Position numbers and translations under genes: made by a program
The notes under the pieces: model-generated
Database searches by the model: none
What the model saw: only the letters and a program-made list of their open reading frames with translations
Told to the model about the DNA's origin: nothing
Shown here: piece after piece, positions 1-64,000 of the stretch
How the letters are laid out: every line of letters starts with the position of its first letter
Position numbering within the stretch: the first letter of the stretch is position 1
Assembly: GCA_965202585.1 (NCBI GenBank)
Contig: OZ241827.1
Span: forward strand, 25,048,001-25,112,000
Length of the DNA stretch: 64,000 bases
Reading direction: 5' to 3'
DNA from: Thalia democratica
Lineage: Eukaryota

Positions 1-3000
1 TGCAGCGACGAGTGCGACGCGCCGCTGGTCGAAATCAGCTGCAGCAAGGTGAGCATCCGCCAGTCGGTGAACAGCGACGCCCCGCCGCACTTGCGGGAGG
101 CGGTGAGGAGGCAGCAGGGGTCGGTGACCTTCAAGTTTCACTGCGACTATTTCAACAGGTCTGTCTGCAATTGTTTTTTTTTATTTATTTTGTGAGTTTT
201 TTTTAAAGATTACAAAGGTTATTTAATTGGTTAGAAACTATCTGTGATTTTTTTCTATGATGAAACGTAGAACTTTGTAAAACTTTAGCTTAAAAAAAAC
301 GAGTCAACTTTCTTGAAAAGAGTTCAAGTAAATGAGCAGATAAATTTAGCAATTATTTTAAGGACCCTGTCACTTTGGGAACCGTTCATAGAGCCTTGGA
401 GGAGCAACATAAGCTGGAAGCACGAAGAAAAAGAAAATTCCAACGACGACTGGACGTTCAAAGTTGATGCTTCTGATAAGTGAGTTTTTATTTAGTAATT
501 TAGTAAGGCTTTAAAAACTAAGTTTTATTATTGTTTTTAGAAAAATATAATTATTTATAATAATCTTCACGTGTGTTGAATGAAATAATTATGTGACTTT
601 AAAGAAATATTTAAGGTATTCTTGCTGTAATTTTAGCTTATATCAGAAAGTAACTATTTACTCCCTCTAAATTAAACATTAATTAAATTTTTGCAAACAG
701 CTTATTTAGAGTTTTAAAAAATTGATAGTTTTTGCAAATATATACATTATCCACAAACTCGAACCAGGTTCGACGTGAACATGACGTCATCGATGATGGA
801 AGTGTGCCGGATGACGCAGGAGCGATACAAGCTTCATTGTGACGTCACTGATGAGAAGCAGTCCAACGTGAGGCAGCAGTTCGTCCCGTACATGATCAGA
901 AACATGGCAGGGTGCTGCGTCTCCTTCGCGACCCAAACGTCACTCAGCGGTCTTCATAGCAACCACAAACTCACGGGTTGGTTCGAGTCTATTTTTCACT
1001 ATAATTCTGTAATTTTTGAAACCAGCTGTCTGTTGCTTTATAGTTGAGAGCTAAAAAAAAATAGTTTGAAAAACATAAACCATAGTTTTATAACAATATT
1101 TTTCAATTATTGAACTAGTTGTTAATTTTGACCTTAGTATCAAGCTTCTGGTTCTAAATTAGGCATTACGAGTTCTTTTATAAACAATTTTTAAGGTTTC
1201 ACGTAACTGAAGAGTCAATTTGGGTAAACTAAGTATTTTAATAAAGTATTAAGTTCAGTCTTGTAAGACTTATTGAACATATTTTCTTTTTACCTGTTTT
1301 AGTTTGTTTGTTTCACTATCGTAATAACTGATTTAGCATACTGTGTACTGTAGTATTGTAGCTAGTAAAACTATCAAAAGGTCACAATTAACTTGTTTAG
1401 TTTTAAGGTCATTTCGAATTTCGAGTAATTTTTACTTGTTGAAATTTTTTTGGACAGTTTTCTTACTTTATTTGTTGAACTTCAACTTTTGCTAACAGCA
1501 AAATAAAATAAAGTGTTTTTGTATATAATAGTAAACGTTTTCCTAAACTGGGTGGAGCTAGTGTAATTTTCAAAGTTGATGAAAGCCCTTTTGGCCATAA
1601 TCAATAATACAGATTAAAGAAAAAAAAGGGTTGTTTGAATAGTTGTTACTAGTTTCATGCTAGAAAAAGGCTTTTCCGAAGTTGTTTTTTTAGGGAAACC
1701 AACAAATTAACTTAAACCAATCATCAAAATAATCTGTTTACCAGGTACTTTAGTACATATTGATCAGTGAGCCGCGTATCGACCAATAGTATAGGATATT
1801 CTCATGATACTGTTAAACATTACAACATTTTATTGATGCTACGACTACAACTAACACGTAGATTTAAAAATAAGTATTCTTTTGATTGGATGTTTAAAAT
1901 TATTTTGTTATTTTACTTTTATTTTTTTTAAAATGTTTAAAAGTTAACAAATTGGTTTAGTTAAGAAATATTCTTCTTAGCTGAAATACACTCGGGGTCT
2001 TTATTTTTACTTGGGAACACTTATGAAATCAATTTTCTACTTATTCATTTTTGTGGCCTGTAAAATTGTGTAACATGTAACTAATTTTTGTGTATTTGTA
2101 TTTATACTCGTATTTTTTAGCTTGTATTAGTTTCCATTAAAATTTTATTTCAATAAATAACAGTTGAAATAAATGACTTGGAGTTATTCTTAAAATTAAA
2201 AATTCACTCGTTTGATTTAAGGCTTCGTTTTTATTAAACAGCATTTTTGGTCATTACTTTACTTGAACCGTAATAATGATTAAAACAACTTTTGCTTTAA
2301 ATTTTCATATCAATAACTATTCTTTAGGAATAAAAAAAATCTAATAACAAAATCCGAAAGAAGACAGTAATCCTTGACATTAACTTTATTCTAACAAAAA
2401 CTTGTTCTGTTTCGACGTTTTACTTTTATTTCAAACATGAGTTTGTTCTCAATTGTTCACAACAAACTCACAGGCTCGAGAGCTTCCAGCCGGCTGAAAA
2501 CTGAAAAGCAGTGGTGCGAGCTGCTGCCGGGAGACGAGAAGAGCTTCAACTACAACAGCGCGCACGAAAAACAGAGGCACAAGCGCGCAAACGTTATGGA
2601 GCTCCATCAGGTTCGTTTCGCATATTTATATGTATATAAAAATAATATTTTGTTCCTCTGGTTAAAGTGCTCCTATATACTTCTAAAAACGTTGTACGCC
2701 CTTCTAATACTCAGCCGGGCAAAAGCTGTGTCACATTAAAAAAAAAATTCTAGTTTTAAAAAATTTTTAAAAGTTCGTAATTTTTTTTACTTAACTATGT
2801 TTTAACTTTTACCAGTGAATATTTTTCAACAGATCGTAGTGAAAGCGAAAGGATGGGTGGCAGTTGAACCGGTGACCGTCAGCAAAGTTGGCACTTATTT
2901 CAGGCATGTGGTCAGAGACAACATGAACAGCAGAAGCTACCAGTAAGTTATGTTTGTATGATACCATATAATATGATTATAAAAAGTGCATTTTATTTGA

Positions 3001-6000
3001 TTTAAATGTTTCACTAGCCCGTTAATGAAGCCTAGGTCCACAATCAGTTTATTTACAAAAAATCAACAACAATTAGAACATGAGTTTTAAAAATAAAAGT
3101 TTACAAGCATTGTTTCGTCGTGCAGTTTAAACAGACACTCTGAAATGATTTAAATGATCATAGTTATTAGAAATAACATTTATAGAAAATTGGCGACTAC
3201 AGTAAAGTTAATCTTTTTATTAGTGCTAATATTTTATATATAAAGTAATTATTATGTTTTATATATATTATAAAAATAGCCTGAGTATTGCTAAAAACTA
3301 TAAATTAAAACAATTACAAAAAGCATAACAATTTTTTAAAAAATAGCATGAGCCTGCATTTCACATAAATTCAAACAAGCCTTTTTGGGAGAAAGTTTGT
3401 TATAAAAACAAATATAAAAAGCTACGTTTAAAGAAAAATAATACACTTCAGCTTTAGCAAGTTAAGATTCTCCTTAGTTAGCTTGACAATTTAAGTGTTT
3501 TAAAGTACTTATAATTAATTGTCTTTATATATGACGTCACAAAAGAAAATCACGAACGCTCGAACGCTGCACAACCGACGCGTATATAAGCGAGCTTCAT
3601 CAATGTAGTTATCGAACGGTAGTAAGCCTGCATCTGGACCGGTGGACCTTGATGTCCGTCAATCTGGGGAAGGTCTGAGACAATAACCGGTACCTATAGA
3701 CGTGACGTCCATCGCTGTAAATACTGCGATGAGGTGATTGTTACCAGTAACTTGTGTCGGTTGTTCAATCGGGAGACGCTCCTTGTTGAGCTGACGAGAA
3801 CCGAACCGACCATGAAAACGATTTGGTTGGCCTGATAAGCTCGATTTGCAGGGTGTAGAATATGATTGTAAAATCAGTGACACACCTCGATTCAGACTAC
3901 TCTACTCCCGTTCGTCCTTTTTTTTATAAAATTAATATACGTTAGGTAGAAAGAGTGTTGTTAGATACTGTTTTAAGTTAGAAAATTAAAACTTTTAACA
4001 CTTATTCAAGTGTTACTTTTTATCGAATGATTTTTTAATGATTAGTAAAGTAACATCTTATTGATATTTGTCTTCTTAATTTAGCTTAAAATATTTTAAT
4101 GTAAAAGAAATTGAAGACAAAAGCTAGTATTTTTTTAAGTTCTTATTTTCTAATAACAAAAAAAAATTTAAAAAGTCATGAAGCAATATAGTTTTACTAT
4201 AGAAATCAAGTAAAATTATTTTATACACAGCAAAACCTTTAGCAGCAAATTTCTTACTCGTCCCGTCAATAGTTTATAGAAATTTATCTTATGTTGTTTT
4301 AAAACTTGTTTTCATTGATATAAACACATCATTTTAAAAATTGTTATTCAAGAATTTTGTCCCTCACCTAACTATTTCGTATTTCTCATTCGAATGGCAA
4401 AACATTAAGCTTTTCACAATTTTAAAGAACTTTAACTAAAACTAACAAACTTACCAAACTATAATTTCAAATACTTTATCAGCTCCCAGCAAGTAATGAG
4501 AATTGTTTTCGACGTGTCGCTGGAGGGCACCAGCGCGAAGAAAATTATAACAGTCAGAAGCGCCCTGGCAATAAAATCACGGCTCAAGTTTCCTCTGGAA
4601 CTGCGGCTCGAAGGAGCTCCCAGCGTTGGTTCTCAATCGCTGCCCGTGTGAGTTTAAACATATTTTACGGTACTTATATTTTATAATAATAATTTTTAAC
4701 GGATTCAAGTAAACTGTCAAAACTAAAAAAAAATATTTATAAGCACTGTATTTCTACAATTTTAGGCCTTAAAACTTAAATATGATGAAAAAAAAAGTTT
4801 TAATAAATCTCTCAACAGTTAATACACACTTTTTTTGGTTTAATTTTTTAAAATATTTTCATTACAGCTTGATGCCAGGGGATACGCTCTACGTGCCGCT
4901 CCACTTAACATCGTCATCGATACGAGTTCGTCCCCAGAGCAACAATAACACGGGTAACTACCAGTTCAGCGGCTCCCCAATAAAATGGAACCACAAAAAC
5001 AACAACGATGTCAATTCGCCCACGAACCACGTGCAGTTTGTTAGTTGCACTTAGTTTTAAACTCTGTTCTATTGTCAGCAAATTAATAATTTATATTCTT
5101 TTTAATAATATTTTTGTTAACAATGTCAAAGTTTTAAACTATCACATCAGCAGTTGTTTACCTTTAAAGTCAATTTTAGTACGCATTAAAATCTTTTTAA
5201 CGTTTTTTTATGCATAAAAAGACCACTTTAAACCTTTTTCTTCTTACTGACAAAAATTAAAATGTAATGTAAACGTTTTTATTAAGATAAGAAAGCATTT
5301 AAAAAATAATATATGTTACCTATATACCTTAGCTATACAATAAGTAGCAGCATCTTTAATTTTTAACAATCGTTAATACTAATAAAGAATAAAAGTATAC
5401 ATTGTATTTATAATTAGTTTTTTACAGCTTAGTTAATATGTCGGTGTTGAATAACATTTAAAATGATTGCTTATATTTTTTATATGTTCGTAAACTATAA
5501 AAATAAGACGTTTAGTTTGTATACCTTTATACATGTTATTGACGAACTAAAAAATTAGATAATATAAATTTCCCCTATGCTAGTCAAGTGTTATTTTATA
5601 TTTTTATAAAGTTTAGATTCGATTGAAATAACTTTTATTATGTGCAAAATTTTAAGTTAGATAACTTGTATTTTTTAAATGTTTTACAAAATAAATTCAA
5701 TCTAGCAGATAGTAGCTTTTTATGCTCTTAATATTTTTGACTAAATTTAATTTAATTTAGGTTGATTGCCTGCCAGCAAGTACAGAAATCAACAATAGCA
5801 ATAGATTCAAGTAAGTTTATTTCGTTCACTTATATAGATTTGGTTCGAATTACACATGATTACTTGAAATTTATTATTTTAAAAACGTTAGTTTTAAAAA
5901 TAAACCTAATAAATGTTTTTTGATTTATTTTTGTTAAATATTTTTGTTAAAACATGTTATTACAAAACTTGACGATTTTTTAAAGGTTTGTGAAGACTAA

Positions 6001-9000
6001 ATTTTTTCCTTACAAACTATCTCATATAAAAACTATTATCTTTTCTTTTTTTTCTTATTTTTTTTGCAAAACCTTTTAAATGTTTTGTTTTAACTTAAAT
6101 GTTCTGATGAATTAATGTGAAACACATTAATATCTTAAAACAAACACTAAACAAGGGATAAATAGTAAGTATAATTATTTTTCTACGCACATGCTAGGCT
6201 GCTATAATACTTAAATTAGCCTCTTTCTAAATCACTTTTACATTCACCATATTTATCTATCCCTTGGTTGAAATGATAATCGCCTCCCCTTTGTTAAATA
6301 TCGCCCTTAAATAGTTAATTAGCCATTTACTTTTTATATCCCTTTACTAGTTATTACCTTATGATAGCTAAAAGGGGGCAATGTTGCCCACACAAGAAAG
6401 CTTTGAGTTATATCTTTAATTTTTTCCAGTTTTTCTGTTTCCATAAACCGTCTCAACTATCCCACCTACCGGCAAGTAGCCAAGCAACTGCTTGAAAACA
6501 ACGTCACGGGGTCCAAGTATCTCGCCGACGACCTCAGCAATCGCCATGGCAACGACCTGACCACCCAGCTTCCGGGTCACGACATCGTCATAATGCCTCC
6601 CGTCATCATCACCAACTTGCTGCCATGCGACCTTCACTATTACGTCAAAATGAACCCGAACGTTTGTTAGATTATAGTTTTTATGTAGTTGTTATAGTCC
6701 TACTATTTATTCGAAACGGTTTTAGAAAATATGTAGATATTTTCTTAACTTTTTTAAACCGTAAATAAAGTTTTAAAGTTTTCTTTGAATAAAATAAAAA
6801 AATAGCTTTTCGTCTTTTTTAGTTGTTGTTTTTTTTTAGAAACAAAGTCTTTTATAAAAAAATACTATATCCTTAACAAAAAAAAAAATTCGCTCGTCAC
6901 AGGACACCAAAATAGATGGCAAGTTGAAGGGAGGAATGGAGGCCACGCCCCACGAAGTTCACGTTCTCCCGAACTCGACGAGGAGAAACTCCGTTGGCTT
7001 GTACATCGGCTGCACGTTGGACAATTTCAAAAATCACAGAGAAATAATTGTGCCTTCAACCATAAAAGACTTTCAGGTGTTTACAATACATAAGAGAAAA
7101 AAAGAGGGTATTGTATGGTTTTAGTGTACTTATACATACAGTATTAATGATACTTTAAACCTACACTGTTATTAAGAAACCTTAATTAAATTTATACTTA
7201 ACTATACTGAATGCTAATACTAAATATTAAATAATACTCAAGGCTATTCTATATAAAACTAGGCATGAAAATGAATGAGCATATTGTATTAATAAACAAT
7301 TGCAAACAATAACAAAAATATAAAGAACATTATACTTTAGAAAATACCTTTAATGTATTCAAAACTTTTACACAAGATTTAATCAAACAGGAATATACTT
7401 TAAGAGAGTAGAAAACAAAATAAGACTTAACTACTTAGAATGTAAATATAAAATACTTATACAAAGTAAATTACTAAAAAATACTTTATATAACACAAGA
7501 AAACTATATAAAAGTCTATTCTGGAATATCATGTTTACTGCAGCAGGCTGTGGCTAGAATGCATCCTTGCTCCAACTGTTGAGAGTTTATATATGGTTGT
7601 AATTTAGTAATGCAAACTTGCATCAGTAAACTCGTGACTGCTCTTTTTTTTTATTTATCTCAACTTCCATCAATATAACTCGTAGCCTCAGCGAGCTTTC
7701 TCTTAAACGCTTGGATGAACAGGAACTTTAACTCAAAACTTTCCACTAAATTTAAACAGTTATCAAATGCAGTTTGATATCCTGTTACAGTATGAAACTC
7801 TTACCACAATACGTGTTAATTTTAGTGAAGAAAGATATACTTGTTTTCTTTTTGTTTTAAACTACTCATTATATTTGATAGTTATAAATTAAAATGTTTA
7901 TATAAAAGGTGCTCCATCTTAAGGATAAAGTTATATTTTCAATCGTTTATATACTATAATTTTAAATATTTCAGAAAAATATCAAATCAGATAACAGAAA
8001 ATATGCTATAAATTTTAGGTATGTAGTAATAAAGTTTTCCAAACAGATGAAGTTAGCGCTGAAAGACAAAAGAGGTGAGAGCCTTGTTTTGAACGCGCGA
8101 ATCAGCTGGAAGAACGATTGTTGTGTCAACATCGCTGTCATGGCTCCATACTGGATCGTTAACAAAACTGGTTTGTTTATTATATACTTACAAATTAATT
8201 ATATCTCATAAACGTTTTTTATCTTAAGTTTTTGTAGTTCACAATTACTAAGTATCTACAAGCTGTTACAGACAATAATTATTAAAGTATCACTTAAATA
8301 TAAATAATTTGGTAATTGAAAAAAATATTTTTACTACAAAAAAGCTACTGCTCGAATTCTTATGTATTTTAATCTAGTTAGATTATTCTAGTAACATTGA
8401 TTTTAACTTAAAGATATATTTAGATATATTTTAAACATGTTGATATTTTATTTTCAAGAATAATATTTTTTTTTAATTTTCACATTGATAGATAAATATT
8501 TCCATTTTAGTACGATTTGGGTTCACTGCATTAAAGATAGTTATATTATGTCTATTAAACCATTATCAATTATTATTAAGTAAAGAATGTTTGTAGGTAG
8601 AGTCTTTATAAACAATTATATATATTTCAAACCATAAGTAAAGTAACTGTATTGTTTAAAATATTTTATTATACAGCAAAATTTTCAACTGCAATACTTA
8701 CGAACTTCTCATTTTAGGACTGCCGATAATAATGAAGCAGGATGGCTGTGAGAAACCTGCCGCTGGCCAGTTCACCGCTCACGAGCAAGCCAGATCGCTC
8801 GAACCTCTGTTGTTTTCGTATGCTAACAGGTACTTGGGTTATAATTTCCTGCAGCAGCTTTGATGCATATTGCTGCTTTGATGTGTTTGTTGCGAATGTT
8901 TATGCTTATTGGCTTTTATGATTGTGAAATTTTGTAAGTAATAAAACACTAAGGAGATTGTTTTCGAATCAAACTTTGAAAACTTATAACAGTGTTTAAT

Positions 9001-12000
9001 TTTCTGCGGGTGATAATGTAAACTTAGCTAATGTAATATCTAAATTGTGTTTCTTTGTTGATAAGTAATGCTAAGTACATACATCGATATCAGTTTAACT
9101 GAAAATTTGTTACTTTTTTATGAATAAACGCCTTATAATTTAATGTGTGCAGAAATTTTACTTGAATTGTTTCGTTTTTTTTTTTTTTGAAGTATGAGAA
9201 TTACTGATAAAGACATATGCTAATATAAAAAGGTGCAAGTTTTGAAAAAAAAAACACTTTCTTTATAATCTTTTTTTCTTGGAATTTATTATTAAAACTA
9301 ATTTTCATTAATTTGCTTAAATTTTCAGGGACAACTCTTACTTGTGCACGATGAGGCTGGGCAAAAACGCCAAATTCGACCAGCTGGACAACTTTCCCTC
9401 CCCAAAAACTTCTGCTTCCATGGCAACGCACGCGTCGTCATCCAGCGAAAGTTCTACAAAACTGAGACCCTGCTACTGTGAGAGTTTTTCCACGGACGGC
9501 GGTACTTGTACAAGAAACTTGAAACTGGTTTGTTGCTTGTTATGTTAAAATATTGATGCTAAAGGTATTATTTATGTTTAAACTAAAATAAGATTATTAT
9601 TGATAGTTTATGTGTAAGATAGTAAAAGATAGTTAAAAAGAATTTAATTTTCAAGTCTACAAGCTTTAAACATAAAATCAGATTTCCGGGGACCGTTCTC
9701 CGAACAGGGAGTTTTGCACGGGTATCAGCGTGCGAAGGGGTGTGGGTCAGTACCAGCACACCCATATAGTTACCATAGCACCCAGGTTCCTGCTGGTCAA
9801 CAAGACAAGCCGGCACAAGCTCAACTTCGCCCAACGACACACTATATCCTACACGAGCGACGCACAAGGAAACAACTACCACCTCTCGATAATACCCGGT
9901 TCGAACATACTTTTGACTAATTACTATAAACATGTTTTTATTTTTATCTTTTTAACTTTTGGTCTAATGTTAACAATAAGTAAATTCACAGCTCAACAGA
10001 TACTAATTCAAATTAATTCTACTCAGGCTCTGCAACATTAAAATTTTCAATTAATAAGACTAAAATTACAACATACAAACCATAAAGATCTGTTAGTAAG
10101 AACAGAGTAGATTGCGCCTTAACATAATGCAATTTTTTCCAGGTTCATCAGTAGTGTTCCATTGGCCGAGAGTGGACTTGGACACGTTGTTGTGCGTCAA
10201 ACTGGCAGACGTGGATGATTGTCATTGGAGCGGGGGTTTTGTAATTGACCGGGTCAACGCTTTTCACATTCCGCTCAGGATAGCCAGCGGTTTCTACAAT
10301 AGAAGTTCGCAAGGTTTTTGTTAGATTCTACGAGAGACTCAATTTTTTTATGTAGAAGAATAACCTATCATAAGCTTGTTCTGTAGTAAAAATTTTTGAG
10401 ATTATTTCATAAATAAATTTTATTTTTAGTGTGATAAAATCAATAAACCTTATGTTTAAAGTTTTCAAACTAAGTCATAGTTTTAGTCATATTTAGAAAT
10501 AGTAAGTCTTGTAGTTAGTTCTAAACTATTCTGTGATTGTATTTGAAAAACTTTATGTACATAAATAATAGCTTGCTGAACTGAAGATCTTGTGTATAAG
10601 AGTGTTTTGATTTGTTTAAGTAATATCTTAGTTGTTAGAAATTTATTTCAAATTTAATAGAACTGCACCCGCAGTCACCTCACTGCATTTTCTTGAGTGT
10701 CGAAGTGACGCTTTCCGAAGCAACGTATTACGTCACAATAAGCGATGCAGATCCGAAGCTCATACCTCCGCCGCTGAGAATTGACAACTTGTCTGCCGCC
10801 ACAGTCATTTATAAGCAAGTAAGTATCAAAATACTAATTTGGGTTTGTAAATTGTTTTTAACTTTTTTGTAAAATAATCTCAAATAATAATGGAACTGAT
10901 TACAAATCTTTTACAATCTTTTATTTCCTCATCCCTGTTTCTTCTTCGGTTTTCAATAAAAGTTTTTTTTTACACTTTGCACAATAAATTTTTCCATAGC
11001 ATATGGTTGTATGCAAACTTGTATGATCGCAGGTGGGAACGGACGACATGTACAACACGGAAGTTCACGCAGACAACAAACTCGCATTTGCCTGTGACGA
11101 ACCGTGCAAGCCTGAACTCGTGCAGTGCACTGTTAAAGGTAAAAATTTAATTTGATAATGTATTGACAATGTTAATCGAAAGATGTAGTTAAATTATAAG
11201 CTAGGTTTAAAAAATTGATGACGTAGGTTTTTTACGTTTTTTACGTAGAGTAGTTAGGTATTTGACCATAGAAAATGTTAAGTATTTCTAAATAGTAAAG
11301 TTTTTCAAAGTACACTCTGTACGGCTCAAGTAATTTTAAAAAATTATATAACTGAAACTAGCTAGTTTAGTTTATATTTGTGATCAAATAAACGTTTTAT
11401 TTTTTAAATTTAAAAACTTAATTGAATTTTAGGTGGATCAATGTCAGTGATAGTGGACATGAAGCAAATAGGACTGGAAAAGCAACTTTGCTACGAAAAC
11501 TTCATATACATTGCCATTGGACCGCCTCAGCAATGCATCACACGTAAGAAAACATTTTTGTTATAAAACTTCTCTGCTAAAGTTATTATATATTTTTGAT
11601 CTACTTTGATCATCAGACCGCATCCTTCAGTATACTGAGCCCCAGGTTTCGTTTTTGTTGAAAATATTAAGTTGCAACCGGAAAAGCTTTTAATCTTCAA
11701 TATACAATTTATGTTAACTTGAGCTTATCTCACGGCACACGAAAGTAAAGGCTTTGGCTCTGACAAGCTTTCGCCGATTTTGTCTTTGCATAATATACTT
11801 TGCATAATTTTTAAGTTGTGTTTAAATTTTATATACCTGTTTTCTGGGCATCTATTGAAAAAATATAGTGAACGTTTATAAGAAATTACTTTTGGAACTT
11901 TCATTAAACTTTAATATTTGCAGGCAGCCGAAGTCGGGTGAGCGCGGATCCGCAGCGCCTCGTTATCGACGTCGACCAATCAGATCCGTTTAAACTCAGA

Positions 12001-15000
12001 TTGCAGCCACTCAGGGAAGGGAAGAGGAGCCAGCTGTGGCGGATGACCTCAGACGGGAAGTTGTACCACGAAGGAAGCTCGTCACCGGGTGGCGGCAGAG
12101 AGACATCAAAAAGAAGCGGTTATTACGGCGGAAACCAACCTGGTACTTGATTTTGATCAGTTATTAACGAAAAAAATAGAAAGTTTATAAGGGAGGGTTT
12201 TTTTTCTGTCAGAAACTTTTTTTACTTTCATACGTAATTCGTTTCAAATAAATTTATCGTCAGGATTTTTTTTTTGGAAAATTAAAATGGCAGCAATGTT
12301 TTAAATGAATAAACAAAAAGGTTTGATCATATTATAACTTGAGCTTGTCTCTAGGCATATGTAAGTCCAGGCTCTGTTAGACTAAAACCGATGTTTTCTT
12401 GAAACAAATAAATGAATGACTAGTATGCACGAGTATAAAATGATATTAAAAAGTTGTATAACTGAAAGAAAAATGTTTTGTTTCAGGTCTGGTTCTGGAC
12501 ATTGGAGAGCTCGGTTTTGTAAAAGACGAGGGGGTTCCCTTGATTCTCGCTCAGCACGACACCAGAAGACTCCCAACTCAGACGTGGAAGTTTCAACAAG
12601 GGGGATTTCTGACCTGCAAGAAGAAGGGGCTCTGCGTTCAGGTGCTTTCAAATAAACTACTAGGACCGTTTTTTTATCCAATCAATATTAATTCTCGTTC
12701 AACTGAAATTAAAAAATAATAATAATAAGAGAAAATATTGAAAAAAATTACAAAACAAATTTTGCAGGTGCCTAAATTGGAAGTTGGCGCCGAGCCGAGG
12801 CTGATGCAGTGGCAACAACACGACCTGCCCGCCCGCCAGTGCTGCTCCCTCAAAATGATCCCCGGCAGCGGAGTGCTGTCGCTGAAAATTACCAGAGACG
12901 GACCGACCAGAGTCCTTCAAATTCGCGATATAAGGTTGAATCTACTTTTTTTTTCAATGCAAGACCAAAAAAAAAAAAAAAAATTGAGTGATTATATATT
13001 TAAGTAAACCCACTAAGTTGCTTATATTATTAGCTCATGCAATTAGCTGCTGTTATTTTTGTTATATAAACAAACCTGCGTTTTGTTGAGCTTTGAAATG
13101 TATCTATATATTTTAGAAAACGATCAGGATAACTTTGACATTGTTAAAACTCCACAGGCAGCAGAGGTCGGAGTCGCAGAAGCTGCTGAAGCAGGCGGTG
13201 AGCGCCACCGAGGAAAGGAGGAACCTGATCAGGAGGAGCTCCAAGGAGAAGATGGAGAAGCAGACGAGGCTGCACGTGAACGTGTCGCTGTACAAGGGGA
13301 TCGGGGTGTCGCTGGTCAACTCCAACCCCGAGGAGCTGCTCTATGCCAGCCTGTGCGGCGTCAACATGAACCTGACGCTGGGAAGAGACGAGCAGAACGT
13401 CCTACTCAGAATACAGAAAGTTCAGGTTAACTATTGTAGTCGTAATTAACTGTAATGTGTATTATACAGGGTTGCCACTCGGTCAGGAAAAGTCAGGAAA
13501 TCAGGAAAAGTCAGGAAAAAATGGGGGTTTTGAAAAAAAGTCAGGAAATTTGATAAAATTTCAAAATAGTCAGATTTTTTCAGTTTAAATTTACAAAATT
13601 CCTTGTTTTCCAAAGTCTTCAAATGGTAAAAATTAATTAAAAGTCCTTTAAAGTCAGAAAACAATTCTAAAATTTTCCTAGAAATTTACAAAAATATTTA
13701 ATTTTATTTCCAATGCCTTCACCTGGTATAAATTAGTAAAATATCCTTTATAAACCTGCAAAAATTTTCTATTAACATATTGAACAGGTACCCTACTTGA
13801 ACAAGCAGATTTTGTTAGCTTTTTAGTATTGATGATCTGTAGCAAGGACACTTCCATAGTGAAACTGTGATATATACACAAAAGATTATCTAGCATAATT
13901 TTAGAATTAAAGTGTTTTTTGTTTAAATAATTGAGTTCTTTATAACTAAGCAGTTAGTTTAGTATTTTATGTAACGAGTTAATGTGTATACTTTACCTCT
14001 TTATAATTTTTTTAAAGTTGTTTAAATTTATAAATTAAGTTATAAGAGAGGTATATGCTAAGGTTAAGTTTACTTATTGTTTGTTTTTTTTGTAGAGTAA
14101 CTTAAGTTTTTAAAGTAAATAAGAGTATATTTATTTGTTACAAATTTTATACTAAATGATAAGAGGAAGTATTTTATACAACAGATATATAGTTTACTTT
14201 TTTATGTTTTTTTTTACAGTTACTTAAGTATATTCTTTTTTAATTGATTCTTAATTTAAGGATTTTATAACAAAAAGTTTGGGTAGTATTTTATTAAACT
14301 AAGTGAACAATTTATATAAGTAAAACTGATTTAGAAAAGTCTGGAAAATTTTGGTAAAAAGTCAGGAAAAGTCAGGAAATTTTTCTCAGCTTGATCAGTG
14401 GCAACCATGATTATAGTATTAAAAAAATTTAGTTGTTTATGATAAATTTGCTCAGCAGTTATGATGTTTGTTCATTTTATTAAGTTTGAAAATATACGTG
14501 TATTAAAAGGTACTGTAGGATCAAAAGTTCTTTTTTTATCTTGCTTAATAAGTTCTAGGATTTTACTAAAAGCACAAATTTAACAAAGCATATTTAGTTT
14601 TTTATTTATATCATAAATATTAAACATTTATGTTTTTAAAAGATCTGTGTAAACTAAAATAGAATTAATAAAAAAAGGTGGACAACCAACTTTTGGGCGG
14701 TAAACCAGTCGTATTAATCCACCCGACGACCGACAGCGGGGTGGTGACGTCACAATCGACTTCCATCGACCCGCAGTACCACGACGACGATTCTCCCAAC
14801 TCAGTTTCGCAACCCTTCATTCAGATTCACGCGGTCAGGCAGACTTCTACTTCATCGCTGTTGGTTGAAATTGTGGTTAAATTTATTGCTACGGTCAAAC
14901 TTTTTTTAAAAATACTTGAAAAAAATTTGTGTTTTACAACAACAACTGTTAAGTTAACAACTGTTTTTTAAAGTTTAAAAGTTCTTATTTTAAATCCATT

Positions 15001-18000
15001 TTTTTATACCTGTAATTAACGGAAGCCTAGATAACCTATGTATACATCTTGATAGTATTAAAAGAATAAATCAAATAGTTTTAAACAAAACAATTATTTA
15101 GCATTATTGATTGATGAAGGTACGAATTGTTCAAGACGGTGACGATAAAACTTGAGGAGGCGAACGTCCAGATGGAAGAAAGACTTTTGTTGAAAATACT
15201 TCAATTTGTCGGCTACACGTCAAAAGACGACGGCAATAATGACCAATTGAACTACGACGACAAAGTTCATTTGTTTTATTTTTTCTAGACTTAAAGTTGA
15301 TTTTTTATAAACTAATAATAATACTAAAGTTATTAAACGTTCATATTTTTATTTGACCGAAAACATTAACGTTATACTATCTTCAAAATTGTGTTTTTTG
15401 AAACTATTATAAAATTCCAGTTTAAATGAAACACTTTTAAAAGTTAATTTTTTAGCAACTCCAAATAGTTACGGCAAATCATTAGTTGCAATGAGAACCT
15501 TATTTCAAACATTAAACTTTTGTTTAGTAACATTTCAATATTAATTCAAGTTGGATTTGTACCGGGTGGCCAACATGGATGCCAACCAGTTTGGGGGAAA
15601 CCCGGACGCCAACGGCGACGTCAGGAAGCGCTACTACTTCGACGGCTTGAACGTCATAATTTCCCCCAAGCTGAAACTGGGCTTCGTCACGTGCCCGATG
15701 GAGCAGCTGGAGCAGGAGTTGAGGGACGTCAGGTCTCTGTTTCCTTTCTCCTTCGTGCAGTTTCAGAACGCACCGATCAGGATCGACGCTTACCGGAGGA
15801 GCCACATGTTCGAGACAGCCGAGTTTCTGTCGGGCGACTTCAAAAAAGTTCGTTCGATAAGTTGATTGATTTTTTTTTTTCTTTTTGAAATGAAGGTTTT
15901 CCATATCTAGTTTTTCTTTGTTGCAAACAAAGATAAATTATTTTTGTTTTTGTCTAATACAAGTTTTTTTTGTCTTTAAAAAAAAAGTTGATTTAGTACA
16001 AGAATATTCACAGCACATGGTCGACCAAGTGTTGAGCCAGGTGTTCAAAATATTCTTCTCGTTCGATTGTCTCGGCAACCCGATCGGAATTGCCACCGAC
16101 GTCAAGGCGGGGATCACAAACCTGGCCAGCGGCAACATTCCCGAGATGCTGTTGAATTTCTCACACGGACTCTCAAACTCAACCGCTAAGGTTTTTTTTA
16201 ACTAATTGTTTGTAGAAAATTTTAAAAGCTAGTATGATAGCTGGTGTTTAAAAAAAAGTTGATAGTGTTTGTGAAAAGTAATTGAGTTTGTAATTTTATA
16301 TTTTTGTACTCTTATTTTGCTTAATTTTTTCTACAAAGTTTACAAAAACCTTTTACTTCCGTTGAGTTTATGCTACAAAAAAAAACTGTTTTACAACCAG
16401 CAAGTCTTGTATGTATTTACAGAAAATAATGTTTATTTATAACAAAATCAAACTTTACTTATAAACAGTTTTTACAAAAGTATTTCGAATCAGTGCTGCC
16501 TACTAAACGTTTTGCTTAAAGAAATATTTTAAACACAAGCGAAATGCCAGGTGGTGGGAACGTTGTCGAACGGCATGGGCAGGATTGTGATGGACGAAGA
16601 TTACGGGAACAAGAGGAGGGCAATCCAGGCCAACGCTGGAAATTCCGCGGGTGGGCATGTTATCGCCGGATTGCAGGTTTGTTTTTGAACTTTAACTCAA
16701 CTCAACTAACAAGTTTCGATTAGTTTCAACGCGTAAAATAAACTACTTTTAGCTTAAACTTAAGTCTCTTGATTTGTTTTTGAATTATTATATCTACCAC
16801 ATATTTGTTAAATTATTTTTTTTTAGATTTAACTTATAACTGAAGAGCCATAGAGAGCAAATTATAGTTTTGTCTAATTTAGTGAAATGCGTCTCCTTGT
16901 ATGTTCAATTTAGAACTAAACCTAAATTATTAGTGTCTAGTTCAAAAAAATACTTACAATTATTTAAAATAAAAAATAGATGGTTTGACCTCATAGTTTC
17001 TTATTAGGTGACAAACTTTTAAAGTTTTCAAATACTTGTTACTAGGGATTGATGGCTGGGGTGATGGGAGGCCTCACCAGCGTCATAACTCAACCGGTGA
17101 AAGGGGCCCAGTCCGGAGGGGCGAGCGGATTTTTCAAGGGAATCGGCAAGGGCATCATAGGAACGGTTGCCAAGCCGATAACAGGAGTGCTCGACTTCGC
17201 GTCCAATTCGGCCTCGGCGGTCAGAGACCTGTCCATACAAGACGATGCCCTGGTCGAGAGGATGCGCCTCATCAGGTGTTGCCATGGCTTCCAGGTATCA
17301 CCTATTTTGGAGTTATAGTTTTCAACTTGATGTAATGAATAAAAAATAGTTTGTATAGCAAATTTAAAACTCGTATATATCAATAACAAAATATACGATA
17401 AGTATATTTTAATGTTGATTAGTGTAGTGTGAGTATTAGAGTAGTTTGTTTCAAAATAGAAATATTTCTAAAGTTTGACTTGGCAAAAGATTAGTCTTTG
17501 TTTAATTTTATTAAAAAATAATTAGAAAACAATATTTAATCAGGGTTGCTTGCAAGCGTACTCTCACTCAGAGAGCAGGGGTCAGCAAATATTGTACCAG
17601 ATAAACCACAATAATTACAGGGAGCATTTCTACAGCCTCACTGAAATTGGTGCGCCTGGAACAGCCGGAATAATTGTAAGTTACAGAAAAAATATTTATT
17701 TTAGCTTTTTTAATACCTCACAGATGAAAATTTTAAGACTAAGCTATAATTTTCACATACAATTTTTTTTTGAAGAATTTAACCAACATCAAATTAGAAT
17801 TAATTCAGCATATAATTTTTGTTATAGAACAACGTACGTCACAATTTTTTAAACATAACCAAGGTTCTTTATATTGTTGGTAAAAGATAAGTGAGTGTTT
17901 GGATATTAATAAATAAAAATTAATTTAGTATACAATAAAAACATCTGCCTGCATTTAAATGTGACTTAACCAGAAATGCATTTCCAAACCCCAAAACAGG

Positions 18001-18756
18001 TGATAACCACCAAGCAGCAGGTTTACATAGTGAAGGCGAATCACCGTGACAACAACCAATCGGTGGACGCCGACAACATTCTGCTCATAATCCCCTACAC
18101 CGATCTCATCAGGGTGAGCGTGGTTGCCGAGGAGGAACAGAGGGAGGTGTCGGCCGGAGGAAGGAGAAACGAAATTTATTACGTCGAATTTCATTTCGTT
18201 GTTTGTTGCTCTTTCATTGATTTAGATGTAGAAGAAGTATTAAAACTTATTTTAAGTTTTTGGAAAGTTATTTAATTTGTGTACTTCACTAAACGAGTTC
18301 TGCCTTCTGTATTTTTTTAAAACTGTAAACTTTTTCCTAGTGCAACAAAATATACGATTGTACTTTTTAAAGAATTCAGGACCAAATTTTTTTTTTTGAT
18401 TTACTCCGTCACATAAACATAATTCTTTCAAATTTGAAATTAAAACTTCATGTTTGAATTTCAAAATATTAACTTGATGTTTCCAGGATCAGGACTCGGC
18501 GGGCGGCGTCAGGTACGCGAGCAGCCACCAGGTTGAGGAGAGCTTCGTGTCGGCGCTGCGATCGACCACCGTCTTCACCTCGCCCCAGTACCGCTCGCAT
18601 CAGGGGCTGTCCCCCCATCAAAACCCCCAGGTGAACGAGCAGAACGTGAAGAAGCCGCGGGTGAGGTGCAGCACGCTGCAGGTGGCGGAAGCGGTCAGCA
18701 GGAAGGTCGACTTCGCCAAGACGCTGCTGCTGGATCAGAGGGAAACGCTTCTGTGA
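1..18756 (+). CDS. VPS13D: Vacuolar protein sorting 13D (bridge-like lipid transfer protein), 3' part; 5' end lies outside the window
   Basis: Manually spliced GT-AG exons keep a single open frame: 1-158, 363-479, 768-976, 2474-2610, 2833-2942, 4483-4647, 4868-5039, 5761-5810, 6430-6661, 6903-7076, 8047-8170, 8718-8829, 9329-9527, 9682-9898, 10143-10313, 10661-10818, 11033-11138, 11433-11543, 11924-12142, 12487-12641, 12768-12934, 13158-13425, 14678-14859, 15120-15264, 15551-15847, 16014-16190, 16551-16676, 17046-17294, 17544-17675, 18000-~18200, 18487-18756 (TGA). The peptides match VPS13D motifs in the correct order: DYFNRTLSLWEPFIEPW, VGTYFR, KKIITVRSAL, APYWIVNKTGLP, FTAHEQARSLEPLLFSY, PGSSVVFHWPR, CYENFIYIA, EGKRSQLWRMTSDG, GSGVLSLKITRDGPTRVLQI, VDNQL, MEERLLLKIL, LGNPIG, GIGKGIIGTVAKPITGVLDFAS. 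Confidence 0.95.
3532..3590 (+). promoter_or_regulatory. Putative type 3 Pol III promoter of the RNase P RNA
   Basis: TATATAA at 3583-3589 lies about 28 nt upstream of the P1 5' strand. A CGAACGCT direct repeat at ~3553-3568 occupies the expected PSE position, and a CRE palindrome TGACGTCA sits at 3532-3539. Confidence 0.7.
3611..3920 (+). ncRNA. RPPH1: RNase P RNA (H1 RNA) inside VPS13D intron 2943-4482, same strand as the host gene
   Basis: CR-I GGGAAGGTCTGAGAC lies at 3667-3681 and CR-V ATTCAGACTACTCT at 3890-3903; together they form the P4 pseudoknot (GTCTGA/TCAGAC). P1 pairs CGAACGGTAGTA (3613-3624) with TACTCCCGTTCG (3903-3914), one mismatch. P2 pairs CCTGCA (3627-3632) with TGCAGG (3847-3852). 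Also present: CR-IV-like AGCTCGAT, CR-III-like TGAAA, a CATCGC/GCGATG stem and a TGATT-GTAA-AATCA GNRA hairpin. The CR-I sequence is RNase P-type rather than MRP-type. Confidence 0.93.
3918..3925 (+). terminator. Pol III oligo-T terminator of the RNase P RNA
   Basis: A run of 8 T immediately follows the P1 3' strand (TTCGTCC-TTTTTTTT). Confidence 0.75.
7660..7794 (-). mobile_element. Possible decayed Penelope-like GIY-YIG C-terminal fragment in VPS13D intron 7077-8046
   Basis: The minus frame reads HTVTGYQTAFDNCLNLVESFELKFLFIQAFKRKLAEATSYIDGS*. This resembles the H..TGH..FDN..IL..E....RKL.EA..I tail of Penelope-type endonucleases and sits in a GC-richer patch of an AT-rich intron. Confidence 0.4.
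13467..14409. mobile_element. Non-autonomous DNA transposon (MITE-like, 943 bp) in VPS13D intron 13426-14677
   Basis: Terminal inverted repeats CAGGGTTGCCACT (13467-13479) and AGTGGCAACCATG (14397-14409) match at 12/13 positions. The direct repeat ATTATA flanks both sides (13461-13466, 14410-14415). Subterminal GTCAGGAAA repeats occur near both ends. No transposase ORF is present. Confidence 0.85.
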
Positions 18757-20299
18757 CGTCATAGTTGACGGAGTTTGGTTTGGCGTGGGAGTCGGGGCGA
18801 GAATTTTACACGGAAAGCTGCATATTTTTTACTTTTTTCTTTTCGTTTTGTCGGTAGCTTTTTTGTTCGTCATTTTTTAGGAAAGTTGATTTTTTTTGCG
18901 AAGCTTTTTTCGTGCAGTCGATTTTTTGATGTTTCTTTTCGTTTGAAGCCTAACAATCTTAATTTTTATTTTAATATTTTTACTTTTATTGACTGCACCT
19001 TTGAGTGTATACTATGCTAACTATATTATGCATAATTTAAGCTTAATAATACTTTTAAACTAATACTTACACTCGTTTAAGATTTATTTTCGATTTAAGT
19101 TTTATTACACTACCTATGTAATAATTTGTTTCCTGTGATTTTATTTTACACTCGTTGTTTTAAACAAAGACAACAAATTGATTCTTAGGCTTGAAAGATT
19201 TTATCTAAAAGTTTTTGTTGAGGTTAACATATTTGAAAAACTAACAAAAACCTTAACTAAAAGTAATCACACAAACTAGGCTTTTTTTTAAATTAATGAT
19301 AAGAAATAAATCTTGACGGTCTACGTAATTTTGGAATAACTTTTGTTTTCAATCCTCTAAGGTAAAACTTAATGAAATAATTAATTTTTATATACTACCA
19401 AGTACGAAAAATTTTGAAAATTTAATTGAACATTTATTGTAAAAAAGTTAGTTGCTTTGCACAAATTTGTTTTAAAGGTTAAAACTTGATGCCGCACGCC
19501 AGAGGCTTCTGCTTGACAGGCTAGTTCGTACATTGCCGTTCCTATGATTGTGTTCTAGTTAAAAGTTACTGTATGTAAGATGAACACTTTCGATCTTGAA
19601 TTTTTATTAAAGATCAAGAGTGGACAACATACGTTAGACTTAAAATTCCTATCCGTGCACAACTCCAACTTTAAAAAAAAATCTTATTTGGTTCTTTTTA
19701 TTTTACTGTTACCCCTTACCTTTGGTCGGTAAGCGGTTCTCGGATTTGATCGCGGGTTGAAACTGAGCGGTTCCCACAACATACGGCATGCGAATAAATT
19801 TTTAAAGATAAAAAATAGTAGTAAACATAGGTATGAATTTTAAAAATATTATATTAACTAAAATGTGGTAATAGTTCCATTGTTTAAATTTTATGCGAGA
19901 CATATCAGTAAAATTTTAGAAACGACAACAAAGGAAAATATTACACTTGAGTTAATAAAAAAATCTGTTTTTATTCACTATAATGCTTTTGAATAATAAG
20001 CCCTACAAGTTACAATGATTAAAACTATTAATAATCAAAAAAAATATTTGCTTTAATTAGTACAAAACTGAAATAATAACTACCATTTATTTAAAATTCT
20101 TAGTCATAGTTATTAAGTTGGTGTTCATTAATCAAAAATAAGTTACCCAACAAATATCTTCGAGAGAAAAAAATACAAAAATATTTGTTCATTTCCTAAG
20201 AAATGCCATTAATATTTAGAACACTTTAATACGAATATAATAGCAAGCTATGAATGTCATCAAAATTAAGTGAATGTTTTTTAAGTTCTAATCTATAAT

Positions 20300-20545
20300 A
20301 TAATGAACTTTTAAGATTATCAAATGATCTTTCTAATTTTTCCATACTACATTTTTCCTGGTTGATTAAAAAACCGCTATGTCAACTAAATAACTTTGTG
20401 TTGTTGCCATCTTGTTTTGAAAGAACCAATGTATTCCAAAGATAAATCTTGTTCGTCCACAATTTCCCTAAAAACAACAATTTTCATAAGATTTTTAACT
20501 GGAATACAATTAAAATTTCGTACAGCTGTTTGCCTAACATAAAAA
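20300..20545 (-). mobile_element. Decayed Penelope-like element GIY-YIG fragment (inverted copy)
   Basis: The minus frame reads NFNCIPVKNLMKIVVFREIVDEQDLSLEYIGSFKTRWQQHK, matching the C...L.K.VVY.A.V...YIGS..FK.RW..HK pattern. It shares TTTCAAAA(C/T)AAGATGGCAACAACACAA with the plus-strand copy near 20850. Confidence 0.65.
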
Positions 20546-20609
20546 AATATCATTAACTCACAAAACAAAAATTTTTTAGAGGCTGCAAACAAAACGAACA
20601 GAGTTTGAT

Positions 20610-20730
20610 GCTTAATGAACGACAAATAAAATTGCTCAAAATGTTTGATCCTAAGACCTGGTGCACGAAAAAACCTTTCACTTATCGAGTCGCACACCAC
20701 TTGGATACCTTTTAACGTCTTGTACAGGAT
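20610..20730 (-). repeat. Short dispersed repeat, copy A (SINE- or LINE-tail-like; family not identified)
   Basis: Its reverse complement aligns with 28378-28493 with scattered substitutions and small indels (shared ACAAGACGTTAAAAGGTATCC, GTGGTGTGCGAC, TTCGTGCACC, ATTTTGAGC). Confidence 0.8.
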
Positions 20731-20736
20731 AGTTCA

Positions 20737-21095
20737 GAATGTGCAATTGCAGAAACAAGATAAATTACCCATTTGAATGCCTTTTAAAGGGTGTATATAA
20801 AGCAACAGTCAGAGATAAGGAAAACAGTGGTTCTACGAGAGTTTCTTTCAAAATAAGATGGCAACAACACAATTACAGCATTCCCAAGAAATTACAAGCA
20901 ACAGCCCTGACTAAAATCACTATATCAAATAACACCGAATTTTCCGAAATTAAATGGCAAATGCTATTTAAAATCAACTGCTCAGTACCCACAAAGACAT
21001 ATAACTGCAATCTAGAAAGAATGTCCATAGCCTAAGCGGACAGAGTCAAAGCACTTAATAAAAAACAAAGATTTAACTTCTACATGCCCCAATTT
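20737..21095 (+). mobile_element. Decayed Penelope-like element 3' end (GIY-YIG endonuclease domain)
   Basis: The frame reads CNCRNKINYPFECLLKGVYKATV...GSTRVSFKIRWQQHNYS...TALTK...IKWQML...CNLERMSIA*ADRVKALNKK, then KDLTSTCP after a frameshift. This follows the PLE endonuclease pattern CxC..CP..CL..VVYKATV..YIG..FK.RW.NH..S..T.LSK..IKW.IL..CNLC.E...I...LNKR.EL...C, with decay. Confidence 0.75.
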
Positions 21096-21339
21096 TGATA
21101 TAGTTGATACTAACTTTTATTTATTTTTGTATTTTTTTATTTAATAAACTATTTTAAGTTTTATATATTTATTGTTGTCAGTTTATTCATAAGTATTATT
21201 TTATTTGAACAGTATTTTTGCTTAGTTTTAAACTTACATTTAATTAATTTCCCCTATATTAAATTAAGTACATAATTACAATAACTAACTAATTACTTTG
21301 TCATTACTTGATCTTACTATATATATTTGTGTCGTTCTT

Positions 21340-21406
21340 GTTACTTTATTATTACTTAAAAAGCTCTGAAGATCCTTTTAGGAGAAACAGTGGCAGCTAA
21401 AGTAAC
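21340..21406 (+). ncRNA. Type I minimal hammerhead ribozyme motif, cleavage triplet degenerate
   Basis: Sequence: GTTACTTT...AGCT CTGAAGA TCC-TTTTA-GGA GAAAC AGT GGC AGCT AAAGTAAC. The core is CUGAAGA (21366-21372), a 3-bp stem II and GAAAC (21384-21388). Stem I is AGCT/AGCT plus GTTACTTT/AAAGTAAC. GGC replaces GUC. AATAAA follows at 21415-21420, and the motif lies downstream of the PLE fragment on the same strand. Confidence 0.7.
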
Positions 21407-21694
21407 AATCGTTGAATAAAAACTGTTTTAACAAATTATAAGTATGTACTTTATTAATTATTAAAATTTCATTGTTGATTTATTAATTGCTTTATCATAG
21501 CTTAGTATTTTATTTTTTATCTTAAATAAAGAAATCTTAAAACTAATAACCTGCTTATTAAAGAAAATCTATAATAGCTTTTACTGTAGAGGTCTATTGT
21601 TTTATTTTAGACAACTTTAGTGTTCAGTTAAGTTTAATTGGTACAATTAAGTTTTAGTACTTAAGCATATTATCAGATACAAATAAAAATATTT

Positions 21695-21748
21695 TTAATT
21701 GTACCTGATGATCTACTTTTAACAGTGAAACTTAGTCGTACTAATTAA
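21695..21748 (+). ncRNA. Type I minimal hammerhead ribozyme motif with intact GUC
   Basis: Sequence: TTAATT-GTAC CTGATGA TCTACTTTTAACAGT GAAA C-TTA-GTC GTAC-T-AATTAA. CUGAUGA is at 21705-21711, GAAA at 21727-21730 and GUC at 21735-21737. Stem I is about 10 bp with a bulge; stem II is weak (U.U, C-G, U-A). Confidence 0.65.
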
Positions 21749-23137
21749 ACTTTACTAAATTTAAATATTGTTTTTATTGCTTCTTTTTTTATGTTTGAGA
21801 ATTTTTCAAACTCGTCAAGTTTGTGGTTATAAAAAAAAAGTTTTTTATCTTTTATTTTTTTATGTAAAATTGTCAATAGCACAAAAGATGAATTAAAATA
21901 AGTTAATTTGTATCAAGACTTTCTTGAAGTAAAACTAAATAAACCTTAGGCGCAATTTTCACTCTGCAGGAGAGGCTAATTGTTTTTTTTTTTGTTAATT
22001 TTATTTTGTGTCCAAAATAACTTTTTTAATACATAGCTTATAACCTGAAAGTTTTTTTTTGTCATACGATACTGTACTAAGTACTTATAATTATAGTATC
22101 TGCTATAAAACAGTATATATATACATAAGGTTACTTTTAGCATGTAGGTAAAACTAAAGTATTATTAAAAAGTAATATTTTTTACATAACTTATAATGCA
22201 TTGCAGTTTTTTTATTCTTAAATACATGCTGTAGAAGTCTTTGGTTGAACTTAAACTTCTATTTTCTTAAATCTATTTGTTTTTCAATAGTGTAAGCAGT
22301 CCAAACTGATTTTTATAGATCAAATCTAATTTAATTATATGAAAATTGTACAAATATCATTACGGATAAAAACAATCAATTAAAACTATTTTATAAAATT
22401 CAAGAATATCGTTTTTTTCACTTTATAGAAAACTATAAAGATTTTTTTTTAAATATACTTCAATACTATAAAATTCAAATATATTCACGTTGTTTAATAA
22501 ATTACGCAACAGTAAAAATCAATGAAGCTACTTTAAAGAGTTACTGTTTTCAAACTAATTATACAAACTACTAAATCTCAAACTTTTTTATAATAAACGT
22601 AGACGCTAGGTGCTGCTAACAAGATAAAATATAGGCGGCTTCTAAGTGTTAGCCTAATATTTAGGAATTCTTTATATAAATGCATTTTTTTATTAATACG
22701 TTTGAGTGTTTTTTTTTAACTTTAACTTTATCAAACCTATACTTTTTAACCGTTTACCTAACTCTAACAGTTTACTAAAAAATCGTATTGGTAAAAGTGC
22801 ATGTATATGAAGGAGTCCTACTTTGAAACTGCCGAAAACTGCTATTTAACCAGATTCTTTTATTACTAACAGACTTTTTTGTATTTTTTCTAACTTCAAA
22901 TATAGTGTTTTTTATTAGTTATGGTGTTATGAAAACTTTAATTTTTTTTTAGATCTAAATACTATTTCTGTAAAACTGTGAACTGTTCTTATATAATTAT
23001 GTTTTAAATTAGTTTTAATAAAAATATATTTTTAAAATAAAAATTTTAATTCTATATACATTTGTTGCAGTAAAAAGTTTATATATGATTACATATTTTT
23101 TTAATAAATGTAAGTTTTATTAATATTTTTTACTAAC

Positions 23138-23580
23138 NNNNNNNNNNNNNNNNNNNNNNNNNNNNNNNNNNNNNNNNNNNNNNNNNNNNNNNNNNNNNNN
23201 NNNNNNNNNNNNNNNNNNNNNNNNNNNNNNNNNNNNNNNNNNNNNNNNNNNNNNNNNNNNNNNNNNNNNNNNNNNNNNNNNNNNNNNNNNNNNNNNNNNN
23301 NNNNNNNNNNNNNNNNNNNNNNNNNNNNNNNNNNNNNNNNNNNNNNNNNNNNNNNNNNNNNNNNNNNNNNNNNNNNNNNNNNNNNNNNNNNNNNNNNNNN
23401 NNNNNNNNNNNNNNNNNNNNNNNNNNNNNNNNNNNNNNNNNNNNNNNNNNNNNNNNNNNNNNNNNNNNNNNNNNNNNNNNNNNNNNNNNNNNNNNNNNNN
23501 NNNNNNNNNNNNNNNNNNNNNNNNNNNNNNNNNNNNNNNNNNNNNNNNNNNNNNNNNNNNNNNNNNNNNNNNNNNNNNNN
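23138..23580. other. Assembly gap (443 N)
   Basis: Run of N. The two X-filled ORFs in the track are artefacts of this gap. Confidence 0.99.
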
Positions 23581-26500
23581 CAATAGTTATTTTATGACAC
23601 TCATTTAAGTAAAAAAAACAGTAAACTGTTATTAGACATGAAATTCTTACATTTTTATACAATATCTAAATGTTTTAGGTATACAAACTTGATTGTACAA
23701 CCGTTTATTGCAACATTTTTTTAATTAAAAAGTAATCCGAAATCTTCTAAAATAACAATGATATAAAGATTTTGTTTTATAATTTAATAGATTAATTTTT
23801 CTTTCTTAAATATTAAATTACTGATTAATTAACTGCAAACTATCAATTAATGTCAGCAGAGTTATATTTGAACTTCAAATTTATTAGTCATCATACTCAA
23901 GTAACTTTTAATCAAAAAAAATTAACAAACTAACTTAACTAAATTTGCTATGCTGCCCAAAAAATTATAAAAAAATTAAAATATTGTACTTTATAGTGCT
24001 GAAAATTTATTTAAAGCATCTAAGTTTGGACGAATAAGATTAATAAAAATAAAAAACGTTTAGTTGCACTGTATTATTAATTATATTCAAAGTAGTGTGT
24101 TTTAAAGTAACAAATTTCTCCTACAATAGACCAATTCCGTTTTGCTTTTCACATACGAATGTGAATATTTGATATAAATTTTACGTCGTATGTATATACA
24201 TTGTTTAAAGTTTCGTAAGATAAATACTGAAAACTGTGAAAAAGCACTTAAATGCTTAACAAAAGCCAAAGTAACAAAGTTATTTACCTTTGAGCTTCCT
24301 TAGTTTCTCTTCTACTTTTCTGCAACTAACGACCTTTAAAACCACTTAAGCGTCGGTACGGAGAGTTGCATAACTCCTCTTTGAAACGAAAGTGTTTACG
24401 TTGCGCGATTATACAAATCTGCTTTCGTTGTTATGGCATGGAAAAGCTTTACGTAATAAGTTCAGAAGATTCGAGAAGTTTCCGCTGTTACACAACAGGC
24501 TTGCGCTCGCGGAGTTTTTGCATTTCAGAAAAACAATCCGAAACTCTATGACTGTATGCATGTAATTCTCCGCTGCTCATGGAAACCTTCTTGGAATTAC
24601 TCAATACTGGGAACTTGCTTGCAGAATTTTTTGTGGCATGAGGTAAACAATGACAGCAACTGATTACAGAAGTACTAACGTTAGTAAAAAAATTCCGAAG
24701 AGCAAAACTTGCATAAGAGGAGTTTCAGACGCAGCTCTTTGCGGATTCATCTTCGTTTTCACGCGGTCCTTGTTTCTTGCTGTTTTGCTTTTGTGATATA
24801 ACCTCGCTTTTTTGTTATCTTAAATCTCCAATCGCTTACATCATCATCGGCAGACAGGCAGTGCAAACAGCTGATTGGCAGACTTTATGTTGCACTTGTT
24901 TTTCATTTTGTTGCATAACAGACTGTTTTGGAAATCCCCAAGTGAATGATTCACTTTTCGGTCGTGAAAAAGTTTCAAGGTCTGCAAATAAACTTGTTTT
25001 TCAGTTTTTTGTTGTTGTAGGTAGGTATGGTCTTTTTCACATTTACATAAAATCAAAATAAAATTATCAAAATACTCTACAAAATATACAGCTACTTTTA
25101 GAAACTATAATTTATAAAATTATCATTAATGTTTTTATTTTTTATTTTTAGTGAGTGTTTAATTATCAAATATAATGTCGTATTAATTTTACAATAACTT
25201 TTTTAAACAGTTTTGTATATTTAGTAGATTTAATACTTTATCTAAATGTTTTAGTGACTTATAAAAGTTCCAAGCTGAATTCACAAAAAAAAAATCAAAA
25301 CTTAGTAAATAAAAACTAAATGGTAGTACTTTATCGGATTTAATTTTAAAGATACTTCTTACCATTGAGAAATTGTTGCAACAGCTATTTCCATTAGATT
25401 TATTTTTGTAATACAGTACAAATTGCATTTTTAAAGCTACCAATAGAATTTTTAAGAGCAAGACTTCAATCAGCGAACAATTACCTTTCAATCTAATATT
25501 TTAGCTGACCTACATGCATGCCTAGGTATTTCGAAAACTCTTGGAAGTAAATATTAGCTTTGTAAAGCAACTCACAAAAAGCACTCATGCAGTGTTTATC
25601 AACGTCAGTGCATGCAAGAAAAATAGGTTTGTCCAAGGCGGACACGCTGATCTTGGCAACAAATCTCTTACAAAGCCTCTCGTGACACGAACCTGTATTT
25701 GCACATGGTGAGCAATGCAAAACGCTTCAAGTTGAAAACTGCGCCTCAACGTTCTAAAGAAGTCGGAACGAGCATGTTAGAAGGGCCACTCAATTAGATT
25801 GAAACGAGTGCAAATATTTGCCGCTTCCTTCGTTGTAACTTTGTTTCGCTGCTAGTATTTGCCCACCGTTATTTTTATCTGCACTTGCACTTAGCCTCGG
25901 TATGAGATTGAGCAAACATCTTTTTGTATGTTTCTCACGCGAAAACAACATGACATGCAAACAAGAGCGGATACGTTTTGTTTGTTGGTTTTCTGCAAGT
26001 CGAGACTTGGTTGAAACTGACATCAAAACACAACTTTGTGTTTGCAGTATGATGTTTTTTAAGTTTTGCAGGTTTTTTTTTTCTAATGCGCATCTCATGT
26101 AAAAATTTGTATAAGTATTTTTTCATATTTTGGATATTAAATTTATTTGACAAAGCAACAAGATGTTAGCAATAAAGTTTAAAAACTATTAGCCAGTTAC
26201 TAAACTTATTTCAACTAAATTTATTATTTTTAACCTAGATATTTAAAAACTTGGTATACAAATCGTTATTATTTTAGCTCTACATTGTTTCAAATTTTGA
26301 GGTTGTGGTTATATTTTTAGAGTTTACATAGTTATTATAAGCACCAATTAACAACCGTCAAAAACTGAAACATGGACAAAACAATCATTCTTTTCAAAAT
26401 TTTTTTGGTAATCAACGGTATAAAAATCACTAACAACACTAATGTATTAAACAAAAGGAAAACTAATGAATCCTTGTACATTTTAAAGTACCATCTTAAG

Positions 26501-28377
26501 TATAAAAAAAAACTTCTGACAACAACTACAACACGACAAATTTATATACAAGCAAAATGTGTTACGTAAAAAGGACAAAATTTTTACAGAAATGTGTGTC
26601 TGGCTCGCACTTGACCTCAAAGCGTGTTAACCGAACCGCTCCGCTCAATAATCAGCCAATTTGGAATGCACATTCTTCTACCGACTACATTGATGGCTGC
26701 TTCCTGTAAACAAGGTGCCTCTGTGCGCTTTTAATTGGCGAAGTATGCGTGTTTTTTGCAGCACAGTTATCAATCATGTTTGAAATTTTATTTGTGTATT
26801 TGGCGTGTTAGAGCATCCTTTATGTCTGCGATGAGGCCGTCGCGATTCGTAATTTGATTTAAACACAAGTTTTACCGTGAAAATAACCTATTTCTGTGTA
26901 CGTGTTATGTATGTTAGCTTTACGTAACAGTCACAATTTTGTAATTTGAATTTAGCGAATGATTGGTAGATGATCATTTGAGTGATTTTGAAAAGGTATC
27001 AAATTTTTATTTGTCAAATTTGCATGATTTAAAAAGAACTATACTAGTTTTTGATTTTTGTAAATTAGTAAATTCTGTTTATTTTGAAAAAAGTAATTGT
27101 AAAAATGAAGAAATTTATGTCTTTATAAATTTAGCTTTTATTAAAAATATTGACTTACGTTACGTTTTTTTAACAAAAACTAAATAAAAATTAAATATAT
27201 TTAAGTCAAAAATATGTTTGGCTATAAACATTTTTCTAGTAAAGTTTTACTTTAGGGCAATTTTTGTCAACTAACAACCAAAATAAAGAAGCTTTTTCTT
27301 TTTTTTTAAGTTTTTTTTCTTAAGTATTTACTTTGTGCATAATTAATGTTAATAATGACATTTAACTTTATAATATATTATAAATTTGTTTACAAACTTA
27401 CAGTTAAAAAACTTAAATAAATGCTTTTGTTTTCTTACATTCATCAAAAACATCATGTCTTTGAAACGAATGGTTTACAAAATTAACATAAAATATTATG
27501 TAGTACAAAACACGTGTAATTTGTTTTGCAACTTTTAAGTATAAAAGCTGTTACATAAAGAACAAAAATATTCTGCTTGGAAACGTTTTATTCATTTAAA
27601 GTTTATTAAACACTTTCTCATTAATTTTTACCAAATCAGTCTTTGTACACTATAATTACTTAAAACTGAATAGTGTTTTCTCAATAGTTATTGATACTAT
27701 ATTCCAATATATTTTAATTGAGACTATTCTCAAATGACTATACTTTTAAAGAATTATTTATTTTAATCAAAAAAAGTTATAATCTAGTCTAGTCTTTTCT
27801 GCAAAAGTGTTTTTTTTTTCTATGTTCTAGTTTACAAAACTACGATTAATAATTCCAAAAGTTATACAGTTTGATAATTTAAATAAAAAAAAGTTATTAC
27901 TACGAACCAAGGGAGTCGCGTAGGCTTAAGCATTGGATCATAAAAACTTAGTATTATGAAACTGTTAAACTTACTAATTTTTTTTAAACATTTGTTGCAG
28001 TTATAGTATTTTTATCTTGGCTAATTAGTTTAAAAAAATAAGTATTCAAAATATAAAGTTAATCGTTTGCTAATAACGGTCCTAGCGAAACAGGTTCACT
28101 GAAATGTATAACAATAGCAATTTTAAACAGTACTCTTTCTTTATTAAACTAACACATACTTCTTAACACACAAAAATGTATGTTAGTTTAACAAAGAAAG
28201 AGTACTGTTTAAATTTGCTATTACTATTATTTTTTAAATACCAATTTAAGGTTTTTTTAAATACTTGTAAATTTTATGCACCCCCTAAGAAATATATTAC
28301 GCGTCGCCATTGCTATGAACAAATTAAATACATTTGGTCAACAAAAATAAAGCAAGAATAAAAAAGGACAATACTTT

Positions 28378-28493
28378 GTCCTGGACAAGACGTTAAAAGG
28401 TATCCGTGGTGTGCGACCCGATAACCAAAAGGTTCTTCGTGCACCGGGTCCTAGGACCAAATATTTTGAGCGTTTTTTTATCGTTCAATAAAC
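28378..28493 (+). repeat. Short dispersed repeat, copy B
   Basis: Sequence: GTCCTGGACAAGACGTTAAAAGGTATCCGTGGTGTGCGACCCGATAACCAAAAGGTTCTTCGTGCACCGGGTCCTAGGACCAAATATTTTGAGC...AATAAA. It is homologous to copy A. Confidence 0.8.
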
Positions 28494-29040
28494 TATAGTA
28501 TAAATTTAAAAACCGGTTACATTTTATGTAACTCTAAACGTTATAATATTTTAACAACTAACAACATTATCTTATATTAATAGTAGCTGTGTAAAAATTA
28601 AAATGAGTTTTATTTTTATAAAAGTTATTTTCATAAACATTATAAGTTATCATTATAAAACAAAAAACAAAAAATTAACAAAAATAATTTGTCAAAAACT
28701 TTATTTAGGTTCGTTAATAATAACAAAACAAGTGTTTTTTGTTATACAGTTATAGTAGTGGAAATTAAGACTATCTTAGTTATTACTATTTATTTAAATA
28801 GTGTTTAAATTACAACAAAACTAAATAAAAATTTAACCGATTTTATTGAAGGGCTACAGCACTTATTATATTTTGTAGTTTGATATGTAAAAACTACAAG
28901 TTCTTAGAAATTAGACATACTCTTATTTAAATTTTGATTATGACTGTGAATCAAAAAAATTCAGTTATCAGTTTAGATGAAGCTAAAAAATAATTATAGA
29001 TGTTTTTTTAGTAATACTTGTTTACACTGATGATCTAAAT

Positions 29041-29362
29041 CAGCGATTCTTAACCTGGGGTAAATTCCCTTGGTTTAGCGGGTAGTTAGTATTTATTGCC
29101 AATTTTTGTAAATTAATAGTTTTTTTATTTGAAAGTTAGTATTTAAATGTAGGGTTTTTTTTTAATTAAATAAACTTTTTAAATTCAACGATCTTTTTTA
29201 TAGCTAAATATGCTTAAAGATCAAAAAAATTTTTTATTTTTCCTTAAAACTTAACACTGTTTGTATATTGGGCGTAAATTTAGTAATTAACTTAAAAAGG
29301 ATTAAATTGGTAACAACCTTCCAAAAAGGGGTAAAACATGAAAAAAAGGTTAAGAACCGCTG
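29041..29362. mobile_element. hAT (Charlie-like) MITE, 322 bp
   Basis: TIRs CAGCGATTCTTAACCT and AGGTTAAGAACCGCTG match at 15/16 positions. The 8-bp target duplication is ATCTAAAT (29033-29040) / ATCTAAAC (29363-29370), resembling the NTCTAGAN preference of Charlie-type hAT elements. Confidence 0.88.
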
Positions 29363-32300
29363 ATCTAAACACTGTATTTATGTATTAAATGATTAATGAT
29401 AATACATAACTACTTATTTAGTAAATAACAAATTACTATTAGGTAAAAATACTTGGTTGTACAATAATTATGTTAAATAAGCTAGCAGTTTAACACACAG
29501 TTTTGCATTAAAACTGCTGAGCATTTTATTTTTAATTTAGTTATTATATTCTGTTCTTATCTAACTAGAAGTTTTTACAAATCAGTAATGCTTCGATTAG
29601 CTTGATTGTGTGAAGATAACAAGCAAAATAAACTTTACGTAAACAACTACAAGTTTAATAAGTTTTGTAACAGATTAGTTAGGTAAACAACATAAAATTA
29701 TTTTAAAACTTAAAAGTTGTTAAATGTTAAAAAAAGCTAAAAGAGTGCTACACTCGCAATATCATGATAACCAAATCATAAAAGTTTTATTTAATAAAGA
29801 TTTATAAACTCAAGTATTATTTACCAAGCAAACTGTTACGAAATTTTAGATACGTAACTTATACTAAATGTAACAACAACTTATAGTTTAATTAGTGATT
29901 GATATTCTTATACTTAATTTTGAGTTTTTCATAATTAGCAAAATAGAAACGATTATTTTGCAATTTTTACCACTTTTCATTTTTTTTGTTATTTATTAAC
30001 AGTAAACATTTCCAAAACCTTAGGATTTTAACTTACAGTTCAACATTATAAAATACAGTTTATTACCTAATAATTTGTAAGTTAAAACTTTTGTTGACAA
30101 TAAGGTTTCTTAACACACAAACATAATTGTTCTACAAATATACAGCATACAAATTTAAAGTTACCATGGCTAATTTTCTAAAGCTTTCAGCAATTAAAAT
30201 AATACACACTTATATTTATTTTTATAGACTTCATAATATTTTTAAGTTAAAAACAACAACACATTAAACTATTAATAGATTGATATATTTCAGCGATAGA
30301 AAGTAACAAAATTAAACATATAATAAAAAATACAATGTTCTTTTTTAATGTATGTTTAAACGAAAAAGGAATCCAAGAAAACATAATTCATATCATCATT
30401 TTTTGTTATAGTTTTCTGCTTTCTCAGAAATTTCAGACAAATTTGTTTTTCTAAATAACAAACCAAATTGCATTCTCACAAGAAAATAGAGGTATACAAG
30501 CGCACAATCTATTTTTGTTGCAAGGTGTAAGCGTTAAAATAACACGCGGCCACAAATGTAAAAAATTACAAATGCGACCAGCTCATGTATGCTTATTGGG
30601 CGAGGCATTAGTTAAGTGTTTTATCTCAGCCATCAATAAAAGAAAAATTTCAACAGCAGATCAGCGGTTATGCGTGTAGCCAGGAAAAACTCGCCTACTG
30701 TTGACATTTCCATCATAATACACTCGCCTGTTTTGTCAGGAAAAGTGCTGAAAACACTCGAATGCCTGAGCGCTTGCACCAAGGTCGGAGAAAGCAGCAA
30801 CGAAGAAAAAACCTCGTGACTGATGCAAGGTTAAAATTTCCAGAAGAAAAAAAAAGAAAACCGCTGAGCAGCAGCAGCGTGGGTAAATTTCTATGACGAC
30901 GGAGGCAAATCTGGTTTGTTGGTGTTAAGCGCGAGCTCGCTCTCTCAACTAGCCGGCCTTGAAAGACTTGTTTACGTCTTCCGTAAGTGTTGGTGTTTAT
31001 GTACACACACACATGCATACACAAACGGTAATAAGTCGCCTTATCTGCTCAGCGCCGCTGCCTTTAAGTTTCTCTCACACACATGAGCTAATTTTAATTA
31101 AAAGGCTAATGTAAACACGAGCGCTGCTGATGCGCCAAGCAAGTCGCACTTGGTCGCTAACAGCCAGCTACAGTTGCGGCTCGTCTTTGCAACAGCTTCT
31201 CTTGATGTTCGGCAATAATAAACACCGTCGGTTGTAATCACCGATTAATTAAGCGTTTGTCATAACAGATTTTCGCACAGATCTTCGGCTTAGAGACAGA
31301 TGTGGAGATATGAGGTTTATGCGATAATTCGAATATCATTATGCCTGTTAAAATAGTGGCTATCGCTGATTGTACCTTTTAATAAGTGCGAGTCTACAAG
31401 ATTTAATTAACCGACTTTGCTAGTCCAGTGAGCGCTTATGAGAATCACTAACCTGAGTATTGGTGGTATGTTAAAATTAAATCACTTATTTTTTTTTAGG
31501 TAAGTTCAATTTAAACACTTCATATAAACAAAAAAAACTTCAAAAACTACTCTCATGAGAATACAGTAAATGTAGAACGATATCAAACTTGTATAACATA
31601 GTTTCGTCATAATTAGTATACATCGCATTTATCAAAAGTTAACCAAGTTTATACAGTTAGCTGATTTTATGAAGTAGAATTAGTTAATTAAAAAGGCAAA
31701 AAATTCAATTTTGTTTTATTCTTTTCATTATTTTGTTATAATTTGAATAAAACACTGTTAATTTCAAAAATCAAAAGTAAAACTAGTTTTAGCAAAATTA
31801 CATTTTAATTAACTATATACTAAAATTTTCATGTTTTTCTTAAATTTTAGTATGCCAGCAAAAACCTTTTACAGTCAAGTTTTCAAAGAATTACAATAAC
31901 GTGTAAACTATTGGGCCTACAAAACTTATTTTGTCTTTGATACAACTCATTTATTAGTTGCAACACTGACTGGTTTTTATAAAAACTTAAGAATTAAAAA
32001 AATAATATCCTTAGTTTTGTTTTAAATTTTATATTTGTATTTACTCTTTTATTTTAAACAGACCAAGTATTTTAAACGTCTTTTTTATTTATCTACTTCA
32101 CATTTTTTTTAAATTTTATTTATAACTTATTTTCTAAGTCTTTAGATAACCATAGAAGTTTGTTTAACGAAGCAATCAAAAAATTGTTAAGGTGTTTGTA
32201 TTTTTTTATAGAAATGAGTTATTCTGAGGCTGTTCTAAGCTTAAAGCTATACAATCACAAACATTATATTAAATAAAAGACAAATATTAAATGATTTTAA

Positions 32301-35300
32301 ATAATATAAGATTTTGAACTTGAGAAGTACTTGTTTTCTGTCGTTCCAGTTTCAAACCAACTTATCTTTAATTTGACACTGATAAATATTGTACAAGTTA
32401 TAATTACGTGGTTAAGACCTAAGTCTTGATTTAATTTTATCCCATTTATTTTAACTTTTTATTGTTTCATTTGAAACAAAACTGTAGTGCGCCATGAGTT
32501 TTCTTATAGATATAGAAAAAATAACAGCTGCAATAGTAATGCTCAAATTTGATTGGCTTTTGATTTTGTTTATTTTAAGTTTAGTTTAAAAAAAATTGTT
32601 CTACTAGCTATATGCTTGGGTGTAATGGTTTAGGGGTAAGGGTCAGGCATGTTAAAAAGCTCTGCTTTGTTTACTCAAGCGTGAAATTACTAACTTAAAA
32701 CAAACCAAAAATAAAACACTTCATTGCTGAATTACCATAGTAACTTTTAGCATTTTAACATCTCTGGTAAGGGTATAGGTTTAAATTATTTGTAGAATGG
32801 TTTAGGGATATGGGTTTAAATGTTGTTACTGTATTGCTGTATTATTACTTTTACGCATTAGCATAAGACAAACTATACTTTACAGTGCTACTGTTTCCGG
32901 CCCGATCATAGCATACTTGTCAATATGAAAAGTAAAAGTTGTTACGAAGTATAAGACTTTACAGCTTAAGAAAAGTCTTTAGAAAATTATAAAATGAAAC
33001 AAGCTAATTAAAAAGCAAGAGAATAAAAATGAAAATGTTTTATATGCTAAACTTTAATACTTATAAATGTCCATAGTAATACTAATAATACAACTTTTTA
33101 GATTTTTTACAAGGAAGAAGGGTACATATTTCTCATGTAATTTAAATTCTTCATCTTAAAAAAGGTACATATTTTTTAGTGCTTAGTGTAAACTTTTTAT
33201 TGAAGTGAATGTTTATCAGTGGTAGTGTACATAATTTAAAGATGTTAATTTAAACTTATCTTATTCAAATAGTTCAAGATAAGCTATTTTTTTAGAAATA
33301 GGTTCGTTGACTGTTACAAATCATTTTGTGTTATTCACTTTAAACAAAGATAAACTTTATCAATCTAAAGCGAAAATTGTTATATAATCATAGAAAATAG
33401 TAATTACAAATATAAAATGTGAGTTCACCTCTTTAATATACTTACTAATAGATCTTTATTAAAGCCTGATGACTAATATTTTCGACAAAAAATAATACAA
33501 AGCCTATTGCAAGACTTTAATTGATGTACTTTAAGCACTTTTTATTTTACTGAATTATTAATTAAACAGTTTCTACTATTGTAGGTGCACTTGTGTTGGA
33601 ATAAGATCATGCTATTCTTTTAGTTTATTACAAAAATACAATTTACAAGTTTTTATAGAAACACTTATGCCTACATTTATTAGACAATTAAGAATTTTGT
33701 TTCAAGTTGTGTACCACACTACCACTTAATAATCGTTATCGTCTACAAATATGATTTATACTTTTCAAAGAAAATATGAGCTTAACATATAAATATTATA
33801 AATATTTTTAAAACTTTGTCGTCCTAAAATATTTTTTACTACATTCATTCTTATACACTGGTTAATGTATAGCAAACTATGTACGTATCTACGGTTTTTT
33901 TTTTTTTGTTTTTATAGCCCCAAGTTTTTACTTGGACCTATTGAACTATAGTAAGTATGTATATTATTAAGCGGATTTATTTTGTTACTTAATACTTTTA
34001 TGACCTACTTTTTTTTTCTTAAAAATTTTTAACTTATTTGTTTAAGTTTGCAAAAATGATCTTTTATGTTCATCTAAAACACCTATTGTTTCTGAGAATT
34101 AAAAGAATACTTATATAAATATAGCAAAAGTTATGCAATTTTTAGTTTCTTTTGATTGTGTTATAGTTATATAAAAAAACGTTTGTTCTAGGATTTAATT
34201 TCTATCTTAAGGATGTACTTCTAACTTTATGTTAGTCATATCCGCTTCTATTGTTTAAACTTTCTTAAGTTTCTGACACTCTTATGATATTTTAGAATTT
34301 CATTTAAAAATAAATATTAAAACCTTCTTATTTTAATACTTATTTCATCTTAAAAACGTTAATTCTTTTTACCATAAATATTTTGTTACTTAAAATTAAA
34401 ACATTTAATTTAATTTTCTAGTTTACTTAAGTATTGCTTTTTCTTTCAGCTTCAAAATTTAGTAAGCTTGTACAACTAACCTGCATTTTTTTAATGTTTT
34501 TTCTTGTTTAAAAAAAAAAAAAAAAAGTTTTTAAAGTAAATAAAAATTTTTATTTCAACCTTTAAAAAAAGTTTTTAACTAAACAAATGTTTTTACTGAT
34601 TTTAGAAGCTGTTATAGTCATGTTCTTCGTTTATAATATTTTATTTTTATATAAGGAGAAGTCTGTGCACACTAAACTGCTGTGAATATATAAGTTTATT
34701 ACTTATTACTCACATTGGTAAACTGTCAATGTTTCTACTAAGTTTGATAATGCTTAATAACAGCTAATTATAAATGTATATAAAAAGTATAGACAAATAA
34801 TTTTATCTAGAATTTTTAATACTCAAAAACCTTTTGTGTTCGTGTGCCTATTAACAATATAGCTAAACAGTTAAGTCTACAGAATTTCTAACATGTATAA
34901 TACAAAGTTCTGCTTACAGTTCAATATAAATAACAACTTACCATTAAGTTTTTTAGTTTTAGAATGTCTTTATCAATACTAGCAAAAGTTTTAAGATCTT
35001 ATTTTCTAAAGCAGTAGTCGGACTTTTTACATACTCTTTACTAGTATATACTTGAAATAAGAGTTATTTTAGAAAGATAAAATTTTAAAAATTATTGAAA
35101 TTTATAAACAGCAGTTCTATAAATAAAAAACTGATTTGTTCTAGCTGACTTATTTTAATTAAATCTCAATTATTTAAAATACAAATGTTTTTTTAGGTGC
35201 ACCGATAGCTGTTCGATTAAATAAATATGTCAATTGTTTAAAAAAAAATAGAAACAATTGCTTTAAAATTTATTAACGGTTTTAACAAAATAAACTTGAT

Positions 35301-38300
35301 CTTTTATCCAAGGTTCTACATATATTTGAAAATTATGGAAAAGATGTTTAAAACAAAGCAACAATCTCTTAAAATTTTGCATTTATAGTCAGTTGATTAA
35401 TTTTATTTTTGCTTCAGATGATAGTATTAGTAATTATTACAAATGTAACGTTTTTTTATAAATATTTTGTACATTAAAAACTACAAATTATAATCGTTTA
35501 CATGATCTAATTTTATTAATATTTTAAAAAAATTTTTATTATAGTGTTACAAACTTTAAGTACGTTGATAAATCAAAGCTTAAAACAATAAGCGATATTA
35601 ACTTAAAAGCTACAATTTTGTTTTCATTTTTTTTATTCGTTTTCGTTTTAAAACGTCTTTTAATTTGCACAATGTTCTTCGAGTTTCGAAAAGTGTTAAA
35701 ATTTTTAGAACTTTTTTTTAGTTAATAAGAGACTATTTAGTAGTTTTAATTATTTAAGTAGTTTTAATGAACTTTTTGTCGATTTACTTTACGTTTGATT
35801 GTATCAAGCAAATATTGATGTAAATAATGTTAAATTAATTTAAAAGTACTATAGAAAATAGTGTTACAGTAGATAAAAAGTATATTTTTAGCATTTTACA
35901 TTTTCGATGTTGTTATATTGTTTTTTTTTGAAAACTCTGCTTAGCACTCCTCTATATATTTATAAAACATTTATTAAATCTTTTTTTTTTTTTTTTTAAG
36001 TTTAAGTTTTTGCGATAAAATATCTTAAAGTCTGACTTCATTGTTTATTATTGTCTTAACTAAAGTATTTGTGACTAAACTTTAAAAAAAGACAGAAAAA
36101 TACCTTAATACTTTAAAACCAGATAGAAATAACTTAAATTGTTTTTTGACAGCAAAATTCAGCGAAAATATTGTGCATGACAATTTTGAAAAACATTTTG
36201 TCTGGCGGCGTTTACTGCGCAGTGTTTATGCAATAACATTTTAATAAACATGATGTTTTATAACAACTCGCATAGCTTTGTTTATGAAACAAGGTTTAGT
36301 TGTAAACAGATAAAGCATTACTTTTGCAAGAAACAAACTTTTCAAGACTTTTTTTTGTGTATTATAAATCAAACTTTTCAAAACAAGGAAGCTAAATCAT
36401 TGTATGTTTTTTAGTCTTTCATCATACAACAATGCTGAAATTAACTTTTGTTGTATAGTAAAACTTGTTTTACTATTTTTCTGCTTTTAGCCAAAAATCC
36501 TATTCATTCTTTTTTAATTGTACTGTTTCAAATTAACTTTGTTTTATTTTTGTTACAAAATTTCAAATACTAAAAAAGCTGTTAGTTCTAAGTAAAAAGC
36601 CAAAAGCTTCTTTTTAGTCTTAAAATTTAAATCAAATAGCTCATTTGAAGGCTTGAATAGTTATGCAGCAAACGACTTTACAGTTGCATGAAATATATAT
36701 TTTTTTGTATATCACAAAAAATGTTTATTTTTGCATTTCGCAGAAAAACGCATGCAAATTTTGCCTGCAAAAAGCATGCAAGCAAAAAAACACACTTTCT
36801 CCTTCGCACAAGCTTCCTTTCAAAACCTCGGCAGCTTCAAGTGCTGGCCGTTTGTTTCGCGAAACTTTCTTGTGTGCAGACGTTCTGCGGTGTACAAATG
36901 GCACGTCATTAGCTTGGTTTACTTTTTTCTCGTGACGTAAGAATGGACACGCGGATTTCTCGAGCATCAAGGTTTACTTTTTCCATAAACATTTTTACGA
37001 CTTCACTTTGCATAGTTTAAATTTTACCAAAAAAGTAGCACTAAAACGTATTTTTATTTTCTTTCTTTTAATAAAATAAAAAATTAAACAAAATAAGTAT
37101 AAAAATTTTGAACTAAAAATAAAAAAACTGCTTACTTTAAAGAGTTTTCTGAATATAATTCAATACCTTGTAAAAACTTGTTTAAAAGCAAAAATTATTT
37201 GAAAAAAATAGTAAAATGATGAAAATAAAATCTATTCAAAATAATTTTTCGCACAAAAATGTATAATATTGACATACAAAGAGATGTTTTTAAGTAACTA
37301 GATGTCTCAAAAAATCTCTCTTTTTACCGCTTGGATTTAGATGAAAGACACTTGCCAAAAAAGTAAATTCCCTAAACTTTCTATGAAGTCTTGCGTATTT
37401 TTTCTGAATCATTTTCTGCTGACAGTATTACTGAGTCATGTGAGCATTTTCAAGTGGCTCAAAGCCTCAAAGAGCAATCACAAAAACAATTTGTACATCT
37501 GATTATTAACAAAAGGCCGCAGTCAGCAGACTTATCTAAAAATATGCAGCGCTGAACAAAAACCGAACAGCATTTTTTGAGTGCAAAAAGTCACTGGAAA
37601 CGGAAATGATACAAATAAATGTGTGTTTATTTTAAGCTAATTTTCGCCGTGTGTTTTTGTTTCTTTCACATGCTTGTTTCACGCTCGAGTCTCGCGAGCT
37701 TGTTTTGCAAGAAGCTCGTTTTGTCAACACACACAATACACATCTCAGTTTGCGGCCGGATCGAAACCGCAGCTTTTTTTTTTTTTAGTTTTTCTTATTA
37801 GCCGCCGCGGCGCCCAGGAAAATTGTGAAGGTGATTTCAACGAAATTAAGCAAAATATTTGTTTACCTCTCTGTGTCGAAAAACAATATTAGCAGGCTAC
37901 TTCAAATTAAAACCTGGTAGACTGCCTCTCATTAAGGCGCAGATAAAATTAATTATTTTAGTAAACGACGACATTTGTAAGTAAAGCTGATTTTGAAAGG
38001 TAGGTTTAATAACGCTTAATTTGTTGTTTTTTCATTAAAAGTTGATGTTGAGGAAAAATGTTTTAAATCTGAAAATTTCAGTCGTATTTTATGGACACTT
38101 GATAAATTTTTGAAGCTTGGCGTGTGGCATAAAAACACATATGTCCGGTGCAAAGTGCATAATCGGGTTTGCAATGAAATATGCAAAACAACTTTATTTT
38201 CTTTTCATTTCGCCTGTTAACAAGCTTAAATGTCGTCAACCTCTGACCTCTACGACTCAATGAAAGTGGTCTGATTAAAGCATAAAAAACAGCACATTTT

Positions 38301-41276
38301 TGCCATTGTTCAGTTCTTTTTCATATTCGTAAACTTTTAAACTTTTGTGTAAAAAATTGACTTTTTGTATTTCGTAAAGTTTTTCAACTTCTACCTGCTT
38401 TTACAGGCTGAAAAAGTCGTCTTTTTGCAACATAAAAAGAAGATTCTCGCTCTGAAAACATTTTTTCAATTTTCAAGTTTTTCTCGCGAAGCGACCGCGT
38501 GATATGTGTGCTGCTTGAAAAGCAGAGAAGAAAAAAGGAAGCGAGTTAGTTGGTGAAGTTGGTGCGTCGCTGCTTATTCGAGTTTGGGTGAGATACAGCT
38601 AACATGTGGGTCAAAATTTGGGCTCAGACAGTTATTTTGTTTTGGTTATTTGTTTTTTGTTGTCTTTATGATTTTCTAAGCTATTTAAATATAAATTTTT
38701 TGTTTTTAATTTTTGTTCTTGCAGAAATTGTATGCGCTTTGAATTAATACATTTTAAAGTTTTGTTTAAATAGCTTAGCAGCATAGAATAGAGTTTACTT
38801 ATTTGATACATATAAAAAATAAGAAGAACTTTATAGTAAACATACATTCTAACTAAAACATATAAAAATTATGAAACTATTAAAAAAGATTTTAATTTTA
38901 TATAAGTTCTAAAAATTAAAAAAGTTAAGTGATTTTTTACAAACTTTTCTGAGTTTGGAAGCGTAAAATATACGTTTTAAACTCACTTATGATAGCAAGG
39001 CTTATTTATAAAAAAGGTTTGAGGCGTCAAAGTTAAGAAAAAAGTAGCTATGTTTTAAACTTGTATAAGTTTTGCTTTATTTTAAATATTGGCGTACATA
39101 AAAAAAAAAATTTGAAACTAATAGAAATACTCGAACATATCGGCTTCAGAATAAATCCATCATATATGCATTTTATTACTTCATTAGGTTATTCTTGTAG
39201 CCAAACACCTGGTCTGAAGGTTTTTCCAGTTTTCAGGACAATATTAGCAGCGACAAAACTTACGTGTTGAAAGTTGTGGCGATCAGCACAGCTTTGCACA
39301 ACGCAAACCAATGGGTGGATTCAACAAGCGGAACCTGCAAATTGCTTTCAAAGACTTCCGTGTTTCTGAGATGAGAGATAAATTACTCGATGCTCGGCCA
39401 GCAGTTTTTTTTTTTCAATGAACACTTAAAAAGCGACATATAAGGCTTTATATAAGAGTGTTGGTCGTGTACTCGTATGTAGTAAACTTTAAACTATTTT
39501 TTTTAAACTGTTTTTTAAAACTGTCTAATCTGCCTTTAGACTTTAAGCCGTGATTAATTACCTTATATAACAAATAAAAACTTTAAAATTTCATCACACT
39601 GAGTATTGCACTAAAGTTTCCGTGCCAGGAAGTGTCAGAAGGCAGTTACAAACAGCCCACCGCTAATCTTAATAAACACACGAAAAACTTCCTAGAAAAC
39701 AACAGAAGCAGCAGCAGCAGCTTATCGAACTGCATGCATGTCATCGTGTCGCAACGATTTCTTATGTAATTTTCTTTAATCGCGCAAAGCTGTGACGTTA
39801 TGTAATGCGAAATCTCACGAAAGTCGCATGCAAAACAACCTAGAGCGCAGAGAGACTGCAGTTTTGAAGTCGGTGTTTGAGAAAAGAGCGTCAGGCATGC
39901 ATTCTATTTGTGCATTCCTAATGTTTCGAAAGGAAAACTGTTATGCAACGGTGAAATTTTAGAGGAGAGAGCTTATTGCTCGGCTGATAAATTATATATA
40001 TATATATATTTGAAGAATTGGTTTCATCGAAAACTGCCTCTCAGAACTAATATGACCACGATATAGTGTGACAGATACGAATTTAATCCGTAAGTTGTTG
40101 CGCAACCAGTTATTTTGTTATTTAAGTTTTTTGTTTAAAGTAGATTAACTTTGATTTCAACTTTGTCATTTTCTTTCATACTAGACTTAAAATGCATACA
40201 AAACTGCTACACTTTTGCTTAGTCATTTATTAGTTTACCAAAGTAAATTTATTTGTCATTAAACTCATGCAACTAACAACTTGTTTAAACTATAGAATAT
40301 ATAATATATGTAATACCTTTAAAATACTTGTTGCAATATTTTTATTTAGAAAGACTCAAAGCAAATCGATCACAAGACTTTTGCAAAAAATCTTTTTTTT
40401 TTGTTTTTTGTTGACAGTAAACACTATCAACGAGTTTTTATACGCATGAAGCAAAATAACAACTTGCTTGAGTATTTGGGTTAATTTACCGCGTTTAAAG
40501 TGTTACGAAACTGAAAATAGAGAAAAAACTAACAGTTAATCAGCTTACGTTTTCTTTATCTTATTTAAAAATTAAGCAGCATTTTTTGAAGTTTATTTAA
40601 ATTTCATGCTCAGCCAATTTTATGCATAAAAAAAAACTTTATTGAAAAAAGCGCAGCAAAAATGCGGAAGTCTTCTTATGTCACGCGCTCAGCAAAACAG
40701 TCCGTCTTACGTAACCAGCTGCTTTTGTAACCTTCCGCACGACTAAACCACTTCCAATAGCCTTGCAGCTCTTCATGCGCTGCTAAAGTGTGAATTAAAG
40801 CCGAATGTTTTGCACTGATAGTATCTGCTTGTGCGGTTTTCGTTGACGATTCGTAGTAAGTTTTGTTGGCTGTTACACAAGCAGCAACGTAACAGGCGTT
40901 GTAAGTCTGTGAACTAACAGTGAAGCGTCTGCAGTAAAAACAAAGCTTAATTAAGTAAAATTTAAGCTCTGTAGACTAATAAACTTAATTGATTTAAAAA
41001 CTTAAACTCTGCACAAACTTATGTAAGTATCAGTTTACGCGAGTTCGGATGTTTTTCTAGAAAAGTTCTTAACTTAATGCAGGTGGCATTTTGCGTTTAA
41101 AGTTACAAATCGAAGAAGTAAACAAAGCTGCAAATATAATTAGTAATAAACAAAAATTTAACTAAAAAAATAAACTTTTTTATTTTCAACTCAAAAAAAA
41201 TTGCAACAGATTTATAAGCTGCTTTTAAACTGTTCTAAAAACAAACACCAAGAGAATAACAAAGAGCCGTACAATC

Positions 41277-44200
41277 ATGGAGAGAGACTTTTTCGTCATC
41301 AATTGCCCCGATGAAAACATGAAGGACCGAATAAAGGATTTGAACAAGTTTAGATTAAGTGGACTCTTTTGTGATCTGCGCATTATTGTGAAGAATAATG
41401 AGTACAGGGTCGGTTTTGTTGCACAATAAATAACTAAATAGCTCGCCTTGCATTGACCGCTATCAATATAAATGCCCCGTGTTTGCTGAAAAACTTGACT
41501 ATTGCTTTAAATATTTTGGCTGTTTTTTTTTTGATTTTAAACCAAATTTACAATGGCTTTGCTTTTACAGATTAACTTAGCTCTAAAACTCGTAGTACAA
41601 AAAAATGTTAAATATGTATACAGCTAATCAATAACTTCGAACTAAAAACGTATTTATAAATAAAAAAATAATTAGTTTGAACCTAATCAGTTTTCTTCTG
41701 CATAGGCACACAAGTCTGTAATTGCCACTGCGAGTGATTTCCTCTTCAACCAGCTGAAGGAGAAAGAAGGTTCGCAGCAGAGAGGAGTCCACCCGATGAC
41801 CACCATCACTCTGGACCAGCTGAACTCGGCGGGCTTCAAACCGCTCCTGGAGTACATTTACACGGGAGTGCTGTCAATCAAGCTGGGAAACATATTCGAC
41901 GTTTTAGCAGCTTCCAGCTATTTGCAGATGTTCGAGGTGAGTAATTAGTGCTAAGTTTTAAAACTAGTTTTTTCATTAAACAAGACACATAAAACAACTT
42001 TTTAAAGGTCTCAAGGAAAATTCAGCAGCACTGCAGTCAGGTGTACCAGCAAAACAGCTTCACACAAATGCTGTCAAGAATATTCAACCAAGCGCTTGTA
42101 CCACCCCATCTGATGCCCGGGTGAGTATTTTTTGAAAGCCTTATTTGGTGAAAAATACAAAAATAACTTATTTCTACCTGAGTCTGTTTTTTCAAGATCT
42201 GTTTATAAAATCAAACATGAACAGAATGCCACCAGCATTCAACATTCAACACCAGCTTCCTCATCACATCCCTCCTCCATCAAACGCGGACGCCCTTGCT
42301 GCTGCTTCCATTCTAGGGGGATTCCCCCAACCGCAACACAACGAAAAGCTGGCCACGATTCAGAACACGCTGCACCTTCAGCAGGAAAAGCAGCACCTTG
42401 GCCAGTTGTACCCGGGACACGGGCAACCGAAACTGGACATGGCGGGAAACTTGGACCAAATCGACCCGGTCATGTTGGAACGAATGAGGCAGTACGCTGG
42501 TTTGTTTTTTAGAGTTTTGTTATATTTAAACATAATTTTTAAGTTTGAAGTTTTTAATAGCTACCGAATCCAACTATATCTAATCACTTAAAAGTGAAAC
42601 AACTTCAGGTGTAAAACCGCTGCAAACAGACTACAAACAAAAAGGCAGTCGAAAACACGACTTCGAGCAATCTCAGGCCGAAGCTTGCCACCAACACGCA
42701 TCGACGCCAAACAAACTTTCAGTGCCGACTATTCAGGACAAAAAGGTTAAAACGGACCATCACGCGAGTGCACTAGTAGACAGCCGGAAAGACCGCCCGA
42801 GTTCAGCCGATGACATTAACTCTAAAAAGCACAAGCTTTGTAAGTTTTAATGAAATTTTGTAATGATTGTTTAAAAGATAGTTAATTGGGTTTGTGCACA
42901 GGCAACATCTCAGCCAAATCCGAGACAAACTCGGTCTCCTCAGGTGAACTGGAAAACGTCAAGGTGAAGAGAAACAAGAGCTGCGACGACCGGGTTCACC
43001 AAGTGCCGCGTTGCTACGAAAACGAACCCAACACCAACAACTGCAACAACAAGGTCGCCCTCGAAAGTTCTTTTGAGGGAGCACGGCGGGAGCGCTTGAA
43101 ATCCTCAGGTTCGTGTTCAATTCTTCTTAAAACACCTCCTTAATTGAACTTGCTTTGTGTGCATTTGACTTTTGCCGTTGTGAAAATTCCTTCCGCTCTC
43201 GACGTGAAGGGTCACAAACATTAAGTATTGCACTTTTAACACCATTTCAGCCGCCTCACGCCAATATGTCATCGTTTGCTCGAAGCTTGTTTACATAGGC
43301 AAATAAGGCGACTTATGCTGAATAAGATCTGTTTATAATTTGAATTCAGTTTAATTTAATAGTACAAAAAATATACTGGTTTCAACTTGAATTGCTAGCT
43401 TTTCGACTTAAGATTTGGATTTAAGTTGTTTCAAAGTTTTTTTATTAATTCTTTTTTTTATATATAAGACGCGTAGAAGTTAAAAAGTATAGAAAAATAT
43501 ATTTTACTGTTAGCTTTTACTACAAATCATTGTTTTAGTTAAATAGGTTAGAAACTTAATTTGAAACATTTATACTTTTTCTTTTGAAAGCAATGAAAAA
43601 AAAATTTAGAAACCAAAAGTCTGACAAAAAGCTTAGTTTATTTAAAATTTACTCCTTTTTAATCTCACACACGTTAGGTAGTACTGCCAGCACTTGACTA
43701 TTTTATTACTGTCTGGTTTGAAGCCGTTTCCTGCTTTGCCAGCGACAATAAGAACTTTTTCGACTTCGCACCCTGCAACCACTTGTGCGGCGTCTCACCA
43801 GCACTCTCGCTAATTTCTTCCGGCTTCAGAAGGATATTTGAAAGTTTTCTGCCAGCAGCAAGTCGCACGAAGGTCACGTGGCAAATTCTGATGCTGAACG
43901 GCTGCCTTTTGTCGATCGCAGTTCGTTGAAAAACCGATGCTCGACGAACAAAAGTTGCTGCGTCGGCCCATTGTGTTGCGGACCGTGCCGTTGTCCGGTT
44001 GTGTGCCACGAGCGCAGGAAAATAAGCCCTCTTCATATGCATATTTATCATAACACACGCGAACAATGAACGCGAACCCCGCGCATATAACAGAGCTCAT
44101 TGCATTCAATGCACAGCGGGCGACCCTTTCTAACGTTTTCTTCGGCTCTTTATACGCTCTGTGTTCGTTTTGTTAACAAAGGGTGCAACAGGAAAAGGCT

Positions 44201-47200
44201 CATATTTTGTGTGTACTTGTGTTGAATAGACGAGGCATGAACGAAAAGGTAAAGGCAAACCGTTTTGTTGTTTCCAAAAGCTTGCCACGAAACCGCAGTT
44301 CCATAGAAACTGCAGCAGCGAGCATCTTAAGTTTTTCCAGTAGATTGACCGTTTTTCAATAAAAAGTTTTGTTTTTGGTGAACTTGCTTCGATTTTTTTT
44401 ACAAATTAATTACACGATTATTTAGTAGTTTCCTTTCGCATGCCTTGAGCAGATAGCAAAAATTTTGAATAGTTCGGCGGCATCACAAAAGCATTGAAAT
44501 TAAAGTTTCACAAACTGCAACTACTATGAATAAGATGATATGTTGAATAAACAATGCTTTTCGTTTCAACCACTTCCTCATATTACTTGCATAATCATTT
44601 TTTCAACTTTTTATGCCTTTAGGTCTTCTTATATAACTCACGATTCTTTATGTAACTCACGATTCTTTATATAACTAACACTGGATTCTACAATTCCGAA
44701 AGCGGACGAAAACAAGGCTTGAAGGCATTTTTGCACACGTGATAAAAATGTTTAAAATAGCTTATAATTTTTCAGATAACTTTATTTTAAAGGTTTGGCA
44801 ACCATGATTACTTAGCACACGCTACGAACGTACATAAGTTTTCGCAAAGCGTTTTCTTTAGATTTTGAAAAAAGAACACATGATTAATGATAATTTTGTT
44901 GTAAAAGGTGTTACGCCAGCCTATTAAGTAAGTATGCAGTTTTCTTCAAATAAACATTTAACACATCAAATTCACACGGCAACCTGTATTTAAATACGCC
45001 TCAGTTTATTACCAAACCACACTAACTTAATTTTTCAGCGCTTAAACCGTAATTGTTTTTTACCAACAATTCCAAATCTCTTTTCAAACATCAGCGTTCT
45101 GTTTGGATTAAAAAAAACAGTTTAAGTTTGATTTTGGAATTTCCTGTAATTAAGCTTGCCATTGTCTAATTGAAGTGGATGCAGATGTGCTGTCCTGCTT
45201 AAATCCAAATTGCTGCCCGGCGAAACAATGGGCCGGGTGCATTCAGTTTGCCACTCGACATTTGGGCGCGCACCAGACAAACTACAGCAATTTCAAACCG
45301 GTTCAATGTAGCTGATGATTTCCTTGCACTTTTTATTTGGCTACTGTTAGCCTTTTTCGGCTTTGTTTGCTTGTTTGTTTGGCTTGCTGTTGAAAAGCTG
45401 TTCACTTTTGGTGTTTACCTTTTCTTTATCAGCCGTCTATTGAAAATAAGATAAATAAGTTGAAGCGCAGTTTTTTTTTTGTTACGTCACAAAAGCCGCT
45501 GCTTCTTTCATCTGTTGCGTGTTAATCAAATGCAAGGTTGATGTTTTCTTTTGGAGAAAAGTGTTTGGGGGTGTTGGTTGAAAGTTGGCCAAAGCTTTCT
45601 ATCTAAACATGAAATACCTCAGTTTACAAAAAAGATTTTAACTTAAAAGCTTGCACGCAATAAATTTTTATTTAAAGAAACATCAAATATTTTCTTATTC
45701 ACTAATCTTTTTTTCAGTATTTTATAATAAACTATAACATCGTTTCAAGTAACTTTTTAAAAGTTTAGTTTAATACACATCTGTTTTTGAGAAACGTTTT
45801 CATTTGAAATTTTTTACCAATTACTAATGTCATTCAATGAGTCTTTGCTTGCACACAAAATAAACCTAGCCCATTGTTAACTTTAGGACAAAAGCTTTGC
45901 CAGTTCATTGTCCACGCACGCATGACAAAAAGTTTTTAAAGTTTTTTTTTGCAATTTTTCATACCAAGTGCATGTTTGTTTTTAAAAGCAACAATTCACG
46001 TTCAGTAGTCAAATTCAAAAACCAACCAAACATTTTGTTACATTGCTTAATTTAAACTTTGCTGCACTTTTTCCTTATTAAGAACTTGTAAAAAGCAGTT
46101 CGTTATGAAAGAGACTTGTGAGGCTTTGCGACAACAAAAACGTTTTCTTCTCGGCTATTTTTAACGCCACTCTTGATCCTATTTTTGCATTGCGGTGAGG
46201 TCTTTTTAAAGCACAAGGCAACACGAGAAGAGGGTTCGCAAAAGGACATTCGAATTTTTAATTTCGGCCGCCCAAACACAGCGCATTGTGCTGAGCACCC
46301 TTGAAAATGCACCGTTCTCATTAAGCCGCCTTTATTCAAAAAGCGTTTTGCAGTCGGTTGTTGGCTGAGCTCGTTCGGCGTGTTGTTGTAAGTGCATTGT
46401 TGCCCGCGAGACCGAGTTCGACTTTCCCATGCAAAACATCGCCGCTGCAGAATTATTTGTGTTTCTCCTGTATTATACCTTTGGTTAACACCTAGCTCGT
46501 TGACTTTTCGAGGATCCGCGCTCATTGTTGAAGCTGGGTTGAGAGCGGAATTAGCTCGTTAGAATAAGTCCGTCACCGACGAGCTGCAAAGAAAATAGGG
46601 GGCTGATAGGCGATTGCGTGTGGGAAACAAATTAAAAGCTTGCAAGTAAACAAAAGGGGGTAATGTAAGCGAACGACGCGTTGGTCTGATAAAAAAGTCA
46701 TTGCATAAACCAGCTAAAAAAATTGTTTCAAAACGAGAAAATTTTATTCCAAAAGGAAGATAAACCAATCGATTGCTTGTTACAACACGCGAGAGGTGCA
46801 GAATAAACAAACTTTCACACCAAACAAAAACCAAGCTGCAGCAGATGACACGCGAACGCCACCGTGATCAATTCCGTGCCCTGCTCGTGAGGAACAGTAG
46901 CGAGTTGGCGGAATGGCGAACGCTCTGTTTGTTTTCAACACAAAAGGGCGTCTCGCCCACCAGATGCCCTTCAGATGGAAAAACGGCGGTCAGATACGAA
47001 GGTGTTTGCACATGACAACGCCGTTCATGCTTTTTGACGTGCAATAATGGATATTTCAATTTGTGCTTTTATTCTTTCGCATTGTCGACGCTTTTAGCAG
47101 CCTGCGCAGTTGCCAATGTCAATATTTTTAATCGATTAGCCTTTATTTATGTTTTTTGTAGTTTTTGCAAAAAGCGGTTGTGCACTCAATACATCACGAC

Positions 47201-50200
47201 ATTCTGCCTTTTTATGTTTGTATTTATTATTTTCAAATCAAAAAAACAGTCAATACGACAGTTTTATGCTACTAATGTTTTATTTTTAATGATTGTACCA
47301 AACTGTTTAACTTTAAAAAATAGGTGTATACGCTAAATAAAATCTACAAAAATAAAAAGTTTTAGTTTGAGAAATGTTAATTTTTCGAAATGATAGCTCT
47401 CACGTCGTTCAAACGCTAAAACAACATGGAAACACAAAATGTTTATCCAAAAAAAGCTGGGCAAGAAAAAACAATTAAGCCGACGATTGTTTGTGTAGGC
47501 ATGTGGTGAGGGGAAGCAAACAGCTTTCTTGTACTTTCAACACGCAGCTGAAAGCTCGATCCCTTCATGCATGACGCTTGCACTTTTGACTCGATCAAGT
47601 TGCCAGCACCGTCGTATTTACGTCAAAATTTCAACAAAAGTTTCAAGTTGCAACAAATTTTTAAAGTTAAAAGCGAAAATCACGCGCACTTGCACAAACC
47701 GTGGGTTTTCCCTCGCAGGCAAGGTTGGGGATTTTTCGTGATGCTTGAGTTCGGCGTCTCGTTCCAAGTAGCTGCTGCAGCCCCCCCCACTTTTCAGCCA
47801 GTCAGAAGGCGACAAATGTTCATCGGCAGCAGAAAACGCTCGCATGCAATTGAAGTGCGAGGAAGCGACACATGCCGAATCGGAATTTCCCCCCTTGAAA
47901 TGTTTTTGATGTGCAGAAGATTCTCGCTTATTACTCACGATGCTTCGGCCAATTATTCGAGCGTCACCAACTTGTACTCGACTGCGCTGAACCGCCGTCA
48001 AAAGAAGAAAGCGAAATGAAACATGTAGCTTTCAGATTGCATCGGACTCGTTCGAGTTTGTGTATTGAAAAAGCCAGCAAAGAAGGAAGTGAAAGCCGCA
48101 TTAAATATTCATGCCGCCTTTTATCGATGCAGCTTAAACGCGCGATCTCGTTGTAATTTGGGGAAACTTACATCGCGCCAGCTTGTTGTGCTGCGCTGCG
48201 ATTATCTGCCCGGTTACCATGGATACAGTTGCCAGGTAACACCGTCTGCAGGTGGTATATAAGCATTCTACAATCGGGCGTGTGCTTTGTTACGAAGTAC
48301 ACCCTGTTTCGTCTGTCATTGAAGCTAGCAGACATAAAATTTGTTGTCACAGAATACTTGACGCGCACAATTTGCATCGATTTTTGTTAAGCTTTAAAAA
48401 TTTTATCACATAAATCTCGTCGATTATCTACAGAAGCAATAAGAGTGACTGGTGCAAACAGTAATTTATAGTTTCCTGTAAATTTTGTATTTTTCAAGCT
48501 TGTTTGGTCGGAGCATCTGTTAAGTAATTAGTTTAGCGGTCGTTCCAATTAAATAAAAAGCCATTAAAAGATTACAAAAGCAAACGGCAGGCGTGTGGAG
48601 CATTTTAGTATCCGCTGTGTTTGCATATTAACCGGGCAGTATAAAGCAAAAGGACAACAAAAAAGGTATTCGCAGTTCACTGGCCTTGAAAAAACTCAAT
48701 AAGCTTCTTAATGACAGCAGCCGTTGTTGGCAGTACAAACAAATCGAACTCGAAGACTTTTGTCGGTGTTTGCCACTTGCACTCGTTAAAACCTGGTGCA
48801 CTTTTCTTGTTCGACAATTTAAATTGGCAAACAAGCAAACAAACAATCATGACAGGGAACAAACAAGATGATTTCGAAGAAATTTAAAGGCAGCTCGAGT
48901 GCACGCCATCAAAAAACACATTGCCGTCTTTTGATTGGCTGCGGCCGCTCGTAAAAGTGCTGTCTTTTTACGGCTTCTTATAAAAGCGGCACGCGTTTGT
49001 GTGAGCCTTCGGACAAACACAAGATGCAGCATAAGTGCGCCAACAACAAACGGTCGCGTGCCCGGGCTGAACGGCAGTAAATTTAATGACAACAAAACAA
49101 ACGCTTAGGGCTGGATATTTATGAGCTCATCTTTTAATACGCTCGTAATAACTTTTCGTTGGTCGCAAGCTCGGACTTGCCCGGTTATGACGCGCGCACC
49201 TGTGCAAGTTTGCACTGTGACGGCCAAGTCATCGCAATTAATGATTTTAATTTTTCGGCTTCTCAAACGATGATTTACAACCGGTAACTGGCCGGTGTGA
49301 TTATGACGTAACACCATGTTGGCAAACGGAAAAGCTTTCGAGTCGCAAATGTGTGCGTCACACGATCAAATCAGTCGAAAGCCCCTAATCCGGATTCTGT
49401 TACATAACACAAGAAAATCGATGTTGTATAAAAAAAACAAAAAAACAGTCTCCCGCCAAACGGCTCGCACGAACTTTCATTCATTATTTTTTTGCAGCCG
49501 TCGCCTTTTTCGTTTTCATTCATGCGGTTGCCATGCATGTGACTGCGGTTGCCATGCATGCTAATGTTACTACGCCGTTACTACGATGCAAGAGAACTAA
49601 GATTAGCGCGGCGCAGTTTGAAAAGCAAATTTTTTGTTTTCACGTTCGGTCTGTAACCTTTCCCGAGCACCACGAGACACGCCAGAAATAGTTTTGCGAA
49701 AATAAAATCAAACTTCGAATGAGCTGTTCTGGATGTAGTAAGCAGAAAAAGCTTACATCAGAGAAGGAAAAACTTTGGTTTGTTGCATAAGATGTTGGAA
49801 ATTGTTACGTGTACACACACACACACACACTGGAAAGGCTGCAAGCTGATTGATACAAATTCCGAACATCACGATCTACATGCTGTGATATTCGATGGCT
49901 GTTATGCAACAGCTTGTCTCCAATCAGCCCATTATTCAACGACGGCACCACCCATTTGTTTTGTTGTGAAGCAAAGCACTTTGCGTTTGCATTAAGAGCT
50001 TAAAGATGCTGTTTGAGATAATTAGCCAATTTATTTTGTTTATTGAAGTTAAGAATACAGTTTAAAGTTTTTTGTTTTGCAGTCAATGAAAAAACAATTT
50101 AAGTGAGAAGAAACATTACTGCTTTTATCTTTAATTGTTTCCTTTGCGTTTTAAAACGATATTTTCCACCCGGTCGGTTAGAATAAGCAGCTTAAAATGC

Positions 50201-53200
50201 ACTCCATCACTCAAAGCTGCTTTTGCACCAGAAAAATAAATAGAATACTTTTGTGCGGCACTTCTGAGTGCAAAAACGCAGAAAGCTGGTGGCGCTTTGA
50301 TAAGAAAAAAAAAAACAAACTTCTTATGTGCATTACACCTTTGCCTAGCCTTAAATTCGCCAGTACTGCGTTACTCGCCTTTTTATTGTCTCCCGCGAGG
50401 AGTCGGCACGCACAAAAGGCTTGATTGTTCAAACACACAAACACAAAGTTGGAATGTTTCCGTCAGTAAACTATTTTTGACTGAGCAACATTGTTCTGAA
50501 AGCGAAAGTGCATGCGCAAGTTTGTAGAGAGAAAGTTTTAAAAAGCTATTTCTAAGCAAGACTTTTTGCAAACAGTTTCATAACGTTTCACATAAAGTGC
50601 AGCCTTTTTTTTTAAGTCAAACATCATTTGAAACACAAATTGACCGTTTGCCTTTCGATAGGTATTAATGCTTTAATTTAAATATCAGTTGTTATTACTC
50701 TTTCGGGCCGCGCTTCCGGAATAATATTTTCATTGCCCATGCATGGTTGCCCGTGACTCGGCCGGTGACCAGCTCTGTTTTCGCACCCTGGAAACACGAC
50801 TTCACGCCGAGTCGGGCCTGAAAGGAACGGCGTAGGCATGGCAACAAAAGGCCCAGCTTGCTCCGCGATCAAGTCTCGAGTGAGTTCAGGCGAATTTAAT
50901 TAATCGCCGCGCTTTCTGTTGTTCGGCCAAAGCATGCATCAAAAGCTGTCGAAGGTTTTTATGAAACGGCAAAGCAAACTTGGTTTTGGTATTGAGCCTT
51001 TAAGAAGTGGTCGGCTGAACGAGTTTTGTGCATTTCGTTGTGATATATCACGTAGGGCCCACGAAGCTGTTGTTACAAGATAAACTTAAACGTTCATACA
51101 AAAGCTTATCTTTTTATGGTAAGGTTGCTTCATTGCTTACATATGGTGCAAGATTTTTTTAAAGTTACTATAGGCTTGTTGTGGAACTTAGTCAAAATCT
51201 AAAAGAATTAGGTTATTTTTCGTTAGTTTTATTCGTTAAGTTAAACATTAAAAAGGTTTCTAATTTTTTTTCACAAACTTTTCTAATAAACTAAACTTTG
51301 AAAATTACTAAAACGTTTAATGTAAGTAATGTTATAAGTCCAAAACTACCTATTTTACATGCCTTAACTAGGTAACAATTTTGAAAAAATTCCAACCAAG
51401 TCAAAAAAAGTCTAGCATTAAGCATTGAAGCACTTCCATTGTTTTATGTAATACTTTAAAGTAGGCGAGAAGAGAGTTGATTAAACGCTTAAATAATGTT
51501 ATGAAGTTGCAAAACAAAGTTGTTTCATAACGGTTTCTGTGTTTTTTTCTTGCGCTGTGAATATTTCAAATTATAATGCCATCAATTCTTTATCGCTATC
51601 TAAGAAACCATGCTCCAATGTTTTGGGTTAAACTTCGAACTTTGCATGTGTTTTATCGGTGCGTTTTTTGCTCCGTAGCGCCAAACAGCGGTTAGGACTG
51701 ACGTTAGTTGTTAAATGTTTTTCTTTACTACTTATACAAGTGTTTTAAAAGTTTTAAAGGAAATGTTATATAACAATCGTTTATTTTTAACCGTAAACTT
51801 ATACGCATATCTACGAAAAGATTTTTGCAAATGATATTCGCACAGTGCAACTTGAGAGTTCAAAGGCTTTTATAAATATTTCTTAGTATAAACTTTGTTT
51901 AAGCAGCGTACAGTTTCTCACAGTATAATCAGCGAGACAGTATATAATATAAACATACTTTAGATTTTCTACAAAAACTTTATAGATATTAAAAGAGTAT
52001 TTTCTTACGTCTCTTGCATAACTGTTTATTTATGCAATCAAACATACGTTTTAAATTTATATAGATAAACAAAGTTTAAAGCATATTTATGCTAAAACGA
52101 TGTTTATAAAACAAAATATGTAGACTCTTTTCTTCTTTTACTGAAATGTTTGCTAAATAATAAAGACCCTAAATAACCACATAATAATTTTCTGTAGATT
52201 ACAAACAACAAAACGAACAAGCTAAACTTGATGAAGATGCCAAAGAAGCGCCGATTAACCTGGCCAATGTTAAGCCATGCGTTCCACCAATGACAAGCCT
52301 GAATCACCGAGCTCCGTCGAATCAGCAGCTCGTCCAAATGCTGAGGAAAGGAAAGGGCGAAGCCAGCAAAGCCGACAGTTAGTTGCTTTTTTAAGTTTAC
52401 AAACTAAACTAAGTTAAGAAAAAAGTTAGTTGTAGTACAAATACAATATGTGGAAAGAAGACGTGAGTTGTAGTGAACGTATATGAACTTTATAAACTTT
52501 TTATGTTGTTTTTAATTTTTAAAACTTTTGAGTTTAAAACTGTAGTAAACCGAAAAACACAAAATAGCTGGATATAGGAAAGTATTTAAAATCAAAGAAC
52601 ATAAGTCTATTACAAGTAATAATCTTAAATTAAATTTTTTTTAAATTTTGTTTCAGTTTTACTACAAGTTACTACTGTAGATTAAGATATACTAAACACA
52701 GTAAAGATTTGATTGATAAAAACTAACAAATAAACCAAACATGTTTGATATTTTTATAATAAACAAACAGAAGCGATGGTCGACGAATTTGCCAACAAGC
52801 TGCTTGGAAACCCGGGGGGAGTCCCCTTTGACCAGTTCGACGCCGCCCGGTACAAGAACTTGTTGGAGAAGATCAACGGGGAGCACATGCGCCAGTATCT
52901 CCATGGCAACAGGATGGCCCCCAGGCAGCACTGGTTGGGGCAGCGCGGCAAAATGTTCCCCGTCAAACCGCATCGCCACGGCGACGCGCCGACCAGAAGC
53001 TCGGCGATGAACCACCACGCGGGAAGTATGACGTCACAAAGAGAAGTAGATCTACCGAAGCTCGTGAGTTTGAAACTGTTTTCAGAAAAATAACTCAGTT
53101 GACGAGTTTCTAATATTGGTATGGAAATAAATGCATTAAAATTAAATCTTTAATGTTTCTGTGAACTTCAACTTTGCCACTACTTCTGTTTTTTATTATT

Positions 53201-54560
53201 CAGTGTGGTCTGAAAGGCTTTGCTTTGAACAAAAATAAAAGTTATAATTTACCACTCACTGTAATTTAGATCTTAAAAGCTCCTTTAACTTTGACCATAA
53301 TTTGATTAGTTTACAATTTTCCGACATAATTAAAACCGTTAATATGCCATTCCAAGTTTCTGCGTGATTAATGCAGAAAGTTCAATTAAAATTCTTGCAA
53401 ATTCCAATGTTTGAGAAACTTTGCAAGCGCAGCCATTACATGCTTCATTAACAAAGTATGAAATAAAAGCAAATTTATTGGTTGATACGAGAATTTTTGC
53501 ATGCAGTTTTTTAAATTAGGCATGTTTTTCCCTGATGCGCATTCTTATATTCTAACTTTGTACACAGCCTTCGACGGGAAGATACTCCACTGTGAGAAGA
53601 AGAACTCTGCAGTCAAACAAACCAAAACCGTACCAGTGCAAAATTTGTAACTCGACGTTTACAAGGTAAATAAATGTACTATTATAAAAAATCAAGCAAT
53701 AGAAATCAAATTATTTTTTAGAGTTAAAATAAAACTCATTTACAGATACCACAACCTTAAGCAGCACGTGAAACTTCATTCAGGAGTTAAGCCGTTCGAA
53801 TGCGACATTTGCCATAAGAAGTTCACAAGAAACTACACTTTGAAACTTCACAAAGCAAAAGTGAGCATTGTTTTTAATTGAAGCATTATTCTTTTAATTT
53901 TAGTTACTAAAACAACAATAAATTTACAGCATTACAGCAAGTCAGGAGGACATAGCGCGCTTTCGAGTTCTTTTGAAAACGAAGCGAGTTACGACAGCCT
54001 GAACTTTTCGAACAGATACAGCCCTTGTGAGTTATTCAATCAGTCATACTTGTTAACTGTTTTGGTTTTTTTTAATCGATTAAAAGTCAACCAAGGCAAA
54101 AAAAAAATTAAGATTAAACTTAGATTTACAAAAGAATATATTGTAATAGATAGCACAGTTACAAAAAACATAAAAACAAATTAGTTTACCAACAAACGTT
54201 TCAGACATCAGAAGGGCGACATCAAACGAGCACCTGAACACCCCAGAAAGTTACCGCGGCATGACGAACGTCGGTTACCAGGGCGACAACCGCAACTCGT
54301 CCTCCCCCACGAGAGGCTACTCTACCGGTTCCTCCTCCGTCGCGTCGCCATCCGAAGGCGGAGAGATTATGATGTCACAGACGAGCAGCAGGGACAAGAG
54401 CAAGGTGAGGTACGGGTTGGACTCACCGGGGGGCAGCAGTGGGGACGGCAGGTTCGCCGTCGAGGGTCGTCACGGGTCTTCCCCTGAAATGAAAGTCATG
54501 CTCAAGCACCAGGATGAGGTTCCGACGGATCTGAGCGTGGAAAAAAAGTTTGTAGTTTAG
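41277..54560 (+). CDS. BTB/POZ and C2H2 zinc-finger transcription factor (ZBTB family), ~775 aa, 12 coding exons
   Basis: Exons with consistent phases: 41277-41408, 41706-41936, 42008-42120, 42225-42499, 42609-42839, 42902-43108, 52198-52377, 52771-53063, 53568-53665, 53746-53860, 53930-54026, 54205-54560. The N-terminal BTB domain reads LNKFRLSGLFCDLRIIVKNNEYRAHKSVIA...FKPLLEYIYTG...VLAASSYLQM. Two zinc fingers read YQCKICNSTFTRYHNLKQHVKLH-SGVKP-FECDICHKKFTRNYTLKLHKAKH. A C-terminal PTDLS (CtBP-type PxDLS) motif is present. The orthologue was not recognised. Confidence 0.88.
44627..44679. repeat. Minisatellite, ~19-bp unit x ~2.8
   Basis: TCTTATATAACTCACGAT / TCTTTATGTAACTCACGAT / TCTTTATATAACTAAC. 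Confidence 0.85.
48213..48240. promoter_or_regulatory. Two adjacent RFX X-box motifs in the 9-kb intron of the BTB-ZF gene
   Basis: GTTACCATGGATAC (48213-48226; reverse complement GTATCCATGGTAAC) and GTTGCCAGGTAAC (48228-48240) are separated by 1 nt. The second fits GTNRCC-N-RGYAAC exactly; the first is a 14-bp ATGG-centred X-box with one imperfect half-site. Confidence 0.6.
49523..49560. repeat. 17-bp tandem duplication containing RFX-like half sites
   Basis: TGCGGTTGCCATGCATG occurs at 49523-49539 and again at 49544-49560. Confidence 0.85.
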
Positions 54561-57500
54561 TAGAAACATTAATATAAATCAATTTATTTTTTCTTAACTT
54601 AAAGTTATAAATTGATAATAATACTTTTTGATCTGCTAGTTGGTTTTAATAAGTTTACAAATATAAGTTTTAACAAAACTCTGAGATCAAGTTTTGTAGC
54701 ATGTGTGTTTCATACTAAAAAAATATAAAACAATTTGTTTAACTTATTGTAAAATAATTGACGGACTTTTATATGTAAATAAAAGCTGCACTGACTGTGG
54801 TTACAAGCTGAGCTTAACCGAAACACTTTTTTTACAGAAATTGAGTAATTGAAGTTCGAAATAAATGAATTCTGATGAAGCTGACAGTCAAAAATGAGTT
54901 GATCGGATTGGAGCTTTTCAAATGTTTCTCGTTTTAGTTAAATAATTGAAGAGAGTTATAACAACATGTGTTTTTGAAAGAACTATTCAAACAATAAAAT
55001 TTTTAGTGTGCTGCTGAATTTAAACTTCGTACTATCGCGTCAGAAAATTAGTTTTCTGTTGCTAAAGTTAAAAAAAACACTAACAATTTCTACTACAAAA
55101 AAACAATTTCTGAGTAACACACACCTTAGTATCATTCTATTTAAAATTTGTACATTCGCGTTTTTTAAAATTTGCACTATTTTAATGGTTTAAAATAAAA
55201 AAAAGTGTCTAAAATCTTTTATATTTAAGATACTTGTTAATTATTATAAAACTACTGTTTATTTTTACAAAACAAACAATTTGTACAACGCTTAAGTGCC
55301 GCGAAACAGAATGCCTTACTATTTCATTCAAAATAGTATAAAATTAAAGTGGTCTTATTTTACGCCTGCGCCTTTTCAGTATTTCGTTTGCACCAAAGTT
55401 TTCAGTAATCAACTGCCTAGCTGTCTTTTAAATGTAACTAACGGTATCAAACACGTTTGAACGTAATTCACTTGTTTCGAAGTACAAGCTTAGTGCTAAA
55501 AATTAACGGTACATTTTTGGTTCTAATAATTAGTGTATATTTAAAGGTGCACAGTTTTTTTTATTGTTGTGAAATTAATTTCATATGCAAGAACTTTCAT
55601 TTTCTTGCTTGTATTAGTGCTTTACTGTATTTGTCTTTTTTTTTGCTCCAGTCATTTCAGTTTTAAACTTTTATACGTTTATACTCAGTTGTGAAACAGT
55701 TTTTTTTATTTCTATCCTGACTAGTAAGACTTAATTAATGATTAAAAATATTATTTTTTATCATTCCTTTCAATTTTGAACTGTATTATTTCATGTACTT
55801 ATTGAAATTTTTTTTATTTTTACGCGATTTTTGTTTGTGTTAAAATGTTAATAAATTGAGCTGATTTCTTTAACTCGTTGTATAACTTAATCTAAAAATA
55901 CTATAAGAAACTAAACTAACTTGATGGTTTCTCCAGTAAAAAATTGTTACAAAGCTTTGAGAAAGCACATTGTCTATAAGTTTTGTTTTGGTAAAAACTA
56001 TTGTGAAACTAAGAAATACTATAGAAGATATTACTAAATAAACAAAGACACGCCCACTTTAAAAGTTTATTTAAGTTATAAATACTATATAAAAATAAAA
56101 CTATACTACTTGCAACTCATAAAAAACAATATTTTTTACAGCTTTGGCTTTAAAAATCAGTGACTTTTAAAACTTTTGTTAATTATAAAAACGTAACTTT
56201 AACAAAACAAAAAAAAAACTATAGCTTTGCCTAGTATGGTATCTATCAAAAAAGTTGTAAGACAGATTGACCGGGCTAAAAATTTGAACCAAGTTTTTAC
56301 GTTTATAATAATTTTAATCTTGAATCTACAAAACTTAAAACTAAAGTTTTTCATCTTACCGATAAATATTTTTTTTATATGAATCAATTAGATTTTGTTT
56401 ATTTGTATAAGCTAAATTGTAACAGTAAAATATAAGAAAACAACTTGAATTATTAATAGTTTTAGTTTTTAAAATTTAGTTATTACTAAACTTCAGTAAG
56501 TTTTAAAAATCAATAAAACTTAATAAAAAATTGAATTTTCTTAATTTTTGAAATAAAAATTGTTCAAACGATTTTAACACACTTTAACTCTATATATACA
56601 AATTTTTGTAACGTTTCATCACTGAAATAAAGTATTATATTTAAAAATTTTATATTCACTTTCTTAATTTATAGTTTTTTTTGTTTTTTGAGATCGAATT
56701 TAAACTTCTTTCCAAGTTATACCTAATTTTGTATTAGTTTCATTAAGTAAAAATTTTTAAACCAAATTTATACAGTTTATTATTTTTTCTATAACATAAA
56801 CAGTTTAAACAAAGAAAAAATCATAAAATTAAATAAAATAAGAAAACAGTTTTTTTATCTTTTGATAAGTACTGATTGTTGGTTTTGTATACAAAAGTGA
56901 GTATCACTTGTTCAAGTAGTATTTTATACAGAATACAAAAACACCAATTAATAAAAGTGATCATTTTTAATTAGACGTAATTTATGAAACGATATAAAGT
57001 GTAAAATAGGACAAATTATTTAATTAAATTAACAATAAAATATTATTTTAATACTTTTTTTAGTCATCTTTAGATGAGGTTCTAAAGTTTATGTTAAAAC
57101 TCTGAACTACACAGTAAGTAAATGAAAAAATTACTCTGTGCATACTATACAATTTAGTAAATTTATATTTTTTTCTAATATAATCTTATTAGCGTTTTTT
57201 TATTCAATTAGTTAATAATAACAATTATAATGTTTGAAAATATATATATAAGCATATGTTTAAGTTAAATAACACCGTTTATGCGCAGTACAACGAATTA
57301 TATGCTCATTACTGTACACAGGTGTACACCTTGGCGAAAAATGATTTAAAGAAAGTTTTATTTAACTATATAAAAGGAAATTAAAGATAAGGATTATTAA
57401 TTATTATGAAATACTTTAATTACCGGTTTCACAATCTGTATAAAAGATATTTCGTATATTTTATACTATTTATAAAGTTGATTGAAACTATTAAAAAAAA

Positions 57501-59399
57501 AAACGACCGATGTAGAAAAACTAAAAAAATAAAAAAACTAAAAACGTTTATAAATATATTTAATCACAAAAAAGGTGGCAAATAATTACATTGTATAAAA
57601 AATGTTAAAAACTTATTTTACATTAGAGGATAAACACTGTCAAAACAAGACTTATTTAAAAAAATAAAATTTTACAAAACTATTAACTTAATCAAATACT
57701 TTTGAACTTAATTATTGTATTACATTTTATTAAACACCGTAAAGAAATATAAAGCTCAAAGTTTTTGTCAAAGGACCCGGTGTGCATAGCTACTAAACAT
57801 TTTTTTGTAAGACTAATTAAAAAGTTTAACTTTATTGGTTTTTAAATGAAGACCACTGTAAATGTACAAGTAAAAATAAAATCACTTCATGTGAAAACAA
57901 TTAATTTTTGTGACTTTAAATATTCTTCGACTCTAAAATTAAAATTAAAGCTTTAAAAATCAAAAAGTATTTTTGTTATATATAAAAAAAACTATGGCTT
58001 TGTTCACTTTAAGTTCTATCTAATGCTTTTCTCATAAGTAATATAACAAAACAAAGAAATTATAGCTCTTTTTTAGTTACTTTCAAAGATTTAAAATGTT
58101 GAAGTATAGAGCAAAACGTATTCACTGTTTAGTATTAATGAGTACAAAAAAAATTAATGTTTTTCTTATTTTTATAAAAACTTAATCCCTGTTTTGAAAT
58201 TTAATGAGAACAAAAAAAAAATCTGTCATAAAATTATACTTCTGAATGTGAATCGCAACACTATAAATTTAATTTTCTACAATCTTGAAATAGCAGTCAC
58301 GTACTAAAAATAGTTTTTATTCCTTTTTTAAATTTCCTTTTTGTATTCGTTTATATTCTAAAATAGATTTATTTTATAATTATTAAGTATTAATCATTGA
58401 TAAATTGTATTATAACCAAGTTAATATAAAATTATATAACAGTTATATTAAAAGATAAATTATCTTAGTTATAAGTTTTATTGATCGAAGTACTGTTTTT
58501 AAATTTATGTTGTTTTTTCTTTAGTTTTTATATAATACTTATTGTATATAAAAACACTTATAGTTTTAATTTAAACAAATATTTTTTATTCTATAAAAAT
58601 GTTGCAAAAATTTTAAATGTACTCACTTAAATGATAAAAAAAGTTTTATTGTAGGTATTAAATACTTCTACAAAGAAATGTTATTTAGTATCAAAATTTA
58701 CAATATAGAAAAATAATTAATGTTATTTAAACTTGTGTTATAAAGTAGAAAAAGTGTTATATAAAAATGTTTAAAGTCTTTAAACATTTTTTTTCTCTAG
58801 TTCTTAAATATTTTGTTATTAGTAAGGAGCATAGTTATTAATATTAAGTTTTTAAATAATAAAAAATAACTACAAAAATAGCTAATTGAACCATCAAATG
58901 TTTTTTGCACAGCCAAAAAAGATTTTTTATGGGATTTAAAGTAAAAGACAATATATGAGAAAGTAACTGAAGTTTTTGCAACTTTTATTCGAGCTAGAGC
59001 TAAACTTAAGGAATAAAAAACTGTTTAGTGTAAATATATGAAATATCTTTATCATTTTAAGTATAACCGGTAGCTTGTTACATAAAGATTATTCCTACTG
59101 TTATCTGTTTTAAAATGATTTTTTTTATGTAAAGTTGTTCGGTTTGATACTTAAAAAGTAGTACTAATTTAAAGTTATAGTTAATCCTTAAGAGATGAAA
59201 ACAAAGTCTAATTTGAACTGCCAGACACCAAAATAGTTTACTTTAGTTTATGAAATCGAAAACACAGAAAAATAAACAACACGAAAACTAAAAACAAAAA
59301 AGTAGGGTTTATTATGCACTTAAATTAGCATTATGCTGTGTGTGGGTTCAACTGAGTGTTTTTTAAGAAAACAGCAACAAATTTATCCAGTTTGTTCAC

Positions 59400-62300
59400 C
59401 TATCCCTGGAACATAGCCATCTTGCCCTCCATCCCTGCTTTGGCGTCAATGTTTTCACGCCAATCCTTCATGTCACTCTGTTAAACGGGTATTTTTTTGC
59501 TTTTAAAGTCTAAAAATAATCTCACTTTCTAAAATATGTCGGATGAACGACCGACCATAAAGGGCATTAAAACCATTAGATATAGTTTTTAACAAAAGTA
59601 GCTTTTTAGTTTACTAAAATTTTTCTTTTACAATTTTTTTTTAATTTATTGATACACTAGTCCTTTAAAGATAACAGAGATAACAAAGTTGTAAAACATA
59701 GATTAAGTTTGTAATTAAAGACGTTGGCTACAATATTACTAGATATCGAAGAATGTATTTGTTACGGCAAAGCTGTAAATCAATGAAATAAAAATAAAAG
59801 CCTCACATTGATTTAATAAAAAATAAAGAAGTAATTTTTGAACCTCATTTTTAACTTCTTTTGACTTTTGTACAGTTTTGAGGTTAGACCTGAGATCCAT
59901 GGAAACCTTGTGTTTCGATCCGAGAAGGGCTTTCAACATCTGGTCAGCTGACATACGGACACGACGCAATGGTGGACGCTTGAATTTGCCTCTCAAGTCA
60001 AAGATTTGTTGGTTCAAGTCATCGATCTAGAAGTAAAATGATTAATAGCACAAAATACATTAATAACAAATCATATCTTTTTTGTAACTTTTTAATTAGT
60101 AGCTTGCTAAAAAAAAATGTTTTTTTCACGGTGGACTTTTGTTAGCTTTTTAGGCTAATGTACTTTATTATAATAAATACTAATTAACACTCTGTATATC
60201 TAAATCAATTTTTCATTTCGATACATTTATAGTTAGCTTATATATGGTAAACCGTAAAGTAAAAAAGATTAGTTCTAATTAGAGTTGTTATAATCAGACG
60301 TTTTTTTAGGTAGAATCTAAAAAATTATTGCGTTCTTTTAAAAAACACTTTACTTGTTTTGGGTTAGTTAGAAAGTAGATAACAATTTTCTACAGTTCAT
60401 TTTTAAATTGAATATTTTATATTTTTCAGCAAAATTAAACTTGAATAGATCACTTTAACTTTAAAGTTTTTGCATAATCACCAATACTACAGAGAAATAT
60501 TTTTGTAAAGCAAAGTAATGCAAATATTTACTCAGGTGTTGTTCAAATAATGCTTTTGTTTTAAAATATGTTTGTTTTTGTTCGTTTTTGCAAAAAACAA
60601 TAATTTATTCTAATACATTAGCTCAATTCAATTATTAACAGTTGCTATACAGTTTGTATTTTATAAAATAAGGCTAGTAGTTTTAATTCTAAAACAAAGT
60701 AAACGGTTTTGTATATTTGTTTTAAACAACTTAATACTTCTAACTAAAAGATAATTAACATTTTTATTAAAAATAGTGTTACTAATTTTTTACTGAATTT
60801 ATTTGAAATATACAAAAAAAAATTCAAATTGTTATTAGTACTAGTTTTAGTTTTAAATTATTTCAGCATTTTACTATGTTCAAAACTTATCTAATATACT
60901 AAAAGTTTGAAATTTTATGTTTATAACAAAATTTTTCTTAGTTAAAATCCAAAAATACTATTAAAAAAGCGCAGCTTAAAAGAAAACTTTAAACTTTTCG
61001 TTAATAAATAATACAACTAAATGTAAAAATTAAAATTGTATAAATACAACTTCGTGGTTAATAGATGTCGTGTTCAAGTAAAATTGTTGATGTGCAAAAA
61101 AGTGTATTATCTATCAGTTAAAGATTAATACTGCTTAATTTTTAATCTAAGTTTATGTTTTTCTTTTTGATTAGCAATAAAAGTTTTAGCACTCAAAATT
61201 AGAGTTGAACTAACATAGTTTTTGTTATTCACAAATACAAAACATAATGCGATTCTTCAAAATTGAATAGAACATTTTAAAGAACTCAAATTTTCAATAG
61301 TTTGTTTTGAACTTATGATAAAGAACTAGCGTGCTTAAGAAATTTCACGAAGTATAACTTGAAAAAAAAAATTAATTTAGAAGTTTGTTGTTTTTTAATG
61401 GAGCTACACTATTGGAAGATAAGAGGCTTAGGAGAGCCCATACGGTTGATGCTCGAGTATCTTGGCGAGACTTATGAAAACAAGTATGAAACGAGCATTG
61501 AAAACTGGTTCAAGAAGAAACAGAACCTTGACATCGAACTCGCTAACTTGCCATACCTAGTAGATGGTGAAATCAAACTGACTCAGAGCTTCGCCATTAT
61601 GCGGTACTTGGCGAGAAAGCACAAAAACCTTCTTCCGCTAGGTGAAATCGAGCAACAAAAACTCGACCAAACCGAATCATTCCTTACTGACCTCAGGTAA
61701 TTTTTGTTTTTGTGGTTGCTATTAATAACTCATTAATAACACCAACTTTAATCAAGTTTGCTTTGTCACATCCTTGCTTTTTAAAAATTAAACCTCAACA
61801 AAACTTTAGATTTGGTTTCGCAATGCTTTGCTACAACCCTGAGTTTGAAACCATGAAAGAAGGCTTCTTTAAGGAACTGCCTCGTAGGCTGGCTGGGTTC
61901 GAAAAGATTCTTGGGAAGCGTTCTTGGGCGATCTCCGAAAACTTGACTTATGTGGACTTTGGACTCTGTGTGCTACTCGACCACATGGAGTTGTGTTCCC
62001 CTGGCTGTTATAAAACTCTGCCCAATATACAGCAGTATAAAAAGAAATTTGACAACTTTGCAAGTATCAAAAAGTATAGGTCTTCTGAAAAGTTTTCTGT
62101 TTTTCCTATTTTTAGTCCAATTGCTCACTGGGGAACATAGTTATCTATTGAGACTGTAAATTCAATAAATTTGTTATAATAAGGTAATTTTTTAGTGTAT
62201 TTTGTTTTATTAAATTTTGTATTTATTTTCATATCAAAAATACAATTTTATTAAGAATATAGGCTATAAAGTCTTAATTGCTTATTTTTAAGTACAAAAG

Positions 62301-64000
62301 GTTTAAGTTCTGTTTAATTTGCTTTGAGCTACAAAAAACCGCAATCATAATTAAATGTATTTGGTTAATTATAGGAGAACTCTACATCGTCACAAATTAA
62401 TCTATCAAGCTGATAGTGTCACGTTAAAACAATGACTTGTGACGAAGTTAAAGATAAAAAACTATATTCTATAAATAAAACTAAATTAAAAGCTTGTACT
62501 TTAATTTTATTAACAAATAGTTCGACAAAATTTTAATGACGTGCTTTGGTAACTAATATTTTTAAATTGCTAACTATCATAGTTTCGATAAGATTTTAGG
62601 TAGTGAATTGTAAGAATATATATTTAAGCTGTTATAAAAAAGTTCTCTTTTCTATCTGCATAAGTTTTTAAAAGTTAATCTTAAGAACAAAAAATTTTTG
62701 TCGAGGTGAACAAATAAAAAGTATTTGACTTAAATTAAAATAAAACTATTCATAAGTTTTAAACATATAAAATTATTCTATATTTATAAACAGTAAATTT
62801 GTTTTCAAATTTTTTTTTTTAAATGCACTTTTGTGTTTATTGGAAAATATATGAAACCTTATTCAAAAGGTAAAAAGTAACCTAATTAACTTTTATTAAA
62901 CAAAAAAGCTAAAATTAATGTTAACGTGAAATGTAGGCTTTTGTTCAAGCTATTCAGCTAGTCAAATTAAACAAAGTTCGATAAAAAACACGCTTTTTTG
63001 TAGATAAAACGATTTATAGAGTATAGTTTTATATATCAAGTCCAAAATGGAGGTTATACATTATTTATTAAAAACTCAAAAAAATATGGATGTATATTTT
63101 TTAATTAAAAATGAACTAAACAGGTTTATTAAACACCAGTTTAAAGAATTTTTTAGTTGACCAACGGTTTATTTTTTAAAAGCAGTTCTTCTAAGAATGA
63201 ATCATAAAAGTTTTACTGTTTAGTAAAGTTTTAAACTTAAACTGTCGGTATAATTAATTTTTTTATCTTTCACCCATGTATCGTTAACCTAAACTTCATT
63301 TGTATTTATTAAGCTTAAGTGAGAACTTTGATCCAAGTTTCTTATTCAAACATTTTTTTACACTATTTATTAGGTAAATATACCGTTTAAGTTCTATAAA
63401 ACATTATGTTTAATTTCTTTTAATAATTAAAAAAAATAACAAACTTCTTTATCGTTCTTCTTAACACGTGATTTCAAGTCGTATGATTCGTCCATTACCT
63501 TGTCAATTTTCTGGTGGAGTTCTCTGCACAAGTCCTATATAAAGTTTTCAATTCAAATCAAAAAAGTACTAAATGTTGGCTTTTCAGGCCTCGGTGCAAG
63601 CTTTGTCTTTTAGATAAATAAAAACTATTTGAAAAAAAAGTATTATAAACATAGGCAGTCTTTTACTTTCGTATAAACTTACAATCATAAAGTAATAACA
63701 TACTATTTAAACTTAAAACAGCTTAACGGATTTTAAAAAGTGTTTTCTTTGTTAGTACCAAGTATTAACAGATTGGCTAGACTTTTAAAAATATAGTGAA
63801 ATTATTCTAAGGCACGTTTAATGTTTGAATACTTGATTGTTACTCAATAGAAGTTTTTTTTAACTACAGATTTAAAACGATCTTATTTTAACAATTTATA
63901 TTTTACTAACTTGAGCTTCTTGAACAGTCATATTTTCAATTCCGTCCAAGGGCTTCAATCTTTTTGCAAGTACAGCTTTCTTTTCTACAAGCTTGGCCGC
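59400..64000 (-). CDS. TNNI: Troponin I (chordate type), 3' four exons; 5' end lies outside the window
   Basis: Minus-strand exons, all phase 0 with GT-AG introns: >64000-63911 ([30 protein letters not shown]), 63534-63445 ([30 protein letters not shown]), 60026-59844 ([61 protein letters not shown]), 59477-59400 ([25 protein letters not shown]). The inhibitory peptide [12 protein letters not shown] and the DWR.NID motif are diagnostic. AATAAA lies on the minus strand at 59313-59308. Confidence 0.95.
61398..62140 (+). CDS. Mu-like glutathione S-transferase, 209 aa, nested antisense in a troponin I intron
   Basis: Exons 61398-61696 and 61810-62140 (GT-AG, phase 2) give [24 protein letters not shown]...[26 protein letters not shown]...CYNPEFE...[17 protein letters not shown]...[10 protein letters not shown]. 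The catalytic Tyr, the NLPYL.DG and TQS motifs and the N-cap TYVD are intact. Confidence 0.93.

What the first reader, a model, noticed from the sequence alone, without database searches (positions are those of the whole stretch)
3532..3925. Self-contained RNase P RNA gene on the sense strand of a VPS13D intron
Seen: a complete RNase P RNA (CR-I, CR-V, P1, P2, P4) inside intron 2943-4482 of VPS13D, on the same strand as the host, with TATA at about -28 and a T8 tract at the 3' end. Established: vertebrate H1 RNA is a stand-alone type 3 Pol III gene, whereas in insects and crustaceans the RNA is embedded in introns of Pol II host genes and lacks Pol III signals. Inference: this locus combines both arrangements, being intronic and sense-oriented yet keeping Pol III signals. 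It could be an independent, chordate-side intermediate in a Pol III to Pol II handover, or it could be produced both by Pol III and by intron processing. Automated annotation would probably miss it.
Basis: partly seen in the sequence, partly recalled or inferred. Interest (0 to 1): 0.8.

Follow-up and report, generated by a model that had tools for sequence, protein, structure and literature searches.

The report
RNase P RNA gene inside intron
A complete gene for the RNA part of the tRNA-trimming enzyme RNase P sits, with its own start and stop signals, inside a spacer (intron) of the VPS13D gene of a marine planktonic animal; this is most likely an ordinary self-driven small-RNA gene that merely lies within another gene.

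Summary
Rfam finds one full-length nuclear RNase P RNA at 3616-3911 (+), at 67 bits and E 5e-17. A spliced metatranscriptome contig and a catalogued transcript protein both join 2942 to 4483, so intron 2943-4482 is real and the RNA lies in sense inside it. The host is a VPS13 gene, and a ricin-type lectin exon points to VPS13D.

The RNA gene looks self-sufficient:
- A GC island (3532-3917) stands in a 23% GC intron.
- It starts at a TGACGTCA octamer.
- It has TATATAA 29 nt before helix P1 and T8 3 nt after it.
- It has no internal T4.

Canonical RNase P genes fetched from metagenomes show the same TATA and T-run geometry. Two marine RNA libraries hold contigs of the RNA part only, not the rest of the intron.

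The simplest reading is an autonomous Pol III (type 3) gene nested in an intron. A centipede precedent exists, there in antisense. Nothing here supports a Pol III-to-Pol II handover or dual biogenesis, though neither is excluded. DNA runs show about 1.7-1.9 times the depth over the RNA gene, plus an alternative upstream contig, so a second copy may exist. Standard Rfam annotation would not miss this gene. Interest is modest.

The parts
2830..2942 (+). Host (VPS13D-like) exon upstream of the RNA-bearing intron
   Evidence: Spliced metatranscriptome contig X9 record 18. P0011 reads ...NSRSYH|SQQV... across the junction.
2943..4482 (+). Host intron, 1,540 nt, with GT..AG ends. About 23% GC outside the RNA unit.
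   Evidence: Joint from 2942 to 4483, 'skips 1540, GT..AG'. GC values.
3532..3539 (+). Palindromic CRE-like octamer TGACGTCA at about -81. It marks the 5' edge of the GC island and is a candidate upstream activator element.
   Evidence: Function is inferred. Other agents' notes report CRE-like sites in small-RNA promoters of this genome, which was not tested here.
3550..3568 (+). Candidate proximal sequence element: TCA + tandem CGAACGCT CGAACGCT, at about -63 to -45. The same CGAACG heptamer core starts the RNA.
   Evidence: Sequence and motif positions. Its placement relative to TATA resembles a PSE. No species consensus was available, so this is inference.
3584..3590 (+). TATA box TATATAA, 29 nt before the first base of P1, flanked by GC-rich sequence.
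   Evidence: The chance of a TATA in this slot is 2-6.5%. Nine of the 13 environmental RNase P genes have a TATA-like motif in this slot.
3613..3917 (+). RNase P RNA, about 305 nt. The Rfam match covers 3616-3911; P1 pairs 3613-3619 with 3908-3914. The start is probably A3611 to C3613.
   Evidence: No T4+ run inside the gene. RNA-library contigs cover 3642-3865 and 3644-3836.
3918..3925 (+). T8 tract, the Pol III terminator, 3 nt after P1.
   Evidence: P(T8 within 8 nt) is at most 1%. 10 of 13 environmental RNase P genes have T4+ 2-8 nt after the model end.
4483..4647 (+). Host exon downstream of the intron, at the start of the VAB domain.
   Evidence: record 18. Weak Pfam VPS13_VAB hit. P0011.

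Best explanation
Window 3532-3925 is a self-contained transcription unit for the nuclear RNase P RNA, the catalytic RNA that trims tRNA 5' leaders. It has the layout of a type 3 (upstream-promoter) RNA polymerase III gene. An upstream octamer (TGACGTCA) and a GC-rich block stand where a proximal element would be. A TATA box lies 29 nt before the RNA, and a T8 terminator lies 3 nt after its closing helix.

The unit is nested, in the same orientation as the host, in the middle of a 1.5-kb intron of a VPS13D-like gene, and that intron is normally spliced out. The RNA is most likely made by Pol III from its own promoter with near-mature ends. The intronic position is incidental, a nested gene.

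Shown: identity and integrity of the RNA, the signals and their spacing, the splicing of the host intron, and presence of the RNA part alone in RNA libraries. Inferred: which polymerase is used, the exact ends of the RNA, and the role of the octamer and the GC-rich block.
For: - RF00009 full-length hit at 67.4 bits, with CR-I and CR-V intact.
- P1 forms in the minimum-energy fold and as a 12-nt inverted repeat.
- A GC island of 44-49% spans exactly 3532-3917 in a 23% GC intron. Non-intronic composition therefore extends 80 nt upstream of the RNA.
- TATA and T8 sit in the canonical slots, with individual chance probabilities of 2-6.5% and at most 1%.
- There is no internal T4+ on the sense strand, while A4 occurs twice.
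- Calibration on 13 environmental RF00009 genes: 9 have a TATA-like motif at -31 to -37 and 10 have T4+ at +2 to +8. The window gene has TATA at -33/-31 and T8 at +6. The two loci lacking both signals have internal T runs.
- The criteria of PMC4287351 for Pol III RPR genes (TATA 21-27 nt upstream, poly-T at the 3' end) are met.
- RNA-library contigs cover only the RNA part of the intron, while the host mRNA contig skips the whole intron.
Against: - No direct evidence shows which polymerase makes the RNA. RNA contigs are internal (3642-3865 and 3644-3836), so the ends are unmapped.
- RNA libraries may contain DNA. Absence of intron flanks argues against that, but depth is low (4.6-14).
- The PSE cannot be validated without U6/7SK/MRP promoters of this species.
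- The Rfam score (67 bits) is well below the 112-180 bits of the environmental genes. That fits a fast-evolving lineage but also some decay.
- The window copy carries three variants (3683, 3684, 3713) seen in none of the four runs.
- Depth of about 1.7-1.9x suggests another copy that could be the main source of the RNA.
Confidence: 0.75

Rival explanations
1. Dual or transitional biogenesis. The RNA is made both by Pol III from its own promoter and from the host pre-mRNA intron. In the second route RNase P proteins protect it and Xrn2/exosome trim it, as in Drosophila. The locus would then be a natural early stage of a Pol III to Pol II switch.
For: - The RNA is in sense orientation inside a spliced, expressed intron. 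Every host pre-mRNA therefore contains a full RPR.
- The trimming nucleases and RNase P proteins are ancient and promiscuous (PMC6797745). The same authors postulate a transition period with both kinds of allele.
- A possible second copy would fit a two-allele stage.
Against: - No read or contig links intron flank to the RNA in RNA libraries.
- Intact, well-placed Pol III signals make an extra route unnecessary.
- Sense orientation has a prior of one half.
- Nested Pol III genes are common and are not usually taken as transitional.
Confidence: 0.1
2. Redundant or decaying duplicate. The functional RNase P RNA gene lies elsewhere, and the intronic unit is a DNA-level duplicate (promoter to terminator) that is weakly expressed or silent.
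For: - In both DNA runs the contig over the RNA gene has depth 115-123, against 57-75 for the flanking exon and intron contigs.
- Contigs break at 3618 or 3541 and at 3915, which are the unit's edges.
- In X3 a 787-nt contig enters at 3530-3570 from a different upstream sequence.
- The window copy has three private variants, and RNA contigs carry the other alleles.
- The Rfam score is low compared with the environmental genes.
Against: - The private variants are structurally harmless: 3713 C/T keeps the pair (C-G versus U-G), and 3683/3684 lie in a joining region.
- All core elements, P1, TATA and T8 are intact.
- The runs come from other individuals or populations, so allele differences do not assign expression to a locus.
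- Depth from contigs is a poor copy-number measure, as the tool itself warns.
- Contig breaks could be heterozygous SNP or T-length bubbles.
Confidence: 0.12
3. Purely intron-derived RNA of the insect/crustacean type. The TATA, T8 and upstream block are coincidental, and expression depends on the VPS13D promoter.
For: The RNA is intronic and in sense. AT-rich introns are full of TATA-like and T-rich strings, with 12 TATAWA in the 1.1 kb of flanking intron.
Against: - The TATA lies inside a GC-rich block, not in AT-rich intron sequence.
- The joint chance of both signals in the right slots is of the order of 1e-3 or less.
- Two RF00009 loci lack both signals and carry internal T runs (L094, L023; that they are the embedded type is my guess). 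The window gene differs from them on all three counts.
Confidence: 0.03

Closest known systems
Canonical animal RNase P RNA genes (e.g. human RPPH1/H1): type 3 Pol III genes
   Same: Upstream promoter with TATA about 25-30 nt before the RNA. T-run terminator directly after P1. No internal T4. Same RNA architecture (P1, P2, P3, P4 with CR-I/CR-V, P7-P12) by Rfam alignment.
   Different: This gene lies inside an intron of a protein-coding gene, in sense, rather than between genes. The upstream elements here are a CRE-like octamer and a CGAACGCT tandem, not the vertebrate Oct/Staf DSE and PSE consensus (the vertebrate elements are from my own knowledge). The PSE is unverified.
Strigamia maritima (centipede) RNase P RNA gene
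   Same: It is intronic yet keeps the typical Pol III signals PSE, TATA and poly-T (PMC4287351).
   Different: The centipede gene is antisense to its host. Here the RNA is in sense, so the host pre-mRNA contains it.
Insect and crustacean embedded RNase P RNA (Drosophila RPR in ATPsynC intron)
   Same: The RNA sits in sense orientation in an intron of a Pol II gene, and the host is expressed and spliced.
   Different: Those genes lack a PSE, a positioned TATA and a fixed poly-T. They depend on the host promoter and on Xrn2/exosome trimming (PMC4287351, PMC6797745). The window gene has all the signals. The host gene also differs (VPS13D).

Membership tests
Nuclear RNase P RNA (Rfam RF00009) | Covariance-model score above the curated gathering threshold over the full model | tested here: met
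   67.4 bits against a gathering score of 28, E 4.7e-17, model positions 1-301/301. This is lower than 13 environmental genes at 112-180 bits.
Nuclear RNase P RNA (Rfam RF00009) | Conserved P4 core: CR-I GGGAAGGUCUGAGA and CR-V AUUCAGACUACUCU | tested here: met
   Both are identical to the consensus in the cmscan alignment.
Nuclear RNase P RNA (Rfam RF00009) | Closing helix P1 joining the 5' and 3' ends | tested here: met
   3613-3624 pairs with 3903-3914, 12 nt at 92% complementarity. The helix is present in the MFE and centroid folds.
Nuclear RNase P RNA (Rfam RF00009) | Expressed as a stable RNA that is part of active RNase P | tested here: inconclusive
   Two metatranscriptome runs hold contigs of the RNA part only, at 97% identity and depth 4.6-14. 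Ends, locus of origin and enzyme association are not testable here.
Type 3 (upstream-promoter) Pol III gene | TATA box about 21-30 nt upstream of the RNA start | tested here: met
   TATATAA at 3584-3590, with 22 nt between its end and P1. Nine of the 13 environmental RF00009 genes have a TATA-like motif in this slot.
Type 3 (upstream-promoter) Pol III gene | Proximal sequence element matching the species' U6/7SK/MRP consensus | tested here: inconclusive
   A GC-rich block at -63 to -45 with tandem CGAACGCT is in the right place. No other small-RNA gene of this species was available. Other agents' notes on this genome's snRNA promoters could not be checked.
Type 3 (upstream-promoter) Pol III gene | Run of at least 4 T right after the RNA and none inside it | tested here: met
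   T8 at 3918-3925, and no T4+ in 3613-3917.
Type 3 (upstream-promoter) Pol III gene | Transcription depends on Pol III | not testable with these tools
   Needs inhibitor, ChIP or reporter experiments.
Intron-embedded, Pol II-dependent RNase P RNA (insect/crustacean type) | Located in sense in an intron of a Pol II gene | tested here: met
   Intron 2943-4482 is spliced, and host and RNA are both on the + strand.
Intron-embedded, Pol II-dependent RNase P RNA (insect/crustacean type) | Lacks signals for independent Pol III transcription | tested here: not met
   TATA and T8 are correctly placed, and the GC island extends upstream.
Intron-embedded, Pol II-dependent RNase P RNA (insect/crustacean type) | Expression depends on the host promoter, with ends made by exonuclease trimming | not testable with these tools
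   No end-resolved RNA data were available.
VPS13D (host gene) | VPS13 family with a VAB domain and a conserved C-terminal region | tested here: met
   Pfam VPS13_VAB on exons at 6407-6667, 9730-10041 and 10100-10321 (E 1e-7 to 1e-8), and weakly at 4484-4651. PDB VPS13A/C at E 1e-16 for exon 17046-17315.
VPS13D (host gene) | [quoted passage not shown] | tested here: inconclusive
   Exon 11908-12147 hits Pfam Ricin_B_lectin at E 0.028, below the cutoff. Atlas nearest clusters are ricin lectins. QLW and QTW motifs are visible, and the position after VAB profile 396-485 fits.
VPS13D (host gene) | UBA domain | not tested
   It would lie upstream of the window's start.

The most novel reading that the evidence does not exclude
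This sense-oriented intronic RNase P RNA gene still has a working Pol III promoter, yet part of the mature RNA is also salvaged from the VPS13D intron. It would then be a living example, outside arthropods, of the two-route stage postulated for the origin of the insect/crustacean intronic RNase P RNA. It might coexist with a second, non-intronic copy.
Probability: 0.1. Interest if true: 0.65.

Novelty: new member of a known kind. Interest (0 to 1): 0.3.

Why it matters
[quoted passage not shown] How that switch began is unknown. A sense-oriented intronic copy that still carries Pol III signals is the arrangement from which such a switch could start. This locus, and a possible second copy, therefore offer a natural system to ask whether intron-derived RNase P RNA arises as soon as the gene sits in sense in an intron.

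On present evidence it is simply a correctly annotated nested Pol III gene. It is useful for annotating this genome and for defining its small-RNA promoter elements (octamer, GC-rich block, TATA). It is not a surprise to a specialist.

Tried and rejected
1. Orthologous loci in relatives:
- Three protein homologue searches used ORFs around the RNA: exon 4869-5051, the antisense ORF 3662-3883 and ORF 2437-2736. They gave nothing usable except the transcript protein P0011, which has no contig on record.
- Four exact-ORF look-ups found nothing.
- Tara Oceans contigs of a related species (L001-L005) cover only window 12.5-19.3 kb.

2. JGI metagenome scans:
- The specific 21-mer had no hit.
- The CR-I 16-mer gave 120 loci, all distant, none with VPS13D exons. 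They served only as a calibration set.

3. The whole-library phmmer search with exon 15548-15862 returned only short fragments, so no full-length VPS13D reference was obtained for a gene model.

4. Atlas and Pfam on P0011 were uninformative.

5. There are no flanking direct repeats that look like a target-site duplication, only AT-rich chance matches. Retroposition is also unlikely because the non-transcribed promoter is present.

6. The bacterial-type promoter/terminator scan is irrelevant here.

7. No other small-RNA gene is in the window for deriving a PSE consensus.

8. I could not test the lineage ('tunicate') independently.

Full report
**What is there.** A scan of the whole window against Rfam gives a single match, nuclear RNase P RNA (RF00009). 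It lies at 3616-3911 on the + strand and covers the full model (1-301/301) at 67.4 bits against a gathering score of 28, E 4.7e-17. Nothing else appears even at E<=0.5. In the alignment the two strands of the catalytic P4 helix, CR-I (GGGAAGGUCUGAGA) and CR-V (AUUCAGACUACUCU), are identical to the consensus. The closing helix P1 is longer than the model. CGAACGG at 3613-3619 pairs with CCGUUCG at 3908-3914, seen as a 12-nt inverted repeat and in both the minimum-energy and centroid folds. The RNA is therefore about 305 nt, roughly 3611/3613 to 3917.

**Host gene and intron.** Exons on the + strand from 1 to about 18.8 kb belong to a VPS13 gene.
- Pfam VPS13_VAB hits four exons.
- The exon at 17046-17315 matches solved VPS13A and VPS13C at E 1e-16 to 1e-15.
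- Exon 11908-12147 is ricin-lectin-like (Pfam E 0.028, and the nearest Atlas clusters are all ricin-type lectins).
- It lies just after the part of the VAB domain that matches profile positions 396-485.
- A ricin-type lectin inserted in the last VAB repeat is the feature that marks VPS13D (PMC7613979).

The intron is proven twice. A 971-nt contig of a marine metatranscriptome run (X9) joins 2607|2830, 2942|4483 (GT..AG, skipping 1,540 nt) and 4647|4869. A catalogued marine transcript protein (P0011, 98% identical) reads ...NSRSYH|SQQVMRIVFDVSLEGT across the same junction.

**Signals for independent transcription.** The 1.5-kb intron has 23% GC. A block of 44-49% GC runs from 3532 to 3917, starting 80 nt before the RNA and ending at its 3' end. 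The elements are as follows.
- **Octamer:** the block opens with the palindrome TGACGTCA at 3532-3539.
- **Candidate proximal element:** TCA plus a tandem CGAACGCT CGAACGCT follows at about -63 to -45.
- **TATA:** TATATAA lies at 3584-3590, set in GC-rich sequence. That is 29 nt (start) or 22 nt (end) before P1.
- **Terminator:** T8 at 3918-3925 follows P1 after 3 nt.
- **Internal T runs:** there is no T4+ run inside the RNA on the sense strand, though A4 occurs twice.

Measured on this window, a TATAWA in the right 7-nt slot has probability 2-6.5%. A T5+ within 8 nt has 5-7.5%, and a T8 at most 1%.

**Calibration against other RNase P genes.** I fetched environmental contigs holding the CR-I core and confirmed 13 full-length RF00009 genes among them. 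Nine have a TATA-like motif 31-37 nt before the model start, and ten have T4+ 2-8 nt after the model end. Two (L094, L023) have neither signal and carry internal T runs, so they may be the embedded type. The window gene (TATA at -33/-31, T8 at +6, no internal T4) belongs with the canonical group. It also meets the criteria used by Manivannan et al. for Pol III-type RPR genes (PMC4287351). Whether the GC-rich block is the species' PSE could not be tested, because no other small-RNA gene is in the window. Other agents' notes say that snRNA-type promoters of this genome combine a CRE-like site and a TATA box. That is a lead, not evidence.

**Expression.** Two marine metatranscriptome runs each hold one contig that covers only the RNA part of the intron: 3642-3865 at depth 4.6, and 3644-3836 at depth 14. 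Both are about 97% identical to the window. The rest of the intron has zero depth, and the host mRNA contig in X9 has depth 11.8. This fits a stable RNA. However, the contigs are internal, so they say nothing about the ends, the polymerase or the locus of origin.

**Copy number (unresolved).** Two runs labelled as two different organisms (X1, X3) cover exons and introns alike, so they are DNA. They carry the same intron context at 98-99% identity. Several features suggest a second copy.
- In both runs the contig over the RNA gene has depth 115-123, while the flanking exon and intron contigs have 57-75.
- The contigs break at the unit's edges: 3618 or 3541 on the left and 3915 on the right.
- In X3 a 787-nt contig enters at 3530-3570 from a different upstream sequence.

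The simplest reading is a second, near-identical copy of the promoter-to-terminator unit elsewhere in the genome. Heterozygous bubbles are the alternative, and the tool warns that contig depth is a poor copy-number measure.

All four runs differ from the window at 3683, 3684 and 3713. These changes are harmless to the structure: one lies in a joining region, and the other turns C-G into U-G.

**Lineage.** The locus and a related species (introns about 76%, exons 85-91% identical) occur in Tara Oceans metagenomes. The organism is therefore a marine planktonic animal. Several follow-up notes on the same genome call it a pelagic tunicate. I could not test this.

**Interpretation.** The best-supported explanation is an autonomous type 3 Pol III gene for RNase P RNA that is nested in an intron (confidence about 0.75). 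It is permitted by the sense orientation and by the promiscuity of the trimming machinery described for Drosophila (PMC6797745), but no observation here supports it. An intronic RPR with Pol III signals is already known in the centipede Strigamia, in antisense (PMC4287351), and orientation is a coin toss. A possible second copy raises the chance that this one is redundant. The claim that automated annotation would miss the gene is wrong, since Rfam/Infernal finds it easily.

**Verdict.** This is a new member of a known kind, of modest interest. It is worth a genome-wide copy count and an end-mapping experiment, because a sense-intronic RPR with Pol III signals is the starting arrangement postulated for the arthropod switch.

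Noticed in passing
window 3541-3915 (read laying): In two DNA runs the contig over the RNase P RNA unit has 1.7-1.9 times the depth of the flanking VPS13D contigs. In X3 a 787-nt contig joins at 3530-3570 from another upstream context. This may be a second genomic copy of the promoter-to-terminator unit.
   Followed up: partly
window 3553-3568 and 3613-3618: The heptamer core CGAACG occurs three times on the + strand within 66 nt. It appears twice as the tandem CGAACGCT in the putative promoter and once as the first bases of P1. CGAACGCT occurs only once elsewhere in the 64 kb. The meaning is unknown; it could be a PSE or a remnant of 5'-end duplication.
   Followed up: partly
window 782, 840, 3532, 14745, 18754, 53029: The palindrome TGACGTCA occurs 6 times against 0.45 expected from shuffles. 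Four of the other five (782, 840, 14745, 53029) lie in GC-rich, stop-free coding-like stretches and 18754 in a GC-rich segment at the host gene's 3' end, so codon or composition effects are likely.
   Followed up: no
L094:509-831(-) and L023:3634-3955(-): These two environmental RF00009 genes (141 and 122 bits) lack a TATA and a 3' T-run and contain internal T4+ runs. They look like the intron-embedded pancrustacean type.
   Followed up: no
L104:424-2451(-): One environmental contig carries RNase MRP RNA, RNase P RNA and a U1 snRNA on the same strand within about 2 kb. This is a tight small-RNA gene cluster.
   Followed up: no
window 12480-19296 vs L001/L002: Tara Oceans contigs come from a related species, with introns about 76% and exons 85-91% identical. 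The window's intron 13432-14434 is about 1 kb longer than in the relative.
   Followed up: partly
window 61359-62140 (+): A Mu-class glutathione S-transferase gene lies here, in two ORF pieces with GST_N and GST_C_3 domains.
   Followed up: partly
window 23138-23580: A run of 443 N (assembly gap or masked stretch), left untouched.
   Followed up: no
window 2608-2829 and 4648-4868: The two introns next to the RNA-bearing one are only about 220 nt, against 1,540 nt for the RNA-bearing intron. For the second, the contig shows one extra letter at the joint and GT..GC ends, so its exact acceptor was not resolved.
   Followed up: no
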